In this document: piece by piece, positions 1 through 64,000 of the stretch
How positions within the stretch are numbered: position 1 is the stretch's first letter
Layout: the number at the start of each line of letters is the position of its first letter
Source of the DNA: a virus
Taxonomy: Duplodnaviria; Caudoviricetes
DNA length: 64,000 bases
Virus record (IMG/VR): IMGVR_UViG_3300044961_000667
Reading direction: 5' to 3' (one strand)
Program-made: the position numbers and the translations under genes
Notes under the pieces: model-generated
The model's input: the letters and a program-made list of their open reading frames with translations, nothing else
Databases searched by the model: none
What the model was told of the DNA's origin: nothing

Positions 1-345
1 CTTGCCGTCGATGGAGACAGCATGATCGGCGCCGGGATCCACGATGGCGACTACGTGATCGTCCGCCAGCAGCAAGACCCGCAGGCGGGCGAAATCGTCG
101 TCGCACTCGTCGACGACAACACGACGACGGTCAAGCGCCTCGCGCGAGACGGAGAACGCTTCGTCTTGCAGCCGGAGAACCCGAACCATCGCCCGATCCC
201 GATCGAGAGCAAGGCGGCTGCAATCCAGGGCGTCGTGATCGGTCTCATGCGGGAATACCGCGTTCGCGGGTCGAGTCGCTGGTCACCGCGCTCGGTCGCC
301 GGCTCGCAGCGTTCTGTGGCACGGAGGAGATCCCGTGTCACGTAA
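1..345 (+). CDS. lexA: LexA/S24 peptidase C-terminal domain (5' partial)
   Basis: Frame 1 reads LAVDGDSMIGAGIHDGDYVIVRQQ...GEIVVAL...TVKRL...LQPENP; catalytic Ser (GDSM) and Lys (VKR) present. Confidence 0.75.
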   Translation, partial: LAVDGDSMIGAGIHDGDYVIVRQQQDPQAGEIVVALVDDNTTTVKRLARDGERFVLQPENPNHRPIPIESKAAAIQGVVIGLMREYRVRGSSRWSPRSVAGSQRSVARRRSRVT

Positions 346-460
346 CGTCCAACCCATAGCCACCAAGGTCAGCGCTCGGTCCCAGGGCGCTCAGCAAAGG
401 CGCGTTTCTCAGGCGACCGCCGTGCATGGAGCACGGCCGCCAAAGATGCGAGAGGACAGG

Positions 461-1528
461 ATGACCAAAGCGGGCGCACCGCGCGAGATTACCGTTCCCG
501 GAGGACGCACCCTGAAGGCCACGCCCGTGTACGACACGTACTGGCGGTTCGCCGCGAAACGCCAGGATCTGTTCATGCGTAGGGTCGCGGGCGCTTCACC
601 GCCGTGGTCAGACGACCCCGTGCTCACAGCGCACCGGTTCACGAACGTGTACCGGGCGTCCGATCGCGTCAGCCAGTACCTGATCCGCCATGTCATCTAC
701 GAGGGAGCGCAAGCGGCCGAAGAGGTCTACTTCCGGACGCTGCTCTTCAAGCTGTTCAATCGGATCGAGACGTGGGAGCACCTTGTCTCGAAGCTGGGCA
801 CGCTGAGCTGGCGCGGCTTCGACTTCGAGCGGTACGCGAAGGTTCTCGATGCGGCGATCGGCAGCGGTGAGCGTGTCTACTCGGCCGCGTACATCATGCC
901 CTCCCCGGCATTCGGCAGCGAACGCAAGCACCGGAACCACCTCAGGCTGCTCGAGCACATGATGCGAGATGGCGCACCACGCCGGATCGCTCGCGCGCAA
1001 TCACTGCAGGAAGTCTTCGAGATCCTTCGCGGCTATCCGTCGCTGGGCGGCTTTCTCGCGTTTCAGTTCACCATCGACTTGAACTACAGCGAGCTCATCG
1101 ACTTCTCCGAGATGGACTTCGTGGTTCCCGGCCCGGGAGCGCGCGATGGGATCCGCAAGTGCTTCGGCGACATGGCCGGGCTCAGCGAAGCCGACGTCAT
1201 TCGGATCGTCGCTGAGCGCGCGAGCATTGAGTTCGAGCGGCTGGGCCTCGAGTTCCAAACGTTGTGGGGGCGACCGCTTCAGCTCATCGACTGCCAGAAC
1301 CTCTTTTGCGAGGTCGACAAGTACGCTCGCGTCGTCCATCCGGAGATTCAGGGCGAATCGGGACGGACGCGCATCAAGCAGCGCTTCACGGCGCGCCCGG
1401 AGCCGCTCGATCAGTGGTACCCGCCGAAGTGGGGGCTGAAGGTCCCTCCTTCACCGGCGCGATCTCAAGCGACCCCAGTCCGAGGCCCGCGGCAGCAGCC
1501 GCTTGCTCTTCACGCGGCCAGTCGCTGA
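461..1528 (+). CDS. 5-hmdU DNA kinase / aGPT-pyrophosphorylase clade 1-like (DNA base hypermodification)
   Basis: YWRFAAKRQ...PPWSDDPVL...RFTNVYRASDRVSQYL, YSAAY and DCQNLFCEVDKY motifs; AGAGGA RBS before ATG 461. Confidence 0.75.
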   Translation: MTKAGAPREITVPGGRTLKATPVYDTYWRFAAKRQDLFMRRVAGASPPWSDDPVLTAHRFTNVYRASDRVSQYLIRHVIYEGAQAAEEVYFRTLLFKLFNRIETWEHLVSKLGTLSWRGFDFERYAKVLDAAIGSGERVYSAAYIMPSPAFGSERKHRNHLRLLEHMMRDGAPRRIARAQSLQEVFEILRGYPSLGGFLAFQFTIDLNYSELIDFSEMDFVVPGPGARDGIRKCFGDMAGLSEADVIRIVAERASIEFERLGLEFQTLWGRPLQLIDCQNLFCEVDKYARVVHPEIQGESGRTRIKQRFTARPEPLDQWYPPKWGLKVPPSPARSQATPVRGPRQQPLALHAASR

Positions 1529-1544
1529 CGCTCGGCAACGCGAC

Positions 1545-2141
1545 CTATCTCCGGGTCGTTGGGGCGAGGTAGGTAAGCTCGCGCCGAACGAGATCGATGG
1601 TCACGGTCCCGCCCCTGTTGCTGCGCAGCTTCCGGAACGTCGCATACCCGTCGAGGATCGCCGCTTCCCACTGCCACAGAGGAACTTGGTCGACCTCGAA
1701 GCCCTGGATGAACTCCTGCACCGTTTTGAGGAGATCGTAGTCGACGTGGTCGACCCCGTCGAAGAAGTTCATCTCCTTCGCGCGGCTGAAGACGATGGCG
1801 GCCACGGCCTCCTCCAAAATCACCGCGCGCGCGCCATCCTGTCCCTCGTCCTTCTTGGAGCTGCTCTTCCGCTTGCACCGAAGCAGAGCGCGTACAACCG
1901 GTGACCAGCCGAGATGCACCGCGTGCGCGAAGTGGAAGATGTCGTGGTATCGGTAGCCGTCTGGATCCTCGATGTTGTCCGTGAGCCGATCGCCGAAGTT
2001 GATCCCATTGCACCGAAGCAAGACGACGCGCTGCTCGCCGTTGCCGTAGGTGCAGTCGGCCTCAAAGCCATCGGGCACATGGAGGGCCTCGATGGCGGAG
2101 AGGATTTCCTGCTGGTCCTGGCTGGTAGATTTCCACGTCAT
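1545..2141 (-). CDS. Chimeric ORF: phage MTase-like N-terminal 35 aa fused to a MazG C-terminal domain
   Basis: GDRLTDN..DGYRYHDIFHFAHAVHLGWSPVVRALL..KRKS...DGARA..LEE is MazG_C-like; N-terminus DQQEIL..LHVPDGFEADCTYGNG resembles phage methyltransferase starts (recalled). Confidence 0.6.
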   Translation of the reverse strand: MTWKSTSQDQQEILSAIEALHVPDGFEADCTYGNGEQRVVLLRCNGINFGDRLTDNIEDPDGYRYHDIFHFAHAVHLGWSPVVRALLRCKRKSSSKKDEGQDGARAVILEEAVAAIVFSRAKEMNFFDGVDHVDYDLLKTVQEFIQGFEVDQVPLWQWEAAILDGYATFRKLRSNRGGTVTIDLVRRELTYLAPTTRR

Positions 2142-2205
2142 CGTGTTTCAGCCCCACGAATTGAATCAGCTCCCTGGGCCGCTGTCTCTATCATCCGGGA
2201 CGCCT

Positions 2206-2424
2206 CTATCTATCATCCTGGACATCTGGGAAGTCTGCGTCCGTCCACGTACCGTCTCCCTCCCCTGAGTCGAAATCTTCCAGAGGGAGGTAGTCAGGAC
2301 CGCCGCCGTGGAAGAGCCCTGAATGGCTATCCGGGCTCTCGTCTTCGCCGTAGGCATACCCGACGCCATCGCCGCAGCCTGCACCGGCATCGTCACCGAA
2401 TCCATCATGCGGGCCGCAGCTCAT
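2206..2424 (-). CDS. Gly/Asp-rich peptide 5 (GPH...WTDADFP)
   Basis: ATGA-coupled to upstream paralog; shares N- and C-terminal motifs. Confidence 0.7.
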   Translation of the reverse strand: MSCGPHDGFGDDAGAGCGDGVGYAYGEDESPDSHSGLFHGGGPDYLPLEDFDSGEGDGTWTDADFPDVQDDR

Positions 2425-2675
2425 GTCGCCTCTCCGGGCATGTCGATGTCCGTCCAGATTGTTTCATCATCGACGTACCAGAATGTCTCGCCCATGGTGT
2501 CTCCCGCTCCGCTACCGCTGCCGTCACCATGCCCAGCACCGTGCCTGTCAGTCGGGCTGTCTGGACGGGTGTAGCCGCCGAATCCGTCACCGTTGCCAGC
2601 GCCGGCGTCGAGTCCACACCCGTGGCCGATGGCGTGCTCGCTCGCCAGCAGGTCTAGGCGAGTGAGCGGCTTCAT
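2421..2675 (-). CDS. Gly/Asp-rich peptide 4 (...WTDIDMP)
   Basis: ATGA overlap; shared C-terminal motif. Confidence 0.7.
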   Translation of the reverse strand: MKPLTRLDLLASEHAIGHGCGLDAGAGNGDGFGGYTRPDSPTDRHGAGHGDGSGSGAGDTMGETFWYVDDETIWTDIDMPGEAT

Positions 2676-2962
2676 GGTGTGCCCTTCCAGTCACGGGCTG
2701 GCCCCTCCCAGTCACGGGGCATGTAGATGTCTGTCCACGCGCTGCCTGTGTGCGTGCCGTCGTAGTCGCCCTCGCCGCTGCCGTCGCCGTTGCCGGAGCC
2801 GCCACCGTCGCCCCATACATCTTCGTCCAGCGCGTCGCCGCTGCATGGCGCTGGGCTTCCGTGGCCATGGCCATCACCGCCCCCATAGCCGTCGCCATCG
2901 CCGCTGCCACGGCCAGAGCCGACCTCCCAATCATCTCCCGCATGCGGCCCGTATGGAGTCAT
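2672..2962 (-). CDS. Gly/Asp-rich peptide 3 (YGPH...WTDIYMP)
   Basis: ATGA overlap at 2959-2962. Confidence 0.75.
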   Translation of the reverse strand: MTPYGPHAGDDWEVGSGRGSGDGDGYGGGDGHGHGSPAPCSGDALDEDVWGDGGGSGNGDGSGEGDYDGTHTGSAWTDIYMPRDWEGPARDWKGTP

Positions 2963-3171
2963 GGTTCCTCCGGGGGCATGGTGATGTCCGTCCACGCACC
3001 GCCTGTGTGGGTGCCGTCGTAGTTGCCGTCGCCGCTGCCGTCACCGTCGCTTTCGCCATAACCCCAGCCGATACGGTTCTTGCCGCCGGCTCCAGAGCTA
3101 TAGCTGAAGCCGCTGCCACGGCCAGAGCCCACCTCCCAGGCCTGGCCGTCATGTGGTTTGTGGCGTTTCAT
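2959..3171 (-). CDS. Gly/Asp-rich peptide 2 (KPH...WTDITMP)
   Basis: ATGA overlap at 3168-3171. Confidence 0.75.
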   Translation of the reverse strand: MKRHKPHDGQAWEVGSGRGSGFSYSSGAGGKNRIGWGYGESDGDGSGDGNYDGTHTGGAWTDITMPPEEP

Positions 3172-3434
3172 GGCTCCTTTTCAGGCATGGTGATGTCCGT
3201 CCACCTTCCCTCACCGTCTCCAACACCATTACTCCGACCGAAGCCAGAGCCAGAGCCGTCGCCGTCACCACTGTTATCGTTATAGCCAGAATCATAGCCG
3301 GAGCCGAAACCGTAGCCGACGCCGTGGCTAGAACCAGAAATGTACGCTAATCCGGGTCCAGAGCCGCAGCCAAAGCCAATACCATCGCCCGCTCCGTCCT
3401 CGTCACCAAAACCAACGTGTGGCCCGTAGCGCAT
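3168..3434 (-). CDS. Gly/Asp-rich peptide 1 (YGPH...WTDITMP)
   Basis: TGATG overlap with the DUF6948 stop at 3432-3436. Confidence 0.75.
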   Translation of the reverse strand: MRYGPHVGFGDEDGAGDGIGFGCGSGPGLAYISGSSHGVGYGFGSGYDSGYNDNSGDGDGSGSGFGRSNGVGDGEGRWTDITMPEKEP

Positions 3435-3808
3435 CACCCGCCCCACCTCGACGCGGTGAGGGACGGGGCCGCCGTCTCGCTGACCGGCAGAATCTCAGAC
3501 ACGTCCGCGACAAGGTGATGGGGAATAGGCCGTGCGATGCGCGTGCCCTCCATCTCCACGCCATCGCGCGCTACCTCGGACAGCGTGTATGCGCCGTACC
3601 ACCGCCAGATGCGGCGTGACTCAAGCAGCACCGCCGTCCGGCTGGCGGCGTCGTACTCAGCGAGCCATCCGACGTGGACGCCGGCCCCACGGGTACGCAC
3701 CACGACGAGAGGGCACAGGCCCTTCTCGCGGAGCACCTCGCCCGTGAGGAGACTTCTCTCGCGGGCTTCGTCGGCGGCGATGGCTTTCTCTGTTTTGGTT
3801 GCGCTCAT
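3434..3808 (-). CDS. DUF6948-like protein
   Basis: VVVRTRGAGVHVG...SRRIWRWYGAYTLSEVARDGV...EILP matches recalled family motifs. Confidence 0.7.
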   Translation of the reverse strand: MSATKTEKAIAADEARERSLLTGEVLREKGLCPLVVVRTRGAGVHVGWLAEYDAASRTAVLLESRRIWRWYGAYTLSEVARDGVEMEGTRIARPIPHHLVADVSEILPVSETAAPSLTASRWGG

Positions 3809-4292
3809 GGTTACGTATGTAACACGTCGAGTTATTTGTTTACGAAATACTACGCAACATCCGGCGGTCAACGCCGAGAGCGTGCTCGTGGAGGTCGTCC
3901 AGACTGGTATGACTCAAATCTGAGAGCAGTCGCTCGCGTACAAATTACGGCCCCATCCCATCTTTGCGCCGTCGTAGTTCGCGGCGCACGGCGACGAGGT
4001 AGTCCTCAACACAGCGCAGGTGCCACGCCGTCAGGCGCACGAAGCCTGCCTTGCGCAACGTAGCCTCAAGTGCGGCGTCTGGAATCATTTGCTCTCCGTA
4101 GATTTTCCCCGACGCCGTGTCCGCGCGGCGAGTCATCGTCCACACGCCCTCCTTGGGCAGCCACCTGGGCCACCTCCTGACACTCCGGGTGACACGTATG
4201 GTGCGTCGGTCCTTTGCCTGGGGCGGGCGGCCATGGAGCGATGGGCTCGCCCTGACAGAGCCGACAAGTCTTGACGCAGTTGCTTGCGCACC

Positions 4293-4502
4293 TCACGCGT
4301 ACCTCCAGGTGGCCATCTCCGGCAACCGCCAGCCGCACTTCGAGCAGTAGTGCCAGTCGTGCGACGAGTCTCGCTCGTGTCCGGAGGGCTCCCGCTCGAC
4401 ATCGCCGCCACACCGAGGGCAACTCAGGCATCCGCCCTGGACGTACTCCCGAATCTCCTCCTCGGAGAGTTCGGCCTTCTCCTTCACGCACGCCTTCGTC
4501 AC
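4293..4502 (-). CDS. Small Zn-ribbon protein
   Basis: CPRCGG...CSKCGW; GTGA overlap with upstream stop. Confidence 0.55.
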   Translation of the reverse strand: MTKACVKEKAELSEEEIREYVQGGCLSCPRCGGDVEREPSGHERDSSHDWHYCSKCGWRLPEMATWRYA

Positions 4503-4714
4503 GCGTACTTCCTCAGTCGCTCCATGGCCTGTTCCATGGTGATTGGCCGGTCGCCGGGGAATCCGTGCTTCACCCAGGACTTGGCCACCATGTCGTGGCA
4601 GCTGCCGCACGTGCCGAAACCGATGTCGCGCTCGGGATCGTGCGGCAAGTCCGTCCTGAAGCGTTGGCCACAGCAGTGGCACTCCACGGTACGGTAAAGA
4701 CCAGTCTCACTCAT
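4499..4714 (-). CDS. Small Cys-rich hypothetical protein
   Basis: CHCC...CGSC; coupled to neighbours. Confidence 0.55.
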   Translation of the reverse strand: MSETGLYRTVECHCCGQRFRTDLPHDPERDIGFGTCGSCHDMVAKSWVKHGFPGDRPITMEQAMERLRKYA

Positions 4715-5133
4715 TCGCCTCTCCTTGTCGGCCACACATACGGCAGGTTGTCTGGTACGCCGGGGAACAACGGCCCGTAGTGCGACGGCAGTTTCCGCAC
4801 GAGGTTGCTCTGGTGGCTCCGGTGGAACTCAGGATCGCCCAGCCACGACGGAGAAGTGCCGGTGTGACGCTGCATCGTCGAGACAAACTCACCGCGGATG
4901 GTGTCGTTGTACCCTCGGGCAATCCACTCGTCGGACATGGCGAGGCCGTACGCCGCCAAGTAGCGCAGGTGGCCTTCCCACATCTTGGCGGCCGGGTGGT
5001 TTCTCCAACCCTGCGTGCGTCCTTCCAACGCTCGAATCAGCTGGAGGGCCTCCACGCGTTGTTTGCCGAGGCGCCTGTAGTCGAGGGCCCTGGCTGATGC
5101 TCCGAAGTCCACCAGCGGCAGGAAGGTCTGCAC
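4711..5133 (-). CDS. Pyrimidine-dimer DNA glycosylase-like (MSMEG_6728 family)
   Basis: MQTFLP...LDYRRLGKQRVEALQ...WRNHPA.KMW...WLGDPEFHRSHQSNL. Confidence 0.85.
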   Translation of the reverse strand: MQTFLPLVDFGASARALDYRRLGKQRVEALQLIRALEGRTQGWRNHPAAKMWEGHLRYLAAYGLAMSDEWIARGYNDTIRGEFVSTMQRHTGTSPSWLGDPEFHRSHQSNLVRKLPSHYGPLFPGVPDNLPYVWPTRRGE

Positions 5134-5134
5134 A

Positions 5135-5641
5135 TCAGCGCAGCTCCGGGTGCTCTTCGCAGTACTCGTCGAAGTCCTGGCCTGTCTCCGGGTGGCACCA
5201 GTCGAACCAGGCGTCGTCCTTGGTCGGCTTCCCGTCGTCGTCCACGGCGCTGTCCGGCTCGTAGATCTGCAGGCCGCCGGCGTTCGAGTAGTCGGGCTTG
5301 ATGCGGTGCTGCAGCTGGAACATGTCGTAGTTCGCCAGCGTGTCGATCAGCAGCTTGGCCTCACGGAGCGTCTTGACTGGGACGTGGAACGCCTTGCCTG
5401 GAACCTGGGGGATCCACCAGACCCGGAGATCTCCCTTCTTCGGCTCCGTCTTCTTCGCCTTCTTCGCCATGACGTCTCCCTTCTCCAGAAACTGCAGATG
5501 ATCTCTGTCGTACGTGCGCAGCTCGGCACCGAAGCTGATCTTCACCCGCGTCTTGAGCACCCGCTGCACGGTGCCCAAGCCCCAATCGGGGTACCAACGA
5601 TCGCGGACCTTCAGCCCCAGCTTGAACTCGTCGAGCCTCAC
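5135..5641 (-). CDS. SH3-like N-terminus plus gp17-type superinfection-exclusion domain
   Basis: LRVWWIPQVPGKAF...LANYDMFQ...IKPDYSNAGGL; internal RBS and in-frame ATG at 5470. Confidence 0.65.
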   Translation of the reverse strand: MRLDEFKLGLKVRDRWYPDWGLGTVQRVLKTRVKISFGAELRTYDRDHLQFLEKGDVMAKKAKKTEPKKGDLRVWWIPQVPGKAFHVPVKTLREAKLLIDTLANYDMFQLQHRIKPDYSNAGGLQIYEPDSAVDDDGKPTKDDAWFDWCHPETGQDFDEYCEEHPELR

Positions 5642-5829
5642 GGCGACTGCTCCGACACCAACAACGCGACGCGGGTGGCGCCGTACAGCGCGTGCAGCTC
5701 CTCGGACTTCAACAAGTCCCAGGCGAAGACCGGTCGCTTGAGCGTCTTCATCGCAACCGCCTCCTGCTGCTCGCCCGGAAGCTGCTCGAACTCCCGACGC
5801 ACCATCCTCAACAGCTCGCTCTTCGTCAC
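5638..5829 (-). CDS. Hypothetical protein
   Basis: GTGA-coupled ORF. Confidence 0.5.
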   Translation of the reverse strand: MTKSELLRMVRREFEQLPGEQQEAVAMKTLKRPVFAWDLLKSEELHALYGATRVALLVSEQSP

Positions 5830-6242
5830 AGCGCCACCTCGCTCACCTGCATCGGCCAGTACTCCAGCAAGCCCGAGCGGTACCGCTGCTCCTGCCAGAG
5901 GGCGTGCTGCTTGAGGACGGCCACCACGCGGTAGCCGGCGTACTGCGGCACCACCGTCATCGTTCCGAAGCCGTCGTACGACTCCGGGGCTCGCGTCCTG
6001 GCGAAGACGTAGTCCGCAGTCACGTCGATCTCCCGCGCTCCATCCTCGCCCGCCAGATGCTCCGCGATGGCTGCGTGGGCGTCCGACGGCTTCGCCACGG
6101 GCTCCGACCTCAGCCCATAGCCGGCGGTGAAGCCCCACTTCAACTCGACGCCTGGCGCCGGCTTGTACATGACGTCGGTGACGCCGCTGTCGGCCAGCTT
6201 CTCCACCAGCTTCTCCGTCACCTCGAAGACGATGATCTTCAT
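5826..6242 (-). CDS. Hypothetical protein
   Basis: RBS plus ATG 6242 downstream of a promoter. Confidence 0.6.
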   Translation of the reverse strand: MKIIVFEVTEKLVEKLADSGVTDVMYKPAPGVELKWGFTAGYGLRSEPVAKPSDAHAAIAEHLAGEDGAREIDVTADYVFARTRAPESYDGFGTMTVVPQYAGYRVVAVLKQHALWQEQRYRSGLLEYWPMQVSEVAL

Positions 6243-6291
6243 CCGATTCTCCTTGCCCGCCTGGGGTGGCGGGGAGTGGTTGATTTTCAAG

Positions 6292-6320
6292 AGCATCTCA
6301 CAGGACGGCGCGTTCGTCAA
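6292..6320 (-). promoter_or_regulatory. Sigma70-like promoter
   Basis: TTGACG-N17-GATGCT. Confidence 0.5.
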
Positions 6321-6441
6321 GAGGACAAAGCGCCATCAACTGTCGTTTTCTTCTCTCAGCAGACGCTGGCGACGATGCCGCGCCAACGACAAGGGCTCTC
6401 GCCACTGTGTGTGGGAGAGCCCCTGCGTCGCGTTGGTGCTG

Positions 6442-7434
6442 TCAGGCTACCTTGCGGATCGGGATCACCTTGGCCAGCTTGTCGCCGTCCAGCGGGCTGC
6501 TGTCGCCGTAGACGAGCTTGCCGTCTTCCAGGGTGATGTTCGCGTGGGCTCGGAACGTCTCCTCCGCGGTTTCGATCAGCAGCTTCTGCATCAGCATCGC
6601 ATCGCCGGCGGGGACGCCGTTCGGCTGGATGCACAGACGCTCGACGATCTTCCGCGTCTGGCGGTGGATCACCTTCACGTTGCCGTGCGTGCCCTTGTCG
6701 ATGCGGTACAGGCGGCCCGAAGGGGCGTCCACGAGGAAGTACCCGTGGCGCACGAGGCAGTCGGCCTGCTCGTCCGTCAGCACCTCCATCAGCAGCTTGA
6801 TCGCCGTCTCCTCGGCGAGCTTCCGCTTCTGGTCCTCCGCGGCGAGGCGGGCTCGACGCTCTTCCTCCTCGCGTCGCCACCGTTCCGCCTGTTCCGCCCG
6901 GAGCTTCTTCTGCTCCTCCGACTCCACGTGCTGGATGCGCCCGCGGTAGATCGGCTGCGGCTGGCTCTGCCAGACGCCCCAAACGGCGTCTTGTCGAGCA
7001 CCACCAGTGCCCACCACCCAGGAGTCCCAGATGTCGTACGTCGTCGCCGCCGACGTCATCGTGCCGGCGGACACCCAGGTGTTCCACACCGTCGTCGCGC
7101 TGTTGGTCGTCAACCCCGTCGTCGAGTTGTCGACCCACGTGCGCCACACCCCGGCCGTCCCGCCGGTGGGCATCGCCTGGAACGTTCCGTTGATCGATCG
7201 GACTCGCACGATCCCTGTCTCCTCTGAAGTCGGCGACGCCGTGTCGAGAACACCGTTCCCGCCGAAGAAGGCCGTCGACCGACGCGGAGCGGGCGGTGGA
7301 GTCGGCGGCGGTGGCGGCGCAACGTGCAATCGATTGCGCTTCAGCCCCTTGGCCATCTTGGCCTGGTTCAGCCTGTCGAAGACGCCTGGGCGGTAGCGCT
7401 CCTGCGCCCGCCTCAACGCAGCCGCGGAGGGCAT
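6442..7434 (-). CDS. Conserved hypothetical protein (Trp/Thr-rich middle, coiled coil, C-terminal LCIQP domain)
   Basis: 330-aa ORF directly behind the GG-ending protein. Confidence 0.7.
   Translation of the reverse strand: MPSAAALRRAQERYRPGVFDRLNQAKMAKGLKRNRLHVAPPPPPTPPPAPRRSTAFFGGNGVLDTASPTSEETGIVRVRSINGTFQAMPTGGTAGVWRTWVDNSTTGLTTNSATTVWNTWVSAGTMTSAATTYDIWDSWVVGTGGARQDAVWGVWQSQPQPIYRGRIQHVESEEQKKLRAEQAERWRREEEERRARLAAEDQKRKLAEETAIKLLMEVLTDEQADCLVRHGYFLVDAPSGRLYRIDKGTHGNVKVIHRQTRKIVERLCIQPNGVPAGDAMLMQKLLIETAEETFRAHANITLEDGKLVYGDSSPLDGDKLAKVIPIRKVA
7324..7338. repeat. GTGCAATCGATTGCG palindrome copy
   Basis: Exact 15-mer, inside a CDS. Confidence 0.8.
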
Positions 7435-7435
7435 G

Positions 7436-7702
7436 TCAGCCCCCGGTGACCGGCGGCGAGAGGATGATCTTCTCGGCGTTCGGGTCGAACTCCGTGATCA
7501 TCTCGCCCTTGTCGCCCTTCTTGTTCACGGAGTAGGCGAGGAAGCCCTTCTTGCGAAGGCGGTTGAACTGCTCCTTCGCGTTCTCCACCTCGTCGGGGTT
7601 CTTCGGGTCCCAGATGATCTTGGTGTCGCCCGTGCCGTCGAGCACGTGCAGCATGCCCTTGATCGGCTTCCCACCAAACGTCTCCGTCGTCAGCTCGCCC
7701 AT
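7436..7702 (-). CDS. 88-aa protein ending IILSPPVTGG
   Basis: CAGGAG RBS, ATG 7702; C-terminus like MoaD/ThiS. Confidence 0.75.
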   Translation of the reverse strand: MGELTTETFGGKPIKGMLHVLDGTGDTKIIWDPKNPDEVENAKEQFNRLRKKGFLAYSVNKKGDKGEMITEFDPNAEKIILSPPVTGG

Positions 7703-7828
7703 GTCGTCTCCTGTTGCGTTGTGGTGCTTCGTCCTCTTGACAAACAACCATGCTGACCCTCCTTCGTCAAGAGGGTCAAGCTGATTTGCTTCACTCACTA
7801 CCGCTGGCGGCGATGCCCCTGCTGCCTG

Positions 7829-8116
7829 TCAGTGCACCTTCACAGGTGTGGGAGTGAAGGGCGGCGCGTCGTCCGTCTCGGGCTCCTTGATCGAAGACTT
7901 CTCGCCCGCCAGCCCCTTCTCCAGCTCAAGCCGGATCGCTTCTTCGGTTTCTCCGCCGACGAGGAGCACCTCCAGCGTCGTCGGCAGGCCGAGGCGGCTC
8001 AGCTCGATGTGGATCGGCCGCCCCTCCAGCAGCTTCTCGCAGTTGAGCCTCGACAGGCCCAGGATCACCAGCTGCTCTCCGCTTCCGGTTGCCTTTGTCA
8101 GCACGGCCTTCAGCAT
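7829..8116 (-). CDS. Phage hypothetical protein
   Basis: LVILGLSRLNCEKLLEGRPI motif. Confidence 0.6.
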   Translation of the reverse strand: MLKAVLTKATGSGEQLVILGLSRLNCEKLLEGRPIHIELSRLGLPTTLEVLLVGGETEEAIRLELEKGLAGEKSSIKEPETDDAPPFTPTPVKVH

Positions 8117-8519
8117 TCGCTTTCCTCGTTTCCTTCTTCGGGGTTCGTTCCTTGATGACCTGCAGGCACCGCTTGCACGTCACCTGCTCTTCGTCCTCAA
8201 CCAGGTTGCGACGAGAGATCCACGGCACGTCGCACACCTGGTGGCCAGTGTCTTTGTCGCGGAGGTGCTTCTTCCGAGGCGTGTACAGGAGCGCGTCCTG
8301 CTTCGACGCCCAGGTGATGTCGAGGTGGCCGCCGACATACGCGTACCCGGCCTCGTCCACCATGTCGCGGACCTTCTCAGAGATCTGCTCGGCCACGGCC
8401 TGCTCGACGTCGACCTGCTTGGCCTCATCGAGCTTGGACGGGTTCTTCATCAACAGCGTCAGCTGCAGCTTCACCAGCATCGTCGTCCCTCACTTTCATC
8501 GAACTTCCATCACCGCCGC

Positions 8520-8765
8520 TCAGAGCAGCGTTTCTTGCTTCGGCTTCGCCGACTCCACCTTCCAGCACTCCGGGCAGAAGTCCTGATCGGGCTCGACGTG
8601 ATGGGCGCAGTCGCGGCACATCGGCTTGTCGCAGCCCTTCCCGTCGCACAGCACCTCGTGCGGCTTCTTCTTGCAGACGAAGCATGGCCGGCGGGGGCGA
8701 CCTCGGCCCCTCTTGCAGGCGATGAACACCGTCCCGTCGGGGGCTTGAATCTTCTCGCAGACCAT
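8520..8765 (-). CDS. Cys-rich Zn-finger hypothetical protein
   Basis: CFVC...LCD..GCDKPMC..C...FCPEC. Confidence 0.65.
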   Translation of the reverse strand: MVCEKIQAPDGTVFIACKRGRGRPRRPCFVCKKKPHEVLCDGKGCDKPMCRDCAHHVEPDQDFCPECWKVESAKPKQETLL

Positions 8766-8768
8766 CGG

Positions 8769-9014
8769 CTATTTCCTCAGGCCGACCTCCCGCTCGGCCT
8801 CTTCGAGCGACTTTCCCACCCAGTAGACCACCGAGGCTTCCCTGGCAAAAGGCGGGCTGACCGAGGTGTCCAGGGTCCACCGTCCCGTCAGGGCCTTGAT
8901 GGTCCACAGGCCGTCGCCGAGGCCCCAGCAGACGGCGATGCGACGGTCCTTCCACTTCGCCACCGCGGCCCGGTGGGCGGCGTCCACCCGCTTCTTTTCG
9001 CTTTCGGAGGTCAC
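8769..9014 (-). CDS. Hypothetical protein
   Basis: Part of a coupled ORF series. Confidence 0.5.
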   Translation of the reverse strand: MTSESEKKRVDAAHRAAVAKWKDRRIAVCWGLGDGLWTIKALTGRWTLDTSVSPPFAREASVVYWVGKSLEEAEREVGLRK

Positions 9015-9445
9015 CGTCGCGGCTTCGCCGGGAGCGCCTCCAGCACCATCGTGCCCTTCACCAGCAGCCCGTCGTGGACGAGCGCCTGCAAGGCACGCCC
9101 GACCGTTTCGGGCACGGTGAATCGCGTGGGCGCCTGGTCTCCCTCGAACTGCACCTGGACGGCGTACCTCTCGTCGAAGCCGAGCGGCGACGTCATGCTG
9201 GGGCCCAGCTTCGCCACGCCGGTGATCCGCCCACGCGCCATCTCCATGTCGTTGCCCTTGGCCGCGAGCCGCGAAGCAGCCTCCCTCATCAGGGCACGGT
9301 GGGCCACGTTGTCGACCTGCCGCTCAGCGGCTTGTTCGAGCGCCTGCGCCAACAGGCCGTTGCTGGCGTCTCGGGCCAGGCCGGCTGCGGCTTCTTCGAG
9401 CTTCCGCTCCGTCACTTCGAGCATCGCTTCTTCGTTCTTGTTCAT
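9011..9445 (-). CDS. Hypothetical protein
   Basis: ATGA-coupled. Confidence 0.55.
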   Translation of the reverse strand: MNKNEEAMLEVTERKLEEAAAGLARDASNGLLAQALEQAAERQVDNVAHRALMREAASRLAAKGNDMEMARGRITGVAKLGPSMTSPLGFDERYAVQVQFEGDQAPTRFTVPETVGRALQALVHDGLLVKGTMVLEALPAKPRR

Positions 9446-9681
9446 GTCGTTTCCACCACCAGCCTGATGCTGGTCCCCAACGGGTAGTGCTTCGGAACGG
9501 TGGCCGGCACCTCCGTCTTGAAGGTGTGCTCCCCGATGCGGAAGCTCATCAGCAGCTTCCCCGACTCCATCGCGTAGCTGGTGATCTCCGCGGCGATGCG
9601 GATCTTCGGAGCATCAGGGCCAATCTGCTCCACCACCACCTGCTTCGGCTTCTCCTGCTTCTTCTCGAACGGCCACATCAC
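9442..9681 (-). CDS. Hypothetical protein
   Basis: Coupled ORF. Confidence 0.5.
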   Translation of the reverse strand: MMWPFEKKQEKPKQVVVEQIGPDAPKIRIAAEITSYAMESGKLLMSFRIGEHTFKTEVPATVPKHYPLGTSIRLVVETT

Positions 9682-9769
9682 GCGAAGCGCTTCATGTGGC
9701 CCCCGTGACTGTGATCGTGCTGCCCCACGGCGTGGCTGTGTCCACGCCCGTTCTTTCTTCCGAACATCG

Positions 9770-10255
9770 TCATCCCTTCCGGCCAGTGTTGGCCGCCATC
9801 ATCACTGCCCGCACCCACTCCACGGGCAAGCTCAACTGCGAGGCGACGTCAGACGCCGTCACCGACTCTTCCATCTCAGCTTGCTCGCGAAGAAACGAGA
9901 TCACCCGTTGCTTCGCCTGGGCTGGCACCGGGCCGATGGGCGTCTCCAGCAGCCCGCCGGCGTCCACCGAGATCACCGGCTCAGGCGCCGCCTGGGCCGC
10001 CGGAGCCCTCACCGCCGCCGTCTTCGGCAACGGCATGCCGACCAGGCTGGCCAACAGCTGCTGGTGCTCGACCAGCAGCGGGGCGAGTTCTGCCTCCAGC
10101 ACCGCGATGTCCGTCTGCGTCTGCGACAGCGTGACTCGCAGTGCGTTCAGCTTCTGCCCCAGCTCCATGATCTGAGCGCCGACCAGCGCGAAGCGTCGGG
10201 GCGCGTCCGCCGCCTGCAAGTCCTTCAGCTTCGTCTCCAGCACCTCAGTACCCAT
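9770..10255 (-). CDS. Coiled-coil protein with possible C-terminal HTH
   Basis: Heptad pattern; TASDVASQLSLPVEWV. Confidence 0.55.
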   Translation of the reverse strand: MGTEVLETKLKDLQAADAPRRFALVGAQIMELGQKLNALRVTLSQTQTDIAVLEAELAPLLVEHQQLLASLVGMPLPKTAAVRAPAAQAAPEPVISVDAGGLLETPIGPVPAQAKQRVISFLREQAEMEESVTASDVASQLSLPVEWVRAVMMAANTGRKG

Positions 10256-10901
10256 GGCAGTCCTCGCAGGTCTCGTCGTCGCAGTGCTCGGCACGCAACG
10301 GCAGGTTGATCTTCTCTCGCGGCGTGGCCGCGTCGTACTTCGCCTTCGCCTTCGCGTCCGCAGCGTCGCAGTCGTCGTGCCGGTTGCAGGTGCGCTTCTT
10401 CGGCTTCACCTCCAGCGGGACGATCAAGTTCGTCACCAGCTCCGCCCCGCAGGCCCTGCAGAACGAGGTGCCGTCAGATCGAAGGTACACCTCGTGCTTC
10501 CCCTGCCGCGCCTCGTGCGGACACGGGCTGTCGGGCTGCAGCAACGGCTTCTGCGCCTCCTTCACGAGCCGAGCGAACGTCGGCGTCAGCTCTCCCAGGA
10601 GGAACTTCCTGGCCGAGTAGCAGATGTCCTTGGTGCAGGTCTCCCACGAGCCGTTGCCGTTGGGGCCGTCGTCGTTGTGGTACGCCTGGTGCGTCGTCTG
10701 CGCCATCCACCGCACCATGTCGCGAGCGCCCTGATCCCACGCCGGCGGCGAAGTCTGCAGCAGCCGCTCCATCAGCGCTGGCGCTGGCGACGGCGTGTGG
10801 AGCACCAGCGGGGCCACCTTCACTCCGCCGACGTACACGCCCTGCACCGAGTTCGGGCAGTCAGGCTCGTGCCCAGTCGTCTTGCATCCGCACGGCGTCA
10901 T
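10245..10901 (-). CDS. Cys/His-rich hypothetical protein
   Basis: Several CxxC/H clusters. Confidence 0.5.
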   Translation of the reverse strand: MTPCGCKTTGHEPDCPNSVQGVYVGGVKVAPLVLHTPSPAPALMERLLQTSPPAWDQGARDMVRWMAQTTHQAYHNDDGPNGNGSWETCTKDICYSARKFLLGELTPTFARLVKEAQKPLLQPDSPCPHEARQGKHEVYLRSDGTSFCRACGAELVTNLIVPLEVKPKKRTCNRHDDCDAADAKAKAKYDAATPREKINLPLRAEHCDDETCEDCHGY

Positions 10902-11395
10902 CCGAACCTCCCCATCAAGTACCCGCCGCCCAGCCCCACCATGAAGGCCACGGCCGTCGAGAGCCACGGCAGGTGGCGACGCACCGTCAGCACCGACGGC
11001 GACACCACCTTCGTCACGACGTACTTCTTCCCGTCGTTCAACTGCAGCACGGTGCCCACTGGGACCCACGCCTCCGTGAAGCCGTGGCCCACCGTCGTGA
11101 TCTCCGCCTTCGCCCACGGCCATCTCATGCGTTTTCTCTCTCTCAAAGACGCTGGCGCCGATGCCGCGGCTGGCTGATCAGCTCTCACTCTTGGGGGTTG
11201 GAGCCTGGAGCGCCGCGTTGCGCGGGCAGTACATGCAGGGCTCCGAGGTCGAGACGCAGACGGACACCCGTCCAGGATGCAGCGTCTCACCGCAGGTGCG
11301 GCACTTCTTCTTGCCATTCTTCTTGGCGCCACGGACACCGGTGCCTTCGCAGTCGGTGCAGGTAGCGAGCTGCAGGTGAGGACACTCCATGAACA

Positions 11396-11947
11396 TCAGC
11401 GGGGCTCCCAGTGTGACTCGTTGTCGTCCTTCGTCGTCTTCACGCCGAACTTCGCCTCGCGTTGGGCGATGAGGCCGTCGTACAGCTTCAGAGCCTCGTC
11501 CTTGGTGGGCGGGCGGCCGACGCGCTTGCCGTCACCACGGACGACAGGCGGCTCGCCAACAGGCAGCTGCCCCTTCACGGGGTTGAACAGCATGCAGCGG
11601 TAGAAGCAGCCGCTGTGGCCCTGGTCGAACGAATCCGGCTTGAAGCGACCGCGATCGAAGGGGCAGGTGGCCTGCTTCGGCGGGTCGCGAGGGGAGCTTC
11701 GCCCGGCTTTGACCTGCTCCGGGAAGACGTGATCGTTCACGTCGGGGTAGCTGCGGGCGTCGTCGGTGCACAGGCCCCACGAGGCGTGCGTGTGCTTGTC
11801 GCCGATGGTGTTGCTGTCATCGAGATCGAGCGGCAGCCCAGCAGCGATGCGCCCGCGGATTCGCCGCAGCGTGTCCTGGTAGCGCCCCTCACCCATCTCC
11901 GGGTTGATGGGCGTGTCGAACACCGTGCGGCGCCTCGTGTCTTCCAT
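11396..11947 (-). CDS. Hypothetical protein
   Basis: AAGGAG RBS, ATG 11947. Confidence 0.6.
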   Translation of the reverse strand: MEDTRRRTVFDTPINPEMGEGRYQDTLRRIRGRIAAGLPLDLDDSNTIGDKHTHASWGLCTDDARSYPDVNDHVFPEQVKAGRSSPRDPPKQATCPFDRGRFKPDSFDQGHSGCFYRCMLFNPVKGQLPVGEPPVVRGDGKRVGRPPTKDEALKLYDGLIAQREAKFGVKTTKDDNESHWEPR

Positions 11948-12434
11948 GGACGTCTCCTTGTCTACCCTTTGTCGTGTTTCGTCAAGTGGTCTTGACGCAG
12001 CTTGCGGACGTGCTTGCCCACGGCATTCGTGATGTTCAGCAGCGCGTTCGCCTGGCCTCGGGCCAGGTAGTCGTCGAGACGGCTCTCCAGCTCCCAGCAC
12101 GGGTTGCATCGCTGCGTGCCGTACTGATCGATGGGGATCGTCGCACCGCAGGTGGCGCAGACGAGCGTGGCGCCAGAGCACTCCGGGCACGGGCCTGTCG
12201 GCTGGCCTGGGCCTGCGTCCGGCGGCACCCGCTTCGTGTCGTTGCAGGTGACGCAGGTCACTTGAGCACCGGGAGCGCGATCGACTGGGCGGCGGCATTG
12301 CCGGCAGCCACCAAGAGCGGGGCACCGACGGGACAGAGATCGAACGGATGATCGCGGCACTGCTTGCACACGTCGAGGTGCGCGTGGAACTTCTCGATCT
12401 CCGCCTCAGCCTTCTTCTGCGCTTCATTCATGGA

Positions 12435-13094
12435 TCAGTCCTTCAGCACCTTGTTCACCTTCAGGAACAGCTCGTGCGAGTCCTTGCTCAGCTGCTCCAG
12501 CGGGGCCGGCAAGACAGGGGCGGTGAGGTACTCCATCAGCGACGCAGGGGCGTTCTTGCCGAACGGCAGGACGTGAGGATCGACCTCGACGAGCTGCTGC
12601 AGCAACACCTTGCGGTGCGTCACGACGAAGACGGCCTCCGTCTTCGTCGGCAGAGCCGAGACGAAGTCGGCGATGGCCTTGCCCACGCCCGCGGCGTAGC
12701 GATCCGAGAGGCCGGTGTCCGGCTCGTCCCAGAACACCATGTGCGGCGTCTCCCGGCCCTGGGCCGTGCGGATGGCCGTCGAGACCGTCATCGCCGAGTT
12801 CGCCCCGGTCGAGCTGGTGTGCTCGTCGCCGTACACGAAACCGCGCATCGCCCCCATGAAGCCGCCGGCACGGCCCTCCATCGACAGGCCGATCAGCTCG
12901 ATGTCGCGCTTGTCGGCCTTATTGCGGCAGTACGCGCCCACCGCACGACGGAACAGCGACTTGCCGGTGGCGTTCTCCCCGACGATGACGGCCAGCGGCG
13001 ACTTGCTGGCCACCCAGCGCACGTGCAGGCCGGTCACCTCGGAGTCAAACAGCTGCCGATCCAGACACCACTTGATGCAGTCGTTCGTCTTCAT
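12435..13094 (-). CDS. ABC-type P-loop ATPase
   Basis: Walker A GENATGKS; Walker B/D-loop [11 protein letters not shown]; VVTH switch. Confidence 0.85.
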
Positions 13095-13442
13095 CGAGCT
13101 TCCTCCAGTGAGACGCCCTTCCTTGTCACCTTCGCCTTCATGTCGGCGGTGCCTCTCCCTCCGGGAAACGCGACGGCAAGATCCGGCAGCCCCTCATCCA
13201 GCATCTGCTGGTTGCGACGAGGACCTGCGCTCTTCCCGAACTTTCCCAGTCGGCCTCGAAGACGCGAACGGGAATGCCACGCTTCTTGGCCCACGCGCCG
13301 CTCAGTCGCCTGGCGCCCCTCCGTGGATCAGAAGCCCGAACGGGCGACGAGCGTGCAGTCGGTCCAGGGTTTCATCCATCAGTCGCTCGTCCGAGAAGTC
13401 GCGACCGCCGAACACCAACACCGTGAAGACGGCAGGGCTCAT
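13091..13442 (-). pseudogene. SLOG/DUF2493-like protein, frame-disrupted (probably sequence errors)
   Basis: [17 protein letters not shown], then [17 protein letters not shown] and [20 protein letters not shown] in three different frames. Confidence 0.7.
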
Positions 13443-13696
13443 GCGGGGCGTCCACCCGGCTTCGTCAGATCCTCGGGCTTCACCAAGCTGACGAGGACGT
13501 GATTCTTCTCCTCGATGCACCGCTGCTTCTTCAGCAGCTCGATGCACGACTGGTACTGCTGCAGCGTCAACACGCCAGTGACGTAGGCGTACAGGACGCC
13601 GGACGGCACGCCTTCCGGGCCCGCTGCGTGAATCGCCTGGAAGATCGTGAGCAGCACCTTCGCCGCGGAACCAACCTCCTCGCTCGTCACCTTCAC
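13439..13696 (-). CDS. Small winged-helix-like hypothetical protein
   Basis: GVPSGVLYA...QYQSCIELLK. Confidence 0.55.
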   Translation of the reverse strand: MKVTSEEVGSAAKVLLTIFQAIHAAGPEGVPSGVLYAYVTGVLTLQQYQSCIELLKKQRCIEEKNHVLVSLVKPEDLTKPGGRPA

Positions 13697-13896
13697 GTGT
13701 CCTCCTTGGCCTTCTGCACGGCGGCAACCACCGAGGGCTCCGCGTCAGGATGGGCGACGAAGCGCTCATCCTTCAGACTGGGGACGCTCCAGCTGAACGA
13801 CTCGGGCTTCGGGTGCTCGGTGTTCTCGCCGGTGATGCTGTAGCGGTACCACTCGCCCTTGCCGGCATCCTTCAGCGTCTTGATGAGCCACGACAT
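13693..13896 (-). CDS. Hypothetical protein
   Basis: Coupled ORF. Confidence 0.5.
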   Translation of the reverse strand: MSWLIKTLKDAGKGEWYRYSITGENTEHPKPESFSWSVPSLKDERFVAHPDAEPSVVAAVQKAKEDT

Positions 13897-13899
13897 CGG

Positions 13900-14163
13900 C
13901 TACCCCACCTTCGCGTTGCGCTTCGTCCACTCCTGCTCGTTCACCTCGACGTACCCGTTCCAGTGGGCGTCGATGCGCTTGCGGTCGACCGCGCCGCTGT
14001 CATCCAGCAGGTCCACCCGGTGCTCGCCGAAGAGCCCACCGGAGAAGACCGCCTGCTTCGCCTGGTGGTCGAAGTCCATCCGCAACCGGAGGTCTCCGGT
14101 CCAGCGGGCCTGCACTTCGTCGTAGTGCACGTTGCCGACGTACTTCGCCTGACGGAATTCCAT
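13900..14163 (-). CDS. Hypothetical protein
   Basis: GGAGG RBS. Confidence 0.55.
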   Translation of the reverse strand: MEFRQAKYVGNVHYDEVQARWTGDLRLRMDFDHQAKQAVFSGGLFGEHRVDLLDDSGAVDRKRIDAHWNGYVEVNEQEWTKRNAKVG

Positions 14164-14205
14164 GTGCTGCCTCCTTGAAGTCCCCATGGGTTTGGGGATT
14201 CTTCA

Positions 14206-14234
14206 AAGCTACCAGCAGCCTACTGGTTCGTCAA
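14206..14234 (-). promoter_or_regulatory. Sigma70-like promoter
   Basis: TTGACG-N17-TAGCTT with TGn extended -10. Confidence 0.6.
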
Positions 14235-14250
14235 GAGGAAAACGACGGGC

Positions 14251-15207
14251 TTACAGCGACAGCTGCAGGGTCATCTGCCCCGTGGCGATGGGCAACGTCC
14301 CGATGCGCTGGAGCAGGTAGCCGTTGACTCCCGTGATGCTGCCCGGCGGGTTCAGGCACGAGCCCTGGTTCCAGCGGCTGTACTTCCAGGCGACCAGGTT
14401 GGCCATCGTCGACGTCACCACGTACGCGGTCTGCCCGAAGACGAGCGTCTCGCCCGGCCGGTGCGTCGTCGTGTACTTCGGCACGTTCGGATCGGAGTCG
14501 GAGCAGCCGGTGCCGCTGAAGAACCAGATCACCTCGTCGTTGACGATCATCGCCGTCCGACGCTGGTAGGTGACGAGCACGCGGTAGGTGCCGACCTGCA
14601 ACACCGTCGTCACCGTCCCGAGGGCGTTCGCCCCCGAAGAGTCGGCGTTCATCGGGTCCGGCAGCGTGTACGAGACGACCGGGCCGATGATCGCCCCCGA
14701 GCCGTCCTGCGTGAAGAGGTGGTTCGGCCCGGCGGGACCTGCAGGACCAACAGGCCCCTGCGGACCAGTCGCGCCAGTCGCGCCCGTTGCGCCGGTCGCT
14801 CCCGTTGCGCCGGTGGCCCCGGTTGCTCCAGTCGCCCCGGTTGCTCCAGTCGGGCCAACATCACCGCGGGGGCCAGTCGCTCCGGGCATTCCGGGCGGCC
14901 CCTGCAGCCCCATCGGGCCCTGCACGCCCTGGATGCCCTGCGGCCCCTGCTGCCCCGGCGCCCCGTCGAGACCAGGAGGCCCCTGCAGGCCCTGCGGTCC
15001 CTGTGGACCGACTTCTCCGCGTGGCCCCTGCGGACCGGCGTCCCCCTGCGGACCTCGCGGCCCCTGCGGGCCCTGTGGGCCGGCGGGACCAGTCGGCCCC
15101 ACCTCACAGGCGGGGCTGCACGACGCGTCTTCTGCGACCGGCGTCAGCTGCTGACACCCAACCAACATCGACACTGCCAGACATGCGAATGCGATCTGCC
15201 GTTTCAT
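14251..15207 (-). CDS. Collagen-like lipoprotein
   Basis: MKR..hydrophobic..LVGC lipobox; long G-X-Y run including GATGATGAT; globular C-terminus. Confidence 0.8.
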
Positions 15208-15249
15208 GGTGTGGCCTCCTTTGGATCCCAAGTTCTTTGGGATGCTTAG

Positions 15250-15279
15250 AAACTAGCAGCAGTCCTCTCCGTTCGTCAA
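15250..15279 (-). promoter_or_regulatory. Sigma70-like promoter
   Basis: TTGACG-N18-TAGTTT. Confidence 0.55.
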
Positions 15280-15284
15280 GAGGA

Positions 15285-15599
15285 CTACGCCCGGCGGACG
15301 TCGTCCACCGTGAAAGGCCACTTCCCCTCTCCCTTGTGCACCACGGTCAGGATGGTGCCGACCTTGATGGGCACGCCGACCGGGATGTCGATCTCGGTCA
15401 CCATGCCGTTGCTCCAGTACATCTCGAAGCCTTCCTCGTCGCAGTCCAGCACGCCGGTGTGCAGCTTGCCGTCCCAGCTCCCCTCAAACAGCCAGGGTTG
15501 GATGCCGCCCTCGTCGATGACGTTCTGGGCGTCAGCCGGGTAGTAGACCGTGAGATCGTCGCCGTCCGGCGCCCGCATGTGTACCCGCAACATGGCCAC
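15285..15599 (-). CDS. Hypothetical protein
   Basis: ORF with RBS. Confidence 0.55.
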   Translation of the reverse strand: MAMLRVHMRAPDGDDLTVYYPADAQNVIDEGGIQPWLFEGSWDGKLHTGVLDCDEEGFEMYWSNGMVTEIDIPVGVPIKVGTILTVVHKGEGKWPFTVDDVRRA

Positions 15600-15618
15600 C
15601 TTCTACCCGGAAACCGGC

Positions 15619-15633
15619 GTGCAATCGATTGCG
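15619..15633. repeat. GTGCAATCGATTGCG palindrome copy
   Basis: Exact 15-mer, intergenic. Confidence 0.8.
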
Positions 15634-15637
15634 TGCT

Positions 15638-15901
15638 TCACTGATCCTTGGGCTTCGCAGGACTGACGCCAGTCCGTAGCTGTGGACGGTTCTTCCCGTC
15701 CAGCCACCAGACGTCGATCGGCTCGTACCCCACGCCAGGCAGGCGATCGATGCGCCGCATGCCGCACCGGCACTCCCGGTACTTGTAGCGTCCCGTCGTC
15801 CGCTTCGTGACGTACCAGTGCACGTGCAGGACGTCGATCAGCCCAGCGATCAAGTCCATCACCCTCAAGCCTACCCTTCGCCTGGCGATCATCTCCATCA
15901 T
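15638..15901 (-). CDS. Hypothetical protein
   Basis: LHVHWY...ECRCGM motif. Confidence 0.5.
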   Translation of the reverse strand: MMEMIARRRVGLRVMDLIAGLIDVLHVHWYVTKRTTGRYKYRECRCGMRRIDRLPGVGYEPIDVWWLDGKNRPQLRTGVSPAKPKDQ

Positions 15902-17033
15902 GCGGTTTTCGCCTCATCACTCCCCGCCTGGCGATGCCCCTCCTGGGGATCGATCGACTCGCCTTGGGGTTGGGAGATCGAAGCGGCGAGGTTCTCCATG
16001 GCGTACCGCATGGCCCTGGTGGCGTCCCGGCTGACGCCGACACCTCTCCCGCCGAGCTGTTCCACGGTGACGATGCAGGTCCAGAACATGGCTCCGCCGA
16101 CGGAGGCCGCGGGTGCGTGGTGGAACTGCACGTTCATCGGCGTCGTGACGTTGCAGTGGTTCGGCAGGCGCATCACTTCTCCTTGTCGGGTACGACGAAG
16201 TTGAACTTCACGAACTCGATGGGCTTGGGCGGTACGATCGTCCTGTCCACCACCAGATCGCCATCCAGCCGCTGCTTCACCAGATCGCGCACCAGTGCAC
16301 CGCGGACGACGTCCACCCTGACGATCGCATCGCAGTCCACGCAGACGGTGCTGCGGTTCTTGTCGCCTTCCTGGAAGCGAGTGTGCGGGCACGTGTCGGG
16401 ATCGAGCCGCCAGACGCCGTTGCATCGGCCCCAGAGTCGACCGCACGCACGGCAACGGATCAGCGTTGCGCTGATCTCCCAGGCTGACTGCTGACAAGCA
16501 CACCGCTCGTCTGACGGATCGAAGCCCATGTTCCACCCCCAAGTGGACTGCCACTTCCGAAGGGCGTCAGCGCGACTTGCCCTTGAACGACACCGAGGCG
16601 ACCGGCAGCTTGCCATCCTGCGCCGCCTTCAGCACGTCGCCGACGCTCATCCGGCTGGGCCCCTGAACGCCGGCCGTCAGCAGCTCGATGAACTTGAGCA
16701 CCTGCGGCGTCGCGTCGTGCGACTCGTCCACCTCAGGCGTCTTCGGCTGCTTCTTCTTCTCCTCGCAGCACTTCTCGCAGAGATCCCCGTTGCAGTCGGT
16801 GCACGGGTACCACGTGGCTCCCGGCTGCAGGTACTTCGCGATGGGCGTGCGGCACGAGGCGCACACCAACGGCGGCTGGGTGCGCTTGGGCGGCTCCGCC
16901 TTGCTCTCGGGCCACGGCCGGCACCAACCGCACGGCTCCGTCTTGAACTTGTACTTGCCGCACTTGCCGCAGATCGCCTTGTCGCAGGCTCCGTCTGCGT
17001 GTTGATCGCACGGCTTGTCGGGAACGTCAGCCA

Positions 17034-17477
17034 TCACGCCTCTCCGTACTTCTGCTGGAGGCGCTTCAGCTCCTGTCGCTCCCGAGCTTCGAGGTCGACG
17101 GCCACCCGGCCCTGGTACATCTCGCGGAGGCCGGACGTACTGAGCCACGCGCGGATCGCCCGCTCGACGTCGCAGTGCGTGAAGCGGGGATCGCCGCACG
17201 GCTGGAACTCCATCGCGTTCTTGATCCAGGCCAGCTTCTTTCGATCGCTGCTGAACCAGACGTCGAAGAAGCCACCCATGTCGTACTCGGCGATGTGGTG
17301 GAACATGTTCGACAGCTTCGAGTACAGCTCCTTGTTCCACTTCTTCGGGCTGAAGTCCGAGAGGACGAAGTCGGCCAGGGCCTGCGCGGTCTTCATCTTC
17401 CCCTCCGCGGTGTACGTCGCGTTGTAGACCTTCTCGTACGAGACAAACTGGCTGACATCAAACTCGGGCTTCATCAT
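17034..17477 (-). CDS. Conserved phage hypothetical protein
   Basis: LYSKLSNMFHHIAEYDMGGFFDVWF motif. Confidence 0.65.
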   Translation of the reverse strand: MMKPEFDVSQFVSYEKVYNATYTAEGKMKTAQALADFVLSDFSPKKWNKELYSKLSNMFHHIAEYDMGGFFDVWFSSDRKKLAWIKNAMEFQPCGDPRFTHCDVERAIRAWLSTSGLREMYQGRVAVDLEARERQELKRLQQKYGEA

Positions 17478-17807
17478 CGTCCTTTCTTCCAGAACACCAA
17501 CATTCACATCCGTCGCAACCGCCTTCGTGAGATCGATCGCCTCTCTAGTCGCAGACACGTCCGGCACGGCGTCGCGGCTCCAACCGGCAACCACGCGCCC
17601 CCGCGCACCATGCCACACTCCGAGATGTGAGCCGGCCGCCCCTCCAACAACATCACACGGTGAGCCCGCCCGGTTGTGCCAACCTGTCTCCAAACGTACT
17701 GATTCACGATACGCCTCTCCCCGTAAGCGACACCCGTAGCACCAGCGACTGGCCACGTAGCCGAGCAACCCCCGCTTCATCTTGAGGGTCCTTCGTGAAG
17801 TTGGTCG

Positions 17808-18065
17808 TCACCGCGTCCACTTGGGACGCTTCGGGTTGTCCCCTCGCTTCGACCACTTCGCAGCAGCGTTCATCTTGCCGGCGAACTCCTTCGCGTACTC
17901 CAAGGCCAGCTCGTTGCCAGGCTTGGCCACGGCGACCACCAGCACGAAGGGATGCCCTTCGGGTGTCGTGAAGCCTTCCAGCATGAGAGCCGAGCCCTCC
18001 TGCTTCACCTTCGTCACCAGCGTGTCGACGGTGGTGTGCCGCACCTGCTCCCAGGCGTCGCTCAT
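17808..18065 (-). CDS. Hypothetical protein
   Basis: Coupled ORF. Confidence 0.5.
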   Translation of the reverse strand: MSDAWEQVRHTTVDTLVTKVKQEGSALMLEGFTTPEGHPFVLVVAVAKPGNELALEYAKEFAGKMNAAAKWSKRGDNPKRPKWTR

Positions 18066-18382
18066 CCGCGGGCCTCGTCGGGGTGCTGATCGCAGTTGCC
18101 ATCGGCGTTGGTGTCACGCTCGCAGCACGGGCCACCGTCGGGCGGCTTCTCCGTGTTCGCGATGAAGTCCGTCATGCCGCCATCACCGAGGACGCCGGCG
18201 TGGAGCTGGTCGCGCAGCATGTACAGGCGCACCGGGTAGCTGCCATCGCCCAGCACCTCCTGGAGGCGCTTCGTCACCAGCTTCTGCGCCAGCTTCACGG
18301 TGGTGGCCTTCACGACGCCGTGATCCAAAGGATCGCCGTCGTCGTCGATCTCCTTCACTCGGTACAGCCACAGCCTCATCAT
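18062..18382 (-). CDS. Hypothetical protein
   Basis: Coupled ORF. Confidence 0.5.
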   Translation of the reverse strand: MMRLWLYRVKEIDDDGDPLDHGVVKATTVKLAQKLVTKRLQEVLGDGSYPVRLYMLRDQLHAGVLGDGGMTDFIANTEKPPDGGPCCERDTNADGNCDQHPDEARG

Positions 18383-18392
18383 GATCGACCTT

Positions 18393-18842
18393 TCAGACGG
18401 GCGGGACGCCCGACTTCCAGAAGGAGTTGATCCCTCGCACGTTCTTCTCCTTCTCCTTCGGTTGCACCCGGAAGTTCTTCGACTTCAGGAACTCCAGCGT
18501 CTCGCGGTACTTCTCCTTCGTGTGGTGCACCAGCTCCTGCAACTCCTCCACGTAGAAGGTGGTCCGCTCCTCCTCCTGCAGGTACTGGATGAACGAGTAC
18601 ACGCTCCGGAACTCCTCCGGGAGCTCGTTGAACTGCCAGATGCCTTCACCGTCCAGGAAGAGGTCGCCCTCCTCCTGCATTCGATCCGCCGCCACCCGGC
18701 ATTCCTGGCATTCAGCGCCGAGTCGACCGAGCTGAGTGGCGTGCTCCTTGTCCGACACATCCGGATTCGGCGAGCGCCCGATGTAGACGCAGAGGACGTG
18801 GGTGAATCCCGCGGGCCGTATGTGAATGGGCTTCGAGGACAT
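18393..18842 (-). CDS. Hypothetical protein
   Basis: Directly behind a promoter. Confidence 0.6.
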   Translation of the reverse strand: MSSKPIHIRPAGFTHVLCVYIGRSPNPDVSDKEHATQLGRLGAECQECRVAADRMQEEGDLFLDGEGIWQFNELPEEFRSVYSFIQYLQEEERTTFYVEELQELVHHTKEKYRETLEFLKSKNFRVQPKEKEKNVRGINSFWKSGVPPV

Positions 18843-18847
18843 GCTTC

Positions 18848-18876
18848 ATACTGGCAGCGTTCACTCGTTTCGTCAA
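18848..18876 (-). promoter_or_regulatory. Sigma70-like promoter
   Basis: TTGACG-N17-CAGTAT. Confidence 0.5.
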
Positions 18877-18985
18877 GAGACGAGCGTTCCTCGCGTGCGT
18901 TTTTTCTCTCTCACATCCGCTGGCGGCGATGCCGCGGCTTGCTGATCGGCTCTCGTCTCAGTGGGTGGGAGGACGAGACGTCGCA

Positions 18986-19228
18986 TCAGTCGTCCAGACT
19001 GGCCTGCAGGCTTCGCTTGGCGTCACGGTGGGCGGCCACCTGCAAGTACGTCATCTGCAGATTCTGAAGGCAGCCCAGCATGTGGATGTTCTGGATGCCT
19101 CCACCTTGGCGCATCAGCACGGCCAGGAAGTCAGCCTCCTTCTTGAACTCCGCCTCCAGCATCTCCAAGCGGAAGTCGAGGAGCGACTTCACCTCGGGCT
19201 TCTGCTTGTCCTTCTTCTTCTTGGCCAT
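18986..19228 (-). CDS. Hypothetical protein
   Basis: GAGGAGG RBS. Confidence 0.6.
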   Translation of the reverse strand: MAKKKKDKQKPEVKSLLDFRLEMLEAEFKKEADFLAVLMRQGGGIQNIHMLGCLQNLQMTYLQVAAHRDAKRSLQASLDD

Positions 19229-19237
19229 GGTGCCTCC

Positions 19238-19639
19238 TCAGTCGTAGCCGTACGTCTTGGACAGCGGCTTCTTCTTCAGGCCGACAGCCCACTTCAGGGA
19301 GTCGATGGCGCACGAGAGTTCAGCCTTCGTCTCGTACGTGGCGCCGGCGGCCATGGCCTCCAGCCTGCGGATCTCGTCGATCAGCAGCGACATCGACTTC
19401 GGGTGCGCACCGCGGCAGATGCACTGGCACCGCTTGTCAGGGCACACCAGCGAGGATCCGTACTCCGGGGCACCTCGGCTGCTGTGCTGGCCCTGGCTGC
19501 AGTTGGCGCAGATCACCTGGGTCCTCTTGCCGACAGGGCAGTCGGGGCCGTGCGGATCGTTCGGGTTGCTACCGCACGATTCGCAGAACCCCGCCTTCTT
19601 CACCGAGATGACTCGGCCCTTCAGCTTCTTCGCTGCCAT
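19238..19639 (-). CDS. Cys-rich hypothetical protein
   Basis: GGAGGAG RBS; several CxxC. Confidence 0.6.
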   Translation of the reverse strand: MAAKKLKGRVISVKKAGFCESCGSNPNDPHGPDCPVGKRTQVICANCSQGQHSSRGAPEYGSSLVCPDKRCQCICRGAHPKSMSLLIDEIRRLEAMAAGATYETKAELSCAIDSLKWAVGLKKKPLSKTYGYD

Positions 19640-19650
19640 GGGACTCCTCC

Positions 19651-19665
19651 GTGCAATCGATTGCG
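19651..19665. repeat. GTGCAATCGATTGCG palindrome copy
   Basis: Exact 15-mer abutting an RBS. Confidence 0.8.
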
Positions 19666-20051
19666 CCTACGTCAGGCGGAAGCGCTCCAGCGCCACCCGC
19701 ATCTCCTTCGCGGGGATGAACAGGCCGTCGTACCTGCCAGGCGTGCCGGCGCAGGCCCACCAGCCCTTCGTCAGCGTCCAGTTCTTGAAGTCGGGCGTGA
19801 AGTAGCAGGACTCGTAGCCGGTGACGCCGCCCTCCTCCACCTTCACCACCGCCTTGCCTTCGCCGAACTTGCACACCAGCTTCACCGGGCTGATCGACTT
19901 CTGCTGAGTCGAGCAGTCGGTGCGCACCGCCGTGACGTCGGCGACGCTGCAGGCAGGGCACGGGGCCTTGTGGGCGGACACCGTGTACTTCCTGCCCATG
20001 AACTCGGCCTCGCGCTCTTCGACTCGGACTTCGCGAAGCCCGCCGCACGTG

Positions 20052-20783
20052 TCACAGCGTTTTGGCGGCACGGTTCGCCCTCCGGATCTCTGCCTCCTGT
20101 TTGAGGGCCTCCTGGACGACGGAGATCACCTTCATGCACGTGGGCACGTCGAACAGCCTGATGTGCGTCTGCTCCTGGCTCAGCCCGAGCTGATCGGCCA
20201 ACCAGGCGTACGCTTCGGTCCGCGTCATCCGGCCGTGCTTCCACAGCACGTCGAAGACGCGGTGGGCTGACTTCCGGGCGTCACGCGTCGGGGCATCCGA
20301 CTGGGCGCCGAGCGGGTTGCCGCGGCGGTCGCACCCCTGCGTGATGTCGCACTGCGGGTAGCCGCGGCACTGCAGGAACGGGCCGAAGGGCCCGTGCGTG
20401 AGGCTCAGCTCCTGGCCGCGCTTCGAGCATTCGCCACCTTCAGGTACCCAGAGCCAACCCTGGACGTAGGCACCGGGATCGTCTCCGCGGCTGATCACCG
20501 CGTTGTCGTCGATCTCCACGGAACCTTCGCTGCCGTGCTGGATGTTCGCCTGGGCCAGGTACCACTTGTCCGAGCCGACGACTTCCTCGCCGCCCTCGAC
20601 GACGTCGTTGTTCGCTTCCTCGATCAGCTCGTCGCGGTACTCCTTGAGGATCGACTTCGCCTCATCGAAATCCCGACCCAGCCGAGTCTCCAGCTCCTTG
20701 AGCGCGTCCAGCTTCGCCCCCAGCGTCATGTCGGTCCGCAACACCTTCGCCCGCTTCGGTCCCTTCGTCTTCTTGTCTGCCAT
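20052..20783 (-). CDS. Protein with C-terminal DUF3268-like Zn-ribbon domain
   Basis: GPFLQCRGYPQCD...ARKSAHRVFDVLW...RTEAYAWLADQLGL...HIRLFD. Confidence 0.7.
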   Translation of the reverse strand: MADKKTKGPKRAKVLRTDMTLGAKLDALKELETRLGRDFDEAKSILKEYRDELIEEANNDVVEGGEEVVGSDKWYLAQANIQHGSEGSVEIDDNAVISRGDDPGAYVQGWLWVPEGGECSKRGQELSLTHGPFGPFLQCRGYPQCDITQGCDRRGNPLGAQSDAPTRDARKSAHRVFDVLWKHGRMTRTEAYAWLADQLGLSQEQTHIRLFDVPTCMKVISVVQEALKQEAEIRRANRAAKTL

Positions 20784-21148
20784 CAGGCCAGCGCCTCCCA
20801 TGCGCGAATGAGCGCCGCTTCGATCTCCAAGCGAGCGCCGAGGAACTCCTCCGTCGTGAGGCCGTACACCGAGATCTTGGCCCACTGCTCCTGCTTCTCG
20901 ATGCGGAACTCGCCGCAGATCTGAGCGTCGAGCTTCAGCCGCTTCATCTCGCCGGTGATCGGCCCGACGCCGGGCAGCCCAGCCATGTCGTAGACCTCGA
21001 CGACGATCTGATCCTTGTCGTTGCAGGTGCACGGCCGCTTCGTCTCGACCCTGCGCCAGAAGAGCCCGAGACGGAATGCCTCGCCCTTGTTCTCCTGGAA
21101 CTTGAAGCCCAGCTTGGTCATCTCCGCCTTCAGCTCGTCGAAGGTCAT
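20783..21148 (-). CDS. Hypothetical protein
   Basis: RBS plus ATG. Confidence 0.55.
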   Translation of the reverse strand: MTFDELKAEMTKLGFKFQENKGEAFRLGLFWRRVETKRPCTCNDKDQIVVEVYDMAGLPGVGPITGEMKRLKLDAQICGEFRIEKQEQWAKISVYGLTTEEFLGARLEIEAALIRAWEALA

Positions 21149-21859
21149 CGCTTCTTCCTCCGTTTCTTGGGCTCGTACTTCTTTCGGCACAGGTAGCAGA
21201 GCGACGGCGCATCAGGGTCGCCGTTGGCGTCCCTCCCCACCGCCTTCACGTCCTTGCGGTACTTGCCGCACTCGTCGCACTCATCCAGGCCCTGCGCCTT
21301 CCGCCCTTCACGAATGAGCGCCTGGCCGATCTCGATGGCCTGGCTTGGCGTGAACGCCTCCAGGTGATCAGCGTCCGACATGTCTTCGTGCCGGTTGACG
21401 AAGTAGCGCTCCTCCCCGTCGTCAGAGAAGTCGCGCCACAGATGGACGTTCTGCTTTCCCATCACTTGTCCTTGCGGTTGAGCCGACCCAGCGACTGCTC
21501 GTCGCTCATCGGCGTGTACTTCATGCCCTTGAACACCACCGGCTTGGGCTCCCACGGGAAGCGGCCAAACAGCCGGCGGTACGCCAGGTCGTACAGCATG
21601 ACGATCATGTCTCGAACGGTGGGTCGGAAGAAGAACATCACCCCTCCGCGTTCTGCACAGCCTCGCGGCTGACACGGCGGGCCCGCTTCTTCCACACCTT
21701 CTGCAGCGGCGCCTTGGGGCTGACGCTGCGGTTACGGCCACTCCAACGACGCGCCTTGCGGCTGTCATCGGAGTCGTACTTCACGCTGCCGCTCTGCTTG
21801 CTGTTGATGCCGTAGGGCTTCATCACCATCTCCTCTTGGGTTTGAGGTTGATGGTGAGC

Positions 21860-21887
21860 ATCATGCCTGCCTGCCCTGTTTTGTCAA
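21860..21887 (-). promoter_or_regulatory. Sigma70-like promoter
   Basis: TTGACA-N16-CATGAT. Confidence 0.45.
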
Positions 21888-21917
21888 GAGGACACAGGGC
21901 AGGCTCGGTCGATTCGA

Positions 21918-22724
21918 CTACGGCGTCGCCGTCACCTCGGCGCTGGGCGACTGCACGCCGTCGTTGATGCCGAGGCAGTGCGGGCACGGGGTGCCAGGGG
22001 AGCGGCCGTGGGGGCACCCAATCTCCGTCGGCTGGGTGTCGGGAGGGGCTGCCGTCGTCGCTTCAGGAGCGGGCTGGAGCTTCGCCTGCTCCTCGATGGC
22101 CTTCAGGCGGACCTGCACCTCGGGGAGGCTGCCCAGCACGCGCACGAGCTTGTGCAGGCGCACGTTTTCCTTCTCCAGCTCCTGCACCTTCTCGGTCTTG
22201 CTGTGCAGGCGCTTTCGCAGCGTCTTCGCGTCTTCCATCTTCGCGGTGGCCAGCTCGGCCTGGAGCGCCGACACCTTCTGCGCCATCTCGGCTTCGAGCG
22301 CCGTCACCCGGTTCGACAGGGCGGTCGCTTCTTCCTTCGACGCCACCAGATCGTTCTGGAGGGCGATCTGCACCTGCTCCTCGGCCAGCAGGGCCTGGGC
22401 GGCGAGCTTGTTCTCGTGCTCCAGCAGCACCTTGTCCTTCAGCAGCGCGTCGATCTTCGCGCTGATGGCGGCGTCGAGGTTCGTCTCCAGCGCCAGCTTC
22501 TCGGCCTTCACCTTCTCCAGCTCGCGCTTCACCTCGTTCACGCTGGCTTCGTACTCCCGCTTCAGGACGACGACGTGCTCGCCGGCCCTCACCTCGATGT
22601 CGCCGCGGAGCCGGTCGCGTTCGGACTCGGCGGCGGCCTGGGCCGCTCGGGCTTCCTCACGCTGCTTCAGCAGCTTCTTCTGCGTTTCCTTCAACTGCCT
22701 CTCTTTGGCCGTCGTCTTGGACAT
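21918..22724 (-). CDS. Long coiled-coil protein
   Basis: E/K/A/L heptads; GGAGGAG RBS. Confidence 0.7.
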   Translation of the reverse strand: MSKTTAKERQLKETQKKLLKQREEARAAQAAAESERDRLRGDIEVRAGEHVVVLKREYEASVNEVKRELEKVKAEKLALETNLDAAISAKIDALLKDKVLLEHENKLAAQALLAEEQVQIALQNDLVASKEEATALSNRVTALEAEMAQKVSALQAELATAKMEDAKTLRKRLHSKTEKVQELEKENVRLHKLVRVLGSLPEVQVRLKAIEEQAKLQPAPEATTAAPPDTQPTEIGCPHGRSPGTPCPHCLGINDGVQSPSAEVTATP

Positions 22725-22801
22725 GCTCTCCTCCAGAGCTTGGATGCTGTGCTTCGTCAAGCCTGCTTCACCGCGGGACTACCAAGGGCTACGCTTCCTC
22801 C

Positions 22802-23254
22802 ATGGACATCGATCTCGGACCACTGAACGTTCTCATCTGCTGGCAGACCATCCTCCTCAGCCTCACTGTCGCCACCGCGACGCACGGCGTGAAGCGGGTG
22901 ATCGACCACACCATCGAGGGCGGCAAGGTCGCCCGGCAGCAGAAGATCTTCGTCAACCGCATCGTGCTGCCCGGCACGCCGATCCTGCTCGGCGCGGTCC
23001 TGGCGATCTTCGTGCCGATGCACCCGGAAGCGCTCCTCACGTACATCGCCGACCACCAGCTGACGGGCTTCAAGTACTACGCGATCATGGCCGCCTACGG
23101 CTCGTGCCTCGGGCAGTTCTCCGACTACATCTGGCACCGCTTCAGCGGCATCATGGACGACGTGAAGAAGCGCCGCGGCAGCAAGAAGGCCGCCGCTGAC
23201 GATCAGGCCCCGGTCGAGCCGCCGTCAGAGCCGCCCGCGCCGCCGGCCGCCTGA
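22802..23254 (+). CDS. Membrane protein, holin-like
   Basis: About three hydrophobic segments and a charged tail; opposite strand to neighbours. Confidence 0.6.
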   Translation: MDIDLGPLNVLICWQTILLSLTVATATHGVKRVIDHTIEGGKVARQQKIFVNRIVLPGTPILLGAVLAIFVPMHPEALLTYIADHQLTGFKYYAIMAAYGSCLGQFSDYIWHRFSGIMDDVKKRRGSKKAAADDQAPVEPPSEPPAPPAA

Positions 23255-23716
23255 GCCTTCACCGGCTCGACGGTCTTGTCGTCGAAGCCGCAGATGTGCT
23301 TCTGCTCGAACTCTTCCTCCGGACCTCCGTCGTCAGGCTTCACCACGACGGTGCGCTTGGAGATCTTCCCGGCGGCGAAGTCCTCCTTCGAGTCGGCGTA
23401 CGCGTAGACGTGCGTCACCGTGCCCCAGAAGTCGCGGATCTTCACCTGCCCCTTCATCTGCATGCCGGCGAGCGCCACCGTCTCCAGCGGCGAGATGGTG
23501 CGAATCCGCACCCGGCTCCCCTTCGTCAAGTACACGTCGACTTCCATCACGTCCTCCCCTTCAGCTTCGCGAGTTCCGCCTCCAGCTCCTGCACGTAGTC
23601 GACAGCCTCCCTGCCGACTTTCGCCAGAGTCTTGATGGCGCCTGGCTCGATCTTGTCGAGCACGAAGAGCATCTCGAACAGCTTCGGCCGCTCCAGCTTC
23701 TTGCGTCGCCGGGGCT

Positions 23717-24412
23717 TCAGCACGAGGCCGTCCCGAACAGCACGTACTTGCCCGGCTTGGCGAACAGCAGCCCACGGGCTTCGTCGGCGTCCTTGCCGAC
23801 CGCTGAGCCGTACGGGCCGATCGTCAGCACGCCGTTCTTCTTCACCCCCACCTGCACCATCGTCTGGTCGCCGCGGCGGGAGACTTCCACCTGCACGCCG
23901 GGGCCGTACTTCTCCTCCAGCAGCTTCTGCGCGGCATCCTTCGACAGCCGCTTCACCTCGTCGGGACTGCGGACCTCGATGCCGACGCAGGGGCCCCACT
24001 TGTCCTGCGCCCGCTTGTCGTTCGCCGAGAGATCGTTGGCGAAGAGCAGCAGCGCTTCCTCCCGCAGGCGGGATCGGCCAGGATGCCCTCCAGCTTGGCG
24101 ATCTCCTCGGCCAGCCCCTTCGCCGTCGTGTACCGGCGGTAGAACTCCGAGCCGAGCGCCACCATCCCCGTCTGGTCCCGGCTTGGCCGCCCGCATCTCG
24201 TCGAGCTGCTTGCCGAGCTTCTCCTTCACCTTGGCGAAGAAGGGCTCCAGCTGGCTGTCCCGAGGCGTGAAGGCGATGCACTCGCTCTTCTCCGCGATGG
24301 TGCCGGTGTACCCGCGGTTCCCGTACTCGAACCGGGCGTTCTCGACTGCCGAACGGAAGGCTTCCTTCATCGAACGGCCTTCCACCACCACCATGAATTC
24401 AGTCGCTCCCAC
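23717..24412 (-). CDS. Phage hypothetical protein with two compensating frameshifts
   Basis: GATEF..AF..A...YGNRGYTGTIAEK and DKWGPC motifs; middle segment reads better in another frame (24072-24177). Confidence 0.6.
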   Translation of the reverse strand: MGATEFMVVVEGRSMKEAFRSAVENARFEYGNRGYTGTIAEKSECIAFTPRDSQLEPFFAKVKEKLGKQLDEMRAAKPGPDGDGGARLGVLPPVHDGEGAGRGDRQAGGHPGRSRLREEALLLFANDLSANDKRAQDKWGPCVGIEVRSPDEVKRLSKDAAQKLLEEKYGPGVQVEVSRRGDQTMVQVGVKKNGVLTIGPYGSAVGKDADEARGLLFAKPGKYVLFGTASC

Positions 24413-24523
24413 GCTTCATCGCTCCTTTCATCTTCGTCCACATCCGCTTCACCCAGACGATCAACAGCCCCGCCACCGGGACTGCCGCCATCAGCATCTG
24501 CGCCTCTTGGTGGCAGAAGTGCA

Positions 24524-25183
24524 TCACGCCACCTCCGCCGAGGCCGGCCGGTTCTCTTCCAGCCAGTCCGACGCCACCCGGCAGAACTGCTGCCAGTCGC
24601 GGTAGATCCCGTTCACGTCGGTCGCGTGGCAGGGCATCACGGGGGCGAACCCGGCTCCCCGGAACTCCACCTCGCCCGACGCCTTCTTCACCGCGTACAC
24701 CGACTGGGCCGCCACCACCCGGCGCTCCGGGTTGAGGATGTGCAGTTCCTGCTGCAGCCGGACTTCCATCTTCCGGGTGACGCCGTCGCTGTCGAGCCGA
24801 TCAACCCCAGTCAGCACCAGCGCCGGCAACCGCGCCTTCGACGCCTTCGCCTTCTCCGGCGTCTTGTAGTTCTCGTTGCCCCGGAGATCCGTCACCACGC
24901 CCCAGACGGTCGCCGGCATCTTCCCGCTGTCGTACCAGTACGGCGCTCCGTCCCAGAGGTACACCGTCTCGCCGTACAGCAGCACCCCCTTGAAGCCGTT
25001 GGGGTGGTTCGACTCCAGCCCGCCGATGATGAAGCGCTCCTGCTGCTCCAACCGGCCGCCCCAGCCGAAGGACGGCTTCATCCGGTACACCAGCGTGTGG
25101 GTGGCAGTCACCGCCGCCCCGTCTTCGCGGGTGATCAACTGCGCCTTCTTCAGCTTCTTCACGCCGTAGAGGTAGGTGCCCAT
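24524..25183 (-). CDS. Hypothetical protein
   Basis: 219-aa ORF with RBS. Confidence 0.6.
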   Translation of the reverse strand: MGTYLYGVKKLKKAQLITREDGAAVTATHTLVYRMKPSFGWGGRLEQQERFIIGGLESNHPNGFKGVLLYGETVYLWDGAPYWYDSGKMPATVWGVVTDLRGNENYKTPEKAKASKARLPALVLTGVDRLDSDGVTRKMEVRLQQELHILNPERRVVAAQSVYAVKKASGEVEFRGAGFAPVMPCHATDVNGIYRDWQQFCRVASDWLEENRPASAEVA

Positions 25184-25195
25184 GGTGTCGTCCCC

Positions 25196-25522
25196 TTACG
25201 CCGCCTTCAAGGCGGCAACCGCCGGCAGCTCCACCGGGGCGACTTCCACCGGCTTCATCTGCTTCGGGAAGGCGCTGGCGGTCGCGGCCACCGCGCCCTC
25301 CATCACCATCTGGCGGACGAGATCTTCGTGCTTGCAGCTGAGCCCCGAGTTCCGGCTGTGGAAGATGCCTGCCGGGCAGCTGCACCGGACGCCGTTGGCC
25401 ACCAGCCCCAGGGTGACGACGTAGGGCTTCTCCTGCCCCGCCTTCCGGACTTCGTACTTCCCGGCTTCGCCGTTCTCCTTCGGGGTGATGATGTAGTTGG
25501 TCTTCGTCGCCTTGGCTGCCAT
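25196..25522 (-). CDS. SWIM Zn-finger protein
   Basis: RCSCPAG...SCKH. Confidence 0.75.
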   Translation of the reverse strand: MAAKATKTNYIITPKENGEAGKYEVRKAGQEKPYVVTLGLVANGVRCSCPAGIFHSRNSGLSCKHEDLVRQMVMEGAVAATASAFPKQMKPVEVAPVELPAVAALKAA

Positions 25523-25576
25523 TCGCTGCCTCCTGGGTGTCTCCCTGGGTTGGGGAGGTGGATTGAGGATGGAGAG

Positions 25577-25606
25577 AATCTAGCCCAAGTCCTCCGCGTT
25601 CGTCAA
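25577..25606 (-). promoter_or_regulatory. Sigma70-like promoter
   Basis: TTGACG-N18-TAGATT. Confidence 0.55.
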
Positions 25607-26259
25607 GAGATGTGCGGCCCTCCCCTGTCGATTCGCGAACGAATTTCGATCGACATCATCATGCGTCGGGGGGAAGGGGGAGGGGCCCCTGGCGTGCACT
25701 TTGTTGCCTGTGGACAAGTCGGCGTACGGGCCCAAAGGCTTAGAGGCTTTGAGGGTTTGCCCCTGAGGGGCTGTGGAAGACTCTGTGGGAAACGAGACGA
25801 TGGAGGGCGCGCAACTTCCTGCGCCACCTTGGGTGCGGCACAGGGGGTGCGAAAGTGCTGTGGGACGGGTGCTGGTGTACAGGGCAGCGCGACTTCCAGG
25901 GAGGGATGCGCCTTGCTGACGGTGTACCGGTACTACGACAAGCGGGTGAAGACGAAGGGGCCTCTGGTGGAGCGGATCCACCCGTGCGCCTATGGGGAGA
26001 GGTGCAAGTGCTGGGTGGGCGTCTCGGACTCGTGCTTCCCCTTCTGCTGGCACCACGCGGGGCATCCGGAGGGTCGGGGGAACGAAAGGCCCCCCAGGCG
26101 TCCGAAGAAGCGTCCTCCGGGTGGGTCCGGCGGGCCGGCTGGCTCGGGCGGCGTGAATAGGAAACGGAATCTTTTCCGTGCGTCTCCCGGCGGATCAGCC
26201 GAATTCGTCAGCCAGGTCGCCGGGTTACCTGCTGTCGGCCGCGCTGAATAAAACGCGGA

Positions 26260-26565
26260 TCAGGCGCTGATCAGCTGCCCGTCACGCACCCACCCGTGCC
26301 AGTGGCAGGGCGTTGGATCGTTCTCCGCGTTCCAGACGTGCCTGAAGTCGATACTGGGCGTCAGCGTGAGGCTGTCCAGGGTGTCGCCCTGACGCTGCCA
26401 CAGGAGCCCGCTGGAGCCCGCGGGGCCGCCGTCGATGGGGTTGGCGAAGGGCACGGAGATGACGCACCGGCAGTCGGGCCGGCACGGGCACCGGAAGTTC
26501 AACCCCATCCCCTGCCTGTCGGGCTTCATCGCCCAGAAGCTGGCTTCCCTGTCCGTGAGTCGCAT
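26260..26565 (-). CDS. DUF6527-like protein
   Basis: FRCPC...W...LTLTPSI...CHWHGWVRDG. Confidence 0.7.
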   Translation of the reverse strand: MRLTDREASFWAMKPDRQGMGLNFRCPCRPDCRCVISVPFANPIDGGPAGSSGLLWQRQGDTLDSLTLTPSIDFRHVWNAENDPTPCHWHGWVRDGQLISA

Positions 26566-26672
26566 GGCGCCCAGGGTTGCACGGGCTCAGGACTGGGTGC
26601 AAAGAAGCGCCTGGGACTGGGAGAGCCCGGTCGGCGTCGGCGCCTCGGTGCGGTTCACCGGGGCCCTTCGCT

Positions 26673-26855
26673 TCACACCACCCACTGGAAACGCGCCTGG
26701 CGACCGCACCGCGGGCACTGGCACATCTCCGGGTCCGACTTGAGGTTGAGCGGGGCCATGTACTGCTCGGGGCACACGGGGCACCGAGGGGCCTTCCCGA
26801 TGACCTTCAAGTCCTCGGGGCGGAACTGCTTCTCCTTCGTCTCCATCATCTTCAC
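26673..26855 (-). CDS. Small Zn-ribbon protein
   Basis: CPVC...CPRCG. Confidence 0.5.
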   Translation of the reverse strand: MKMMETKEKQFRPEDLKVIGKAPRCPVCPEQYMAPLNLKSDPEMCQCPRCGRQARFQWVV

Positions 26856-27436
26856 CAGCCGATGATCAGGTGCCCCTGGTCCCGGTCCTTCCGGATGAAG
26901 TCGAGCAGCTTCGTCCGCACCAGCTGCTCGGCGGCCGACTTGCTGTCGAAGTACTGCGGCTCCGTGCTGACGCGAGCCATGTTCTTGAAGCCCGAGCCCG
27001 TCCAGAACAGCGGCTCCGAGTCGTTGTTGGCCGTCTTGAAGCAGACGACGAACTTCCCGCCGTAGCCGGGGCCGTCCACGAAGGGGTTCTGCTTGTGCTT
27101 CTTCACCCCGTGGTGCTTCTGCACGATGTCCAGCTCGCGCTTCTGATCAGGCGACAGCTCGACGGCCTCGTGCTTCTTGCCCTTCCGCACGTCGTGGAAC
27201 CACTTCCACGCCTTCGGCGAGGGCGGCTCCATGCCCAGCAGATTGCGCATCTCGTCGTCGGTGAAGTCTTCGAGCCCGGCCATGTGGGCGAAGTCGTCGA
27301 TCTCGTCCACCGCCAGGCCCAGCTCCTTCGCCTCCAGCCAGCCGTTGCCCTGGCCGCTTTCGTACGAGCGCATGGCCTGAGCACGCGTCATCGACTCGCG
27401 AACTTCCTTCTTCAGGGCCTCGACGATCTGCCGCAT
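26852..27436 (-). CDS. Putative head-internal protein (MRQIVEALKKEVRES leader)
   Basis: Leader shared with the two adjacent genes. Confidence 0.6.
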   Translation of the reverse strand: MRQIVEALKKEVRESMTRAQAMRSYESGQGNGWLEAKELGLAVDEIDDFAHMAGLEDFTDDEMRNLLGMEPPSPKAWKWFHDVRKGKKHEAVELSPDQKRELDIVQKHHGVKKHKQNPFVDGPGYGGKFVVCFKTANNDSEPLFWTGSGFKNMARVSTEPQYFDSKSAAEQLVRTKLLDFIRKDRDQGHLIIGW

Positions 27437-27471
27437 GGCTACCTCCAAACCTCCGACTTCGTCGAGAACTT

Positions 27472-27756
27472 CTACGCGATGGCCTGCACCGTCTTCGCCA
27501 GCGGCCGAATCGCCTTCCGGTGCTTCTCGTCCAGGATGTCGATCTGGTTCAGCGTGTCTTCCAGGCGGTACGCGTCCGCGGCGAGCCCCAGCTCCTGCAG
27601 CCCACCCATCATCGCCGCGATGGCCCTGTTGAAGCCCGGATCCTTCATCTGACGCAGGATGCCCTCGTCGGCGAAGAGGGACGCAGCGAGTCGCCTCGCC
27701 ATCTTGACGTCGTCCTGCGAGATCTCCTCCTTGAGCGCCTCGACGAGGTGTCGCAC
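27472..27756 (-). CDS. Putative head-internal protein (MRHLVEALKEE leader)
   Basis: GTG start; shared leader. Confidence 0.55.
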   Translation of the reverse strand: MRHLVEALKEEISQDDVKMARRLAASLFADEGILRQMKDPGFNRAIAAMMGGLQELGLAADAYRLEDTLNQIDILDEKHRKAIRPLAKTVQAIA

Positions 27757-27757
27757 G

Positions 27758-28448
27758 TCAGAGCCCCCATCATCTGCGAGACGCACTCCCAGACGATCTC
27801 GGCATCGACCTTCTTGCCGCGGTACTGCGGATCGTACTTCGCGAAGCTGTGGGCCGACTGCGCCACCATCGTCTCCGGCGAGTCGGACTGCTTCAGCTCG
27901 CGCCCCATCGAGCCGACGATCTTCTTGGCGATCTCGTGCTCGACCGGGTACCGCGTCGGTAACAACGCCTCACCCAACACCACTTCGTGAGACGGCCCAT
28001 CGTCGTGGTAGCGAGGGTACTCGCGGACACTCTGCACGGTGAATCTGCCGACCCGTGCTCCGGGCTTGGGCAACTTCTCGAAGAAGGCTTGGTCGGCCAC
28101 GGTACCATCCGGGTAGTAGACCTTCGCGTAGATCCCATCGTCCCAACTCCGCTTGGCCTCGCCGAACACCTTCACCACCGGCCGACCATTGGGCGACACC
28201 TTGGGTGGCGGGCGTTTCCCCGAATCGTCGATGCTCATCGAGCCTGGGTTCGAGAACTTCCGGAATAGGTACTTCTCCGCCCTCTCGTCGGAGCTGAACG
28301 GCCCATACGTGATGGCGTCATCGCTTTCGCCATGCTCCTGCGGCGCGAGATCCAGGTACCACTTCCCGTCGGTGGCCTTTCACACCTCGCAAAAGCGAGA
28401 CATGGACTCCACCAACTCCTTCTTCAGCGCCTCGACGAGTCGTTTCAT
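27758..28448 (-). pseudogene. MKRLVEALKKELVES-leader protein with an in-frame TGA at 28380-28382
   Basis: Frame continuous across the TGA (CEV*KATDGKWYL...YGPF...FSNPG); the C5 run at 27764 probably masks the real stop. Confidence 0.55.
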
Positions 28449-28720
28449 CCTTGCCTCAGAACGTTGATCAGCCAGTCCAACTTCCTCTCCACTCGAATCA
28501 GCCGGGCGTTGATCTCCTCGTTGGAGACACCACCCGGCGTCTTGGTGGGCCTGGTGGCGGCACGCTGCAGGCCGGTGGGCTGCGTCTTTGCGACGGGCAC
28601 GGCCACCATAGGCACGTGGGTCTCGGAGATCTCCCCGCCACTATTCTTGTAGCGGTTGTGCTGGATGCCGACGTTCACCAACTCTTCCAGCGACAGGCCA
28701 CCAATCTTGCCGCCTGACAT
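28445..28720 (-). CDS. Hypothetical protein
   Basis: C-terminal coiled coil. Confidence 0.55.
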   Translation of the reverse strand: MSGGKIGGLSLEELVNVGIQHNRYKNSGGEISETHVPMVAVPVAKTQPTGLQRAATRPTKTPGGVSNEEINARLIRVERKLDWLINVLRQG

Positions 28721-28723
28721 GCC

Positions 28724-29058
28724 CTACTCCTCGCCAATGACTCTTCCGTATTGAACTCCACCTGACGTGCTCGATCATCGTACAACACTTCGCACGCGTA
28801 GTCCTTCACGCAGGTGATGCGCAACTTCTGTCCGATGTGCAGCACGCACCAGTCCTCGATGCCGGCCACCTCACGGGCCACCACCCGCTTGTCAGGCTCC
28901 GAGACTCGGGCGGTGAAGATGCGCACCTCCTTGCCGGCGGCGAGCAGCTCCTTCACGCGATTCACCATCGCCGGCACCGGCGGCCCCACCACGCCGTAGA
29001 TGTGACGCCCGTCGTAGACGGCGAGCGTGCCGTCGAGATCGAAGCCAACCCAGCCCAT
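28724..29058 (-). CDS. HAD-family phosphatase-like protein
   Basis: FDLDGTLA, IFTAR, LYDDRA; one extra G near 28746 restores NTGRVIGEE* before the next ATG. Confidence 0.75.
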
Positions 29059-29069
29059 GCGTTCCTCGC

Positions 29070-29453
29070 TTACCCCGCCCAGTACCGCCACACGTCATCA
29101 GTCGTCGACGTGCTGGTGGTCGTGGTTCGATTGAAGCCCTGCTGCCGCACGACGACAACTCGAATCGGCGGCTGCGGCATGACGGGACGCTGGGCAACCT
29201 CCAGCTTCTCCATCTCCTCCATGACGCAGCTGACGAGGCGGAACAGCTCGGCCTTCCCCTCGTCGCCATTCGTCCTGTCGGGGTGCAGGTCCATCGCTGC
29301 GCGACGGAAGCCCGCCTTCGCCCGCGCCTTCAGCTGAACAAGTCTCTGCTTCGACTCTTCCAGGTTGTTCGTCTGCAGCGGGAACTGCAGATCGGCGAAC
29401 GTCAGCCCCATCAGCTGCAGCGCCTGCGACACCTGCTGTTGAGTCAGCTTCAT
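29070..29453 (-). CDS. J-domain (DnaJ-like) protein
   Basis: FRRAAMDLHPDR with HPD motif. Confidence 0.75.
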   Translation of the reverse strand: MKLTQQQVSQALQLMGLTFADLQFPLQTNNLEESKQRLVQLKARAKAGFRRAAMDLHPDRTNGDEGKAELFRLVSCVMEEMEKLEVAQRPVMPQPPIRVVVVRQQGFNRTTTTSTSTTDDVWRYWAG

Positions 29454-29465
29454 ACTCGGCCCAGC

Positions 29466-29738
29466 CTACTTGATGATGGTCGCGAACGCCGGCGTACGGT
29501 CTCCGACGTAGGAGCCCACGACGTTGAAGTCGAAGAACTCGTTGGCGTCGGCACGGCTCATCTTGTCGCGCTGCATCAGCACCTTGATGCGCTTCTCCCT
29601 GTCGTAGAGCGCGAGCGTCGAGCCTCCGGCGATCTCGACGTACCCGATGATGGCGTCGTCGAAACCGTCTGCGAGCACCATCTCCTCGTCCACCGCGGCC
29701 AGCTCTTCCCGGAGTCGCTCACCCTTGCGTGCCACCAC
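29466..29738 (-). CDS. Conserved phage hypothetical protein
   Basis: ADGFDDAIIG...EFFDFNVVGSYVG..TP. Confidence 0.7.
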   Translation of the reverse strand: MVARKGERLREELAAVDEEMVLADGFDDAIIGYVEIAGGSTLALYDREKRIKVLMQRDKMSRADANEFFDFNVVGSYVGDRTPAFATIIK

Positions 29739-29915
29739 GTCCTCCGCTTCTCCACGGCCACGTCAGCGGCCCGGTCGACGACATCGGTCCAGCCCAGGCC
29801 GGCACCGGCGTGTTGGTTGTGACACCTCCGAAGGCCCTCTGAAGAGGCGCCTGGCCGCCCCCGTACTCGTCGAACAGCGGCACCGAGGATGTCGGGATGT
29901 CGCTCTCGTCGGGGC

Positions 29916-30200
29916 CTACAAGTCGACGAGATTGAACCTCGGGCGGTTCACCCCGTCCGGCCACGTCACCATCTCGCTCCACTGCTTCAGGCTTCGCACC
30001 TTCACGCGGCCCTTCCACTTTCCGAGCGGGACGTAGATCACCACCGGCTCGTGGCTTGCCTGGCTTCCGTCGGGCGGGTTGGTCGAGTCGTCGCCCACCA
30101 TCAGCAGGTGGTACAGATCGCCGTCGCGGTGACGGTACACGCCCGGAACCGGGTCCAGCGGCTTCTTTGCCTCCGACTCGCCCTGCAGCATCGCTTCCAT
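29916..30200 (-). CDS. DUF1653-like protein
   Basis: GVYRHRDGDLY...VVIY...VRSL. Confidence 0.65.
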   Translation of the reverse strand: MEAMLQGESEAKKPLDPVPGVYRHRDGDLYHLLMVGDDSTNPPDGSQASHEPVVIYVPLGKWKGRVKVRSLKQWSEMVTWPDGVNRPRFNLVDL

Positions 30201-38338: not shown

Positions 38339-38427
38339 CGGAGCGGGTCCGAGTCGAACGGACAGCCCGCCTTTCGACGAGCAAGCGCTTTCGAGACGCT
38401 CTGACTTGCCTGTGTGCAAACCGCTCC
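38339..38427 (-). tRNA. tRNA-Ser(CGA)
   Basis: Cloverleaf with long variable arm. Confidence 0.88.
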
Positions 38428-38523
38428 AGAAACACCCTCAGATGACCGCCTGAGGGGCGCGGGGGCCTGTTGGCCGAGATGCCCCTAGCTGTCGCCAGTT
38501 CGTGAGCGTCTCGGGACGGCTTG

Positions 38524-38610
38524 CGGAAGACGGAGGACTCGAACCCCACACCCACTCGGGGTGCCGACCGCTTTCAAGGCGGGCCAGCGTCCATCACTGG
38601 TTCATCTTCC
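38524..38610 (-). tRNA. tRNA-Ser(TGA)
   Basis: Cloverleaf with long variable arm. Confidence 0.9.
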
Positions 38611-38611
38611 A

Positions 38612-38941
38612 TCACTGCGATCGCGGCTGATCGGCGTTCCAGACGGAGCGGCCCATCGCTCCCTCATCGGCCTCAGCGTTCTTCAACATCGAGTAGTAGT
38701 CCGGTCGCTCCTTCAGGTGCGCCCAGGCGATCTTCCCGATGTCGAGCAGGTCGTCAACCACGTCGGTCTCCGGGTCGACGTCATGCTCCGACTCAACCCC
38801 GAGACCGGCCGCGAACTCTCCGAGGTCGACCTGGCTCCAGTCGATCCCCAGCTGGTCGCCAACCCACTTCGCCAGCTCAGGGCTCCATGCCGGCGCCTCG
38901 CCGACCTCTTCCTTCAGCTGCCTGACGAGCTTCCTGAGCAT
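38612..38941 (-). CDS. DUF5661-like protein
   Basis: GLGVESEH...KIAWAHLKERPDYYSMLK. Confidence 0.75.
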   Translation of the reverse strand: MLRKLVRQLKEEVGEAPAWSPELAKWVGDQLGIDWSQVDLGEFAAGLGVESEHDVDPETDVVDDLLDIGKIAWAHLKERPDYYSMLKNAEADEGAMGRSVWNADQPRSQ

Positions 38942-38981
38942 GCGGTGGCCTCCGGGCGCACAGTACACCCAGAGGCCACCC

Positions 38982-39524
38982 TCAGTCTTCCAGCTCGGTG
39001 TTCCAGTACGCCACCGAGGCGAGCCACTGCTTCCACGGCTCGGGCATGCCCTTCTTCCAGGTGAAGGTGAGCCGCACCGACTCGGGCAACGACTTCGGCT
39101 TCACCGGCACCTGCAGGAGCTTCATGCCTGCCTGCGCTGGCGTCCGACCGCCCTTCTTCTGGTTGCAGGGCGTGCACGACACCACGATGTTCTCCCACGT
39201 CGTGTGGCCGCCCTGCGTGCGCGGGACGACGTGGTCGTACGTGAAGTCGTGCCTGGGCACCTTCGCCGAGCAGTACTGGCACTTGCCCTTGTCTCGCGTG
39301 AAGACGTTCTCGCGACTGAACTTGATCGCCTTCTTCTTGCCGCGGATCGCCCGGAGGAACCGGATCACCGACGGCACCTTGAACTCCAACGTCATCGAGC
39401 GGACGGTCTTGTCCTCGTACTCCTCGACGACTTCCACCTTCTCCTCCCAGAGGAGGGTGATCGCCCGTTGCCAGCTCACGCGGGCAACCGGGGTGTAGCC
39501 AACATCGAGCACCAGCGTTTCCAC
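38982..39524 (-). CDS. HNH endonuclease (McrA-like)
   Basis: FSRENVFTRD..KCQYC...TYDHVVPR..GG.T.WENIV.SC..CN.KK. Confidence 0.9.
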   Translation of the reverse strand: METLVLDVGYTPVARVSWQRAITLLWEEKVEVVEEYEDKTVRSMTLEFKVPSVIRFLRAIRGKKKAIKFSRENVFTRDKGKCQYCSAKVPRHDFTYDHVVPRTQGGHTTWENIVVSCTPCNQKKGGRTPAQAGMKLLQVPVKPKSLPESVRLTFTWKKGMPEPWKQWLASVAYWNTELED

Positions 39525-39562
39525 GTTGCCCGTCCTTTCTGCGGCCTTCGCCGCGGTGAGTG

Positions 39563-39647
39563 TAGTCCCGGCCGGACTCGAACCGGCACGGCCTTTGTGG
39601 CCACTGGGGTTTGAGCCCAGCGCGTCTACCGACTCCGCCACGGGACC
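39563..39647 (-). tRNA. tRNA-Leu(CAA)
   Basis: Cloverleaf. Confidence 0.9.
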
Positions 39648-39652
39648 ATCTG

Positions 39653-39741
39653 TGCTCGGGGCGAGACTCGAACTCGCATGAGGCTTTCGCCCCACCGGCT
39701 TCTGAGGCCGGCGTGTCTACCGAAGGTTCCACCACCCGAGC
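39653..39741 (-). tRNA. tRNA-Leu(CAG)
   Basis: Cloverleaf. Confidence 0.9.
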
Positions 39742-39752
39742 ATGCACTTCAG

Positions 39753-39839
39753 TGGTCCGGGCGAGAGTCGAACTCGCATGATCTTTCGATCGGCAGGCTC
39801 TCAACCTGCTGTGTCTACCGGAGGTTCCACCACCGGACC
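39753..39839 (-). tRNA. tRNA-Leu(GAG)
   Basis: Cloverleaf. Confidence 0.9.
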
Positions 39840-39843
39840 AAAG

Positions 39844-39916
39844 TACCCGCTCTCGGAATCGAACCGAGCCCTCCGCCTTGTGAAAACGGCGCTCTCACCA
39901 GTTGAGCTACGCGGGC
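39844..39916 (-). tRNA. tRNA-Val(CAC)
   Basis: Cloverleaf. Confidence 0.88.
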
Positions 39917-39919
39917 ATG

Positions 39920-39991
39920 TCGTGAGCCTGGGAGTCGAACCCAGCTGGGCGGATTATGAGACCGCTGCCTTCCCTCGATGGCTTGCTCACG
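39920..39991 (-). tRNA. tRNA(CAT), Met or Ile2
   Basis: Loop CTCATAA. Confidence 0.8.
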
Positions 39992-39994
39992 GAG

Positions 39995-40067
39995 TAGCAG
40001 GGGCTGGGATCGAACCAGCGTTCTCCAGGTTATGAGCCTGGCGAGATGACCTCTTCTCCACCCTGCA
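39995..40067 (-). tRNA. tRNA-fMet(CAT)
   Basis: 1:72 mismatch; loop CTCATAA. Confidence 0.85.
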
Positions 40068-40068
40068 G

Positions 40069-40142
40069 TACTCCCGGAGGGACTCGAACCCCCAGCCTCT
40101 TCGTTCGTAGCGAAGCGATCTGATCCGTTGATCTACGGGAGC
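40069..40142 (-). tRNA. tRNA-Arg(ACG)
   Basis: Cloverleaf. Confidence 0.9.
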
Positions 40143-40154
40143 ATCAAACAACAG

Positions 40155-40228
40155 CGGTCTCGGCGGGACTCGAACCCGCGGCCTTTCGCTTCGGAGGCGA
40201 ACGCTCTCATCCACTGAGCTACGAGACC
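40155..40228 (-). tRNA. tRNA-Arg(CCG)
   Basis: Cloverleaf. Confidence 0.9.
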
Positions 40229-40230
40229 AG

Positions 40231-40303
40231 CGTTCCCGGAGGGACTCGAACCCCCGACTTCTCCGTTAGGACCGGAGCACTCTTCCAACTGAGCTACGGG
40301 AAC
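40231..40303 (-). tRNA. tRNA-Arg(CCT)
   Basis: Cloverleaf. Confidence 0.88.
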
Positions 40304-40309
40304 ATCCTG

Positions 40310-40380
<71 letters not shown>

Positions 40381-40779
40381 TCAACCAACCACGTACTTCT
40401 CAGCCAACTTCACACCGGACTTCTGACCGTTCTTGGCAGGCTCGACCCGAAGCTGCCCGCCAACGGCCCCAACCTCCTCGACCGGGACCAGATACACCGC
40501 ATCCAACTCTGGGCAGTGGACGCCGAAGAACTCGACCTCACCGCGGTACGACTTTCTCCCAGTCCCTCGGTGAGCCGAGTTGCTGCTGGTGTCGAAGACA
40601 ACCGCTCCATTCTTGAGCCGCCCAGTCTTGCACTGCACTCGCTGGAACCCGGCATCAGTGTCGATCACCAGGTCGTAGCGCTGGTTCTCTCCAATCGGGA
40701 GCAGCACCGTCCTCCCGGTCTTGAGCAACGCCGCCATCACCGCACCCTCTGTTCTCGTCCCCTGCGCCTTGGTGTTCAT
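40381..40779 (-). CDS. PD-(D/E)XK endonuclease (PDDEXK_5-like)
   Basis: G...E...P.GENQRYDLVID...RVQCKT. Confidence 0.88.
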   Translation of the reverse strand: MNTKAQGTRTEGAVMAALLKTGRTVLLPIGENQRYDLVIDTDAGFQRVQCKTGRLKNGAVVFDTSSNSAHRGTGRKSYRGEVEFFGVHCPELDAVYLVPVEEVGAVGGQLRVEPAKNGQKSGVKLAEKYVVG

Positions 40780-40795
40780 GCTCCACATCTACCAC

Positions 40796-40841
40796 ACCGC
40801 TCGGACACCAGCCGAGTGCTCTGCCTTCGAGCTGCGGGGGC
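40796..40841 (-). pseudogene. 5' fragment of tRNA-Thr(GGT)
   Basis: GCCCCCGCAGCTCGAAGGCAGAGCACTCGG-CTGGTGT-CCGAG; no T-arm. Confidence 0.7.
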
Positions 40842-40845
40842 GCTG

Positions 40846-40918
40846 TGGATCTGGCCGGACTCGAACCGGCAACCTTCTGCGTGCAAAGCAGCCGCTCTCC
40901 CATTGGAGCTACAGACCC
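40846..40918 (-). tRNA. tRNA-Ala(TGC)
   Basis: G3:U70. Confidence 0.92.
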
Positions 40919-40923
40919 TTCAG

Positions 40924-40996
40924 TGGAACCGGCGGGACTTGAACCCGCCACCTCTCGCATGCGAAGCGAGCGCTCTCCCAGATGAGCTACGGCCCC
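40924..40996 (-). tRNA. tRNA-Ala(CGC)
   Basis: Cloverleaf. Confidence 0.92.
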
Positions 40997-41001
40997 AGGT
41001 G

Positions 41002-41072
41002 TGCGCGAGCAGGGAGTCGAACCCTGTCGTCTCCCGCGTCGGGGGAGTGCTCTACCGGTGAGCTACACGCGC
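41002..41072 (-). tRNA. tRNA-Val(GAC)
   Basis: Cloverleaf; atypical loop CCGACGC. Confidence 0.8.
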
Positions 41073-41161
41073 ATGGGCAGGCGGTGCTTTCGCCGAGCTG
41101 CCAGCAGTCACCACGTTCGTGACCCCGGCCCTGCTCGGTAGACTGCCACCTCTCCTGCTTG

Positions 41162-41234
41162 TGGACCCGGCGGGGATCGAACCCGCTACCTCTCGCATGC
41201 CATGCGAGCGCTCTCCCAAGTGAGCTACAGGCCC
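41162..41234 (-). tRNA. tRNA-Ala(GGC)
   Basis: Cloverleaf. Confidence 0.92.
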
Positions 41235-41326
41235 TAAGCGAGGCAGTTCGTAACGCTGCCTGCCCGGCTTTCCACCGGCGCGGGTTGATCAGACCCACGA
41301 GACTTGCCCGGAGCGACCGGGCCATG

Positions 41327-41399
41327 TGCCGTCCCTCGGAATCGAACCGAGATCCTCCGCTCTTCAGGCGGGTGCATGGACCACCACTGCCAAGACGGC
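41327..41399 (-). tRNA. tRNA-Phe(GAA)
   Basis: Cloverleaf. Confidence 0.85.
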
Positions 41400-41408
41400 G
41401 TACTTCAG

Positions 41409-41480
41409 CGGACCCGAACGGAATCGAACCGTCCTCGCCGGCGTGACAGGCCGGTCGCCTCACCAGATGCGTACGGATCC
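41409..41480 (-). tRNA. tRNA-Asp(GTC)
   Basis: Cloverleaf. Confidence 0.9.
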
Positions 41481-41485
41481 AACAG

Positions 41486-41568
41486 GGCGACTGGAGAGAA
41501 TCGAACTCTCACTGAGCTTTCGCTCGCGGGGTCACAACCCGCTGGGAACCCATTTCCCATCAGCCGCC
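41486..41568 (-). tRNA. tRNA-His(GTG) with a long variable arm
   Basis: G-1:C73; variable hairpin GAGC-GAAA-GCTC. Confidence 0.85.
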
Positions 41569-41697
41569 AGAAGAAATCTGCTCCACCCGAGTGAGGAAGG
41601 CATGAAACGGGTTTGAACCGTCTGGTCGATTTAGCAGATCGACTGATCACCAAGATCAGTAGTGCGTGTGAGCCATCCTCGGCCGGGTGGTGCAGAG

Positions 41698-41769
41698 TCC
41701 GCCGCAGTGGAATCGAACCACTTGCCTCTCGCTTATCAGGCGAGTGCTCTTCCAGTGAGCTACCGGCGG
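41698..41769 (-). tRNA. tRNA-Ile(GAT)
   Basis: Cloverleaf. Confidence 0.85.
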
Positions 41770-41778
41770 GCACGTCAG

Positions 41779-41852
41779 TCAGGGTGGCTGGGATCGAACC
41801 AGCGACCTCCTGCATCCGAAGCAGGCGCGCTACCAGGCTGCGCTACACCCTG
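41779..41852 (-). tRNA. tRNA-Pro(CGG)
   Basis: Cloverleaf. Confidence 0.92.
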
Positions 41853-41862
41853 TTGAGTCAAG

Positions 41863-41899
41863 TCAGGTCGGCTGGGATCGAACCAGCGATCTCCTGCAT
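41863..41899 (-). pseudogene. 3' half of a split tRNA-Pro
   Basis: ATGCAGGAGATCGCTGGTTCGATCCCAGCCGACCTGA; acceptor CGACCTG pairs 7/7 with CAGGTCG at 42446-42452. Confidence 0.8.
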
Positions 41900-42327
41900 C
41901 ACCAGACGTGGTCACTGGCCAGCAGGATGTTCTTCTTGGCCCCATTCGCGGGGGCCTCCAATCTCACATGCAGGATCGACTTCCCCTGGAACTCCTCAGG
42001 CAGGAAGGCCGTCACCACGTCCATCTCAGGCAGATACACCAGAAGCAGGTCAACCTCCCCGACCTCATACTTCTTGAACGACTTGTTGCTCGGTCCCACC
42101 CACGTCCTCAGAGCCACAGTCGCCACGCCGGACGAATGAGACGACTTGCCGCCTCCATACTTCGCTTGGGCCCGGATCAACCTAACACCATCATCCAGAA
42201 CCAGATCGTACCTGGCATCGGTTGTGGGCCGACTGACGACAAACCCCTTCTCAATCGCCCTCTGCTGCGCCTTCAGCGATGCCACTTCACCCTTCTGCCT
42301 GGTGTCCACTTCTCTTGCGTACCACAC
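41899..42327 (-). CDS. PD-(D/E)XK endonuclease (PDDEXK_5-like)
   Basis: KG...GF.VS.P..DARYDLVLD...AQAKY; lower GC. Confidence 0.88.
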   Translation of the reverse strand: MWYAREVDTRQKGEVASLKAQQRAIEKGFVVSRPTTDARYDLVLDDGVRLIRAQAKYGGGKSSHSSGVATVALRTWVGPSNKSFKKYEVGEVDLLLVYLPEMDVVTAFLPEEFQGKSILHVRLEAPANGAKKNILLASDHVW

Positions 42328-42340
42328 AGGAGAACATCTG

Positions 42341-42412
42341 TCGAAGAGACTGGACTCGAACCAGCATCCTCACGGCCCCCAGCCGTGCGCTCCACCATTG
42401 AGCTACTCCTCG
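42341..42412 (-). tRNA. tRNA-Pro(GGG), intact copy inside the insertion
   Basis: CACGG-CTGGGGG-CCGTG; acceptor CGAGGAG/CTCTTCG. Confidence 0.88.
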
Positions 42413-42417
42413 TCACG

Positions 42418-42452
42418 CCCGAGCAGGCGCGGTACCACTCCGCTACGACCTG
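42418..42452 (-). pseudogene. 5' half of the split tRNA-Pro
   Basis: CAGGTCGTAGCGGAGTGGTACCGCGCCTGCTCGGG. Confidence 0.8.
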
Positions 42453-42456
42453 AAAG

Positions 42457-42528
42457 TCTGGAAGGCGGGGATCGAACCCGCGACCTCTCGCGTCCAAGGC
42501 GAGCGCCCTACCGCTGGACTACTTCCAG
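42457..42528 (-). tRNA. tRNA-Pro(TGG)
   Basis: Cloverleaf. Confidence 0.9.
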
Positions 42529-42530
42529 TT

Positions 42531-42545
42531 GTGCAATCGATTGCG
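42531..42545. repeat. GTGCAATCGATTGCG palindrome copy
   Basis: Exact 15-mer, 2 nt before tRNA-Pro(TGG). Confidence 0.8.
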
Positions 42546-42712
42546 TTCAAAACTGTGCAGTGCGGACTGGCGGTTTGCACCCGCTGCACCGCATTGTCGG
42601 CCTGGCCTCAATAGGCCGCACGGTCCCACGCCGTCGAACGCCAGGACCTGCACCAACCACCGCCATGTTCGACCTGCCAAGCGGTGCCCGTTCATGCCGG
42701 GATGCTGCACAG

Positions 42713-42784
42713 TACCCCGTACGAGAATCGAACTCGTTTCGCTCGCTTGAAGGGCGAGGGGCCTAACCAATGGCCGAACGGGGC
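42713..42784 (-). tRNA. tRNA-Glu(TTC)
   Basis: Cloverleaf; first 22 nt overlap the HNH ORF end. Confidence 0.88.
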
Positions 42785-43119
42785 TTCTCTGCTCGATCAT
42801 GCGTCCTCTGCCGATGACAGTTGGCGCAGACCACTTCACATTTCTCGATCTCGGCTACGACCTTCTCAGGTCCGACACCGTGCCTCTTGAACTGCCCCAG
42901 GCTGAACTCCTTCCGACCCCTGACGTGATCAAAGTCCATCACCCATGGCGGATAGGCGACACCGCAGTCCGCGCACGGCCTGGACTTGGCTTTGTCGATG
43001 ATCGCCTTGATCGTCTCTTTGTAGGCCGCTGCCGCTCTGATGTACGAGATCTTGTTCTTCTCGTAGTGCCTGCGGCTGTACTCGGCCTGCTTCGACTTCG
43101 ACGGCTCTCTGAGCGGCAT
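42763..43119 (-). CDS. HNH endonuclease
   Basis: PCADCG...MDFDHV...KCEVVCANCHRQRT; same family as 36452-36979. Confidence 0.88.
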   Translation of the reverse strand: MPLREPSKSKQAEYSRRHYEKNKISYIRAAAAYKETIKAIIDKAKSRPCADCGVAYPPWVMDFDHVRGRKEFSLGQFKRHGVGPEKVVAEIEKCEVVCANCHRQRTHDRAEKPRSAIG

Positions 43120-43152
43120 TCTTCGTCATACCACTTGACGAACCTTTCGTCA

Positions 43153-43198
43153 CTCCACCTTGAAAGGGTGTCGGCCTCACCTGAAGCACCAACGGGGC
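43153..43198 (-). pseudogene. 5' fragment of tRNA-Glu(TTC)
   Basis: GCCCCGT...CACC-CTTTCAA-GGTG; no T-arm. Confidence 0.65.
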
Positions 43199-43203
43199 TG
43201 AAG

Positions 43204-43274
43204 TACCGCGTACGGGTGTCGAACCCGTCTCACTGGGCTGAGAACCCAGGGACCTCCCGGAAGTCGAACGCGGC
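43204..43274 (-). tRNA. tRNA-Glu(CTC)
   Basis: Cloverleaf. Confidence 0.88.
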
Positions 43275-43280
43275 TTGAAG

Positions 43281-43353
43281 AGGCGGAGGCGGGAGTCGAA
43301 CCCGCTCGATGTCGGTTTTGCAGACCGATGCCTTCCCAGTTGGCTACTCCGCC
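43281..43353 (-). tRNA. tRNA-Cys(GCA)
   Basis: Cloverleaf, U73. Confidence 0.9.
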
Positions 43354-43375
43354 AGGGAAAGACGAGACTGTGCAC

Positions 43376-43732
43376 ATGAAGCGCGTGCTGTGCCTTGATG
43401 ACGACGACATGGTGGCCCGGCTCATCGCCGAGGTGGTCGAGTTCTGCGGACACGAGCCCGTTCGAGAGAGCGACCCGCTGAAGGCTTCCTCGGACCACCT
43501 CCACGACCGGAAGATCGCTGCGGTGCTCACCGACTACATGATGCCTCGCCTCGATGGCGTCGACGTTCTGGTGGTCTGGCAGGAGTCTCGACCCGAGGTG
43601 CGCCGAGTGCTGATCACCGCGGCCCCGAACGAGCCGGCGGTGAAAGAGGCCCTCCGCACCGGCGTCGCTCAGATGGTGATCGCTAAGCCTCCGACGATCG
43701 CCGACATCAAGATGGCCCTGGCCTGGCTCTGA
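43376..43732 (+). CDS. Single-domain response regulator receiver
   Basis: LDDD, TDYMMP (phospho-Asp), LIT, AKP. Confidence 0.9.
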   Translation: MKRVLCLDDDDMVARLIAEVVEFCGHEPVRESDPLKASSDHLHDRKIAAVLTDYMMPRLDGVDVLVVWQESRPEVRRVLITAAPNEPAVKEALRTGVAQMVIAKPPTIADIKMALAWL

Positions 43733-43733
43733 G

Positions 43734-44297
43734 CTACCGCTTCTTCCTCGCCAGTCGCTCCTCCAGCTGCTGAACCGACATCTGGATGGAGTCGTTGATC
43801 GACCGCATCATGTCCTGCCGGAGCTTGTACTCCAGCTCCTGCAGCTTCTTGTCGGAGGCGTCCTTCGACTCCTTCTCGCGCTGGCGGTAGTACTCACCCT
43901 GTTTCTCGATGCGCTGGTCCACCGCCTGCCGGATCTCCGAGACCGTTCCCTTCATGGCCTCGATGGCCGACAGCACCTGCTTCATCTCGGTCTGAACGTT
44001 GCCGACCGACTTGTCGATACCGGCCAGGGCGTCGCTCTGCTCGTCGAACTTGTCGTCGTGCTCGTCGAGCCGCTCTTCGGTCTTCTGCTTGTCCTTGTCC
44101 TCGCGGTCGACCGTCCGCGAGCCCAGCCACTTGACGAAGCCAACGACGGCTCCGATCAACTGGGTGACGACTGCTGCTCCGACCAGCAAGTACAGCCCGG
44201 TCAGCCCGTCACCTGCTGGCGCTGGCGGTGGGGTTGCTGCTGCGGCTCCTGCCGCCGCCGCCGCCGCCGGGCCCGCCGCCAAGATCAACAGGTTCAA
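43734..44297 (-). CDS. Single-TM coiled-coil protein (possibly lysis-related)
   Basis: One hydrophobic helix, then a coiled coil. Confidence 0.6.
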   Translation of the reverse strand: MNLLILAAGPAAAAAAGAAAATPPPAPAGDGLTGLYLLVGAAVVTQLIGAVVGFVKWLGSRTVDREDKDKQKTEERLDEHDDKFDEQSDALAGIDKSVGNVQTEMKQVLSAIEAMKGTVSEIRQAVDQRIEKQGEYYRQREKESKDASDKKLQELEYKLRQDMMRSINDSIQMSVQQLEERLARKKR

Positions 44298-44300
44298 GAA

Positions 44301-44657
44301 CTACTCCTTGCTCGACAGATCGTCGTCGTCGTCGGGCTCTTCAGAGGGCACCGCCGACACCGGAGTCGCTGGCGGGAGGTTCACCTGCAGCTTGGCCGCA
44401 ATGGCGTCCACCACCTTCGACGTGTGCCGGCTTTCCATCTGCATCGACATCATCAGCTTCTCGCCTCGGAGCGTGCGCTCGTCGACATGCTTCACGGCGG
44501 TCTTCAGTGCCGCCAGGTCCTCGCCGAAGCCGGCCATTTTGGACCTCATCTCGTGCATGTCCTCTTCGAGCTTTGCCACTCGCGAGGCCAGGCTGATGGC
44601 CGTCGGCTTCCGCTTTCTTGGGGCCGTACGGAGGCCCCTCCCTCTGGTGTCACGCAA
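44301..44657 (-). CDS. Coiled-coil hypothetical protein
   Basis: Heptads. Confidence 0.55.
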   Translation of the reverse strand: MRDTRGRGLRTAPRKRKPTAISLASRVAKLEEDMHEMRSKMAGFGEDLAALKTAVKHVDERTLRGEKLMMSMQMESRHTSKVVDAIAAKLQVNLPPATPVSAVPSEEPDDDDDLSSKE

Positions 44658-44768
44658 AGTCGCTCTCCGAAGAAGCGGTCCACGGTCGTGGTTCTCTCAC
44701 GGCCTGCTGTTGGTTGACTGCTCCATCTTTCGCCCTCTTCTGGGCATCCGTCAACTGTCACTGATGCG

Positions 44769-44839
44769 TACCCTCTCGGAATCGAACCGAGCACCGTCGG
44801 CTTAACAGGCCGCTGCTATCAACCAGACCAGCTCAGGGC
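44769..44839 (-). tRNA. tRNA-Asn(GTT), imperfect acceptor
   Basis: Loop CTGTTAA; good T-arm. Confidence 0.7.
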
Positions 44840-44847
44840 ACATCGTA

Positions 44848-44918
44848 CTGGGGAGGAAGGGATCGAACCTTCTCCGTCGGCTTCAGAGACCGCTGCGCTA
44901 CCCTTGCGCCACTCCCCA
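44848..44918 (-). tRNA. tRNA-Gln(CTG)
   Basis: Cloverleaf. Confidence 0.9.
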
Positions 44919-44930
44919 ATGTCTTTCGCT

Positions 44931-44996
44931 CAGGGGCCCTGGGAATCGAACCCAGCTCGTCGGCTTCAAAGGCCGACTCACTCCCTGAGTACCCCT
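44931..44996 (-). tRNA. tRNA-Gln(TTG), short D region
   Basis: TCGGC-CTTTGAA-GCCGA. Confidence 0.72.
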
Positions 44997-45001
44997 CCAT
45001 G

Positions 45002-45073
45002 AGCGGGTGGCGAGGATCGAACTCGCGCATCCTGGGTTGGAAGCCCAGAGCCTTTCCGCTTGGCTACACCCGC
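45002..45073 (-). tRNA. tRNA-Gly(TCC)
   Basis: Cloverleaf. Confidence 0.9.
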
Positions 45074-45076
45074 ATG

Positions 45077-45147
45077 TACCGCCGCTGGGGATCGAACCCA
45101 GTCCCTCCGCTTAAAAGGCGGTTGCTCTACCCTTGAGCTACGACGGC
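45077..45147 (-). tRNA. tRNA-Lys(TTT)
   Basis: Cloverleaf. Confidence 0.9.
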
Positions 45148-45186
45148 GCGTGGACCTGCGCCGTCGCGTTTCATCTTCGTCTTCAT
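45127..45186 (-). CDS. Mini-ORF MKTKMKRDGAGPRAVVAQG running into tRNA-Lys
   Basis: AAGGAG RBS; three Lys codons in the first six. Confidence 0.45.
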   Translation of the reverse strand: MKTKMKRDGAGPRAVVAQG

Positions 45187-45204
45187 CGTCGTCTCCTTGT
45201 CGAG

Positions 45205-45292
45205 TGGTGGGAAGGCTCGGAGTCGAGCCGAGCTGGGACGCAATGCCACCCGCTTTACAGGCGGGCCACGAGCCCTACGTGTCTACCTTCCC
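45205..45292 (-). tRNA. tRNA-Tyr(GTA), CCA encoded
   Basis: Cloverleaf with long variable arm. Confidence 0.88.
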
Positions 45293-45295
45293 ATG

Positions 45296-45366
45296 AGCGG
45301 CATCCGGGAATCGAACCCGGTTCAGTGGCCTGGCAGACCACGGCCCAACCAATAGACCAATGCCGC
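45296..45366 (-). tRNA. tRNA-Gly(GCC)
   Basis: Cloverleaf. Confidence 0.9.
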
Positions 45367-45448
45367 ATACGGCTTTGTCGCTGACGGCCGCGCAGATCCT
45401 CGTGCGGAATGCACGAAGGACTGAACGTCTGCCGGCGACAGAAGCCAG

Positions 45449-45519
45449 TGGGCCCTGAGGGGATCGAACCCTCTCCTGACGCTTAAGAGGCGCCTGCTCT
45501 ACCCTTGAGCTAAGGACCC
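45449..45519 (-). tRNA. tRNA-Lys(CTT)
   Basis: Cloverleaf. Confidence 0.9.
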
Positions 45520-45570
45520 AGATTCGGCCAGCCCGACTAGACGTCAGACAGGTGGCCGAACTGTCGCTGC

Positions 45571-45589
45571 TATCCAGTTTTCAGAGAAC
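45571..45589 (-). promoter_or_regulatory. rrn boxA-like element
   Basis: GTTCTCTGAAAACTGGATA resembles rRNA-operon GTTCTTTGAAAACTGAATA. Confidence 0.5.
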
Positions 45590-45599
45590 AGAACTGCGA

Positions 45600-45673
45600 A
45601 GCACCAGGTCGGGCTCGAACCGACGACCTGCGGTTTACGAAACCGCTGCTGCTACCTGCTGAGCTACTGGTGC
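45600..45673 (-). tRNA. tRNA-Thr(CGT)
   Basis: Cloverleaf. Confidence 0.88.
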
Positions 45674-45677
45674 ACTG

Positions 45678-45751
45678 CACGGCGAGCAGGAGTCGAACCT
45701 GCAGCGTCGGGTTTTGGAGGCCCGTTCCCTTCCCGTTGGGGACTTCGCCGT
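45678..45751 (-). tRNA. tRNA-Trp(CCA)
   Basis: Loop CTCCAAA. Confidence 0.85.
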
Positions 45752-45812
45752 ATACCGTTGTTCCTTTCCTTTTGACGAAACATCCTCTCGAAGACTGACC
45801 TGCGGTGGTGCA

Positions 45813-45852
45813 GAAAAGCGAAAGGCCGGGACCCTTTTGGGGTGCCCGGCCT
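45813..45852 (-). terminator. Intrinsic terminator upstream of the tRNA array
   Basis: AGGCCGGG-C-ACCC-CAAAA-GGGT-CCCGGCCT followed by TTCGCTTTT. Confidence 0.75.
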
Positions 45853-45879
45853 CCGTGAGCGATCCAATGTGCTACTGGA

Positions 45880-46050
45880 TCAGGTTCTCATGGAGCCGGG
45901 CCGTCGGTGGTCGCTGGTACCCAGATTCTGCTCGGGCTGATAGGCGACCACGCTTTCGACGGACCAAAGGCACGAACGCAAAAACGCCGGTCGAGCGGCC
46001 ATGGCCGCCCCGGCGATTCGCTTCGTCAGCGCTTTGGTTGAGGTCGACAT
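45880..46050 (-). CDS. Putative leader peptide (56 aa)
   Basis: Between promoter and terminator; last codons complementary to the terminator 5' arm. Confidence 0.5.
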   Translation of the reverse strand: MSTSTKALTKRIAGAAMAARPAFLRSCLWSVESVVAYQPEQNLGTSDHRRPGSMRT

Positions 46051-46078
46051 CGAAAGCACGTGCTCCTTGATGTCCAGC

Positions 46079-46108
46079 AGAGTACCCACCTGACGAATTC
46101 GCCGTCAA
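46079..46108 (-). promoter_or_regulatory. Sigma70-like promoter of the tRNA leader
   Basis: TTGACG-N18-TACTCT. Confidence 0.55.
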
Positions 46109-46130
46109 GCACCTGACGACGATTCTTCGA

Positions 46131-47066
46131 TCAGTACCAGCCCGCGGGGTTCAACGTCGGGTTGTTCTCGAACGGGTACTGCTCACCGCCACCCTCGTCG
46201 TCATCCTGCCAACCAGGAGCGCCCTGTTCCATCTCCGGGTCGGACTCGATGCTTCGACGAACTTCCTTCTCCATGAAGTCGGCGATCACCGCCATCATCG
46301 CCTCGTCGTCTTCAGCTCCCTGCATCGCGCTCACGAGCGAGCCCTCGTCCGAGTCGGCCTCGACCAGCATCTGGCCGTGGAGCTGGAACGCCTCGACGAA
46401 GTCGATCTTCTTCAGGAAGCTCTGCCACGCATCCCTCGCGTAGTCGGCGACCTTCTCCTTGAACTTGCCGGTGCCGATGTCTCGACCGCGGTAGAAACCC
46501 TTGAGAAAGGTCCTCGCGATCGACTTCGCGATTCCTCCGGCCACGTCGGAGACCTTCTTCTTCTCCTCGGGAGACGGCTTCTTCCCGGCCGCCGCCCCCT
46601 TGAGCGCCTTGGTCGCTTCCTTGGCTGCTTCGGGATTCTTGGCGACAGCCTTGGCAGCGGCCTTCTTCGCGCGGCCCTTGCCCTTCGCGACCTTCGCCTG
46701 ACCAGGGGCTTTCTTCGGGGCCGGCGCCTCGGCATCACCCTTCGGCTTGTCGACCTTGGTGGCCGGCTGCCCCTTCGGCTTCTTCGCGGAACCACCCTTC
46801 TCGGGCACCTTCTCCCAGTCGCCCTCCTTCGTCTTGACGAAGGTGCCCGCCTTGCGCTTCCGCTTCTCACCCGGCTTGGCGACGTTGGTGCCCTGGCCCT
46901 TGCCGGCGGCAGTCTTCGCCACCGACGGCTTGCCCACCGCGGTTCCACCCTTCTTCTGCAGCTGCGAGATCGGGATGAGCACCGGAGACGTCTTCACGTC
47001 GCGCGGGTACGGGCCCTTCTCAACGAGGGAACGCATCTGCTCCACGAGTGAAGAGAGGCTGCTCAC
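46131..47066 (-). CDS. Lys/Ala-rich protein, possibly head-internal
   Basis: SLVEQMRSLVEK leader; basic low-complexity middle; acidic tail. Confidence 0.65.
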   Translation of the reverse strand: MSSLSSLVEQMRSLVEKGPYPRDVKTSPVLIPISQLQKKGGTAVGKPSVAKTAAGKGQGTNVAKPGEKRKRKAGTFVKTKEGDWEKVPEKGGSAKKPKGQPATKVDKPKGDAEAPAPKKAPGQAKVAKGKGRAKKAAAKAVAKNPEAAKEATKALKGAAAGKKPSPEEKKKVSDVAGGIAKSIARTFLKGFYRGRDIGTGKFKEKVADYARDAWQSFLKKIDFVEAFQLHGQMLVEADSDEGSLVSAMQGAEDDEAMMAVIADFMEKEVRRSIESDPEMEQGAPGWQDDDEGGGEQYPFENNPTLNPAGWY

Positions 47067-47074
47067 GTCGACTC

Positions 47075-47428
47075 CTACGCGCTCTTGCGGGCGCGGAAGA
47101 TCGCGGTGCGCGCCAGCTCGTCCATCCACGATGCGTCCGCGAGCACCGACTGGATCGAATCAGTCAACTGACCCATGTACTCGTTCACGCGAGGCACGGT
47201 GATCTCCTCGGGCCGCCCCTGGTACTCGCGAGCAAGGTGCGCGGCCAGGTGATCGGCGAGCAGCTCTCGCAACATCACGCGGGCGTCTGCCTTCAGCGCC
47301 TCGTTCTCATCGTCGTGGAACGGGTCCTCGTCAGTCTCCCCGGCGTCTTCCACCCCCGCCGACAGGTGATCGAGCGTGGCCTGCATCTCGTCGAGGTCTT
47401 CGAGGATCTTCTCGGCACTGACTCCCAT
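47075..47428 (-). CDS. Acidic hypothetical protein
   Basis: RBS; follows a palindrome. Confidence 0.6.
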   Translation of the reverse strand: MGVSAEKILEDLDEMQATLDHLSAGVEDAGETDEDPFHDDENEALKADARVMLRELLADHLAAHLAREYQGRPEEITVPRVNEYMGQLTDSIQSVLADASWMDELARTAIFRARKSA

Positions 47429-47438
47429 CGTCCACCTC

Positions 47439-47453
47439 GTGCAATCGATTGCG
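47439..47453. repeat. GTGCAATCGATTGCG palindrome copy
   Basis: Exact 15-mer between a stop and an RBS. Confidence 0.8.
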
Positions 47454-47459
47454 TGAGCG

Positions 47460-47846
47460 CTACGGCTGCTGCGCCTTGTTCACCGCGAACACGACTACCA
47501 CGACTGTGGCCGCGCCGAGAACGAAGCCCGACACGAGGCCGATCTGCCCTTTATACTCGCTCCAGAAGGTCGGCTTCAGCACCTCGACCTGCTTCTTGTA
47601 GGCGTCCTCCTTCTTGGCCCACGCCTCCTTGTCGGCTTCGTACTCGCGCCGCAGCTTCTTCAGGTCCACCTTGTCGGCGAACGTCTGCTCGGCCAGCTGC
47701 TCCGGGAACAACAGGCCAGGGAACGGCGCCTTTTCTCCGGTCTCCAGCGGAACGATGACTCCTGCGTCGGCCAGGGGGACATCGACCGGCGGATCGGCAA
47801 AGGCCGGCAGGCAGACCAACAACGTCAGCAGGGCGATCAGTCTCAC
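47460..47846 (-). CDS. Spanin-like protein
   Basis: Signal peptide, coiled coil, C-terminal TM. Confidence 0.5.
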   Translation of the reverse strand: MRLIALLTLLVCLPAFADPPVDVPLADAGVIVPLETGEKAPFPGLLFPEQLAEQTFADKVDLKKLRREYEADKEAWAKKEDAYKKQVEVLKPTFWSEYKGQIGLVSGFVLGAATVVVVVFAVNKAQQP

Positions 47847-48820
47847 GGGGGCACCACGGGGAGCGTCGGGTTGCGACGGTACACTTTCGTGTTCGTCGGG
47901 TTGTCGTTGTCGTCTCGCAGATCGAACACCTGGATCGGCGTGAGTCCATCGACGTCGTACAGCGTGAGCTGGAACGACTCGATCTTCCACTTCCCGAAGG
48001 CCACCTTGCGGGCGGCGAGCGCGTGAGCCAGCGAGTCGGAGAACATCTTGCCGAACGTCCCGGCGGACGCGTGGCCAGCCGTGGGCTCGTCGTAGATCAG
48101 GTCGACGAGAGCCGGGTGGTTGGCGGCCACGTTCAACTGCGTGCCGGCCTGGCCGGCGGTGTTGTACCCGCTGATGCTCTTGTCCCAGACCGCCGTCGCG
48201 ATGGCAGCGTTGTCGATCGTGAGGTTCGACGCGTCGAACAGCGCCTGCCCTGCCTTGCCCGCGCCCAGGTGGCCGGCCAACAGCTCCTCCCAGACGTCGC
48301 CAGCGACCGTCAGAACCTCGTTGAAGACCGCCTGGCCGCTCTTGCCGTCGTTGTTGCCGGCGGTGTCGCCTCGGATGGACTCCTTGTAGAGCAACGCCTT
48401 GCCGAACACCGTCGCGGCTGCCGAGTTGTCGGTCGGGTCGCCGAGCTGATCGACGCGAAGGCCCTTCTGCCCGGCCGCGTACGCCGTGCTGTCGGACCAG
48501 ACGTCGGTCACGATCTGCGAGATCGGCTCATCGAGGAAGGCATCGCGCGGGCTAATCGCCCCCTTGATGTACCGCACCTCCTCGGTGGGGATGCTGGCTC
48601 CGCCGTCGACCATGAAGACGATGTCGGGATCGTTCTTCGTCGTCCACGTCCAGTCGAAGTAGTACTCGCCGTTGCTCTTCTCGACGATCCCACCGACCGG
48701 CGAAGCAGGCGACGTCGCACCGAAGGTGTCGGCGCGCTGGAAGAACGTGAAGATCGGCGCGAGCCCCGTGTCGGAGTTGCGGAAGTTCAGGAAGTAGCGC
48801 TTGACGACTGGGAATGGCAT
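47843..48820 (-). CDS. Virion structural protein
   Basis: V(W)D/E..H...GT(F)GK repeats; C-terminal GKWKIE..QLTLYD.DG.TP...FDL. Confidence 0.65.
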   Translation of the reverse strand: MPFPVVKRYFLNFRNSDTGLAPIFTFFQRADTFGATSPASPVGGIVEKSNGEYYFDWTWTTKNDPDIVFMVDGGASIPTEEVRYIKGAISPRDAFLDEPISQIVTDVWSDSTAYAAGQKGLRVDQLGDPTDNSAAATVFGKALLYKESIRGDTAGNNDGKSGQAVFNEVLTVAGDVWEELLAGHLGAGKAGQALFDASNLTIDNAAIATAVWDKSISGYNTAGQAGTQLNVAANHPALVDLIYDEPTAGHASAGTFGKMFSDSLAHALAARKVAFGKWKIESFQLTLYDVDGLTPIQVFDLRDDNDNPTNTKVYRRNPTLPVVPP

Positions 48821-48827
48821 CGGCTCC

Positions 48828-48989
48828 TCACTTTCCTGGCGGCGTTCCCGGCGTCATCACCTGCTGACCCTGGATGCTGGTGAACGTGCCGTTGTTCAGC
48901 GACGCACCGCCGTCTGCCTTCGGCCCTCCGACGGTTGCCGTCGAGGGCTTGGGCACGATGCTCACGATGGTGACGAAGAGGTCGGCCAT
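48828..48989 (-). CDS. Small hypothetical protein
   Basis: 53-aa ORF filling the gap between genes. Confidence 0.45.
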   Translation of the reverse strand: MADLFVTIVSIVPKPSTATVGGPKADGGASLNNGTFTSIQGQQVMTPGTPPGK

Positions 48990-48990
48990 G

Positions 48991-50802
48991 TCAGAACAGT
49001 CCGTTCGCGGTTACGAGCCAGATTCTCCCATCGGTCCCAAGAACACCACCAGCCACGCCCACAGCGTAGATGCGCTTGGCCGGCTCGTCGAGAACGACTC
49101 CAACCGCAACGCCATCGGTGAGCCCGACGGCAGTCCAGGTCGCGGTGTTGTCGGAGACCGAACCAGTCGACGCCCACGCCGGCTCTGCGCTTCCTGACGT
49201 ACCTCCAGCCGCGGTACGGAAGTAGTACTTCGACTTCGCGAACTGATGCGTCTCGCGAGGGCGCACCAACGCGCCCGCCGAATACACGGTGTTCCGCACC
49301 CACTCCTGGATCACCTGTCCCGAGAGCGTCCGCTGCGCAGCGATTCGCCCTTCACTGTCCAGCACGACCACGCCGGCGGTTCCAGCTGCAACCACCACGC
49401 TGCCGTTCGAGGCCACCTTCGACTGGAAGAAGCTGCCACCACCGGGCAACGTCAGCGAGTCGAACAACTGCACAGGCGCCGAGGAGCTGACGTACTTGTA
49501 GACGTTCAGTCGGTCGACCAGCGACGCATAGACGAGCGCGCCAGTCGGGTTCCCGGAGTCCACGCCCACGCTGAGCGCGTTCGCCCTGCTGGTCAACTTG
49601 GTGTTCACCAGCAGCGTCGGCGTCACGCCGTTCTCCTGGTACACCCGAAGCCTCTCGACGCCAGCCTCGGTGGACGCCACGAAGATCAGAGCCGGCGAGA
49701 GGAAGTTCGCCACTGCCACGGCCCTGACTCCAGTCACGCCCGAGAAAACGGTGCCCGTCGCTCCCGACGAGAGGTTGACGACAACGAGCTGCCCGCCCGT
49801 GCCGGAGTTGTCGGCGTACTGCGCGACGTAGCCATGCGTGCTGGAGACATCCATGGCCACCGCGTAGGACGTGCCAGGGAGATCGACGTTCAGCGAGCCG
49901 GCTGCAGGCACGAGCGAGTACTCGTTCACGTCGTCGCCGTTACCGGTCGGCCCTGCCGACGCCCCCACCGTCATCACCGTCCCAGCGACATCCACCCTCG
50001 CCACGGCGCCAACACCATCTGACGTGCCCTGCTGAACACCGTCGAGGTGGTACAGCTTCGTGTTGTCGGTCGACAGCACCAAGGCCCCGCGCAGGTTGTC
50101 GATCAACGTCGTGTTGTCGAACTTCGACGGCTCCCCCACGAAGAACGTGTTCGCCACCGACGGGTGCTTCACGATGCACTGCAACGGACGCGTTCTGCCA
50201 AGCGTCGCCGCCTCGACCAACTGCCTCGACTCTCTGCCCAGCTGAGCCACGGACGCGTGACTCTGCGTGTACGACGCGACGTCCACGAAGGTCGTCTCGT
50301 TCACCTGCCCCGTCAGCAACGGGTACCCCGACTGCCAGGTGAGGCCGCCGTCATCGCTGATGCGGCCGTACACGCCCAGGTTCTTTGCCGTGCGGTAGTA
50401 CAACATCCACTCCGGCCCCTGAGTCGTCCGGTACGACATCTTGGGCTGCGAGCCCTGGCAGAGCACCGTCGGCCCCGAGATGAGCACGCCCGTGGTCGGG
50501 TGAAACCGCGCGATGAGCAAGTTGCCGTTGGCGGAGCCGTTCACGGCAACGCCGTCGTCCCAGACCACCACGACATGGTCCGTCACCGGATCGTACAGCG
50601 CGCTCACGCCTCGGAACGGCTGCCCCAACTGCGGCGTGACCTCGGTGAAGTCGAGCCCGTTGTGCGGCTTCCAGCTCAGGCGCTTGGTCGCAAACGCGAC
50701 CGGCGTGTACCAGACGACGTACGTCACCCCCGAGCGCAGGAAGCTCGAAAGCTCCTGCGGCTGCCCCTCGATGGTGATCCCTGAGATGGCCGAGACGGTC
50801 AT
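48991..50802 (-). CDS. Virion protein, beta-rich/propeller-like
   Basis: 603 aa, Thr/Ser/Gly/Val-rich; W..NTVYSAG..V module. Confidence 0.7.
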   Translation of the reverse strand: MTVSAISGITIEGQPQELSSFLRSGVTYVVWYTPVAFATKRLSWKPHNGLDFTEVTPQLGQPFRGVSALYDPVTDHVVVVWDDGVAVNGSANGNLLIARFHPTTGVLISGPTVLCQGSQPKMSYRTTQGPEWMLYYRTAKNLGVYGRISDDGGLTWQSGYPLLTGQVNETTFVDVASYTQSHASVAQLGRESRQLVEAATLGRTRPLQCIVKHPSVANTFFVGEPSKFDNTTLIDNLRGALVLSTDNTKLYHLDGVQQGTSDGVGAVARVDVAGTVMTVGASAGPTGNGDDVNEYSLVPAAGSLNVDLPGTSYAVAMDVSSTHGYVAQYADNSGTGGQLVVVNLSSGATGTVFSGVTGVRAVAVANFLSPALIFVASTEAGVERLRVYQENGVTPTLLVNTKLTSRANALSVGVDSGNPTGALVYASLVDRLNVYKYVSSSAPVQLFDSLTLPGGGSFFQSKVASNGSVVVAAGTAGVVVLDSEGRIAAQRTLSGQVIQEWVRNTVYSAGALVRPRETHQFAKSKYYFRTAAGGTSGSAEPAWASTGSVSDNTATWTAVGLTDGVAVGVVLDEPAKRIYAVGVAGGVLGTDGRIWLVTANGLF

Positions 50803-53800
50803 CAGGCCCTCAAGCCAGTGCAGTACTTGGCCAGGCGGAAGCGTCGATCGCCGAACACGCGGTACGACACGGGGCCAGCATCCGCGGTGAACGACACCGC
50901 GGCCCCCGTGTAGTGGTTCTTCACGGTGATCGCCGTCGCGCTCGTGAAGACGCTGATCTCGTAGATCCCCTTGTTCACGCCGCTGTCGACGTAGAGCAGG
51001 CGCCCCACGTCATCAGAGCAGAACCCGGAGCCCACGAAGTTGCCGTTGCTGCCCGCCATGGACCCGTCGGCTCGGGCGTACCCGCTGCCGATGTCTTCAG
51101 GGAAGAACCGGTAGTGACCACGGCTGTCCTGGCAGATGTCGCCGCTCTGCAGCGGGTACGTGCTCATCGGTCGCGTGATGCGAGCGCTCTTCGAGCCCTC
51201 GGTCGTCGTCGACGTCGTGTCGTAGCCGGGGCGACGAATCTCCCAGGGGCGGTTGGTCACGGCCGGCTGCAGGTTCTCGCTGATCGTGATGGTCGTCAGC
51301 GCATCGTTGATCGTCGCGATCGTGTACTCGCGCAGATCGCTGTCGAACTCCAGCGTGCCACCAGTGCCGCCAGCGAACGAAACAGCGGCCCCCAACTGCG
51401 ACGAAACTGTCACCTGGGTCGAGCTGTTCACCGTCTTGATGATGTAGCCGCCGTTGTCCGCGGTGGCGCCAGTCACCTTGACCACCTTGCCGAGATCGGC
51501 GTCGGTGAAGGCGGCGGAGGCCGAGTTGAGCTGATTCGTCCCCACCGTCGTGACAGCATCACCGGCCGCACCGAGCCGACGAATCGCGAACCGATCGGGA
51601 GCCGTACCTCCGGCGTTGATGCCCTCGTGCACGGTGAAGTTCATCGGGCCAGCGTCGGTCGCCAGCGCAGGAGCACCACCCGACGGCGTCACCAACGTCA
51701 CCTGCGTCGCCGAAACACGGCTGGCGATGCGGTAGAAGTTGCCCGAGTACGTCCCCGAGGTGAACCTGACGAAGCGCCCCACGTCGGCCGTCACCCACGC
51801 CGCGCTCGCCGAGTTCAGCGCGTTCGGCGACGTCGTCGTGCCGTCGGTGTACGGCACCCGCACCTGGTGGCCGAGGAACTTGTTGCCCCCGGTGGTCAAC
51901 GTCAGCGTGTCGCCGCTGGCGCCACCGAGATCGACGTTCCCGTTGAAGCCCGCCACGCCAGACATGGCGTTGTTCGCCGCCTGCAGGAAGTCGACCCTGT
52001 TCAGCCAGCTGAAGTAGAAGTCGGCGTTCGTCTGCGCCTGATCGGTCGACGTGTAGCGGCTGCTCGCCAGCTTCGCTCCGGACGGCGAGTAGAACTCGAA
52101 GCTGCTCCACCAGAAGGCGGCGTCCTGGCCAGTGTCGCCGTTGAACCTCGGAATGCCAGTCCACTTCCACCACCTGCCCGTGCGCTGCGCGACGGACAAG
52201 TCGGTGAGGTCGAAGTACATCAACGCGTCGTTGTTGTCGTACTGGTTGCGACCGTTCAGCGTGAAGAACGTGCCGTTGTTCTTCACGTCGGGAGGCAACG
52301 CCTCGGTCGAGAACGACAGACGCTTGACCAGGCTCCAGGTCGGAACGACAGCCTGGTAGTTCTGGTTCGTGACGGTCGCGTTCGGACCCGTCCGCACCTG
52401 CGCCGACGTCGCCGACAGGAGCCGGTCCACGCAGAGACGGTGCGTCGGGGCTCCCAGGCTGGGAATGGCGATCATGTCTTCGTCCTGCACGCCATCGCGG
52501 ACTTCGTACGTGATGCCCGACGCAGAGCCGCCCCACGCCTTGGCCGTCTGATCGAGGTTGCGCACCGTGACCGTCGAGCCATCGAGCGACACCGCGATGA
52601 TGCGGTAGCTGCCGTTGTCGGCACCCGCACCAGCAGTCAGCTTCAACACCTTGCCGCGGTCGCCAGTGACGAAGGTCGACGCCGCCGCCACCAACGTGTT
52701 GCCGCCAGCCGTGATGGCACCGTCGGTGTTCGGGCCCGTCGTCACCGCGCCCAGGAAATCTCCGGACGACAGAGTCAGCGTGGTGACGTTCGCTCCCGAC
52801 GCGTTGATGTTCGCCGTTCCGCTGGTGCGAACAACGGACGAGGCGACCGGAGTGCCGCCAGAGTTCGGTGCCGAGTACAGGTTCGCCACCAGTCCGTGGA
52901 ACGTGGCCGTGAGTCCCTGGAAGCTGTACCCGCTGCCGGTGTTGCTCTTGAAGCGGATCTGAACGAACCCAACCTCGGTGTCCTTGCCGAGGTCGACCAT
53001 CACCGAGGCCCCCATCACAGAGCTGTTGGCGTCACGCCCATGCCAGTCAGTGTCGGCGCTGGGGGACGAGTACATGTCGGCTCGCCCACCGGCGTTGTTC
53101 AGGTATTTGTCCTGAATCCAGTCGCAGAGCTGGCGGCCGTTGGTCGTCTCCGCACCAGGCAGCGCCCGGTGGTGACTGAGTGCCGCATCGTACTGCGGCG
53201 AAGCCCTCGCGTACGTCTCGTAGTACACCTTGGTCTCGGTCGAGCCAGGCACGGCCAGCGGGTTCTCGACGACGAACTTCTTGTCCTCGAAGTTCTCCGA
53301 GAAGCGCGTCTTGAAGCCGAACATCTCGTAGGTGGCGCCCGACAGATCCTGCGTGTTGTCCTTCCCGAGACCGTCGGCCAACATCACGGTGATGTTCTCC
53401 GGGCCGGCGTTCGAGCCAGGGGTGCCCAGGTCCCAGACGGAGTACGTCAGGGTTCCCGCCGTCGCGCTGGCCGAGAAGGGCCTGCCGTTCATCCTGGTAA
53501 GCGTGACGCTCGCCGCGCTGATGAACGCGGTGATCTTGTAGACATCAGCGTCCGCTCCCGACTCGATGCGGAGGAGCTTGCCCACGTCACCAGACACGAA
53601 GCTGGAGCCGCCGAACGTCGACGACGCCGACGTCGTCGAGCCATCGGTAGCAGTCACCCTGCTCTGCCCACCGCGACCCAGGAACTCGTTGTTGGGCGGC
53701 GTCGCGCCACCCTGACGGTTCCAGCGCACCTTCACACCGAACATCGTGTCCTGATGCGTCGAGTGAATCGGCCGCGTGAAGAGCCCGCCGCCCTTCGTGT

Positions 53801-56800
53801 ACGAGAGCGTCCCCGCCGTCGCGCTGGCCGAGAACGGCTTGCCGTTGAGCAGCCTCAGGTCGACCGACGTCGAGCTGTTGAAGACGCCGATGCGGTAGAT
53901 GCCGATGGAAGCGCCCGACTCGATCCGCAGCAGCTTGCCCACGTCAGCAGCGGCGAAGCCCGAGCCCGTGAAGGTCGCAGACCCAGACGTCGTCGCTCCA
54001 TCCGTCGGAACGTTGTTGCCCTTGAGGGGCATGGACTCCCGCGAGTGCTCCAAGGGCACCCACTTCGCACCATCCCACTGGTAGTGCACTTCGATGGGGG
54101 CAATCAGGTACCGCGCGCCACTGCCCACCGCCGACGGATGGACGTAGAAGTACCGACCCCAGGGGTCGAAGTGGAACGCGACCGCCTCGTTGCTGTTGTT
54201 GGGGTTGATCTCTCCCTTGTACGCCCAGGACTGCGTCGCCTGAGAGAAGTACCCGACGTTGCCCACCGAGTTCGTGTTGGGCCTGAGGTACACCATCATC
54301 TTCCCGTCCGGGTGCTCGTAGAACGCTCGAACGTACCGCGTGTTGCCCGAGCTGCCGGCGTACGCGCCATCTGGCCGCGGGGCGACCTTGTCGGACACGT
54401 AGAACGTGCCCGCGTAGTTCGACTGCGCTGAACCGGAAGCGTTGGTGAAGGTCACCGACGACGAACTATTGAAAGCCGTGATCGGGAATGCCCCGTTGTT
54501 CGCCGCCGTCGACGCGCCGGTGATGACGATCCACCGCCCCACGTCGGCAGCCGTGAAAGGCGTACCCGTGGCGTTGATCGTCATGTTCGGCGTCGAGAAC
54601 GACAGACCCGTCGTGCCGTTGCCGGTGCCCGTCGTCAACGGCACTCCAGCGAAGTACGTCGTGTTGTCAGGGCCGAAGTGACGCTTGACGGCCGCCGCGG
54701 CGAAGTTGCTCCTCGGGATCTGGAAGATGCCGTTGTCGGAGCCGACCCAGACGTCATCGAACTTGCTGTTGACGTGGATCGCAGAGAACACGCCCGGCGT
54801 GCCAGGGTTGGTCGCCGGATTCGCACCGCCCTGCACAACACCGCCAGCCGGCGACAGCAGCGACGTGTTCGAGATCGAGATGAACGCGTGCGTATTGGCC
54901 ACGACGTCGTACTTGTTGATCTGCTGCTGCGTGTCGTTCGACAGCCAGTAGACGTCTCCCGTGCCCTGATCGACGCTGCACATCTGCGGCTGCCCGTACA
55001 GCAGCCCCGTGCCACCAGGAACTCGCGTGTTGATGTTCGCGCCATTCGTCATCGTCACGGTGCGCGTCAAGAACGTCCCCGGAGCGAGGGACTCCATGTA
55101 GTTGATCTTCCCGGCACCCGTCGTGTTGTTGTTGAAGAACAGGTACAGGCGATCACCGATCTCGAATGTGCCGCCACTCTGGGTGGTGAACGTCACCGCC
55201 CCACCAACGAGCGTCTGGACCTCGACCGAGGTCGCGCTATTGATCGCGCTGATCTTGTACGTGCCCGAATCCGCGCCAAGCCCCGTGAGCTTGATGACGC
55301 GCCCGATGTCGGCGGCCGTGAAGCCTCCCGACGCCGACGTCACATTGTCGGCACCATCGGTCGAAGCGTCGGCAGCAGTCCCGAGCCGAGTCCTCGTCTT
55401 GTCGATGACGCAACCCGCGAGCACCGAGGAAGGAACGCCGTCGCCGAGGCCATACTGCAACGTCGTCAAGTCCGGCTTGATGACGATGATGCCGGCGTTG
55501 CCTCCGCTCGCGTGGAACATCGCGACGTAGACCCAGTTCTTCCCAGAGCCGAAGTTACTGCCGATCTGCATCGACGTGACGACGTCGCCAGCACCCATCA
55601 CTGGGGTGGGCGTCAGCATCTGCTGAGGGGCATTGCCGAGGTAGTTCGCCACCTCGCGAATGCCCTCGCTCGTCTTGTACCGCCAGTGGAACAGCGCCGA
55701 CGTGTTCGAGATGGTGGTGCCGCTGAACCACATCCGCTGGTTGTCCCAGTCCAGAACGAGTCCGTTGCAACCGCCAGAGAAGTTCGACAACCACGGGATG
55801 GTTTCGCTCCCGTTCGCCCCGAACAAGCAGTCGGAGAGAATGAACCCGTCGTCCTGGATGGCCGAACCGAGAGCGCCATACCCGTGCGTGAACGGACGCA
55901 GCGTCATCGAGTAACTGCCCTGCTGCTCGGTCCCCACAGCAGCTTCAGTGGAGCCAGTCTTCTCCACGACGAAGCGCATGATGAAGGACTCCCGCAACGC
56001 CTTGTCACCGTAGTACGGCGCGGCCGGGTTCCGCGGATTGTACCGGCCGGCGGTGTCAACAGTACCGACACTGAGCGGGATGATGCCGACCTCGTTGAAC
56101 CAGGCTCGACGACCAGGAGCCGCAGTCATCAGCAGGCCACTCGCCGTGTCCTGTGCGTAGAATGGAGTGCCGTCCAGGTTTCGCAGCCACAGCCTGTTGG
56201 TCTGCAAGTCGTTGTTCTGAACGAAATAGTACCCGGCGTCAGCACCCGTTTCGATGCGGACAATCGAGAAGACATGCTGCGACGTCGACCCAAAATCCCA
56301 GAACTGACCATTCGTGTACGTGACGTAGCTCAACCCAGCAGTCGTGGCGACCGTGTTCCCCTGTTGATGCGCAGGGTGAAAATACACAATACCGATCTGC
56401 GTATAGTCGAGCGGCACGTCCACCTGCGAAACGAGCTGATCTCCACCACCAAATCTCGACGCGATAACTCCCGGATAGGCGCTCCCGGCACCAAGCCCAC
56501 CAACGACTCGCGGGATGTTGGCTGCAGGCACGTTCCCGACCGTCCCGGTAACCCTGAACTGCGCGTACTGCACCGTCGACATGGTCGTCGTGCTTCCGGT
56601 CGGAGAGTCAGGGTAGTTCGTCACACCTCGAACGAACGTGTCGTGACCGATGCTCTGATCATCGTCCGCCAACAGGTAGACCATCTTGAAGGGCAGAGCC
56701 AACACATGCGGGGCGGTGCCCGCGTAGTTGTTGTTCCACTGATAGATGGTGCGGTACCTCGACGCGTACAGGTACGACAAGTTCGAGCCCTGGTGCTCGA

Positions 56801-56855
56801 CGCGACCCTCATTGTCGTGGAGGGTCAGCAGACCGACGATGTCCTTGAGTCCCAT
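50802..56855 (-). CDS. 2017-aa tail fibre/adhesin-like virion protein
   Basis: About eight repeats of D(V/I/L)G(R/K)xxxxxSG...GxYxIxxxxSxTxVx. Confidence 0.75.
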   Translation of the reverse strand: MGLKDIVGLLTLHDNEGRVEHQGSNLSYLYASRYRTIYQWNNNYAGTAPHVLALPFKMVYLLADDDQSIGHDTFVRGVTNYPDSPTGSTTTMSTVQYAQFRVTGTVGNVPAANIPRVVGGLGAGSAYPGVIASRFGGGDQLVSQVDVPLDYTQIGIVYFHPAHQQGNTVATTAGLSYVTYTNGQFWDFGSTSQHVFSIVRIETGADAGYYFVQNNDLQTNRLWLRNLDGTPFYAQDTASGLLMTAAPGRRAWFNEVGIIPLSVGTVDTAGRYNPRNPAAPYYGDKALRESFIMRFVVEKTGSTEAAVGTEQQGSYSMTLRPFTHGYGALGSAIQDDGFILSDCLFGANGSETIPWLSNFSGGCNGLVLDWDNQRMWFSGTTISNTSALFHWRYKTSEGIREVANYLGNAPQQMLTPTPVMGAGDVVTSMQIGSNFGSGKNWVYVAMFHASGGNAGIIVIKPDLTTLQYGLGDGVPSSVLAGCVIDKTRTRLGTAADASTDGADNVTSASGGFTAADIGRVIKLTGLGADSGTYKISAINSATSVEVQTLVGGAVTFTTQSGGTFEIGDRLYLFFNNNTTGAGKINYMESLAPGTFLTRTVTMTNGANINTRVPGGTGLLYGQPQMCSVDQGTGDVYWLSNDTQQQINKYDVVANTHAFISISNTSLLSPAGGVVQGGANPATNPGTPGVFSAIHVNSKFDDVWVGSDNGIFQIPRSNFAAAAVKRHFGPDNTTYFAGVPLTTGTGNGTTGLSFSTPNMTINATGTPFTAADVGRWIVITGASTAANNGAFPITAFNSSSSVTFTNASGSAQSNYAGTFYVSDKVAPRPDGAYAGSSGNTRYVRAFYEHPDGKMMVYLRPNTNSVGNVGYFSQATQSWAYKGEINPNNSNEAVAFHFDPWGRYFYVHPSAVGSGARYLIAPIEVHYQWDGAKWVPLEHSRESMPLKGNNVPTDGATTSGSATFTGSGFAAADVGKLLRIESGASIGIYRIGVFNSSTSVDLRLLNGKPFSASATAGTLSYTKGGGLFTRPIHSTHQDTMFGVKVRWNRQGGATPPNNEFLGRGGQSRVTATDGSTTSASSTFGGSSFVSGDVGKLLRIESGADADVYKITAFISAASVTLTRMNGRPFSASATAGTLTYSVWDLGTPGSNAGPENITVMLADGLGKDNTQDLSGATYEMFGFKTRFSENFEDKKFVVENPLAVPGSTETKVYYETYARASPQYDAALSHHRALPGAETTNGRQLCDWIQDKYLNNAGGRADMYSSPSADTDWHGRDANSSVMGASVMVDLGKDTEVGFVQIRFKSNTGSGYSFQGLTATFHGLVANLYSAPNSGGTPVASSVVRTSGTANINASGANVTTLTLSSGDFLGAVTTGPNTDGAITAGGNTLVAAASTFVTGDRGKVLKLTAGAGADNGSYRIIAVSLDGSTVTVRNLDQTAKAWGGSASGITYEVRDGVQDEDMIAIPSLGAPTHRLCVDRLLSATSAQVRTGPNATVTNQNYQAVVPTWSLVKRLSFSTEALPPDVKNNGTFFTLNGRNQYDNNDALMYFDLTDLSVAQRTGRWWKWTGIPRFNGDTGQDAAFWWSSFEFYSPSGAKLASSRYTSTDQAQTNADFYFSWLNRVDFLQAANNAMSGVAGFNGNVDLGGASGDTLTLTTGGNKFLGHQVRVPYTDGTTTSPNALNSASAAWVTADVGRFVRFTSGTYSGNFYRIASRVSATQVTLVTPSGGAPALATDAGPMNFTVHEGINAGGTAPDRFAIRRLGAAGDAVTTVGTNQLNSASAAFTDADLGKVVKVTGATADNGGYIIKTVNSSTQVTVSSQLGAAVSFAGGTGGTLEFDSDLREYTIATINDALTTITISENLQPAVTNRPWEIRRPGYDTTSTTTEGSKSARITRPMSTYPLQSGDICQDSRGHYRFFPEDIGSGYARADGSMAGSNGNFVGSGFCSDDVGRLLYVDSGVNKGIYEISVFTSATAITVKNHYTGAAVSFTADAGPVSYRVFGDRRFRLAKYCTGLRA

Positions 56856-56870
56856 TTGAATTCTCGCCCT

Positions 56871-57479
56871 TCAGTAGACCGGGTTCATGCTGAGCTTGTA
56901 CACGACCTCCAACGTCTGAGTCGTGGTCTGCGTCTTGGGCGGCGTCAGGAGCGAGTACGACCAAATGTAAACTGGCCCGAAGTTCACGTCCGTCGACGTG
57001 CCAGTGAAGTAGCTCGTCCAGATGATGCCCAACGTGCGGTTGGATGCTGGCGCCCCGAACGTCGTCGAATACTGCTTGGTGTATGTACTCGGCGTGATGA
57101 CGGGCGTCAGGAGGGACGACAGGAAGGACTGGTTTCCATTCGTCGGGATTGCAGACCTGAAAATGCTCGGAGTCTCCTGGCTCGGAGCAAAGCCAAGCCT
57201 CAGGTTCTGAAGTCCGTTGTCGAACCACGCGCTTCGAGCGATGTCGGTCAGCAGGTTCTCCTGCTTCGTCTGCCACTCCACTTCGCCTGATCGAACGTCT
57301 CGGGCCGTCAGCTCGAACTCGCCCTTCACCTCGAACCCACTGGCCAACACCATCTTGCGATGGGCACTGGGGATCGGACTCCCGAGGTGACTCGGCATTC
57401 GCCCCTGCGCACGCGCCCGGAGGAACGCGTCGACTTCGGCGGGGCCCATCTCCTGCGCGATGTAGGACTTGTTGCTCAT
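56871..57479 (-). CDS. Tail/baseplate protein
   Basis: V.W...QENLLTD...KTQTTTQTLEVVYKL. Confidence 0.7.
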   Translation of the reverse strand: MSNKSYIAQEMGPAEVDAFLRARAQGRMPSHLGSPIPSAHRKMVLASGFEVKGEFELTARDVRSGEVEWQTKQENLLTDIARSAWFDNGLQNLRLGFAPSQETPSIFRSAIPTNGNQSFLSSLLTPVITPSTYTKQYSTTFGAPASNRTLGIIWTSYFTGTSTDVNFGPVYIWSYSLLTPPKTQTTTQTLEVVYKLSMNPVY

Positions 57480-59260
57480 TCCGTCTGAACCACCTTTCCA
57501 GAGTCGACTGGACGATTCGTCGTTCCGTTGGTCACCGACCCGGATTGAGCGCCGCCCGAACCCAGGTTGTTCATATCCGGGTCCTGGGTCGACATCTTCA
57601 CGGGTGCTCGGTTCACGTACGAGAAGTCCTCCAACAACACCTCTCGCATGCCTCCGCCCCAACCCAGGCTGGCGCCTTCCCGGTCGAATCCATCACCATC
57701 GTTACCGAACTGCAAAATCGTCCCGCCGGGCGTGTCTCTGACGAGACCAAACCTGTCGTACAGCACCTCCGACAAGACTCCCGTCCTCATCCCGGTTCGA
57801 CTCAGCGCTTCGGCAAAGTACCCTCGCCCCGAGACCCTGGTGGCGATGGGCACGAAGAATCGGCTGTCGGAGATGGGCGTGGGCGCCGCCATCGCGACGA
57901 CGGCTCCGCCATCGTTGTAGTACGCCAGGTACCCGCCCTCCTCGGAGTCGACAGGTCCGATGACGAAACCGAAGCCGAGCGTCGGATGCTTCAGAAAGGC
58001 CAGCTGCGGGGTGTTCGGCGTCCCCTGGACCACCACCGGCTCCATCCCGCTTCCACCCCACCCAAGGTTGACGATCGTCGGCTCGGTGAGGTTCAGCTTC
58101 ACGGTGCCGAACGTCGTCTGAGTGAAGTCGCTGATCAGCGGCTCGCGCTGTCCACCACCCGACCCAAGCCTCGCTCCGTCGACGTTGTCGACAGACTTGA
58201 TGATGGTGCCCGTGTCCGCGGTGTACGGCATGTTGATCGTCGCCGGGTCGTCGGTCGAGTTCGCCGTCAGCTTGTAGATGCGGTTGCCGGAAACGAAGAA
58301 CACGTAGAGCGTGTCGGTGGCAGCGTCGTAGAGCAGCTCCGGCTGGCCCGTGAGAGACGAGTTGCCGCCACCGACCGTCGTGAGTCGCGTCTCGGAGCCA
58401 AACTGCCCAAATGGCGACTCCTTCACCGCGTACAAGTCCTTGTCGCGCTCGAACACCCACCACCGCACGCCGGCACCCATCTCGGACGTCGAGACCGCCA
58501 AGACGGTGTTCGACGCACTGAGCTTCGTCGTCGTGCTTCGGAGCGCAGCGCGGAAGTACGCGTCGATGAGGTACGCGTGGTAGGGCCTCGCCACGTCGTG
58601 GACCGAGATCTCGTCCAGGAGGCCATCCCAGAACGCCGAGTTCGCTTCCTTCTGGGACCGCCCCACAGAGAACACGGCCGATGCGTTGGCCGCCGGCCCC
58701 GGAACAGGGAATGCCGTCGGGCTGCCATTCAACGTGATGACAGCAGGCGCCTTCTGCACGTTGTCGACGAAGATCTCGACATCGAAGCCTCCGCCATTCA
58801 CCACCCGCCGAACCTGTACGAAGTACGTCTGCCCGGTTCGGATGGTGCCGGCGGCAGTCTGAACGACAACCTCTCCTCCGGCCGCCGTGTGGCGGTACTG
58901 CAGCGCACCGCTCAGCGTCACGTTCAGCGCGTAGAGCGAGTTGTCGCCCGTCGTCGGACCACCACACGAGACGATGCACCTCAGCTGCGAGCCGGCGCCG
59001 TTGTACGTGTTCAACCGCACCCAGCCCATGAGCGTCAGCGAGCCCGTCAACCGCAGAAGCGCTGACGTCACGCTGGCAAACGACGTCGACCCATCGAAAC
59101 GCCTGGCATTGCCGACTCGCCCCGGCAGCGCCCCGTTCGAGTTGGTGACAGCCAGGTTGAGACCGTTGGCGGTCGAGTCGACAGCGGGATCGGTCTCCAG
59201 AGCTTCATCGAAGCCCCAGTACCCAACGACATTCGAGTCGAGCGTGAGCCTCTGGCCCAT
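57476..59260 (-). CDS. LamG/concanavalin-like virion protein
   Basis: VVGYWGFDE...GRVGNARRFDG...WDGLLDEISVHD. Confidence 0.8.
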   Translation of the reverse strand: MGQRLTLDSNVVGYWGFDEALETDPAVDSTANGLNLAVTNSNGALPGRVGNARRFDGSTSFASVTSALLRLTGSLTLMGWVRLNTYNGAGSQLRCIVSCGGPTTGDNSLYALNVTLSGALQYRHTAAGGEVVVQTAAGTIRTGQTYFVQVRRVVNGGGFDVEIFVDNVQKAPAVITLNGSPTAFPVPGPAANASAVFSVGRSQKEANSAFWDGLLDEISVHDVARPYHAYLIDAYFRAALRSTTTKLSASNTVLAVSTSEMGAGVRWWVFERDKDLYAVKESPFGQFGSETRLTTVGGGNSSLTGQPELLYDAATDTLYVFFVSGNRIYKLTANSTDDPATINMPYTADTGTIIKSVDNVDGARLGSGGGQREPLISDFTQTTFGTVKLNLTEPTIVNLGWGGSGMEPVVVQGTPNTPQLAFLKHPTLGFGFVIGPVDSEEGGYLAYYNDGGAVVAMAAPTPISDSRFFVPIATRVSGRGYFAEALSRTGMRTGVLSEVLYDRFGLVRDTPGGTILQFGNDGDGFDREGASLGWGGGMREVLLEDFSYVNRAPVKMSTQDPDMNNLGSGGAQSGSVTNGTTNRPVDSGKVVQTE

Positions 59261-59740
59261 TTACGCCCCCGCGAGGAGGTACGGACCATTCGTGTCGAGG
59301 AAGTTCGGCTCGAACTGGGGGTTCAGGTGGTCCTGGTGGAACACCGTCTTCTCGCGCTTCTGAATGCGCAGCTCGACCCGGTACTTCTTCTGCCACCCCG
59401 CCGCTCCAGCGCCACCCACCACGCAGAAGGACAGATGCTGCTCAGCTGGAACCCAGAAGCAGTTCGGGACGAACTCTTTGCCAGGAGAGAGCTGGAACGG
59501 CATGCAGGCTTCAGGGTTGGCCGGCGCGACCGCCATGGCGTTCGGGTCGGTGCCAATCTCCAGTCCCACCGAGGCAACCTCAGCATCGGCCTCCTTCGTC
59601 AGCCGCAGGAAGGTGCCTCCACCGCAGTTCAGAATCAGGTCGTCAGCCGAGATGGTGCGTTCGACGGACATCCCCGACGCGATGAGCATGCTCCGCAGAT
59701 CGGAGAAGAACAGGGCGACGCTCTGGTAGCTCGACTGCAT
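59261..59740 (-). CDS. Hypothetical virion-region protein
   Basis: Abuts its neighbour. Confidence 0.6.
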   Translation of the reverse strand: MQSSYQSVALFFSDLRSMLIASGMSVERTISADDLILNCGGGTFLRLTKEADAEVASVGLEIGTDPNAMAVAPANPEACMPFQLSPGKEFVPNCFWVPAEQHLSFCVVGGAGAAGWQKKYRVELRIQKREKTVFHQDHLNPQFEPNFLDTNGPYLLAGA

Positions 59741-59837
59741 CGGGTTCCTCCGCCAAGGGCTGTTTACCCCAGGAGTCTCAGGCCAACAAGAAAAGCCCCA
59801 GAGGCTCCGGGGCTGTCGACCAGTCTACACCAGAAGC

Positions 59838-60224
59838 TCAGACAGAGATGGTGACAGTCGGCTCGACGGAGAAGTGACTGCGCTCGACGATGACGTGCAC
59901 GTCGGCCCCCATCATCATCTTGATGTCGTAGACGTAGTCCTGCGGGAAGAGGTTCTGGGTGTCTCCGGGGTCGATCCTCACCTCGAACTTGCCGGGAGTC
60001 GTCGCGTCGCCGTTCTGGGTGATCACGATGCCGAGACCGCCCGTCTTCTTGAAGAAGACCTGATCGACATCCGCATCCGCCTCGACACGCTTCACCCGCA
60101 TCGTGATGGTCGCGTTCTGAATGCTGATGCCGATGTCGACCTCGATCTCCACGACCAGGCTCGTGCCCTGGTACACGGACAGGTCGAACGTCTGAGGCAT
60201 GGCTGGCGGTCTTTTGGTCGGCAT
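59838..60224 (-). CDS. BppU/LtfC-like Ig-fold baseplate protein
   Basis: DLSVYQGT...FEVRIDP.DT..L....YVYDI...F.VEP.VT. Confidence 0.7.
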   Translation of the reverse strand: MPTKRPPAMPQTFDLSVYQGTSLVVEIEVDIGISIQNATITMRVKRVEADADVDQVFFKKTGGLGIVITQNGDATTPGKFEVRIDPGDTQNLFPQDYVYDIKMMMGADVHVIVERSHFSVEPTVTISV

Positions 60225-60237
60225 CTCAGCCCTCTCC

Positions 60238-60390
60238 TCAGCGCTTCAGCTTCACCTTCAACTGCACCTTCATCGTCACCTTCACCCGCTTCGGTCCGCG
60301 CTTGATGCGAACCTTCACCTTCTGCGGCTCGAAACGCACAACCCTGGTCCCACCAGATGCACCCAAGCCCTTGGTGATCAGCAGACTCAC
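60238..60390 (-). CDS. Small basic Val/Lys-rich protein
   Basis: MSLLITKGLG...KVKVRIKR...KVKLKR; GTGA-coupled. Confidence 0.5.
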   Translation of the reverse strand: MSLLITKGLGASGGTRVVRFEPQKVKVRIKRGPKRVKVTMKVQLKVKLKR

Positions 60391-60878
60391 GGCGCCTGCG
60401 TCCTCTCGAACACCTCTTCGACGTTCGGAGCCCCGTTACGGTCGAACAGGTTGAACTTCAACAGCGGAGTCACCTGATCGTCGTCGTACATGATCATCTG
60501 CAGCGTGTTCTTGTCGAGCTTCCAGCGGTTCGTCTCGATCTTCCGAAGCAGCGACACGTCGGACACGAGCGAGTTCAAGGTCGGCTGGACGACAAGATCT
60601 TCGCCCATCATCCCAACAACCCCGTTGCCGTCGGTGAGCTTGTACTCGACGACGTACGCACCCGCGGGAAGCGTCGGCCCCGACCACACGTAACGCCAGA
60701 CGTTGGTCACCCCCACCTGGACCAACGACGTGCTCGGCAAGTCCACCGTCTCGGTCACGCCCGCAAGGTGGTAGACGCGGACCAGTCCGCTCACCACGTC
60801 GAGCTTGGCGGCACCACCAAGGCCGAGCGCCACCGCTTCGAGCACCACTTGAGCTGGGTTCGTCGAGACGATGAGCAC
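60387..60878 (-). CDS. Virion protein
   Basis: C-terminal NRWKLD...YDDD.VTPL..FNL, paralogous to the C-terminus of 47843-48820. Confidence 0.65.
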   Translation of the reverse strand: MLIVSTNPAQVVLEAVALGLGGAAKLDVVSGLVRVYHLAGVTETVDLPSTSLVQVGVTNVWRYVWSGPTLPAGAYVVEYKLTDGNGVVGMMGEDLVVQPTLNSLVSDVSLLRKIETNRWKLDKNTLQMIMYDDDQVTPLLKFNLFDRNGAPNVEEVFERTQAP

Positions 60879-60960
60879 GCGAGGCAGCCCTCCGTCCCCA
60901 CTCTACGCCCATCAGGCCGAACGCCCAAGCGACTCGGACCCAATGGGCGCAGCTGGTCGC

Positions 60961-61332
60961 TTAGCCGGCGACGCCGATCTCGCCTTCGCCCTGGATCGAC
61001 AGCGACGTGGCCGCGGACGCGCCACCGACCAGGAACTGCGTCGAGTCGATGCGCATCATGCCGTACCAGTCGTACGCGCTGTTGGCGGCAACCGAGAGCG
61101 CCTGACCAACGACTTCGGTGCCAGCGGCGTTCGCGCCGCTCGCACCGAGCCACAACGAGAACGTCACGGCGCCCGCCGTCTTGTTCACGATGCGGATGTG
61201 CCGGAGGATGATGTACATCGGCGACGATCCACCGTTCACGCCGCCAGTGGCCGTCGGCGGGTTGAGGATGTTGGTCGTCAGCGTGTTGCTCATCGCGACC
61301 GGGCCGAAGTTGAAGATCTTGTTGGCTGCCAT
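60961..61332 (-). CDS. Virion protein
   Basis: IILRHIRIVN.T...V.FSLW jelly-roll-like. Confidence 0.7.
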   Translation of the reverse strand: MAANKIFNFGPVAMSNTLTTNILNPPTATGGVNGGSSPMYIILRHIRIVNKTAGAVTFSLWLGASGANAAGTEVVGQALSVAANSAYDWYGMMRIDSTQFLVGGASAATSLSIQGEGEIGVAG

Positions 61333-61370
61333 GGTTCAAAGCTCCTGCGTGTTCGAGATGGACTTGGAAC

Positions 61371-61643
61371 TTACCCTGCGATGTCGCTCAGGGTGAGAAT
61401 GTCTCGCGCGTTGTGCACCGCGGGAGCGCCCAACGAGTCGAGCCGCGCCAGGATGGCCGCGTTGATCTTCGCCTTCTGCTGCGTCTCGGAGTCGGTGTTC
61501 GCCACCACCACTTCGATCGACTCCTGGGCCGTTCCTTGCGCCAGCCCCCAGTAGTCGACCAGCAGCACGATCACGCTCTGGTTCGTCGGGTCAGCCGGGT
61601 TGGGGAAACGGTCGGTGATCTCGTTCACGTACGCAGTCGCCAT
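61371..61643 (-). CDS. Hypothetical protein (tail-assembly-like)
   Basis: GAGGA RBS. Confidence 0.55.
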   Translation of the reverse strand: MATAYVNEITDRFPNPADPTNQSVIVLLVDYWGLAQGTAQESIEVVVANTDSETQQKAKINAAILARLDSLGAPAVHNARDILTLSDIAG

Positions 61644-61650
61644 GGCTTCC

Positions 61651-61881
61651 TCAGTCAAACAGATCGGACGGTACAACTCCATCGACAGGACGCTCGATCC
61701 ACCCCGTCATCGAGCCGTCGTCAAGCAGCCAATGCGTCGCCGACAGCTGTTGCACACCCTCGGCGAAGAACACCGACATGAGCGGCTCTGGCCCGCCACG
61801 AATCACGACCGCAGGGAACGGGCCCTGCTTGTCATCCCACATCATGAACCACACCATCTGTCCAACCGTCGTCGTCGGCAT
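61651..61881 (-). CDS. Hypothetical protein
   Basis: GQMVWF..GPFPAVV. Confidence 0.55.
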   Translation of the reverse strand: MPTTTVGQMVWFMMWDDKQGPFPAVVIRGGPEPLMSVFFAEGVQQLSATHWLLDDGSMTGWIERPVDGVVPSDLFD

Positions 61882-64000
61882 CAGTAGTCCGTCTCAATAT
61901 AGAGCCCGAAGAGCGTGTACCCCACAACCGACGACGTACCACCAACCGAGGTGTACCCGTAGAAGTTGAGCGCCGTGGTGTTGCTCGGAATGTCCGTGTT
62001 GACCGAACCCGTAGCCACGGCCCCCGACGTGAGGTTCGTCACCTCGTAGTTGATGGTCGTCGTGTTGGGCGAGCAGAACATCGCCAGCTCGTACACCGCG
62101 GCGCGGTCCGTAGTGGGCACCGCGAACGAATCACCCAGGTCAACCTTGGACGCCGTGCCGGTGCCGTCGTTGTACATAAACTGGATGTTCGTATCGGCCG
62201 CATCCCACCCCATGCCCAGAATGTTCGTCAACGACGACGGCTGCACATCCGTAGGCGCCGCCGTGGAAGCACGGAATCCAGTGAATGCACGATGCGTCGC
62301 AGTCGCCACTCCCGTCGCAGCGCCCCACCGACACACATAATGGAAGCCACCAAGGCCCGCCGCGTTACCCGTCCACCACTGCTGTGCAGCGCCTCGAAAG
62401 CCAGCGACAGCAGTCGTTGCCGCAGTCGTGACGAGGTAGTCGATTCGGCGCATCGACTGATACAGATCGGTCGACGCCCAGTTGGCAGCCGTAGCCGTGC
62501 CGGTGGCCGTCACCGCAGCACCAAAGGCCGAAACCGTCGTGCTATTGCCATTCGGCCGCACGATGGCGATCGCGTTCCGTCCGAAGTGCGGCTGAAGGGA
62601 CGTGCCAAGTCCCGACGGACCCAACTGCGCCGTCATCATCCGGCCGCCGAACTTCCTCGCGAAGACGGTCAGCTTGTCAGTGGCCGGCGTAGTCGGAGAG
62701 GCATCAAGCGACAGCACAGGCGAGCCGCTGGCGGCCACTTCCATCTTCGATGCGCCAGCGAGTGCGCCAGCGTTGTTGTACTGCACCTGGCCCGTCGAGC
62801 CACCAGCGCTTGCCGTGCCGGCTGCTCCAGCAGGACCAGGCGGGCCCATCTCGCCGTCCAACCCGTCCTCGGCGACGAGGAAAATGGCCGGACCAACCGG
62901 ACCAGTCGCTCCCGTCGGACCAGTAGCTCCAGGCGCCCCCGGAGGGCCAGGCTCACCGTCGATGCCGTCTTCGGCAGTCAGGTAGACGGCGGGCCCGACT
63001 GGACCCTGGGCGCCCGTTCCTGCTGGCCCCGTCGGCCCCTGTGGCCCTTGCGGCCCCTGCGGCAACACCCCGAGGTCGATGTACGACGCCGGGTCGTCGA
63101 ACAGCATGTGTGAGCCGGCCGGCGGTCCAGAGCCGATCGCAACATCGGCCACAAAAGCCAACGACGTCACCCCCACCACGATGGTGCCCTGCGTGTTGAG
63201 CCGCCACCGCGTGTGCGCGTTCGATGTGCCTGCGCTCACCGCAACCAGAATCTCCGGAACCACCGACTCCGAAGTCCAGTCGGCCGCGTAGCTCCAAGCC
63301 CCACTGGCGACTACGTAGATGCCGTTGGCAGAGCCCGTCGTCTGATTCTTCAACAACACTCGGTCGCCGGCCGCCAGCGCCACACCATCGATGGTGAGCA
63401 ATCCCGACAACGTACCAACGTTGACGGTCGACGCGGCACGCACGGGGCGAACCATGCCAGTCTGCGCCGACGCAGAACCAGGCAGCGAGTTGAACGCCTG
63501 GGCCGCGGTGGTGAACGGGTTCGTCGCAACGTACGAATACCCCTTCGTCGCCATGACATCGTCGAGGTCGCCCTTCGACGTCACTGGGGCCGTGATGTCG
63601 ACGTACGGCCCCTGGGCAAACGAATCGAGCACCAACGAGCCAGGGACCAGCAACGACAACGCCCCCAGCGACGGGTCCGCCTGCCTGTAGCGGAAAGTCG
63701 GAGTCGCCCCGTTGACAGGCACACTGGGGCCAGCCTCCACTGTCCACGTTCCAGCACCACCAGGATTTGTGAGGTTTCGCCCGTTGCCAGAGCCGTCACT
63801 CAGCATCGAGCCCAGCGACTGCAACGAATAGTACGACCAGAGATTCGTCGTACTAACCGGATCGAGCTGCGTACGCTCCACATCCAGTTCTTCGAGCGTC
63901 AGAGCCCGAGACCACGTCTTGATGCCGGCGGCGTGTCCATCGTTGCCGATGTAGCCGATGCCGAAGAGCGTGCTCGTGAAGTTGGCAACGTTGGTGCCGG
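61881..64000 (-). CDS. Tail fibre with LamG, GDRVLLKNQ and collagen-like segments (5' partial)
   Basis: Frame open to the window edge; IDGV.L..GDRVLLKNQT..S.NGIY; [10 protein letters not shown]. Confidence 0.75.
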   Translation of the reverse strand, partial: GTNVANFTSTLFGIGYIGNDGHAAGIKTWSRALTLEELDVERTQLDPVSTTNLWSYYSLQSLGSMLSDGSGNGRNLTNPGGAGTWTVEAGPSVPVNGATPTFRYRQADPSLGALSLLVPGSLVLDSFAQGPYVDITAPVTSKGDLDDVMATKGYSYVATNPFTTAAQAFNSLPGSASAQTGMVRPVRAASTVNVGTLSGLLTIDGVALAAGDRVLLKNQTTGSANGIYVVASGAWSYAADWTSESVVPEILVAVSAGTSNAHTRWRLNTQGTIVVGVTSLAFVADVAIGSGPPAGSHMLFDDPASYIDLGVLPQGPQGPQGPTGPAGTGAQGPVGPAVYLTAEDGIDGEPGPPGAPGATGPTGATGPVGPAIFLVAEDGLDGEMGPPGPAGAAGTASAGGSTGQVQYNNAGALAGASKMEVAASGSPVLSLDASPTTPATDKLTVFARKFGGRMMTAQLGPSGLGTSLQPHFGRNAIAIVRPNGNSTTVSAFGAAVTATGTATAANWASTDLYQSMRRIDYLVTTAATTAVAGFRGAAQQWWTGNAAGLGGFHYVCRWGAATGVATATHRAFTGFRASTAAPTDVQPSSLTNILGMGWDAADTNIQFMYNDGTGTASKVDLGDSFAVPTTDRAAVYELAMFCSPNTTTINYEVTNLTSGAVATGSVNTDIPSNTTALNFYGYTSVGGTSSVVGYTLFGLYIETDY

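Follow-up and report, generated by a model that had tools for sequence, protein, structure and literature searches.

In the eukaryotic proteins SmB, SmD1, SmD3 and LSm4 the Sm fold is fused to basic tails made up of Arg-Gly dipeptide repeats. SspB-type adaptors, a possible analogy for which the literature search gave nothing useful, are composed of a folded domain, a flexible linker and a C-terminal tethering peptide. Among bacterial proteins, Escherichia coli Hfq has a Sm core followed by a disordered C-terminal domain with an acidic tip (PMC5606850), the Hfq of Acinetobacter baumannii carries GGFGGQ repeats and an acidic end (PMC11617691), and SSB is made up of an OB-fold core, a 56-residue Gly-rich disordered linker and a 9-residue acidic tip (PMC7145534). 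In Ralstonia phage NK-7, a DUF6948 gene (XCO36016) is followed, on the same strand and within a few bases, by a gene coding for an acidic, Gly-rich 'fibroin heavy chain-like protein' (XCO36015). A full-text literature search on DUF6948 found no paper, and no member with a tested function.

The locus described here is contained within a window of 64,000 nucleotides, i.e. the whole stretch of DNA analysed, derived from an uncultured phage of about 200 kb, the source sample being a microbial mat. In this locus a DUF6948 gene is followed by five genes for acidic, Gly-rich peptides (pep1 to pep5). The array is a lineage-specific, amplified and end-capped form of a widespread phage two-gene module, DUF6948/Gly-X, defined by a Gly-rich, low-complexity ORF that immediately follows DUF6948 on its strand, either overlapping it stop to start or separated from it by a few bases. 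As in Hfq, a small, predicted Sm-fold barrel is combined with a Gly-rich or acidic disordered arm ending in a short conserved motif, and Hfq offers a model for the tuning of ligand binding by such an arm; however, the window arm is a separate polypeptide, present in up to five versions, and DUF6948 is not basic and has no sequence similarity to Hfq or LSM. With SSB the module shares a barrel, a disordered linker of variable length, a short conserved C-terminal docking motif and the vicinity of phage recombination genes, but the fold is another one, and the window tip differs in sequence and is not placed at the very C-terminus. While the RG tails of eukaryotic Sm/LSm proteins are basic and fused to the barrel, those of the module are acidic (Gly-Asp/Ser/Tyr) and separately encoded. 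That DUF6948 generally takes the place of SSB in recombination modules was rejected: NK-7 encodes a canonical SSB elsewhere in its genome, and therefore the module does not replace it. Membership of DUF6948 in the SSB family was also discarded, no match to PF00436 being present.

Organization of the array

All genes of the array are located on the minus strand, DUF6948 at 3808-3434 and the five peptide genes at 3434-2206, with stop-start overlaps throughout. The DUF6948/pep1 junction, at 3434, reads TGATG and the remaining four read ATGA; from these overlaps, which are directly read off the sequence, we infer translational coupling. Upstream of DUF6948, an intergenic, AT-richer region of 136 nt (3809..3944, minus strand) is the probable start of the transcription unit; this position we only infer, since a promoter scan found no sigma-70-type consensus around the operon. 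No convincing terminator was found around it either. At the other end, 64 nt separate pep5 from the MazG_C gene.

The first peptide, pep1 (88 aa, 3168..3434), whose start overlaps the DUF6948 stop, is acidic, Gly-rich and predicted to be disordered, and has a MRYGPH head and a GRWTDITMPEKEP tail. It is followed by pep2 (70 aa, 2959..3171; head MKRHKPH, tail GAWTDITMPPEEP), a shortened paralogue of pep3, and by pep3 itself (96 aa, 2672..2962; head MTPYGPH), where the tail, SAWTDIYMP, is followed by an extension of 16 residues. The most degenerate core, with 21% Gly, is found in pep4 (84 aa, 2421..2675; tail TIWTDIDMPGEAT), which lacks the GPH head and starts with MKPLTRLDLL. The array is closed by pep5 (72 aa, 2206..2424; head MSCGPH, tail GTWTDADFPDVQDDR), with a net charge of -18.

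Four of the five peptides thus start with a GPH/KPH motif, and all end with W-T-D-[I/A]-x-[M/F]-P, in the order WTDITMP, WTDITMP, WTDIYMP, WTDIDMP and WTDADFP. In the six-frame translation of the 64-kb window, the pattern W[TSVML]D[PIA]x[MFIT]P is matched exactly five times, always at the ends of the five peptides, for a chance expectation of 0.03 (mean over 30 shuffles). WEVGSGRGSG and YDGTHTGxAWTDI are contained in both pep2 and pep3, whose likeness corresponds to two pairs of direct repeats (2877-2995/3086-3204 and 2716-2793/2973-3050). The preliminary description of this DNA had reported the overlapping genes, the recurrent heads and tails, the segments common to pep2 and pep3, and a layout in which peptides with constant ends and variable cores adjoin a small globular protein; each of these features was recovered.

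The five peptides range in pI between 4.0 and 5.1, in net charge between -4 and -18, and in Gly content between 21 and 32%. They are acidic and predicted to be intrinsically disordered: the AlphaFold2 model of pep1 has a mean pLDDT of 35.6, while its last block alone reaches about 61. Searches of PHROGs, PADLOC and NCBIfam returned nothing for DUF6948 or for the peptides; weak PHROG and TrAA12 matches of the latter were flagged as low-complexity noise.

The DUF6948 protein and its predicted fold

The protein encoded at 3434..3808 (124 aa) was identified by combining Pfam, AlphaFold2 and Foldseek/VIA-align results. It matches Pfam family PF22253 with an E of 2.4e-19 and 69.7 bits (gathering score 27 bits), over profile positions 4-84 of 85. 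No other Pfam family, including LSM and Hfq, was matched at E <= 0.1, and a search of PDB sequences with the DUF6948 family profile gave nothing at E < 1.

The AlphaFold2 model (mean pLDDT 86.9) contains a barrel, formed by residues about 30-110, preceded by a clade-specific N-terminal helical extension (residues 1-30). The succession of a N-terminal helix and a five-stranded, bent beta-sheet, by which the Sm fold is defined, is found in the model; strands 3 and 4 are separated by an additional helix (residues 76-82). When the model was compared with known structures by using Foldseek, the best 50 matches were all Sm/LSm chains, with E between about 2e-3 and 1e-2; LSm14 and EDC3 occur among the structural matches, and the ESM Atlas structure rows similarly correspond to LSm families. 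VIA-align superposed the model on Lsm 6ppv_A with a Z of 7.1 (rmsd 2.2 A over 62 residues) and, since at Z values under 8 a widespread arrangement may be all that is shared, the likeness is held to the level of the fold, at which DUF6948 is predicted to be a Sm/LSm-like beta-barrel.

In the family alignment the loops by which Sm proteins bind RNA are variable, the loop between strands 2 and 3 is variable and contains indels, and the net charge of the proteins is about neutral (median +0.5 over 186 proteins). Because of these features, and of the missing LSM/Hfq match, nucleic-acid binding is not indicated by the DUF6948 sequence. Among the top 150 representatives of the family, P0050, P0058 and P0143 contain two DUF6948 units in tandem, a hint that the barrel may self-associate. 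An alignment-based prediction of the complex between DUF6948 and one peptide, pep1, scored 0.30, against a mark of 0.32, a value that weighs neither for nor against binding.

Distribution of the module, fixed ends and copy number

A profile built from the relatives of the window DUF6948 detected 2298 representative clusters, which sets DUF6948 and its Gly-X partner among the most frequent uncharacterised gene pairs of tailed phages. Directly behind DUF6948, a Gly-rich frame is present at 35 of 36 non-redundant loci, taken from phages and metagenome contigs and ranging between 35 and 71% GC, as compared with 12.9% of 651 control positions. The occurrence of DUF6948 beside single GDG-rich ORFs, mentioned in the preliminary description, is in line with this result. 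TGATG and ATGA overlaps occur in the relatives too. No fusion of DUF6948 to a Gly-X partner was found among the top 150 representatives nor, in a search for longer forms that constitutes weak evidence, for the close clade.

The window array fits the module in adjacency, partner acidity and predicted disorder, and departs from it in the strict (Gly-X)n register, where X is Asp, Ser or Tyr in most cases. NK-7, like the majority of distant members, contains a single, strict (Gly-X)n partner without a conserved tail. The window instead features five partners with degenerate cores and a conserved W-x-D-[P/I]-x-M-P tail, and its DUF6948 has an additional N-terminal helix; the NK-7 partner starts with MKRWHKP, close to the head of pep2. 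Conserved ends are not found in distant members of the module, and the tail motif is missing from a N-extended relative (L070); for these reasons the caps cannot be the general mechanism of the module.

Within the close clade of the window, the caps consist of a short basic head (R-G-P-H or P-R-G-H-P) and of a G-x-W-x-D-[P/I]-x-M-P tail. The W and D of the tail are invariant in 12 of 12 aligned partners, W-x-D being kept by every complete partner, and the same tail motif is present at loci L053, L054, L057 and L058. Lack of conservation of the motif at other DUF6948 loci, which the preliminary description had named as a refutation of its proposal, is thus not observed within this clade. The codons for the Gly, Thr, Asp and Pro residues of the caps differ synonymously among loci, which argues for conservation at the amino-acid level. 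The last three to four tail codons (EKEP/PEEP) double as Shine-Dalgarno sequence and start of the next gene, and this part of the constant end is thus constrained at the nucleotide level. Core lengths differ between loci with equal DUF6948 and caps (L039 and L040; L057 and L058): spacer length is free, while the caps are fixed.

A Gly is followed by another Gly at position +2 with a frequency of 0.50-0.73 in the window, compared with 0.94-0.98 in relatives with one or two copies, and core Gly content is 27-38% versus 44-50%. The window partners, homologous to those of the module because they share the caps, are by these sequence measures degenerate derivatives of a strict (Gly-X)n, in which caps and negative charge have been retained.

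A single-sequence scan of viral contigs and a clade-profile scan of genome contigs found no relative. In IMG/VR, a degenerate DNA pattern coding for G-x-W-x-D-P-x-M-P-[D/E] matched no Gly-rich gene; its only matches were in AT-rich genes of an unrelated family (HGAWTDPQMPD...). Except for locus L008, IMG/VR contains essentially no representative of the capped clade.

The number of partners per locus is 1, 2, 4 or 5 in the close clade. Forms with four and five copies co-occur in one sample and differ by exactly one gene unit of 209 nt, corresponding to pep2, with all frames intact. The breakpoint falls within an exact 21-nt repeat coding for W-T-D-I-T-M-P, whose copies, the pair of recombination substrates, are located on the minus strand in the tails of pep1 (3184..3204, the upstream copy) and pep2 (2975..2995). 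Run X10 showed the joint 2974>3184, which contains 21 ambiguous letters, and run X1 yielded a junction contig. Recombination between the two repeats removes precisely the pep2 unit, and it is through recombination within the tail-coding sequence that partner copies are acquired and lost. A joint of 223 nt in runs X5 and X14 was treated as cross-matching of repeats from other organisms, and discounted because of its short sides and inserted letters.

These data also bear on the possibility that the Gly-rich ORFs are not genes, their repeats being slippage arrays or recombination hot spots at the DNA level, with frames incidental to GC-rich DNA. Such DNA does yield spurious frames, as shown by long Arg/Ala/Pro frames on the opposite strand and by the Gly-rich frames at control positions, and the GC3 of the peptides (0.57-0.73) is below that of neighbouring genes (0.80-0.83). 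However, loci between 35% and 71% GC retain the same frame and strand, the start-stop overlap and the amino-acid caps, with synonymous codon changes, and the indel between variants spans one whole gene unit. This explanation is scarcely credible, and the ORFs of the array are almost certainly real genes and members of the DUF6948/Gly-X module.

Genomic context and possible roles

In the window, the module is flanked by genes for MazG_C and a 5-hmdU DNA kinase; in relatives, flanking genes include a membrane protein, a NlpC/P60-like gene, an AAA ATPase and P22 Y8K6-like genes. ERF/RecT, PD-(D/E)XK exonucleases, MazG and methylases are found near the module, and in almost all loci it is located among early, recombination or nucleotide-metabolism genes, rather than head genes. 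This location, and the lack of a linked protease or capsid gene, disfavour a role within the virion; the early and DNA-metabolism surroundings also go against a capsid role for the scaffold/cargo system suggested in the preliminary description. Under the virion hypothesis the constant ends would serve as signals for targeting or cleavage, like those of T4 internal proteins or of the cargo peptides of encapsulins, with DUF6948 as an assembly chaperone. Short constant ends enclosing variable acidic bodies would fit, and T4-type heads do contain acidic internal peptides, but such a role is highly improbable.

The genes following the array differ in every relative compared, and no conserved modifying enzyme was found among them. 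The preliminary description had also proposed a RiPP-like system, in which the five peptides would serve as precursors and DUF6948 would provide a modifying enzyme with its recognition element. The presence of several paralogous small peptides, with segments conserved at their ends, beside one small protein does recall RiPP arrays with a PqqD-like RRE. However, the window lacks a modifying enzyme, a RRE fold and a leader/core layout: DUF6948 is modelled as a Sm-like barrel and not as a PqqD-like winged helix, both ends of the peptides are conserved, the cores consist of low-complexity repeats that vary freely in length, and distant members contain no leader-like conserved region. The proposal is not sustained, and must be considered extremely improbable.

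We tentatively favour, at somewhat less than even probability, a different arrangement, in which DUF6948 is a Sm-fold hub and the partners are detachable, disordered, acidic arms docking on it through short end motifs. The arms would be flexible appendages of a DUF6948 oligomer, and the caps short linear motifs, one docking on DUF6948 and the other on DUF6948 itself or on a host factor. The acidic, Gly-rich spacer would set the reach of the arm and compete for the barrel with nucleic acid or further ligands, in a manner likened to the disordered acidic C-terminal domain of Hfq and to the linker plus tip of SSB. The stop-start overlaps would allow co-translation of DUF6948 and its partners, and the module would act early in infection, among DNA-metabolism and recombination genes.

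In a more elaborate and distinctly unlikely version, the module would be a split 'barrel + linker + tip' hub tethering a host machine. Arms would plug into a DUF6948 ring by one cap and present G-x-W-x-D-P-x-M-P to a host protein, either a AAA+ protease slipping on the Gly-rich spacer or a nucleic-acid enzyme fooled by regularly spaced carboxylates; recombination between the tip-coding 21-mers would resize and diversify the arm repertoire in the population.

Genes related to takeover or defence are also found in the surroundings of the module: a GP17-like superinfection exclusion gene lies nearby, and Acb2/Tad1-like, GmrSD-like and SAM-lyase genes are present in relatives. The acidic Gly-rich peptides may accordingly be read as effectors themselves, i.e. 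decoys for host takeover or counter-defence, mimicking single-stranded nucleic acids or occupying a AAA+ protease or nuclease as 'slippery' tethered substrates. The tail would bind the host target, and DUF6948 would be only a chaperone or adaptor, keeping the peptides soluble or delivering them. In addition to the early-gene surroundings, the strongly negative charge of the peptides and the fast turnover of core length and copy number, typical of arms-race genes, speak for this reading, as does the known weakening by Gly-rich tracts of the grip of ClpXP-type motors (PMC6677533). On the other hand, slippage-prone repeats shift in length quickly without selection, PADLOC, PHROGs and Pfam gave no match to defence or anti-defence families, and the nearly universal pairing with DUF6948 indicates the pair, and not the peptide alone, as the functional unit. 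We consider this reading unlikely; if true, the peptides would represent a new class of phage effectors.

The architecture of two conserved caps joined by a flexible spacer is also that expected for a condensate scaffold, where partners with two terminal stickers and a Gly/Tyr/Ser/Asp spacer, similar to FUS-type low-complexity domains, would cross-link multivalent DUF6948 rings into a phage replication or recombination compartment. Cores rich in [G/S]Y[G/S] are found in relatives, several arm paralogues are present within one operon, and proteins of eukaryotic RNA granules, such as LSm14 and EDC3, often have the Sm fold. The window cores are, however, poor in Tyr (3-6%) and strongly acidic, which favours solubility over self-association, and a scaffold of this kind seems very unlikely.

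If the hub with detachable arms is the correct model, the principle seen in Hfq and SSB, where a disordered tail tunes a barrel, would extend to a split and amplifiable phage system. The features which are novel in the window are the conserved caps, the degenerate cores and a variation in copy number driven by recombination. Together they provide an experimental handle on an otherwise featureless repeat protein, namely two short, conserved motifs which can be mutated. Natural variants are available that differ only in spacer length or in copy number, as are cores that have lost the strict repeat and kept charge and caps. This pattern indicates selection on caps, acidity and disorder, with length and exact repeat left free, and supplies defined peptides for binding assays.

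Outside the array, a blastn match to Nocardia phages NC1 and P69 was located within the GP17-like gene, at 5135-5641.

Arrangement of the array and its counterparts in other loci

The window, at 64% GC, comes from an uncultured phage. Six consecutive ORFs are located on its minus strand, between 3808 and 2206. The first (3808..3434) encodes a protein of 124 aa matching Pfam DUF6948 (E 2.4e-19), whose protein cluster occurs on contigs up to 200 kb. It is followed by five peptide genes, pep1 (3434..3168), pep2 (3171..2959), pep3 (2962..2672), pep4 (2675..2421) and pep5 (2424..2206), with overlapping stop and start codons at all five junctions (TGATG once, ATGA four times). The peptides, 70-96 aa long, are rich in Gly (21-32%) and acidic (pI 4.0-5.1, net charge -4 to -18), and none is recognised by the Pfam, PHROGs, PADLOC or NCBIfam libraries. 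Four of the five start with a GPH or KPH head (MRYGPH in pep1, MKRHKPH in pep2, MTPYGPH in pep3, MSCGPH in pep5), missing in pep4, and all end with W-T-D-[I/A]-x-[M/F]-P. A six-frame translation of the whole window contains exactly five matches to this tail, all at peptide ends, compared to 0.03 in shuffles. The preliminary description, which reported constant ends around variable cores beside one globular partner, is borne out by this count, coordinates included.

The last three or four codons, following the tail motif (EKEP, PEEP, GEAT), double as the Shine-Dalgarno sequence (AAGGAG, GGAGGA, GGAGAGG) and start of the next gene, so that this portion of the constant end is under constraint as nucleotide sequence. 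Upstream of these codons is the W-x-D-x-x-M-P stretch.

DUF6948 loci were collected from INPHARED (Ralstonia phage NK-7), IMG/VR (21 loci) and JGI/ENA metagenomes (19 loci), and from further contigs encoding close homologues. Counting only non-redundant loci whose downstream sequence extends for 150 nt or more, 35 of 36 carry a Gly-rich frame directly behind DUF6948, on the same strand; at 651 control positions taken from these loci the rate is 12.9%. Strict (Gly-X)n repeats make up most of the partners, with Asp, Ser or Tyr as X and at times Asn, His or Phe; their short heads are lineage-specific and their tails are not conserved. The NK-7 partner is annotated as 'fibroin heavy chain-like protein'. 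A DUF6948 profile search over 1.84 billion representatives detected 2298 clusters, only about six of which belong to the clade of the window, whose proteins have an N-terminal extension. The pairing is general, while the conserved head and tail motifs, here called caps, are not. A full-text search for 'DUF6948' returned no papers.

Five short-read contigs (L034-L036, L038, L005) stop less than 50 nt past the DUF6948 stop codon. A break at this point, seen in many short-read contigs, fits the expectation for repeat-rich, heterogeneous DNA, and assemblies and annotations therefore probably contain too few of the Gly-X genes.

Within the close clade, whose DUF6948 proteins are 52-76% identical to that of the window, all complete readable partners keep G-x-W-x-D, followed by [P/I/A/Q]-x-[M/F/T/I]-[P/H]. 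The partners counted are five from the window, two each from L003 and L053, and one each from L004, L006, L037, L039, L054, L057/L058 and L008. Heads are of the R-G-P-H, P-R-G-H-P-L or R-R-(L)-G-T-R-F type. Since the Gly, Thr, Asp and Pro codons of the tail motif vary among loci, conservation acts on the protein and is more than mere gene conversion. The possibility that the Gly-rich ORFs are spurious is practically negligible, as frame, overlap and caps are kept, with synonymous change, over a 36-point GC range (35-71% in the surveyed loci).

Caps fade in three more divergent N-extended relatives: the L071 partner retains P-I-R-H-P-L and G-E-W-R-D-D, the L073 partner is divergent and that of L070 lacks the tail motif. 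A degenerate DNA pattern of the tail matched an unrelated, AT-rich phage gene family (L041-L050) carrying HGAWTDPQMPDTYCLYGD, the only other place where a W-T-D-P-x-M-P-D string was found; the string is taken as coincidental.

The feature of the window is real, and is an amplified form of an uncharacterised, widespread phage module. Four traits are particular to it: a tail and a head motif, both defined, that are conserved at the protein level throughout the clade; a copy-number polymorphism within one sample, whose breakpoint is the tail-coding 21-mer; a strict Gly-X register decayed in the amplified copies; and last codons which double as the ribosome-binding site of the next gene.

Variation in copy number and core

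Partners are present in one copy in L004, L006, L037, L039, L054 and L057, in two in L003 and L053, in four in L029, L031 and L032 and in five in the window, where pep2 is a shortened paralogue of pep3, the repeats being one of 119 nt (72% identity) and one of 78 nt (87%). Core length is also variable: L039 and L040 share the same DUF6948 protein, with partners of 34 residues and of a longer core, respectively, and the same caps are found on 87 residues in L057 and on 57 in L058.

The four-copy contigs and the window have identical DUF6948 proteins and differ by a clean 209-nt indel: in the former, pep2 is gone and pep1 carries a pep2-type tail. The breakpoint falls inside an exact 21-nt repeat coding for W-T-D-I-T-M-P (2975-2995 = 3184-3204). 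Comparison of public assemblies with the region revealed a 7.3-kb contig in X10, a run from a wastewater study, omitting exactly 2975-3183, with 21 ambiguous letters at the joint. In X1, the likely source sample (hot-spring/microbial-mat), one contig runs through pep2 (2961-3199) and a short one joins 2995 straight to 3205-3213; four- and five-copy forms therefore coexist. The conserved tail is thus also a recombination substrate.

The X10 contig also lacks the base at window position 2428, whether by genuine variation or through faulty assembly; its loss would turn the GEAT end of pep4 into a slightly longer one, overlapping the pep5 start.

In relatives with one or two copies, 94-98% of Gly residues have Gly at +2 and Gly makes up 44-50% of the core; for the five copies of the window the corresponding values are 50-73% and 27-38%, with acidity and caps retained. 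The register has thus decayed after amplification, and the features kept by selection are disorder, negative charge and caps. An AlphaFold2 model of pep1, based on the partner alignment, has a mean pLDDT of 35.6, with the tail block alone reaching about 61.

Fold of DUF6948 and possible mode of action

A model of DUF6948 was obtained by AlphaFold2 from an alignment of 21 relatives (mean pLDDT 86.9). It contains a poorly defined N-terminal helix (5-28), strands 34-39, 43-53 and 58-69, a short helix (76-82) and strands 95-100 and 103-108. The top 50 Foldseek matches in the PDB are all Sm/LSm chains (E 2e-3 to 1e-2). Independently of Foldseek, the best VIA-align match is the Lsm1-7 chain 6ppv_A (Z 7.1, rmsd 2.2 A, 62 residues), followed by SmF, Lsm4 and archaeal SmAPs, with Hfq lower; an ESM Atlas structure search agrees. 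As modelled, the likeness is at the level of fold only: no LSM or Hfq family match was found by sequence in Pfam, and no PDB sequence matched the family profile.

The strand 2-3 loop, an aid to RNA binding in Sm proteins, is variable across the aligned relatives. Invariant residues (G-V-H-x-G after strand 1, R-R-x-W-x-W ending strand 3 and a C-terminal S-R-W) cluster away from it. A simple analogy with Hfq is disfavoured by the nearly neutral charge of the family (median +0.5) and by the absence of Sm motifs. Three metagenomic representatives from the profile search (P0050, P0058, P0143) consist of two tandem DUF6948 domains, in 216-242 aa, a hint that the working form of the barrel is a dimer or higher oligomer.

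The best-supported reading, held tentatively, is that of an Sm-like barrel with co-translated disordered acidic arms. The small barrel would probably self-associate, forming a hub; the arms encoded behind it would be detachable and, in the close clade, may dock through the caps, acting as short linear motifs. The main rival, a decoy or tether directed at a host enzyme, is considered unlikely, and the second, a condensate scaffold, is rated as quite improbable. The RiPP-like precursor/recognition system of the preliminary description is not supported, and must be regarded as highly improbable: no modifying enzyme conserved beside the module was found, the modelled fold differs from a RiPP recognition element, the layout is wrong, with two conserved caps around a low-complexity core of free length, and the conserved part is absent from distant members.

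Among well-studied systems, the barrel with acidic arms comes nearest to Hfq, in which a disordered acidic C-terminal domain and RNA compete for the Sm core (PMC5606850), to the Acinetobacter Hfq, with GGFGGQ repeats ahead of an acidic end (PMC11617691), and to SSB, whose linker is Gly-rich and whose docking tip has 9 residues (PMC7145534). Of the known analogues, an Sm-type barrel carrying a disordered tail is the closest. With its caps, the module lends itself to direct testing.

Replacement of SSB by DUF6948 is unlikely as a rule, since NK-7 encodes its own SSB.

Genomic setting

Directly downstream of the array lies a minus-strand gene for a MazG C-terminal-domain protein (2141..1545; PF18722, E 6e-70) and, facing the array on the plus strand, one for a 5-hmdU DNA kinase (335..1528; PF18723, E 7e-114); the two are hallmarks of pathways for thymidine hypermodification. 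Upstream, also on the minus strand, are genes for a pyrimidine-dimer DNA glycosylase (4711-5133; PF03013) and, at 5135-5641, for a GP17-like superinfection-exclusion protein whose N-terminus is of the DUF3553 type; this second gene is the sole part of the first 6 kb to match cultured phages at the nucleotide level (Nocardia phages NC1 and P69, 75% over 149 nt). In close relatives, the genes directly upstream encode ERF or RecT, a PD-(D/E)XK/DUF2800 exonuclease and MazG. A Pfam tally of 84 neighbouring ORFs from 24 loci is led by PDDEXK_1, RecT, ERF, DUF3799 and PDDEXK_14, along with DNA methylases, VapE, Rha and SNF2, which assigns the module to the early portion of phage genomes, concerned with DNA metabolism. 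Gene position speaks against capsid cargo, which is very unlikely. The cargo mechanism of the preliminary description is not supported.

Window 2027-4532 and positions 2277-4574 of L029, a 14-kb JGI contig, have only about 2.5 kb in common, at 98-99% identity, a block made up of the array, the DUF6948 gene and, upstream, two small genes. The sequences on either side are unrelated, L029 having an AAA ATPase and a ResIII helicase where the window has the MazG_C protein and the kinase; the block thus behaves as a mosaic cassette, moving between genomes.

Elsewhere in the window, two ORFs with collagen triple-helix repeats (PF01391) are found on the minus strand, at 14251-15231 (E 5.5e-21) and 61881-63881 (weak, under the Pfam cut-off). 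Together with a Laminin_G_3 protein of 594 aa (57476-59260) and an ORF of 2017 aa that matches no Pfam family (50802-56855), they are probably tail-fibre or structural genes. A minus-strand block at 36894-45751 contains 38 tRNA genes and a tmRNA (37318-37700; Rfam 123.6 bits; tag peptide ANDNVEAAPMLAAA); one of its tRNAs, with a CUA anticodon, is called 'Pyl' by ARAGORN.

Follow-up and report, generated by a model that had tools for sequence, protein, structure and literature searches.

A widespread phage gene pair encoding a small Gly-Gly-tailed protein and a partner with an invariant cysteine

Introduction

Ubiquitin-like tagging in bacteria has been recognised only recently and, to our knowledge, it has so far been seen as anti-phage defence and always in the company of an E1 enzyme. 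A further set of small proteins with comparable tails is formed by MoaD and ThiS (PF02597), which measure about 75–90 residues. The moaD and moaE genes lie 1 nt apart, and the product of moaE receives the MoaD tail. In defence systems of the BilABCD, Bub and type II CBASS kind, the terminal glycine of the small protein is essential according to two reports (10.1101/2023.09.04.556158, 10.1101/2023.09.26.559546). Urm1 is described in a further report as forming conjugates without an E2 or E3 (PMC9574740). Finally, members of the UBC superfamily share a core in which a four-strand meander is preceded by an N-terminal helix and followed by further helices (PMC3173227).

Here, we describe a pair of adjoining genes from a phage that resembles these systems in part. 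The pair was noticed in a stretch of 64,000 nucleotides of viral DNA, which as a whole is referred to as the window, and it encodes a small protein that ends in Gly-Gly and a larger partner protein with an invariant cysteine. Like MoaD and ThiS, the small protein is short and is predicted to have the same order of strands and helix; its last six residues, PPVTGG, are identical to those of Escherichia coli MoaD, the last ~22 columns of the two can be aligned, and its gene is spaced from that of the partner as moaD is from moaE. However, none of 197 small-protein members matches PF02597, MoeB/ThiF, MoaE and ThiG are absent from the module and from 12 of the 13 genomes that are near-complete, and the pair is essentially confined to phages, its partner being an unrelated coiled-coil protein with a conserved Cys and Asp. 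With BilABCD, Bub and the Cap2/Cap3-containing type II CBASS, the pair shares a small protein, a protein with an invariant cysteine and a setting between phage and bacterium. Those systems are encoded by bacteria and always contain an E1, in most cases together with a JAB peptidase, whereas the phage module has neither enzyme, and its cysteine protein is not recognisably of the UBC fold.

Results

The small protein of the window is 88 residues long and, as originally predicted, has the C-terminus AEKIILSPPVTGG (IILSPPVTGG), directly followed by TGA (Table 1). The comparison with E. coli MoaD that had been drawn from this ending holds as well, since MoaD, read from NC_000913, ends in FFPPVTGG. 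The partner gene indeed starts after a single nucleotide, and the RLCIQP segment that had been noted in its product is part of ERLCIQP at residues 265–271, with the cysteine at position 268. A longer frame for the small gene would begin at a GTG at 7798; the ATG at 7702 is preferred because relatives are mostly 74–100 residues in length. The right arm of the inverted repeat that flanks the module pairs as a hairpin with a third copy at 7763–7781, and a terminator-like hairpin is seen at 7753–7779, just upstream of the small gene. A programmed +1 frameshift that would fuse both genes was considered and rejected, as the GGC-TGA-C site lacks re-pairing and the spacing differs among loci.

Table 1. 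Position and strand of the features of the gene pair in the window
Feature	Position	Strand	Remarks
Left arm of the 24-nt inverted repeat on either side of the module (core TTCGTCAAGAGGAC)	6312..6335	.	
Gene for 330-aa partner protein	6442..7434	-	Follows the small gene immediately in at least 40/42 loci
Partner residues 220-303, conserved alpha/beta domain (helix, four strands, two helices)	6526..6777	-	pLDDT 87-97
Codon of invariant Asp278	6601..6603	-	Asp in 108/108; invariant in A7
Codon of invariant Cys268	6631..6633	-	Cys in 108/108; invariant in A7
Codon of His250 (in GTHGN)	6685..6687	-	Stands in, within the clade of the window, for the CxH His (Cys+2) found in most other partners
Partner residues 170-219, long charged helix, probable coiled coil	6778..6927	-	
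Partner residues 90-160, Ser/Thr-rich, four WxxW motifs	6955..7167	-	pLDDT <50
N-terminal helices of the partner (residues 1-33) with a motif of the RFKPGIFDRLKQS type	7336..7434	-	A2 alignment; pLDDT 82-90
1-nt spacer between stop of small gene and ATG of partner	7435..7435	-	TGA C ATG; translational coupling
Gene for 88-aa Gly-Gly-tailed small protein	7436..7702	-	Stop codon 7436-7438
Codons of the C-terminal tail S-P-P-V-T-G-G	7439..7459	-	Terminal Gly-Gly = GGG GGC at 7439-7444
AGGAG Shine-Dalgarno	7708..7712	-	5 nt upstream of ATG at 7702; read from sequence
Right arm of 24-nt inverted repeat	7722..7745	.	Shortly before the start of the small gene

The two genes are genuine and coupled, and they occur together. 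We collected 42 loci, comprising 41 IMG/VR viral contigs that carry the small gene and the window itself, and clustered all their open reading frames. The small gene is present in 42/42 loci and the partner in 40/42 by clustering, with one further locus added by tblastn. No other gene family occurs in more than seven of the 42, and those at that level are antisense shadow ORFs of the pair. The spacing between small gene and partner is about -7 to +9 nt in most loci. Exceptions in arrangement are few: in one locus the partner lies upstream of the small gene rather than downstream, and in two loci, as well as in Virus Rctr197k, a GenBank entry that also carries the module, a single small gene is accompanied by two or three partner paralogues. 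The GC content of the module loci ranges from 33 to 70%.

Among GenBank phages, Rctr197k is the sole match in tblastn searches, and its record calls both genes hypothetical; blastn against the same phages returned no match. The module is present on one contig among 185,579 species genomes, which belongs to a Planctomycetaceae metagenome-assembled genome (MAG), and it is therefore essentially restricted to phages. Our literature search found no paper that describes the family of the small protein and its partner.

Is the module served by activating or processing enzymes of its own? It had been predicted that the window encodes no E1, and no ThiF-like ORF was found there by a weak tblastn search (two phage ThiF-like queries, nothing below E 0.9). 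Over 40 records, a ThiF-family E1 is encoded in two, and it is found in only one of the 13 records that are at least 90% complete. Twelve of these 13 near-complete module phage genomes (41–148 kb) contain neither a ThiF-type E1 nor a JAB peptidase. The thirteenth is a 436-kb phage, in which a Prok-JAB gene adjoins the ThiF gene and the latter lies about 190 kb away from the module. Clustering of the ORFs of the 42 loci showed that no PP-loop, rhodanese, MoaE, ThiG-like or MoeB/ThiF gene travels with the module, and neither of the two proteins has an ATP-using domain.

The genomic neighbourhood was surveyed through 136 flanking ORFs from 35 non-redundant loci. Neighbours that can be named include DNA polymerase A, UvsX/RecA, SbcC, Erf, Rad52 and RNase H, and further a clamp loader, primase, DNA methyltransferases, QueD, Ku and ParB-like proteins; the neighbours in the window include a glycosylase similar to DenV and a superinfection-exclusion protein of the gp17 type. 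Capsid or tail proteins do not occur among these 136 ORFs. Functions in replication, recombination and DNA modification combined with the absence of virion genes place the module among the early or middle intracellular functions, and this context argues against a role in the virion or as a tail-fibre chaperone.

The ending of the small protein in Gly-Gly is far beyond chance. This protein has 64 close homologues, and its profile retrieves 2546 clusters (defined at 50% identity) at E<=1e-3 and 1078 at E<=1e-10 from 1.84 billion representative proteins; among the matches listed, the profile extends to the last residue of the protein in nearly all. Gly-Gly forms the C-terminal end in 192 of 214 family members, and a glycine does so in 199, while ~10 members (about 5%) have one to five residues beyond the Gly-Gly. 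The original prediction depended on conservation of the Gly-Gly and of the partner cysteine, and the first of these is evident from the alignment of 141 diverse representatives (A5), in which invariance is limited to two columns, Gly25 and the C-terminal Gly. The consensus of the tail in the family reads I-I-[LM]-[AVS]-P-[PQA]-[MLVI]-x-G-G. The Gly-Gly is replaced by AG in three loci and by PG in Virus Rctr197k, some tandem-duplicated forms of the small protein are without it, and in fused forms it is internal. Longer members of the family contain extra N-terminal domains, for which Pfam gives no match.

Neither the small protein nor the partner has a match in Pfam, PHROGs, NCBIfam, PADLOC or the sequences of the PDB, and matches in the ESM Atlas are to unnamed viral clusters only. 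With the Pfam models of ThiS (PF02597) and ubiquitin, none of 197 small-protein members (0/56 and 0/141) matches at E<=1. The AlphaFold2 model of the small protein has a pLDDT of 73.5, with the first strand and the tail poorly modelled. Foldseek returned nothing significant for this model (E>0.5), the best being PB1 domains at E about 1, and a VIA fold search has no ubiquitin-like protein among the matches listed, its best match being a part of AvrPphB with a Z of 5.1. This and other scattered, weak hits fall on the beta-sheet half of papain-like proteases (Z up to 5.1) and were discounted, since no His or Cys is invariant in the small protein. Candidate systems that were dropped because their defining residues or folds are absent are a YkuD-type L,D-transpeptidase, a split papain-like protease and double-glycine leader/C39. 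Alignment by hhalign with enterobacterial MoaD covers only the last 22 columns, corresponding to the last strand pair and the tail (P 0.023, probability 2%), and here the MoaD profile is a weak template, since the database search with E. coli MoaD yielded enterobacterial sequences alone, all of them 79% identical or more.

Coevolution adds to this picture. In a mean-field analysis of 206 sequences (Neff 183), the strongest coupling within the small protein is A56–L81, and the best ladders connect the strand at 53–59 with 66–70 and with 79–84; the N-terminal strands give no signal. From these ladders the last strand pairs with the third-from-last, which is not the order of a simple meander, and thus the couplings support a beta-grasp-like strand order in the C-terminal half. 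The beta-grasp fold, for which structure prediction was originally proposed as a check, is supported by coevolution in the strand order of that half, while the AlphaFold2 model finds no match to it. We regard a beta-grasp fold for the small protein as having a little better than an even chance. Of the likeness to MoaD and ubiquitin that was originally put forward, the Gly-Gly tail holds, and a relationship is not supported, with no Pfam match, an alignment that is confined to 22 columns and an AlphaFold2 model that matches no beta-grasp protein.

The partner protein consists of several distinct regions (Table 1). Its N-terminal helices occur solely in the subfamily of the window, as judged from the A2 alignment. 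The Ser/Thr-rich region with WxxW motifs (at W97, W117, W136 and W152) differs in length and sequence from phage to phage, and residues 51–147 are of low confidence in the AlphaFold2 model. The long helix is modelled with a pLDDT >90 over residues 173–218, and fold searches match it to coiled coils only. In the conserved C-terminal domain, a helix at 221–230 is followed by four strands between 232 and 268 and a helix at 276–297 in the AlphaFold2 model, with Cys268 at the end of the fourth strand.

The partner has 62 homologues. Combined with partners read from related loci, these yield an alignment of 108 sequences in which Cys268, the second residue on which the original prediction depended, is invariant. 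Among the 37 most diverse partners (alignment A7), Ala298 is likewise invariant, and Pro275 and Asn299 nearly so. Most partners contain a C-x-H motif; C-x-Q/N/Y is found in the clade of the window and a few others, which have the His of an upstream x-H-G-N motif instead. Both His positions, or neither, are rarely filled. This complementarity suggests a requirement for a His close to the Cys, but the pattern may reflect one or a few evolutionary events only.

Fold searches with the partner domain gave structural matches of Z 3.7 or lower. The sole E2-like structure among them is FANCL ELF (Z 3.0, 73 residues, rmsd 3.6), and a wide search was swamped by coiled-coil matches of the long helix. The Pfam models UQ_con, RWD and Prok-E2 match none of 37 diverse partners at E<=1, no E2 is found among PDB sequences at E<=10, and no known sulfurtransferase fold and no peptidase, by sequence or fold, is matched by the partner. 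In BFVD, the partner has three matches only, namely both of its Rctr197k copies and, at E 0.016, an uncharacterised protein from Agrobacterium phage Atu_ph07. Atu_ph07 was dropped as a carrier of the module, as profile searches of its genome detect neither family.

Discussion

The small gene and its partner constitute a conserved, mobile and phage-restricted two-gene unit without an E1 of its own, a conclusion that is firmly supported by our data. What might such a unit do? The reading that we favour, while judging it somewhat more likely to be wrong than right, is that the Ubl/MoaD-like Gly-Gly tail docks into the Cys/His/Asp site of the partner and that the two proteins form a self-contained mobile phage module. 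The small protein would have a compact alpha/beta core of ~70 residues and, beyond it, a flexible Pro-Pro-hydrophobic-x-Gly-Gly tail with a free terminal carboxylate. The partner would combine the variable Trp-motif and Ser/Thr-rich region and the coiled coil with the conserved domain of ~85 residues, whose putative site is made up of the invariant Cys at the end of a strand, beside a His and the invariant Asp that opens the next helix. The small protein and the partner would form a complex in which the tail enters this site, much as MoaD inserts its tail into MoaE or MoeB and ubiquitin its own into an E2 or a deubiquitinase. A third party could be selected by the variable region of the partner, and the module would be expressed alongside genes for replication, recombination and DNA modification. 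Docking of the tail into the site is the most economical mechanism for the pair. We infer that the proteins form a complex, that the tail docks and that covalent chemistry, if any, takes place there; a thioester between the cysteine and the terminal glycine would be a candidate for such chemistry. An E2-like route of this kind would need activation of the ThiF/MoeB type by the host, because the phages carry none.

A bolder version of this reading, to which we give a minor chance, is that many kinds of phage carry a minimal tagging system of their own. In this version, a ubiquitin-like protein with a free Gly-Gly end would act with an E2-like or ligase-like Cys protein, the variable Trp-motif region would pick the target, and tagging would proceed through a hijacked host MoeB/ThiF or by an E1-free mechanism, acting during DNA replication or host takeover. 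That the partner has a UBC or RWD fold is tentative. The predicted order of its elements fits the UBC core, with a [H/Q]-P-x-x-x-P turn beside the Cys. In E2 enzymes, however, the Cys lies in a flap after the HPN motif, whereas the Cys of the partner stands two residues before His-Pro (C-x-H-P); the Asn of HPN is not conserved in the partner, and the His is changed to Gln in the clade of the window. Moreover, the HPxxxP-like turn follows strand 4 in the partner but is situated between strands 3 and 4 in the UBC fold.

Alternatively, the small protein could be a hijacked sulfur carrier, adenylated and thiocarboxylated by the host MoeB/ThiF, with the Cys of the partner accepting or relaying the sulfur, or with conjugation through the thiocarboxylate in the manner of Urm1. 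The identity of the last six residues with those of MoaD and the alignment over the last ~22 columns (P 0.023) fit this reading, and so do the 1-nt spacing as in moaD–moaE and the invariant Cys of the partner. The neighbouring genes for DNA modification (QueD, methyltransferases) would agree with a role in nucleic-acid modification, for example, and for Urm1 conjugation without E2 or E3 has been described (PMC9574740). Still, not one of the 197 members matches the Pfam model of ThiS; PP-loop, rhodanese, MoaE and ThiG-like genes do not accompany the module, and the partner has no known sulfurtransferase fold. On balance we find sulfur-carrier hijack improbable.

Slim, too, is the prospect that the partner is a Gly-Gly-specific cysteine hydrolase, similar to a deubiquitinase, with the small protein as its processed pro-domain, regulator or substrate mimic and the fused forms as self-cleaving precursors. 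The constellation of Cys, His and Asp, with a His that swaps between two sites, is what such an enzyme might display, and the fusions with internal Gly-Gly (P0259, P0246), together with the ~5% of members that have one to five residues after the Gly-Gly, resemble precursors. Yet 90% of members already end at the Gly-Gly and thus need no processing, and the Cys-x-His spacing is unlike that of any known cysteine peptidase clan; peptidase matches, by sequence or fold, are lacking.

A decoy directed at host ubiquitin-like defences, in which the small protein would compete for the E1 or E2 of Bil, Bub or type II CBASS and the partner would trap or redirect the reaction, has in our view a slimmer prospect still. 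The restriction of the module to phages (the MAG contig being the one match among the species genomes) and its movement between unrelated phages would suit a decoy, as would the early or accessory gene setting and the variable region of the partner, which recall an arms race. Those defences are sporadic, however, whereas the module is very widespread and spans 33–70% GC. Nothing ties it to hosts with such defences, and a decoy would leave the invariance of Cys268 and Asp278 in the partner unexplained.

Least probable by some way is that the Gly-Gly is a by-product of translational coupling, GGN GGN serving as the ribosome-binding site of the partner and the two proteins forming an ordinary non-enzymatic complex: the codons do lie 4–10 nt upstream of the partner start in most loci, several read GGAGG, and the AG locus L021 has a separate GGAGGG site, but all four synonymous Gly codons occur at both positions, GGA is not favoured (11/35), the Gly-Gly is retained in L023, whose small gene is separated from the next one by 88 nt, and inside P0259, an in-frame fusion of small protein, Gly-Gly and partner domain, and the preceding P-P-hydrophobic-x residues are conserved too. 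The use of all four codons and the retention in L023 and P0259 therefore indicate selection on the amino acids, and not just on a ribosome-binding site, so that such an artefact is largely excluded. The same retention of an internal Gly-Gly is seen in P0246, a further in-frame fusion.

In conclusion, the small protein and its partner represent a very large, phage-restricted family (>2,500 clusters), in which a Gly-Gly tail is locked to a partner with an invariant Cys in the absence of an own E1, and the module may amount to a minimal system for tagging or carrying that has not been described before. The terminal Gly, Cys268 and Asp278 provide direct experimental handles on its function. If the pair is chemically active, phages would tag or carry by an undescribed route, making use either of the sulfur-carrier activating enzymes of the host or of a new mechanism. 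If the two proteins only form a complex, each would still stand for a large protein family without a name, and the active-site signature would be clear and testable.

Repeated motif and neighbouring genes

The TTCGTCAAGAGGAC-core motif occurs in five copies in the window; its 17-nt pattern gives four matches against 0.4 expected by chance, and the fifth copy was detected by repeat search. A 24-nt inverted repeat, made up of two copies that are 88% complementary, encloses the two-gene module, and a hairpin directly upstream of the small gene also consists of two copies. Possible readings of the motif are a regulatory element of the phage (promoter/operator or terminator) or a remnant of movement of the module. 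Nearby lies a gene for a protein with a DUF3553/Tudor-like N-terminus and a gp17-type superinfection-exclusion domain; after it comes a DenV-like glycosylase gene.

Motif copies and neighbouring genes in the window
Feature	Position	Strand	Detail
TTCGTCAAGAGGAC-core motif	6312-6335		inverted-repeat arm
TTCGTCAAGAGGAC-core motif	7722-7745		inverted-repeat arm, hairpin
TTCGTCAAGAGGAC-core motif	7763-7781		hairpin
TTCGTCAAGAGGAC-core motif	15274-15290		
TTCGTCAAGAGGAC-core motif	21882-21898		
Superinfection-exclusion-domain protein, 168 aa	5135-5641	(-)	gp17-type domain PF17420, E 5e-26
DenV-like pyrimidine-dimer DNA glycosylase	4711-5133	(-)	PF03013, E 3e-23

Relatives of the module

In two database proteins of an AT-rich lineage, P0259 and P0246, a short partner domain is fused in frame to the small protein (...IPPMSGG-ALSGG...LCIN...D...), which makes the Gly-Gly internal. 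Such fusions could be cleaved precursors, or evidence that a free carboxylate is not always required.

Within GenBank, the module is present solely in Virus Rctr197k (KX853510.1, 2321-5064), in which the small protein is tandem-duplicated, 142 aa long and ends in IPG, and there are two partner paralogues. This copy adjoins transposase-like genes and a region annotated as CRISPR repeats.

The partner domain resembles BFVD entry A0A2L0UZL2 (Foldseek, E 0.016, probability 1.00, 127 columns), an uncharacterised 397-aa protein of the cultured jumbo phage Agrobacterium phage Atu_ph07 (MF403008). Profile searches of the Atu_ph07 genome found neither the small-protein nor the partner family.

The module copy in the 436-kb phage G001 (IMGVR_UViG_3300032782_000001) has three partner paralogues. 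The same genome encodes a JAB and ThiF pair (335515-337330) and, as this pair lies separately, ~190 kb from the module, G001 may possess a second, E1-containing ubiquitin-like system.

Follow-up and report, generated by a model that had tools for sequence, protein, structure and literature searches.

A structured RNA in a phage tRNA array

The DNA analysed here, a 64-kb stretch that is called the window in the following, comes from a tailed phage with a large genome. It contains tail-like genes, and one of its proteins is also recorded on a contig of 200,091 bp. The window contains an array of 39 RNA genes (38 tRNA calls and one tmRNA), all of them on the minus strand. The tmRNA (37321-37700, minus strand; tmRNA call and tag comparison) encodes the tag ANDNVEAAPMLAAA, which mixes features of the Myxococcota tags ANDNVELALAA and ANDEPMLAAA. 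Judging by this marker, the resemblance of the tag points to a myxobacterium as the host of the phage.

The element under study lies within this array and on its strand, in the 129-nt gap between tRNA-Ile(GAT) (41697-41769, minus strand), its upstream neighbour without an encoded CCA, and tRNA-His (41485-41567, minus strand) downstream of it; both neighbours are tRNA calls. The original prediction had placed a tRNA mimic with a long closing stem at 41578-41695, and all the motifs quoted for it are present, on the minus strand. The minimum free energy of this strand is -49.2 kcal/mol (z -4.63), and none of 200 shuffled sequences was equally stable. The fold contains a single strand of 13 nt and, as claimed, three hairpins closed by an interrupted helix. 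However, two bases (GT) belong to both the first hairpin and the anticodon-like arm, which therefore cannot be full length simultaneously.

According to the fold, a homolog and the alignment of the family described below, the whole RNA is read as a Y-type RNA of about 120 nt (41577-41696), composed of a handle and a tRNA-like cargo. [quoted passage not shown] The 5' side of a 2x2 loop (CC) and of the upper helix follow (41672-41682), and then the conserved, single-stranded linker ACACGCA (41663-41669), exactly 10 nt after CCGGCCG. Both assignments come from the family alignment, in which the linker also occurs as ACACGCC/T or ACAAGC. The cargo consists of a D-arm-like first hairpin with a GG loop, UUGGU (41642-41660), an anticodon-arm-like hairpin with a 7-nt loop that starts with CU and is otherwise unconserved (41625-41643), and a canonical T arm with a 5-bp stem and the loop UUCAAAC (41606-41622). 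The first and the last of these rest on the fold and on the comparison with the syntenic contig L127, the second one on this comparison. The 3' strand of the handle (41577-41601; family alignment) provides the upper helix, the AC side of the 2x2 loop, UCGGG and the outer helix. With 61 nt, no acceptor arm and a variable region of just 2 nt, the cargo is a compact module. In the handle, GGCCGAG (41684-41678) is similar to two motifs bound by Rsr, GNCGAAN0-1G and GGUCCGA.

The closest relative of the element occupies the same slot in L127, a syntenic phage contig (nhmmer E 7e-18); apart from this contig, the proteins neighbouring the window element did not track the RNA. The stems are kept between the two phages, including a compensatory change from A-U to C-G in the first hairpin, which in L127 reads GCUC-AAGGU-GAGC and thus corresponds to the D-arm consensus. 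The anticodon-like loop, on the other hand, is CUGCUAA in the window and CUCAAUC in L127. Since the stems are kept while this loop changes, it is the shape that is conserved and not the anticodon. A mimic of the Ser anticodon is thereby ruled out, and the variable loop gives no support to the idea of a pure anticodon decoy.

Neither a tRNA call nor the Rfam tRNA model covers 41578-41695 in the window, and Rfam as a whole gave nothing at the locus, at the gathering threshold or up to E 10. Pxr, a three-stem-loop sRNA of Myxococcus, was considered as well and dismissed, as the locus matches no Rfam family. A blastn search of the element against annotated phages returned tRNA or chance matches only, and exact or over-specific DNA patterns derived from the window sequence alone found no match or chance matches. 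An unusual but functional tRNA would agree with the order of the arms (D, anticodon, T) and with the fact that ARAGORN calls the L127 homolog a tRNA-Leu(CAA) (L127:15599-15667). However, a 7-bp acceptor stem, a free 3' CCA end and a conserved anticodon are all missing, the window copy escapes tRNA detection, and the array already has genes for tRNA-Ser(GCT) and tRNA-Leu(CAA). We therefore regard this explanation as hardly credible.

A pattern search with the Ser anticodon retrieved other tRNA-like elements, none of which belongs to the family described below. Several phage contigs (L132, L138, L141, L153, L154, L176 and others) carry arrays of permuted tRNA-like RNAs in which the T, closed acceptor and D arms come after a GCU anticodon arm; these RNAs are YrlA-like, yet retain the anticodon arm. 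In the phage contigs L133, L137, L139, L187 and L197, tRNA genes combine a GCU (Ser) anticodon with a variable loop that is short, in contrast to normal tRNA-Ser.

The array itself holds further uncommon features. The tRNA-His gene (41485-41567, minus strand) is 83 nt long and possesses a long GNRA-capped variable arm, which is unusual for tRNA-His and is likewise seen in L127. Another structured RNA that is not a tRNA, with a length of about 165 nt (42545-42711, minus strand), is multi-branched, contains a T-arm-like hairpin with a loop starting with UGC and has no Rfam match; L127:15252-15417 is 84% identical to it, with flanking tRNAs that differ from those in the window. Between tRNA-Ala(GGC) and tRNA-Val(GAC) lies a long interrupted hairpin of 88 nt (41073-41160, minus strand; z -2.9), again without Rfam match, that is 82% identical to L127:16034-16121 and shows apparent compensatory changes. 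Two hairpin spacers at 45520-45599 and 45367-45447 (minus strand) share 85% and 69% identity with L127, and their folds are unchanged. A tRNA-Leu(GAG)-like gene (39742-39842, minus strand) was overlooked by ARAGORN and Rfam, and a tRNA with a CTA anticodon (36894-36971, minus strand; called tRNA-Pyl) might be an amber suppressor or a degenerate tRNA. Free-standing PD-(D/E)XK and HNH endonuclease genes are interspersed at 40381-40788, 41899-42327 and 38982-39695 (minus strand), and the one at 41899-42327, which is absent from L127, has partial tRNA-Pro copies on either side.

A handle family with permuted tRNA-like cargo

A covariance model built from two sequences, the window element and its L127 homolog, detected distant members weakly, and it was these weak matches that revealed the handle motif. 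Among them were two more distant phages of about 190 kb that share the outer part, CCGGC[C/A]G, 10 nt and ACACGCA ... CACUCGG. In these phages the handle encloses a circularly permuted tRNA in the order of YrlA, which reaches 36-38 bits with RF02553 by virtue of the tRNA part. The handle is thus defined as CCGGC[C/A]G-N10-ACACGC ... CACUCGG and comprises two helices, the 2x2 loop and the linker. A scan for it picked up 11 IMG/VR records with members and, in bacteria, 71 copies spread over 66 loci. The resulting family has 80 distinct members, to which about a dozen phage contigs and many Myxococcota genomes contribute. Within the 56 genuine bacterial loci with displayed names, 51 are explicitly myxobacterial and two belong to a 'delta proteobacterium'; the remaining three are assigned to 'Proteobacteria', a Gammaproteobacteria MAG and a Planctomycetota MAG. 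The family apparently has not been described before: neither a paper nor an Rfam family was found for the handle or for the Ro60 clade linked to it, in a literature search that covered few subscription papers.

The handle positions that are not fixed by the search pattern are paired in 96.3% of cases across the 80 members, compared to 71.0 +/- 0.9% in shuffled sets, where it should be considered that the members had been pre-selected by a pairing filter and that the shuffling ignores kinship. Many pair types occur per position, and of the genome pattern hits that lack a T loop just one in 31 passes the pairing filter. Covarying homologs do exist, and the prediction does not fail for want of them. 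The motif GNCGAAN0-1G is present with one mismatch in the window (GCCGAGG) and exactly in L127 (GCCGAAG) and altogether 13 of the 80 members, while a GGCCGA-like run of the form GGC-N-GA occurs in 48 of them.

The insert of the handle is a tRNA body of 31-101 nt that has been opened at different points. Using the position of the T arm, the 80 members can be sorted into rough cargo classes. The T arm comes first (T-acceptor-D-anticodon) in 38 members, 20 have the order V-T-acceptor-D or begin with the anticodon arm, 12 have a reduced cargo of anticodon arm and T hairpin, and five carry other cargo. The natural tRNA order D-anticodon-T, with the T arm last, is the rarest of the arm orders and is found in the window, L127, L336, L408 and L443 (5/80). 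One and the same handle is therefore combined with at least four arm orders, and the T arm is retained in 76 of the 80 members. The original prediction was right that the arm order differs from YrlA, and this holds for the family in general, in which several permutations occur.

The handles closest to that of the window are those of the phage copies L127, L308, L290 and L314, which are located in or adjoining the Ile/His slot. L308, in the same Ile-His slot, and L290 and L314, directly after tRNA-His, contain T-first cargo, which means that the module has been rewired within seemingly orthologous genes. One possibility is that such rewiring occurs when segments that extend across adjacent tRNA genes are captured. 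Judging from this natural series of permutations, in some cases at one genomic slot, it seems to be the T arm that matters, probably together with the D/T elbow, and not the arm order or the anticodon.

The short module of the window could also be taken as a sign of decay. It has 61 nt in a family ranging from 31 to 101 nt, no acceptor arm and a 2-nt variable region, as would be expected if a host RNA had been caught in the tRNA array and persisted as a spacer with an eroding module. However, L127 keeps the handle and the stems with a compensatory change, and intact handles are present in about a dozen phage contigs, several of them in the same slot, which makes such a passenger or relic improbable.

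Many of the bacterial copies stand alone, distant from the Ro60-like gene described in the next section. Directly upstream of 33 of 63 bacterial copies there is a promoter-like element, GTCAG-N16/17-CGTC, which occurs in 0.7% of control windows. It looks like a promoter of an alternative sigma factor and suggests that the stand-alone copies and the operon are transcribed together. Some handle RNAs have a divergently transcribed sigma70-region-2 (ECF-like) gene upstream of them (L374:6430-7101, L426, L359, L421). In L354, L403, L433 and L443 the unit of RNA and Ro60-like gene follows a gene for an HNH protein of about 175 aa.

The Ro60-like gene and its distribution

In 15 of the 66 bacterial loci with handle RNAs we found a gene for a protein of about 590 aa, annotated as 'VWA domain-containing protein'. 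Wherever it was checked, this gene lies directly downstream of the RNA and on the same strand, and this includes the loci from the Gammaproteobacteria and Planctomycetota MAGs. The Pfam model TROVE (PF05731) does not match the partner protein, and there is no TROVE match anywhere in five myxobacterial genomes with handle RNA. This would explain why searches for Y RNAs that were anchored on TROVE (PMC4201824) overlooked the system.

The similarity to Ro60 becomes evident at the level of predicted structure. An AlphaFold2 model of one partner protein (L374:4185-5945, minus strand) has a pLDDT of 78 and a pTM of 0.53. In Foldseek, the top 13 matches of this model are all Ro60 or Rsr proteins, aligned over the whole length (about 520-610 columns, best E 1.9e-9), among them a full-length match to 9KOP. 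VIA aligned the model with Xenopus Ro60 (1YVP; Z 13.9, 436 residues, rmsd 6.1) and Deinococcus Rsr (2NVO; Z 13.7, 419 residues, rmsd 5.6), and its remaining top matches cover the vWA domain only, which is located at residues 393-490. The pTM, the TM values of about 0.46-0.49 and the identities of 12-16% to Ro60 weigh against the match. As far as the model goes, the partner matches the Ro60/Rsr fold with a helical-repeat ring and a C-terminal vWA domain. Its Atlas neighbours are TROVE/DUF2828 at 0.84, which serves as a lead only; a DUF2828 search gave no match anywhere, controls included, and is therefore uninformative.

Of 111 sampled genomes of the phylum, 13 possess the Ro60-like gene. All ten close homologs (64-92% identity) are preceded by the RNA on their own strand, at a distance of 33-171 nt, whereas none of the three distant homologs (43-46% identity) is accompanied by a handle RNA. 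Genuine handle RNAs were detected exclusively in the ten genomes with the close gene; one further pattern match (G107) displays bases that do not resemble a member. As these ten genomes are related, they do not represent ten independent events. The constant position upstream of the gene and on its strand would also suit a leader or an autoregulatory element that acts in cis on the Ro60-like operon and is not a free RNA. However, no gene recurs consistently downstream of most copies, which have a promoter motif of their own, and the phage copies sit between tRNA genes. A regulatory leader is therefore a very remote explanation.

On the phage side, the RNA mostly occurs without the protein. Neither tblastn nor a profile of 90 sequences detected a Ro60-like gene in the 64-kb window, which covers about one third of a genome of about 200 kb. 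Of the six near-complete phages with the RNA, five lack both TROVE and the Ro60-like gene of the myxobacteria. In the sixth, phage G008, a TROVE+vWA_Ro60 gene lies on the strand of the RNA copy and about 0.7 kb upstream of it, but this Ro60 is of a different type, and its proximity to the RNA may be incidental to the tRNA-like array. This dense array of tRNA-like genes lies downstream of the phage Ro60 gene (L346:5240-6690), and many of its T loops begin with UGC instead of UUC. The vWA proteins of G001 and G002 were rejected as Ro60-like, as their vWA domain is N-terminal. Phage Rctr197k has a Ro60-like gene of a sister clade inside its tRNA array and no recognisable handle; the gene is an unnamed misc_feature (L238:10360-12309; KX853510.1, Rctr197k_235) encoding a homolog of the myxobacterial Ro60-like protein with 42-44% identity.

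The linkage and co-occurrence of the handle RNA with a Ro60-fold gene in bacteria support a Y-type reading, and at the level of the family they substantiate the earlier suggestion of a Y-RNA-like adaptor, with the closing helix being a conserved handle tied to the gene of a Ro60-fold protein. We consider it fairly likely that the window RNA is a phage-borne member of a modular family of Myxococcota Y-type RNAs that binds or otherwise engages a putative host Ro60, and the phage probably uses the RNA for this purpose. Points against this reading are the mismatch of the window to GNCGAAN0-1G, the small number of members with the exact motif and the sister clade of the protein (43-46% identity, with phage Rctr197k among its carriers), in which the handle is missing. 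The RNA would be cut out of the polycistronic tRNA transcript of the phage, its 5' end being created by the 3' processing of tRNA-Ile(GAT) and its 3' end, with a short U-rich tail, by RNase P cleavage at tRNA-His. With the GGCCGAG strand and the 2x2 loop, the handle might bind the outer surface of the host Ro60-like ring in the fashion of Y RNAs. The D/T hairpins might offer a surface resembling the tRNA elbow to an effector, such as PNPase or another tRNA-binding factor, and could protect the RNA. Since most of the phages have the RNA without the protein, the host Ro60 particle for RNA surveillance would most likely be occupied or redirected during infection, i.e. jammed or re-tethered.

It is also conceivable that RNAs of the same family use the handle for a different factor (PNPase, a ligase or an anticodon nuclease) and act as stable tRNA-shaped decoys independent of Ro60. 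The numerous bacterial copies away from the gene and the five phages without detectable Ro60 would fit this assumption, as would the Yrl RNAs of the Thermus phage phiLo, which bind PNPase without Ro60 (PMC12135203). However, the exact co-occurrence with the Ro60-like gene, including adjacency in ten of ten cases, speaks against another partner, and the unconserved anticodon-like loop argues against a decoy for an anticodon nuclease. We therefore judge a partner other than Ro60 to be rather unlikely.

A more far-reaching version of the Ro60 reading, which we put forward tentatively and with some doubt, is that myxobacteria run a modular Ro60-like RNP and that the orphan handle RNAs of phages hijack or jam this particle. 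Here, one promoter-linked set of two to five or more RNAs per genome would share the handle, and differently permuted tRNA mimics would select different effectors. If this were true, the phage RNAs would constitute an RNA-only counter-measure against the RNA surveillance of the host.

The present analysis adds the system on the chromosomes of myxobacteria with its promoter motif, the exact co-occurrence of RNA and gene and the existence of phages with the RNA but without the protein. [quoted passage not shown] In addition, a Ro60 clade that was hidden under the name 'VWA domain-containing protein' is revealed in Myxococcus, Corallococcus and Archangium. Since these are cultured and tractable, binding, regulon and phenotype are directly testable. 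The RNA-bearing phages without the protein suggest an RNA-only interference with host RNA quality control.

Comparison with known Y RNAs

Y RNAs bind Ro60 via the 5' strand of their terminal stem and tether it to effectors, e.g. PNPase (PMC4201824; 10.1101/312249). The strands bound by Ro60 or Rsr are GGUCCGA in vertebrates, GNCGAAN0-1G in YrlA and G7-G8-C9-G11-A12 in Yrn1 (PMC4201824; 10.1101/312249). With 120 nt (range 80-130), a long end-paired stem with a conserved irregularity and a variable loop domain, the window RNA exhibits the general traits of a Y RNA. A same-strand Ro60 ortholog within about 4 kb is found at the level of the family (10/10 close homologs; phage G008), and the window copy has no Ro60 gene beside it within the 64 kb. 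The RNA is thus Y-like in the broad class, but stands outside of YrlA with regard to both model score and arm order.

YrlA (RF02553), whose partner is Rsr/Ro60 (Chen et al. 2014 PMC4201824; Wang et al. bioRxiv 10.1101/312249), resembles the family in three respects: the ends are paired in a stem with a G-N-C-G-A-like 5' strand, the tRNA-like effector module has no free CCA end and, at the family level, the RNA is located beside a Ro60-fold gene on the same strand. Moreover, relatives with the order V-T-AS-D score 36-47 bits with the YrlA model through their tRNA part. These scores lie below the gathering score of 69 bits, and the window locus gives no match to the model even at E 10. There are also clear structural differences. 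The handle family has the 2x2 C[C/A]/AC loop, the fixed spacing of 10 nt and the ACACGC linker, and at least four permutations share one handle. In YrlA the order is V-T-closed acceptor-D and the Rsr stem replaces the anticodon arm, whereas in the window D-like, anticodon-like and T arms follow each other (D-AC-T) and the handle replaces the acceptor stem. Furthermore, the partner protein of the handle family is not detected by Pfam TROVE.

The Deinococcus RNAs Yrn1 and Yrn2 are similar in another aspect. Rsr protects G7, G8, C9, G11 and A12 of Yrn1 (PMC4201824), and this GGC-N-GA run recurs in the window as GGCCGA and in 48 of the 80 members. Yrn1 also possesses a T arm and an anticodon-like arm, in an orientation unlike YrlA, and is co-transcribed with a tRNA (PMC4201824). 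However, the window locus has no Rfam match, the 3' strand and the linker are unlike those of the Deinococcus RNAs, and the Ro60 belongs to another clade. Dictyostelid Class I RNAs (PMC7919456) share the layout of a terminal stem, a conserved single-stranded motif (11 nt) beside the 5' strand and a variable remainder. They are eukaryotic, measure 42-65 nt and have no tRNA module (PMC7919456); the comparison concerns the layout only, and here, too, the window locus lacks any Rfam match.

With respect to function, there is a parallel in the Thermus phage phiLo, whose Ro60 and Yrl RNAs bind the PNPase of the host and attenuate it (PMC12135203; PDB 9KOP, 9L5Y). By analogy with Yrl1 and Yrl2 (PMC12135203), the RNA described here might be another phage-encoded Y-like RNA that acts together with the RNA-decay machinery of its host. 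The two systems differ in the origin of the protein: phiLo encodes its own Ro60 and infects a host that has none, whereas most phages of the handle family carry the RNA only and it is the host lineage that has the gene.

Follow-up and report, generated by a model that had tools for sequence, protein, structure and literature searches.

A probable homing-endonuclease cassette splits a phage tRNA-Pro(GGG) gene and carries a second tRNA-Pro with the same anticodon

What interrupts the proline tRNA gene of this phage? In the window, by which we mean the whole stretch of 64,000 nucleotides that was analysed, a resident tRNA-Pro(GGG) gene is broken in its anticodon loop by an insert that encodes a small nuclease together with a complete second tRNA-Pro, and near-identical phages carry the same gene unbroken. 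We consider it highly probable that the insert is a free-standing, intron-less homing-endonuclease cassette that is aimed at a tRNA gene, destroys this target and supplies a replacement tRNA. The features that enter into this reading are the following:

41863-41899, minus strand: 3′ half of the resident tRNA-Pro(GGG), covering positions 37-73 and matching without a difference the corresponding part of the unbroken gene in contig L011 (L011:1641-1713)
42418-42452, minus strand: 5′ half of the resident tRNA-Pro(GGG), covering positions 1 to ~36 and having the same sequence as L011:1641-1675 in the unbroken gene
41900-42417, minus strand: 518-bp mobile cassette, consisting of a 5-nt spacer, the spare tRNA, a 30-nt spacer and the nuclease ORF minus the last base of its stop codon; skipped exactly in contigs of sequencing runs X5, X7, X8 and X11 and absent from contigs L011 and L016
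42340-42412, minus strand: spare tRNA-Pro(GGG), called by ARAGORN, 61.2 bits on the Rfam tRNA model
41899-42309, minus strand: PD-(D/E)XK homing-endonuclease gene of the I-Ssp6803I family, 136 aa, with a PF11645 match and a match to 2OST by sequence and fold
41807-41828, minus strand: anticodon arm of the neighbouring tRNA-Pro(CGG) (gene 41778-41852), with two mismatches to the presumed nuclease target, both in the loop
40339-40799, minus strand: second PF11645 cassette (ORF 40381-40788, PF11645 E 3.3e-37), whose 461 nt are skipped in contigs of X5, X7 and X8

The split gene and its unbroken allele

When the two halves are joined (42452-42418, 35 nt, followed by 41899-41863, 37 nt), ARAGORN recognises a 72-nt cloverleaf of tRNA-Pro(GGG) whose four stems are all perfect (acceptor 7/7, D 4/4, anticodon 5/5, T 5/5). 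A preliminary description, made from the sequence alone, had proposed this very cloverleaf from the 7/7 acceptor stem and the loop TCGGGAT, and both are found as described. The joined molecule carries C1:G72 and A73, which are marks of bacterial tRNA-Pro, and an orphan T-arm is detected at 41887, inside the 3′ half. The resident gene is a close paralogue (85% identical) of the next gene, tRNA-Pro(CGG). Its loop has C33 instead of the usual U33, a feature that is genuine in the intact allele (L011:1641-1713); C33 also occurs in the tRNA-Pro(GGG) of an unrelated IMG/VR phage array (L019:2984-3058, loop TCGGGGA). We also joined all pairs of break points by brute force and found that ARAGORN accepts nearly any join, with the anticodon shifting along with it. 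The halves by themselves therefore cannot fix the anticodon, which was settled only by the empty-site alleles.

A run search located the window, whole or in part, in 20 runs from 15 studies. Four of these runs (X5, X7, X8 and X11), which between them represent a bioreactor, wastewater, soil and an RNA library (X8), were compared over positions 39800-43600. All four hold a contig that links 41899 straight to 42418 and thereby omits exactly 518 nt, with an ambiguity of 1 nt; the empty-site contig from X7 is 123,753 nt long and shows 0-4 differences per aligned piece. Further contigs were retrieved through the neighbouring HNH protein. In two of these, L011 and L016, an unbroken tRNA-Pro(GGG) lies between tRNA-Pro(TGG) and tRNA-Pro(CGG), with flanks that are 98-99% identical to the window, and this unbroken gene equals the joined halves letter for letter and scores 62.7 bits on the Rfam tRNA model. 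The preliminary description had suggested both a tRNA model run on the joined sequence and a look for the empty site in relatives. Both now speak for its proposal, with an unbroken tRNA at the predicted join in at least six independent data sets of near-identical phages. Likewise, the length of 518 bp and the two borders are confirmed independently by the empty-site contigs, to within the 1 ambiguous nt.

The cassette allele is present in the window, in contig L010, in contig L013, where it is 100% identical over 596 nt, and in one contig of X5 (577 nt), and X5 holds both alleles, the one with the cassette and the empty one. Three further contigs (L012, L014 and L015) terminate exactly at the insertion point, as is expected for assemblies at a polymorphic bubble. 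Beyond the 1 ambiguous nt, there is no target-site duplication at the cassette borders. The undamaged halves, the exact borders and the missing target duplication are consistent with a recent insertion by break repair but not with transposition or decay. Searches of IMG/VR for close relatives via the nuclease protein alone, the joined-tRNA junction or a conserved noncoding RNA beside tRNA-Ile retrieved none, a scan of JGI metagenomes for the exact joined junction gave no match, and a response-regulator gene used as query yielded 1-kb contigs only.

What does the cassette bring along? Beyond the ORF and the spare tRNA, it comprises just 35 nt of sequence. The spare tRNA-Pro(GGG) is well formed, with a canonical loop (CTGGGGG), C1:G72, A73 and a canonical U33, and comparison with the companion tRNAs in the distant arrays L001 and L002, as well as with a tRNA-Pro(GGG) from L019, shows a conserved cloverleaf in which 13 of 21 pairs covary. 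That the insert holds an intact tRNA-Pro with the same anticodon had been noticed at the outset and stands. The accompanying statement that its sequence is unrelated to that of the resident gene was overstated: the two are 72% identical overall, a level that is ordinary background among tRNAs, though their anticodon arms are the same at 7 of 17 positions and differ at the other 10. A scan of 41600-42800 for promoters and terminators found none. As a candidate regulatory element, we considered a hairpin that would mask the ribosome-binding site of the nuclease gene. It is visible in L001 and L002 but scores no better than shuffled sequences there (z -1.75 and -0.58), it is absent as such from the window (z -0.06), and it was dropped as evidence.

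The nuclease and its relatives

The insert had been described as encoding a PD-(D/E)XK nuclease, and Pfam, sequence and fold agree in assigning the protein to PF11645, the I-Ssp6803I family. The match to PF11645 (PDDEXK_5) scores 79.7 bits, well above the cut-off of 26.1 bits (E 2.7e-22), and covers 134 of 138 profile positions. By sequence, the protein matches 2OST, the structure of I-Ssp6803I, with an E value of 1e-4 at an identity of ~25%. An AF2 model of the nuclease (pLDDT 88, pTM 0.83) returned 2OST chains as the top four Foldseek matches (E 5e-8, TM 0.69-0.81, best match at TM 0.78-0.81, rmsd ~2.7 Å), with the next match following at E 3e-3. D35 (in RYDLV..D) and Q48-x-K50 are invariant in seven homologues and align with YDLV and Q-V-K of 2OST.

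Since homologues begin with MDTRQK, we take the GTG at 42309 (136 aa) as the true start, rather than 42327 (142 aa). At its other end the ORF runs into the split tRNA, just as had been noticed in the sequence: the stop codon TGA (41901-41899) ends on an A that also serves as base 37 of the tRNA, with which the 3′ half begins. Neither the 142-aa ORF nor a further ORF at 38612-38968 gave a match in exact-protein look-ups. The two cassette alleles, that of the window and that of X5, differ at eight positions, all of which lie within the ORF; as seven of these differences are synonymous and a single one is non-synonymous and conservative (V83A), the ORF is under purifying selection.

Which sequence does the enzyme recognise? 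The presumed target arm (CCTGC-loop-GCAGG) is palindromic in its stem, and the cassette sits at the centre of this arm, in the anticodon (G35/G36-A37). From this insertion point, and by analogy to the one characterised relative, which is ~25% identical, we infer that the nuclease would cut the anticodon region of the intact tRNA-Pro(GGG) gene. In a search of the window that allowed up to 3 mismatches, the arm of tRNA-Pro(CGG) was the only near-cognate copy of the presumed target. With two mismatches between them, either the enzyme discriminates in a fine-grained manner, or the carrier risks cutting itself.

Homologues P0003 and P0002, which are 64-66% identical to the nuclease, reside in the distant syntenic arrays L001 and L002. 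There, the order of elements is the same as in the window, namely 5′ half, tRNA-Pro(GGG), nuclease, 3′ half, tRNA-Pro(CGG) and tRNA-Ile. Compared with those of the window, the halves of L001 have changed in a compensatory manner in each of the four stems, and both the acceptor stem (7/7) and the anticodon stem (5/5) of L001 are fully paired; in L002, the contig edge removes the acceptor strand of the 5′ half and the anticodon stem contains one mismatch. In neither array is the loop part of the 5′ half conserved, and no join of the halves of L001 or L002 yields an NGG anticodon. One reading that fits these sequences is that L001 and L002 represent separate invasions of diverged intact alleles that may have been followed by some decay. 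No empty sites were found for the L001 and L002 lineages, and the proteins encoded on either side in L001 lack homologues in the window, so there is no genome-wide divergence by which to date that cassette.

More broadly, all seven relatives of the nuclease from IMG/VR lie inside tRNA arrays, and in four of the seven a tRNA begins 5-21 nt past the stop codon. The same location is found for two relatives from cultured phages, gp106 of Streptomyces phage Forrest and gene 178 of Synechococcus phage Sf-FR1. The former (L017, MZ820093.1 69567-69962) is a 44% identical homologue positioned ~7-8 nt upstream of tRNA-Asp, and its annotation as 'endonuclease VII' is likely mistaken, its sequence marking it as a PF11645 nuclease homologue; the latter overlaps a tRNA. 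Local alignment upstream of ten other PF11645 genes revealed a clear stranded tRNA half in L006 only, where the 5′ half of a tRNA-Ala(CGC) lies ahead of the nuclease, marginal ones in L021 and L023, and none elsewhere.

A proposed route of spread and its alternatives

How might such a cassette spread? We propose that the process would begin with cassette-bearing and cassette-free phages infecting one cell. The nuclease would then recognise the anticodon-arm DNA of the intact resident tRNA-Pro(GGG) and cut in or beside the anticodon, at what is now the insertion point, and in this way the cassette's own enzyme would drive the insertion. Phage recombination-repair would subsequently copy the 518-bp cassette from the donor, with the tRNA halves and the neighbouring tRNA genes providing homology. 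As the recognition site would be split by the insertion, the new carrier would be immune, and as the insert would not be spliced out, the resident tRNA would be dead. This cost would be paid by the complete tRNA-Pro that is carried along: with the same anticodon on a different arm (7/17 identical), its gene should escape the nuclease and its product should take over as a functional tRNA. By analogy to SegB of phage T4, tRNA processing would likely cut the nuclease mRNA at its stop codon.

The surroundings of the cassette bear on this proposal. The minus-strand array extends over ~36.9-45.8 kb and contains 39 tRNA genes and a tmRNA (ARAGORN; Rfam); its examined part is interrupted by three small endonuclease genes, two of PF11645 (41899-42309 and 40381-40788) and one of the HNH type (42763-43119). 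The second PF11645 cassette brings a new stretch for the 5′ 42 nt of tRNA-Thr(GGT), with a different anticodon arm, and the old 5′ part is stranded at ~40800-40841; the rebuilt empty site again folds as tRNA-Thr(GGT). Both cassettes exchange the arm that is known to be the target of the family, the first by supplying a whole tRNA and the second by supplying half of one, which supports the logic of the mechanism.

Alternatively, the cassette could be mobile at the DNA level and yet spread by means other than its own nuclease, that is, by general recombination or by hitch-hiking on neighbouring endonucleases, with the nuclease excluding competitor phages, cutting host tRNA genes or decaying. We regard this as unlikely. 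The HNH gene (42763-43119) and the second PF11645 gene do lie within 2 kb and could cause co-conversion, and trans-homing is documented for T4 mobE and I-TevIII (PMC2790892). Cassettes 1 and 2 are, however, present or absent independently of each other (X5 has cassette 1 without cassette 2), and nuclease and tRNA-Pro(GGG) travel jointly into split tRNA-Pro genes in three diverged arrays. Similarly, there is no promoter-like site near the ORF and the activity of the nuclease is predicted from its sequence, but purifying selection acts on this ORF, its catalytic motif is kept, and the insertion point is central in the class of site that is cut by the characterised member of the family.

Very improbable, in our view, is that the 518 nt form an intron or belong to a split-tRNA arrangement, such that the halves would be rejoined as RNA and the resident tRNA-Pro would be functional. 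The idea draws on the position in the anticodon loop, which is the site of bacterial group I tRNA introns, and on the related I-Ssp6803I being intron-borne (PMC1995217). Yet no group I or group II intron or any other family was detected in the insert at E<=10 (41840-42470), nor in 36000-46500 at E<=1, and the 35 nt outside the ORF and the spare tRNA leave no room for a ribozyme. The undamaged state of the halves, and the compensatory changes across both pieces in L001, would likewise be in line with an intron, whereas a spare tRNA with the same anticodon would then be redundant and the loop residues of the 5′ half are not conserved in L001 and L002. The joined form is also seen in a contig of the RNA library (X8), but it exists as DNA in three DNA runs and in the two contigs L011 and L016. 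The X8 contig spans several tRNAs together with their spacers, lacks cassette 2 and reads as the genome or the primary transcript of an empty-site phage; it has the same joint as the DNA runs and is hence uninformative on splicing or expression. As for a split or permuted tRNA of the archaeal type, an ORF and a tRNA directly adjoin the halves, the joined form occurs as DNA, and the tmRNA in the array points to a bacterial host; bacteria are without the bulge-helix-bulge splicing enzyme. The initial preference for a replacement insertion rather than an intron is thereby strengthened, given the empty sites, the two alleles in one sample and the lack of an intron model match.

That a chimeric contig of two strains faked the split tRNA can practically be dismissed: the metagenomic origin of the data and the several short contigs that end at the insertion point would allow for it, but L010 and L013 yield the same assembly of the cassette, X5 yields it with 8 SNPs, the sequence is continuous over both junctions, and L001 and L002 show the same layout in unrelated samples.

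Several further observations were made in and around the array. At tRNA-Met (39919-39991), relatives in X5 and X11 have ~460 extra letters at 39945-39950 that are absent from the window, which there seems to represent the unoccupied site of a further, similarly sized cassette. The last 22 nt of the HNH ORF (42763-43119, minus strand) overlap the 5′ end of tRNA-Glu(TTC) (42712-42784), and this ORF appears to be fixed rather than polymorphic, being present in all four runs. At 36452-36994 (minus strand), the end of an HNH ORF runs into a tRNA 3′ half, with an orphan T-arm at 36480. Another orphan T-arm (CTGGG-TTCGACT-CCTGG) follows the loop CTTCTAA at ~38060-38130 (minus strand), where a degenerate or D-arm-poor tRNA-Arg(TCT) may have been missed by ARAGORN. 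Between tRNA-Ile and tRNA-His lies an element of ~125 nt (41568-41696, minus strand) that is near-identical in L001:6604-6731 and absent in L002. It folds into a long terminal stem around two hairpins, includes a T-arm-like GACGG-TTCAAAC-CCGTT, has no Rfam match and might represent an RNA of the tRNA-like or Y-RNA-like type; next to the tRNA array of Streptomyces phage Forrest, a Ro-like protein is encoded. Near-identical relatives have ~100 extra nt between tRNA-His and tRNA-Asp (L011 ~2086-2190; X7 at window position 41484), and X7 has 89 other letters near tRNA-Arg, at window positions 40143-40158; the array thus contains additional small indels.

Implications and comparison with known systems

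Homing endonucleases are thought to persist in essential genes by means of introns or inteins, or else to lie between genes. If our reading of the cassette is correct, it illustrates a third route that is available in an RNA gene, namely to break the target and bring a substitute. It would also provide a concrete mechanism for the gain, loss and swapping of tRNA genes in phage arrays, and it connects the intron-borne I-Ssp6803I with relatives that occupy a site of the same type as free-standing genes. In practical terms, stranded tRNA halves beside small nuclease ORFs represent a simple annotation signature, and with natural before and after alleles at hand, and with the target, a putatively resistant site and a near-cognate site all known, a ready-made test system is available.

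As a tentative generalisation, phage PF11645 nucleases might form a clade that is specialised on tRNA anticodon arms and always brings a new whole or half tRNA, acting as a main engine of tRNA-array turnover. If true, this would explain the mosaic and fast-changing tRNA sets of large phages, as well as their stranded fragments and odd isoacceptor alleles, and it would mean that the PF11645 family lives in tRNA genes in two ways, by a self-splicing intron in cyanobacteria and by a spare gene in phages.

A published count of stand-alone PDDEXK_5 genes covers jumbo phages but does not analyse the sites of these genes (PMC12880540). In the literature, of which our coverage is incomplete, we came across no endonuclease cassette described as splitting a phage tRNA gene while bringing a spare one, which amounts to absence of evidence only. 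The cassette behaves like a free-standing homing-endonuclease gene, in that its presence varies at a single site among genomes that are otherwise near-identical, its borders are exact and no target duplication accompanies it, and its ORF is not embedded in a self-splicing ribozyme as that of an intron-encoded enzyme would be.

The closest characterised relative, I-Ssp6803I, was the first PD-(D/E)XK homing endonuclease and binds as a tetramer to a 23-bp pseudo-palindromic site (PMC3384342). Its gene lies in a group I intron (655 nt) of the tRNA-fMet gene of Synechocystis PCC 6803 (PDB 2OST; PMC3384342, PMC1995217), and its target is the anticodon region of a tRNA gene. With this enzyme the phage nuclease shares PF11645, the fold (TM ~0.8), the D...Q-x-K motif, a similar size (136 versus 150 aa) and the placement of its gene inside the anticodon loop of a tRNA gene. 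In Synechocystis, however, the self-splicing intron restores the tRNA, whereas the phage cassette has no ribozyme, destroys the tRNA and carries a second, complete one. The setting differs as well, a cyanobacterial chromosome there and a phage tRNA array here, and the identity between the proteins is ~25%.

The nearest phage precedent is SegB of T4 and T6, a GIY-YIG enzyme whose free-standing gene lies in the tRNA cluster; it cleaves the tRNA genes of phages without SegB and spreads together with the adjacent tRNA genes (PMC2330249; PMC13096335). Its recognition site is the T-loop, which is conserved among many tRNA genes, and the end of its ORF abuts a tRNA whose processing cuts the mRNA at the stop codon (PMC2330249; PMC13096335). 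Both systems thus consist of a free-standing endonuclease gene that sits in a phage tRNA cluster with its end abutting a tRNA. SegB, in contrast, lies between genes and involves no split tRNA, while the present cassette resides inside its target and brings a same-anticodon substitute. The enzymes also belong to different classes (GIY-YIG versus PD-(D/E)XK), and the one presumably recognised here is a specific anticodon arm rather than the T-loop of many tRNAs.

In the case of T4 SegF and related seg and mob genes, the endonuclease gene adjoins a cleavage-resistant allele of its target, and break repair copies both into sensitive genomes (PMC13096335; PMC2988022). Co-conversion in those systems exchanges the sensitive allele without leaving a remnant, whereas here the old gene persists as two flanking halves. 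In fungal mitochondria, mobile endonuclease ORFs carry a diverged duplicate of the gene segment that they displace, and no splicing is needed. With those ORFs, part of a protein-coding gene is replaced in frame, whereas the phage cassette supplies a whole RNA gene.

Follow-up and report, generated by a model that had tools for sequence, protein, structure and literature searches.

The tRNA-Lys(UUU) gene of an uncultured phage is preceded by a mini-ORF with its own Shine-Dalgarno (SD) box and a single AAA codon, which reads across a hairpin sequestering the 5′ strand of the tRNA and stops within the tRNA itself, and this layout is kept in all 13 distinct versions of the leader that we compared. 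We propose, with moderate confidence, that the leader is a leader-peptide switch acting on tRNA folding and RNase P processing rather than on termination. The fuller form of the proposal, in which we see an even chance, is that the tRNA gates its own maturation: AAA would act as a one-codon sensor, folding and the RNase P cut would occur only when decoding fails, and the device might serve as a phage alarm against depletion of the PrrC or PARIS type. tRNA-Lys(UUU) would then probably mature only when ribosomes stall for want of tRNA-Lys(UUU). The switched element is proposed to be the tRNA's own acceptor strand, with no terminator involved. The usual assumption for bacterial and phage tRNA genes is constitutive processing.

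The mini-ORF and hairpin at the tRNA-Lys(UUU) gene

The window, by which we mean the whole 64,000-nucleotide stretch of DNA that was analysed, comes from an uncultured phage with a GC content of 64%. Its minus strand holds 38 tRNA genes and a tmRNA from 36.9 to 45.8 kb. The tRNA-Lys(UUU) cloverleaf scores 61.7 bits against RF00005 in Infernal, for which the gathering score is 29, and is that of a bacterial-type elongator, with an ordinary anticodon loop (CUUUUAA) and no encoded CCA. The gap from tRNA-Tyr to tRNA-Lys(UUU) is 57 nt, many neighbouring tRNAs being spaced by 2-12 nt. A G1.U72 wobble tops the acceptor stem and positions 27-43 are mismatched in the tRNA-Lys(UUU) of the window and of most relatives, with an additional U.U at 4-69 in L042; a weak acceptor stem would favour the leader lock described below. 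Contigs spanning the leader are present in the RNA libraries X8 and X16, as Logan contigs in which DNA carry-over is possible and from which transcription, RNA ends and processing cannot be read, and they contain zero variant letters across 45127-45217. The near-identical JGI contigs L001 and L002 end short of the locus.

The initial annotation had described an AAGGAG ribosome-binding site, a frame of ATG AAG ACG AAG ATG AAA reading into the tRNA, and a perfect 9-bp hairpin burying tRNA bases 1-7. The site and the frame are present where it placed them, and the two arms, at 45158-45166 and 45141-45149, are exact reverse complements. The leader codons of the mini-ORF are ATG AAG ACG AAG ATG AAA CGC GAC GGC GCA GGT CCA CGC, and the tRNA is entered at codon 14 (GCC GTC GTA GCT CAA GGG TAG), placing the final six sense codons and the stop within the tRNA. 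Boxes similar to AAGGAG also precede real genes of the window phage, and SD-plus-ATG sites in the 8.9-kb array region of the window number three: the mini-ORF's own, one within a tRNA and one further. Lysine codons in the genes of the window phage comprise 5 AAA and 184 AAG (5/189 AAA). The coordinates of the features are collected in the table.

Table. Features of the tRNA-Lys(UUU) leader in the window, with associated elements of the tRNA arrays
Feature	Position	Strand	Basis or remark
tRNA-Lys(UUU) gene	45076-45147	(-)	ARAGORN; Infernal RF00005
Shine-Dalgarno AAGGAG	45193-45198	(-)	sequence; 6 nt upstream of ATG
SD-ATG spacer ACGACG	45187-45192	(-)	complementary to tRNA nt 3-8
ATG of mini-ORF	45184-45186	(-)	sequence
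Mini-ORF MKTKMKRDGAGPRAVVAQG, 19 codons + UAG	45127-45186	(-)	sequence
AAA codon (codon 6), proposed sensor	45169-45171	(-)	2 nt 5′ of perfect 9-bp stem
UAG stop of mini-ORF, in tRNA D-loop	45127-45129	(-)	sequence
Hairpin 5′ arm (anti-acceptor strand) CGACGGCGC + one G.U pair	45158-45167	(-)	fold, complementarity
Hairpin loop, 8 nt	45150-45157	(-)	fold
Hairpin 3′ arm, contains RNase P cleavage site	45140-45149	(-)	fold, complementarity
Phage tmRNA, tag ANDNVEAAPMLAAA	37321-37700	(-)	within same tRNA array
~265-nt element of relatives	L027:7304-7567, L021:845-1113, L035:3551-3817	(-) for L035	75-81% identical between phages

The stem in the window comprises 9 perfect base pairs, or 10 counting the terminal G.U, and its 3′ arm is composed of leader nt -2 and -1 together with tRNA nt 1-7 (8). 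The hairpin segment folds at -21.1 kcal/mol, compared with -12.3 ± 2.4 for 200 dinucleotide shuffles (z -3.66, 0/200). When only the leader was shuffled against the fixed tRNA 5′ end, 29 of 1000 sequences folded as well and 62 of 1000 equalled the duplex, a weaker contrast in DNA of 64% GC. On its own, the window is therefore suggestive and modestly above chance, and it is conservation in the relatives that takes the case beyond chance. The spacer between the SD box and ATG forms a duplex with tRNA nt 3-8 of -9.6 kcal/mol, equalled by 29 of 500 shuffles, and by this predicted pairing it may be a second and distal binding partner for that 5′ strand. On the opposite strand, at 45141-45166(+), the palindrome followed by CGTTTCATCT scores as terminator-like; the plus-strand count of such sites is 1 against a shuffle expectation of 0.7 ± 0.8, and there are no plus-strand genes close by.

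The leader is conserved in diverged phage arrays and is specific to tRNA-Lys(UUU)

A pattern built from the tRNA D-arm and anticodon loop matched 20 loci in a metagenome scan: seven phage tRNA arrays with synteny to that of the window, and 13 unrelated tRNA-Lys genes, none of which has a leader. Further arrays were found through two array-flanking anchors, a VWA protein and a 235-aa protein, whose homologues were sought in Logan, ENA and JGI assemblies. The resulting 13 distinct leader versions are those of the window, L022 (identical to L018 and L025), L032, L027, L035, L021, L038, L039, L041, L042 (identical to L043), L044, L048 and L052 (identical to L053). Searches with tblastn of seven window proteins from around the array against six related loci gave zero matches, neither the VWA nor the 235-aa anchor protein of the relatives matches the window, and almost no flanking genes are common to the two groups of relatives. 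The upstream neighbour of tRNA-Lys(UUU) is tRNA-Tyr in some versions and tRNA-Lys(CUU) in others, and the sequence upstream of the SD box is unalignable among versions. In several relatives, for example, L038:6001-7578, a VWA-domain gene lies directly ahead of the array; in relatives at 62% VWA identity or below (L045) the array no longer adjoins it.

Searches of further collections delimit this distribution. Among the cultured phages of INPHARED there was no near match, only distant tRNA-level ones, and three cultured phages tried as comparators were set aside as not comparable, the matched gene being tRNA-Lys(CUU), which lies 4-6 nt past the preceding tRNA or, in Pumpernickel, past a 194-nt gap. 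In IMG/VR, neither the tRNA nor the leader motif nor two flanking proteins gave a match, except for one distant phage (L017, 65% identity in a 603-aa protein), whose tRNA-Lys(UUU) directly follows a protein gene and has neither ORF, hairpin nor any other leader. In GTDB genomes the tRNA pattern had no match. The leader pattern had five, which we read as chance: four are homologous, coding-like stretches of Actinokineospora and one comes from an alphaproteobacterial MAG, and no tRNA gene is found in any of the 8-kb loci. An Rfam cmscan of 44600-46200 (E ≤ 1) and of two relatives (E ≤ 0.1) returned only tRNA-type matches and no leader family.

Against this divergence, the ORF and the hairpin are kept in 13 of 13 versions. 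A GGAG, as GGAGG or AGGAG, stands 5-7 nt ahead of the ATG in each, and the order is always ATG, two to four variable codons, AAA, one variable codon, hairpin. The distance from ATG to AAA is 6, 9 or 12 nt and hence always a multiple of three, and the spacer between SD and ATG shifts by single nucleotides. AAA is in frame and invariant throughout, AAG is never seen in its place, and the codons on either side vary, the following one being CGT, CGA, CGC, CCG, CCA or CAG. The equivalent ORF of 16-19 codons is open through both hairpin arms and stops within the tRNA in all 13, with the UAG at tRNA nt 19-21 in 12 of them. The exception is L052, which has a quite different tRNA-Lys(UUU) body and has lost the D-loop UAG and kept the leader; past the stem its reading frame moves by 2 nt, and a UAG at tRNA nt 8-10 ends the ORF. 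In six of seven gene sets, 3-5% of the lysine codons are AAA, and in the smallest (L043) the share is 12%. AAA is decoded only by the U34 lysine tRNA, and a codon that is avoided in these phages and readable only by tRNA-Lys(UUU) fits the proposed sensor logic. At the level of sequence, conservation in the relatives supports the interpretation offered in the initial annotation, that the mini-ORF and hairpin could gate the folding of tRNA-Lys(UUU).

The hairpin, at -18.5 to -22.9 kcal/mol, starts 1-3 nt past AAA in all 13 versions and sequesters the tRNA 5′ strand in each. The 5′ arm of the 12 relatives, AGCUGCGG, base-pairs with tRNA nt 5-12 (CCGUAGCU), with an inner stem closing across leader nt -3 through tRNA nt 2 or 3. 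The inner stems differ by lineage (GCGAA/UUCGC, GCGAG/CUCGC, GCGAG/UUCGC, GCGU/ACGC, GCGA/UCGC and GCAGA/UCUGC) with pairing kept; the outer stem is invariant among relatives, as its 3′ side is fixed tRNA sequence. The window has the acceptor strand GCCGUCG where relatives have GCYYCCG, and a correspondingly different arm, CGACGGCGC, gives a stem of the same stability (-20.7 kcal/mol). Both the window and L052 have stem sequences of their own that match the leader bases just ahead of the tRNA, those of the window also matching the acceptor strand; judged by sequence, the window is a natural swap, and L052 is a second natural test of stem and stop conservation. In an alignment of 11 sequences, 94% of cells are paired in register, compared with 29-56% when the partner is slid. 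Covariation is weak, with an RNAalifold term of ~0 and, in the MAFFT register, a single pair in which both sides have changed.

Of 11 relatives tested, eight have an SD box, ACGGAGG(C/U), that is itself able to form an 8-bp duplex with tRNA nt 1-8, far better than that of shuffles, so part of the SD conservation could reflect RNA-RNA pairing. Such complementarity could act as a further lock, one that silences the mini-ORF as well, or it could be a by-product of pyrimidine-rich acceptor strands. L027, L041 and L048, like the window, have a good SD (AGGAG or AAGGAG) without complementarity to the acceptor strand, and it is because these relatives keep it without that pairing that we read the box as a ribosome-binding site.

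The combination is confined to tRNA-Lys(UUU). Across 334 tRNAs in 12 arrays, an SD-ATG ORF entering the tRNA together with strong anti-acceptor pairing occurs only at the 12 tRNA-Lys(UUU) genes. The few other SD-ATG matches have weak pairing and do not recur at the same tRNA across lineages, and the few other strong leader duplexes have no ORF. A covariance model built from 12 leaders gives one match per array and none in unrelated tRNA-Lys loci, and it recovers L052/L053, outside its training leaders, at 47.7 bits. In one array, the spacer before tRNA-Asn (L027:8252-8354) holds a separate SD-led ORF of ~29 codons that ends ahead of the tRNA and has no obvious codon match to Asn.

A proposed folding switch and alternative explanations

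Fold predictions offer tRNA nt 1-7 two mutually exclusive partners, the leader arm and the 3′ acceptor strand. For the free RNA, all 12 sequences are predicted to form the acceptor stem with a probability of 0.00-0.05. Most of the 12 have the leader hairpin in their minimum-energy fold, and in three the SD region pairs with the acceptor strand instead; an enforced cloverleaf is 3-15 kcal/mol worse in nearest-neighbour energies, which ignore tertiary structure and modification. When a ribosome footprint is masked at AAA, the acceptor-stem probability exceeds 0.85 in five of the 12 and rises partially in some others; the rest are predicted to engage the tRNA 5′ strand with the SD region rather than in the cloverleaf.

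Translation of the mini-ORF, a stall at AAA, the direction of the switch and the biological reason for it are inferred. In the OFF state, the segment after AAA in the free transcript would pair with the tRNA 5′ acceptor strand and, in relatives, also with nt 8-12; the acceptor and D stems would be blocked and the RNase P site buried, making the lock the default. With plentiful charged tRNA-Lys(UUU), the ribosome would decode the single sensor codon, cross the hairpin and leave at the UAG within the tRNA, and the hairpin would re-form. In the ON state, slow decoding would leave the ribosome paused with AAA in its A site, covering the 5′ arm. A ribosome with a codon in the A site unwinds ~5 nt and covers ~9-10 nt past the codon, so most of the 5′ arm would be spanned and the RNase P site would stay clear at ~14-17 nt. 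The freed tRNA 5′ strand could then pair with the 3′ acceptor strand to form the cloverleaf, leading to the RNase P cut and mature tRNA-Lys(UUU). Such a switch would be kinetic, with the RNase P cut as its irreversible step, and its net effect would be negative feedback on the sole AAA-reading tRNA.

Two reasons for such control can be suggested. U34 lysine tRNA is prone to slip on AAG codons, as described in the dnaX frameshift literature, and these phages use AAG roughly 8-37 times more than AAA; an excess of tRNA-Lys(UUU) could thus be costly, and the leader may keep a frameshift-prone tRNA low. It may also serve as a conditional counter-defence that replaces tRNA-Lys(UUU) destroyed by host nucleases, e.g., PrrC or PARIS AriB. 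It is speculative that an RNase P cut made during the wait at AAA would leave the ribosome on a stop-less fragment and create a need for trans-translation; the tmRNA of the window belongs to the same array.

The hairpin is the best-supported part of the leader, and it could be a processing or folding device by itself, one that delays or orders the RNase P cut or protects the precursor, with the SD-like box as a second partner of the acceptor strand and with the ORF and AAA unread. The 8-bp duplex of ACGGAGG(C/U) with tRNA nt 1-8 and the predicted minimum-energy folds that use this pairing are consistent with such an RNA-only element. We nevertheless judge it unlikely, as a good SD is kept without complementarity in L027, L041, L048 and the window, the ATG is invariant, AAA stays invariant and in frame and is never AAG despite AAG usage of 88-97%, and L052 keeps a stop within the tRNA through its frame shift. 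Since the ORF spans both arms in 13 of 13 versions and ends within the tRNA, each passing ribosome must remodel the fold, and any ribosome on the mini-ORF might open or reset the lock, tying maturation to general translation and leaving AAA, of which there is only one, incidental. Coupling of this non-codon-specific kind seems to us more doubtful than an RNA-only element: it does not explain why a codon making up 3-12% of lysine codons is fixed 1-3 nt before the hairpin with its neighbours changing, nor why the device is restricted to the AAA-reading tRNA.

We give little credence to the absence of any regulatory function, whether the leader is regarded as a chance palindrome in a GC-rich spacer, a decaying stub of a tRNA 5′ end from an endonuclease cassette, or a weak antisense terminator (hairpin then UUU on the plus strand). 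The window alone is marginally significant, its plus strand scores terminator-like, and the relatives' leaders contain a short direct repeat of tRNA nt 6-12 (CGTAGCT); against this stand the retention of the layout in 13 diverged lineages, the invariance of SD, ATG and AAA, the re-matched stem, and a terminator-like count equal to shuffle expectation with no plus-strand genes near. A shade less credible still is ribosome-free sensing resembling that of a T-box, in which the anticodon of mature tRNA-Lys(UUU) would bind single-stranded AAA and stabilise or destabilise the lock. AAA does fall, by prediction, in single-stranded RNA immediately 5′ of the hairpin, and what is regulated is the tRNA cognate to it, but the ~55-nt leader has no Stem I platform or T-box sequence and no T-box or other Rfam match, and conservation of SD, ATG and frame would be left unexplained. 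The least probable reading is that the mini-ORF encodes a functional peptide of 16-19 residues. Its length is conserved and an SCGA motif is common to 12 versions; however, the nucleotides of SCGA are invariant with zero synonymous change and are the 5′ arm of the stem, the C-terminal VAQG follows from the tRNA sequence, the window peptide is unrelated to the others, and the C-terminus of L052 differs. An RNase E site at AAA was also considered and rejected: such sites have a U-rich consensus, which the flanks GCAAACG and GAAGAAACC lack.

Comparison with known leaders and neighbouring features of the arrays

As in the trpL, hisL, pheL and thrL attenuators and pheM of the pheST operon, the proposed leader-peptide switch has a short ORF with its own SD and a codon cognate to the regulated product. 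In the trpL/hisL/pheM type, a paused ribosome masks segment 1 so that segment 2 pairs with 3 rather than with 1, and the leader is proposed to work alike: it combines an ORF with SD and start, a cognate codon and predicted mutually exclusive pairings, footprint masking lending partial support. The differences are that segments 2 and 3 here are the two acceptor strands of a tRNA, that the decision would be one of folding and RNase P processing, that the regulated gene is a tRNA, that a single codon rather than a run would be the sensor, and that the ORF ends inside the regulated RNA. The minus strand of 44900-45900 has zero terminator-like sites, the hairpin running into the tRNA D-arm with no U-tract. 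Without a terminator, the leader is not a member of the transcription-attenuator family, although its working would be attenuator-like.

Translational attenuation of ermC, cat and cmlA is likewise post-transcriptional, with a stalled ribosome melting a hairpin whose 3′ arm is the downstream functional element. There the 3′ arm sequesters the RBS of a coding gene; here no coding gene follows, the occluded element is the tRNA 5′ acceptor strand with the RNase P site, and the ribosome is proposed to stall for lack of one tRNA and not in response to a drug. T-box riboswitches are also cis-acting leaders that report the state of one specific tRNA through its codon. They exceed 200 nt, compared with ~55 nt here, the features of RF00230 are absent, and the SD, ATG and frame point to a ribosome as the reader. 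In addition, T-boxes control genes for aminoacyl-tRNA synthetases and amino acids, not tRNA maturation. In the literature on control of tRNA genes or precursors by leader peptides or ORFs, we found no relevant report and no precedent.

tRNA-Lys(UUU) is a documented target of PrrC, and T4 Pnk and Rnl repair the PrrC-cut tRNA-Lys (PMC10264068); it is also targeted by PARIS AriB, and a phage tRNA-Lys rescues T5 from PARIS (PMC11464382). The T5 tRNA-Lys and T4 Pnk/Rnl resemble the present case in that the phage supplies or restores a lysine tRNA hit by defence nucleases. The tRNAs in those answers are not known to be gated, whereas the supply here is, from its sequence, apparently conditional.

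If the proposed switch is real, leader-peptide sensing can act on RNA folding and processing, beyond termination or RBS exposure, and codon-specific feedback can run from the decoding activity of a tRNA to that same tRNA. Phages that have large tRNA arrays would then meter each tRNA individually, which would give a new angle on why they carry tRNA-Lys(UUU), the target of PrrC and PARIS. The element is compact, at ~130 nt, its sensor codon could be swapped, and the design is easily searched for upstream of other tRNA genes.

Several further features were observed in the arrays. A conserved non-coding element of ~265 nt, with stops in all six frames, follows tRNA-Lys(UUU) in L027, L035 and L021 (coordinates in the table), and a ~270-nt paralogue, 57-61% identical to the first copy, precedes tRNA-His(AUG), e.g., at L027:7641-7911. 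Compared with Rfam, the ~265-nt element gave only weak tmRNA-like fragments, and gaps of similar size are present in L041, L042 and L048. The tRNA-His(AUG), with A34, lies at L021:1456-1529, L027:7912-7985 and L035:3137-3210(-), also occurs in L041 and L043, and is carried on top of the normal GUG species. A four-base anticodon, CUGG, was called for the tRNA at L025:5224-5297(-). A boxA-like sequence (GTTCTTTGACATC..GAATAGCAGTGGTGAA) followed by a GC-rich hairpin occurs at 45520-45599(-) in the window and in the spacers before tRNA-Lys(CUU) or tRNA-Tyr in L022, L032, L035 and L021; these may be antitermination or processing signals within the array. A RelA/SpoT-domain protein is encoded a few genes upstream of the array at L039:1139-2587, L047:319-1575 and L052:322-1698, placing phage enzymes of the (p)ppGpp type next to an array proposed to be metered.
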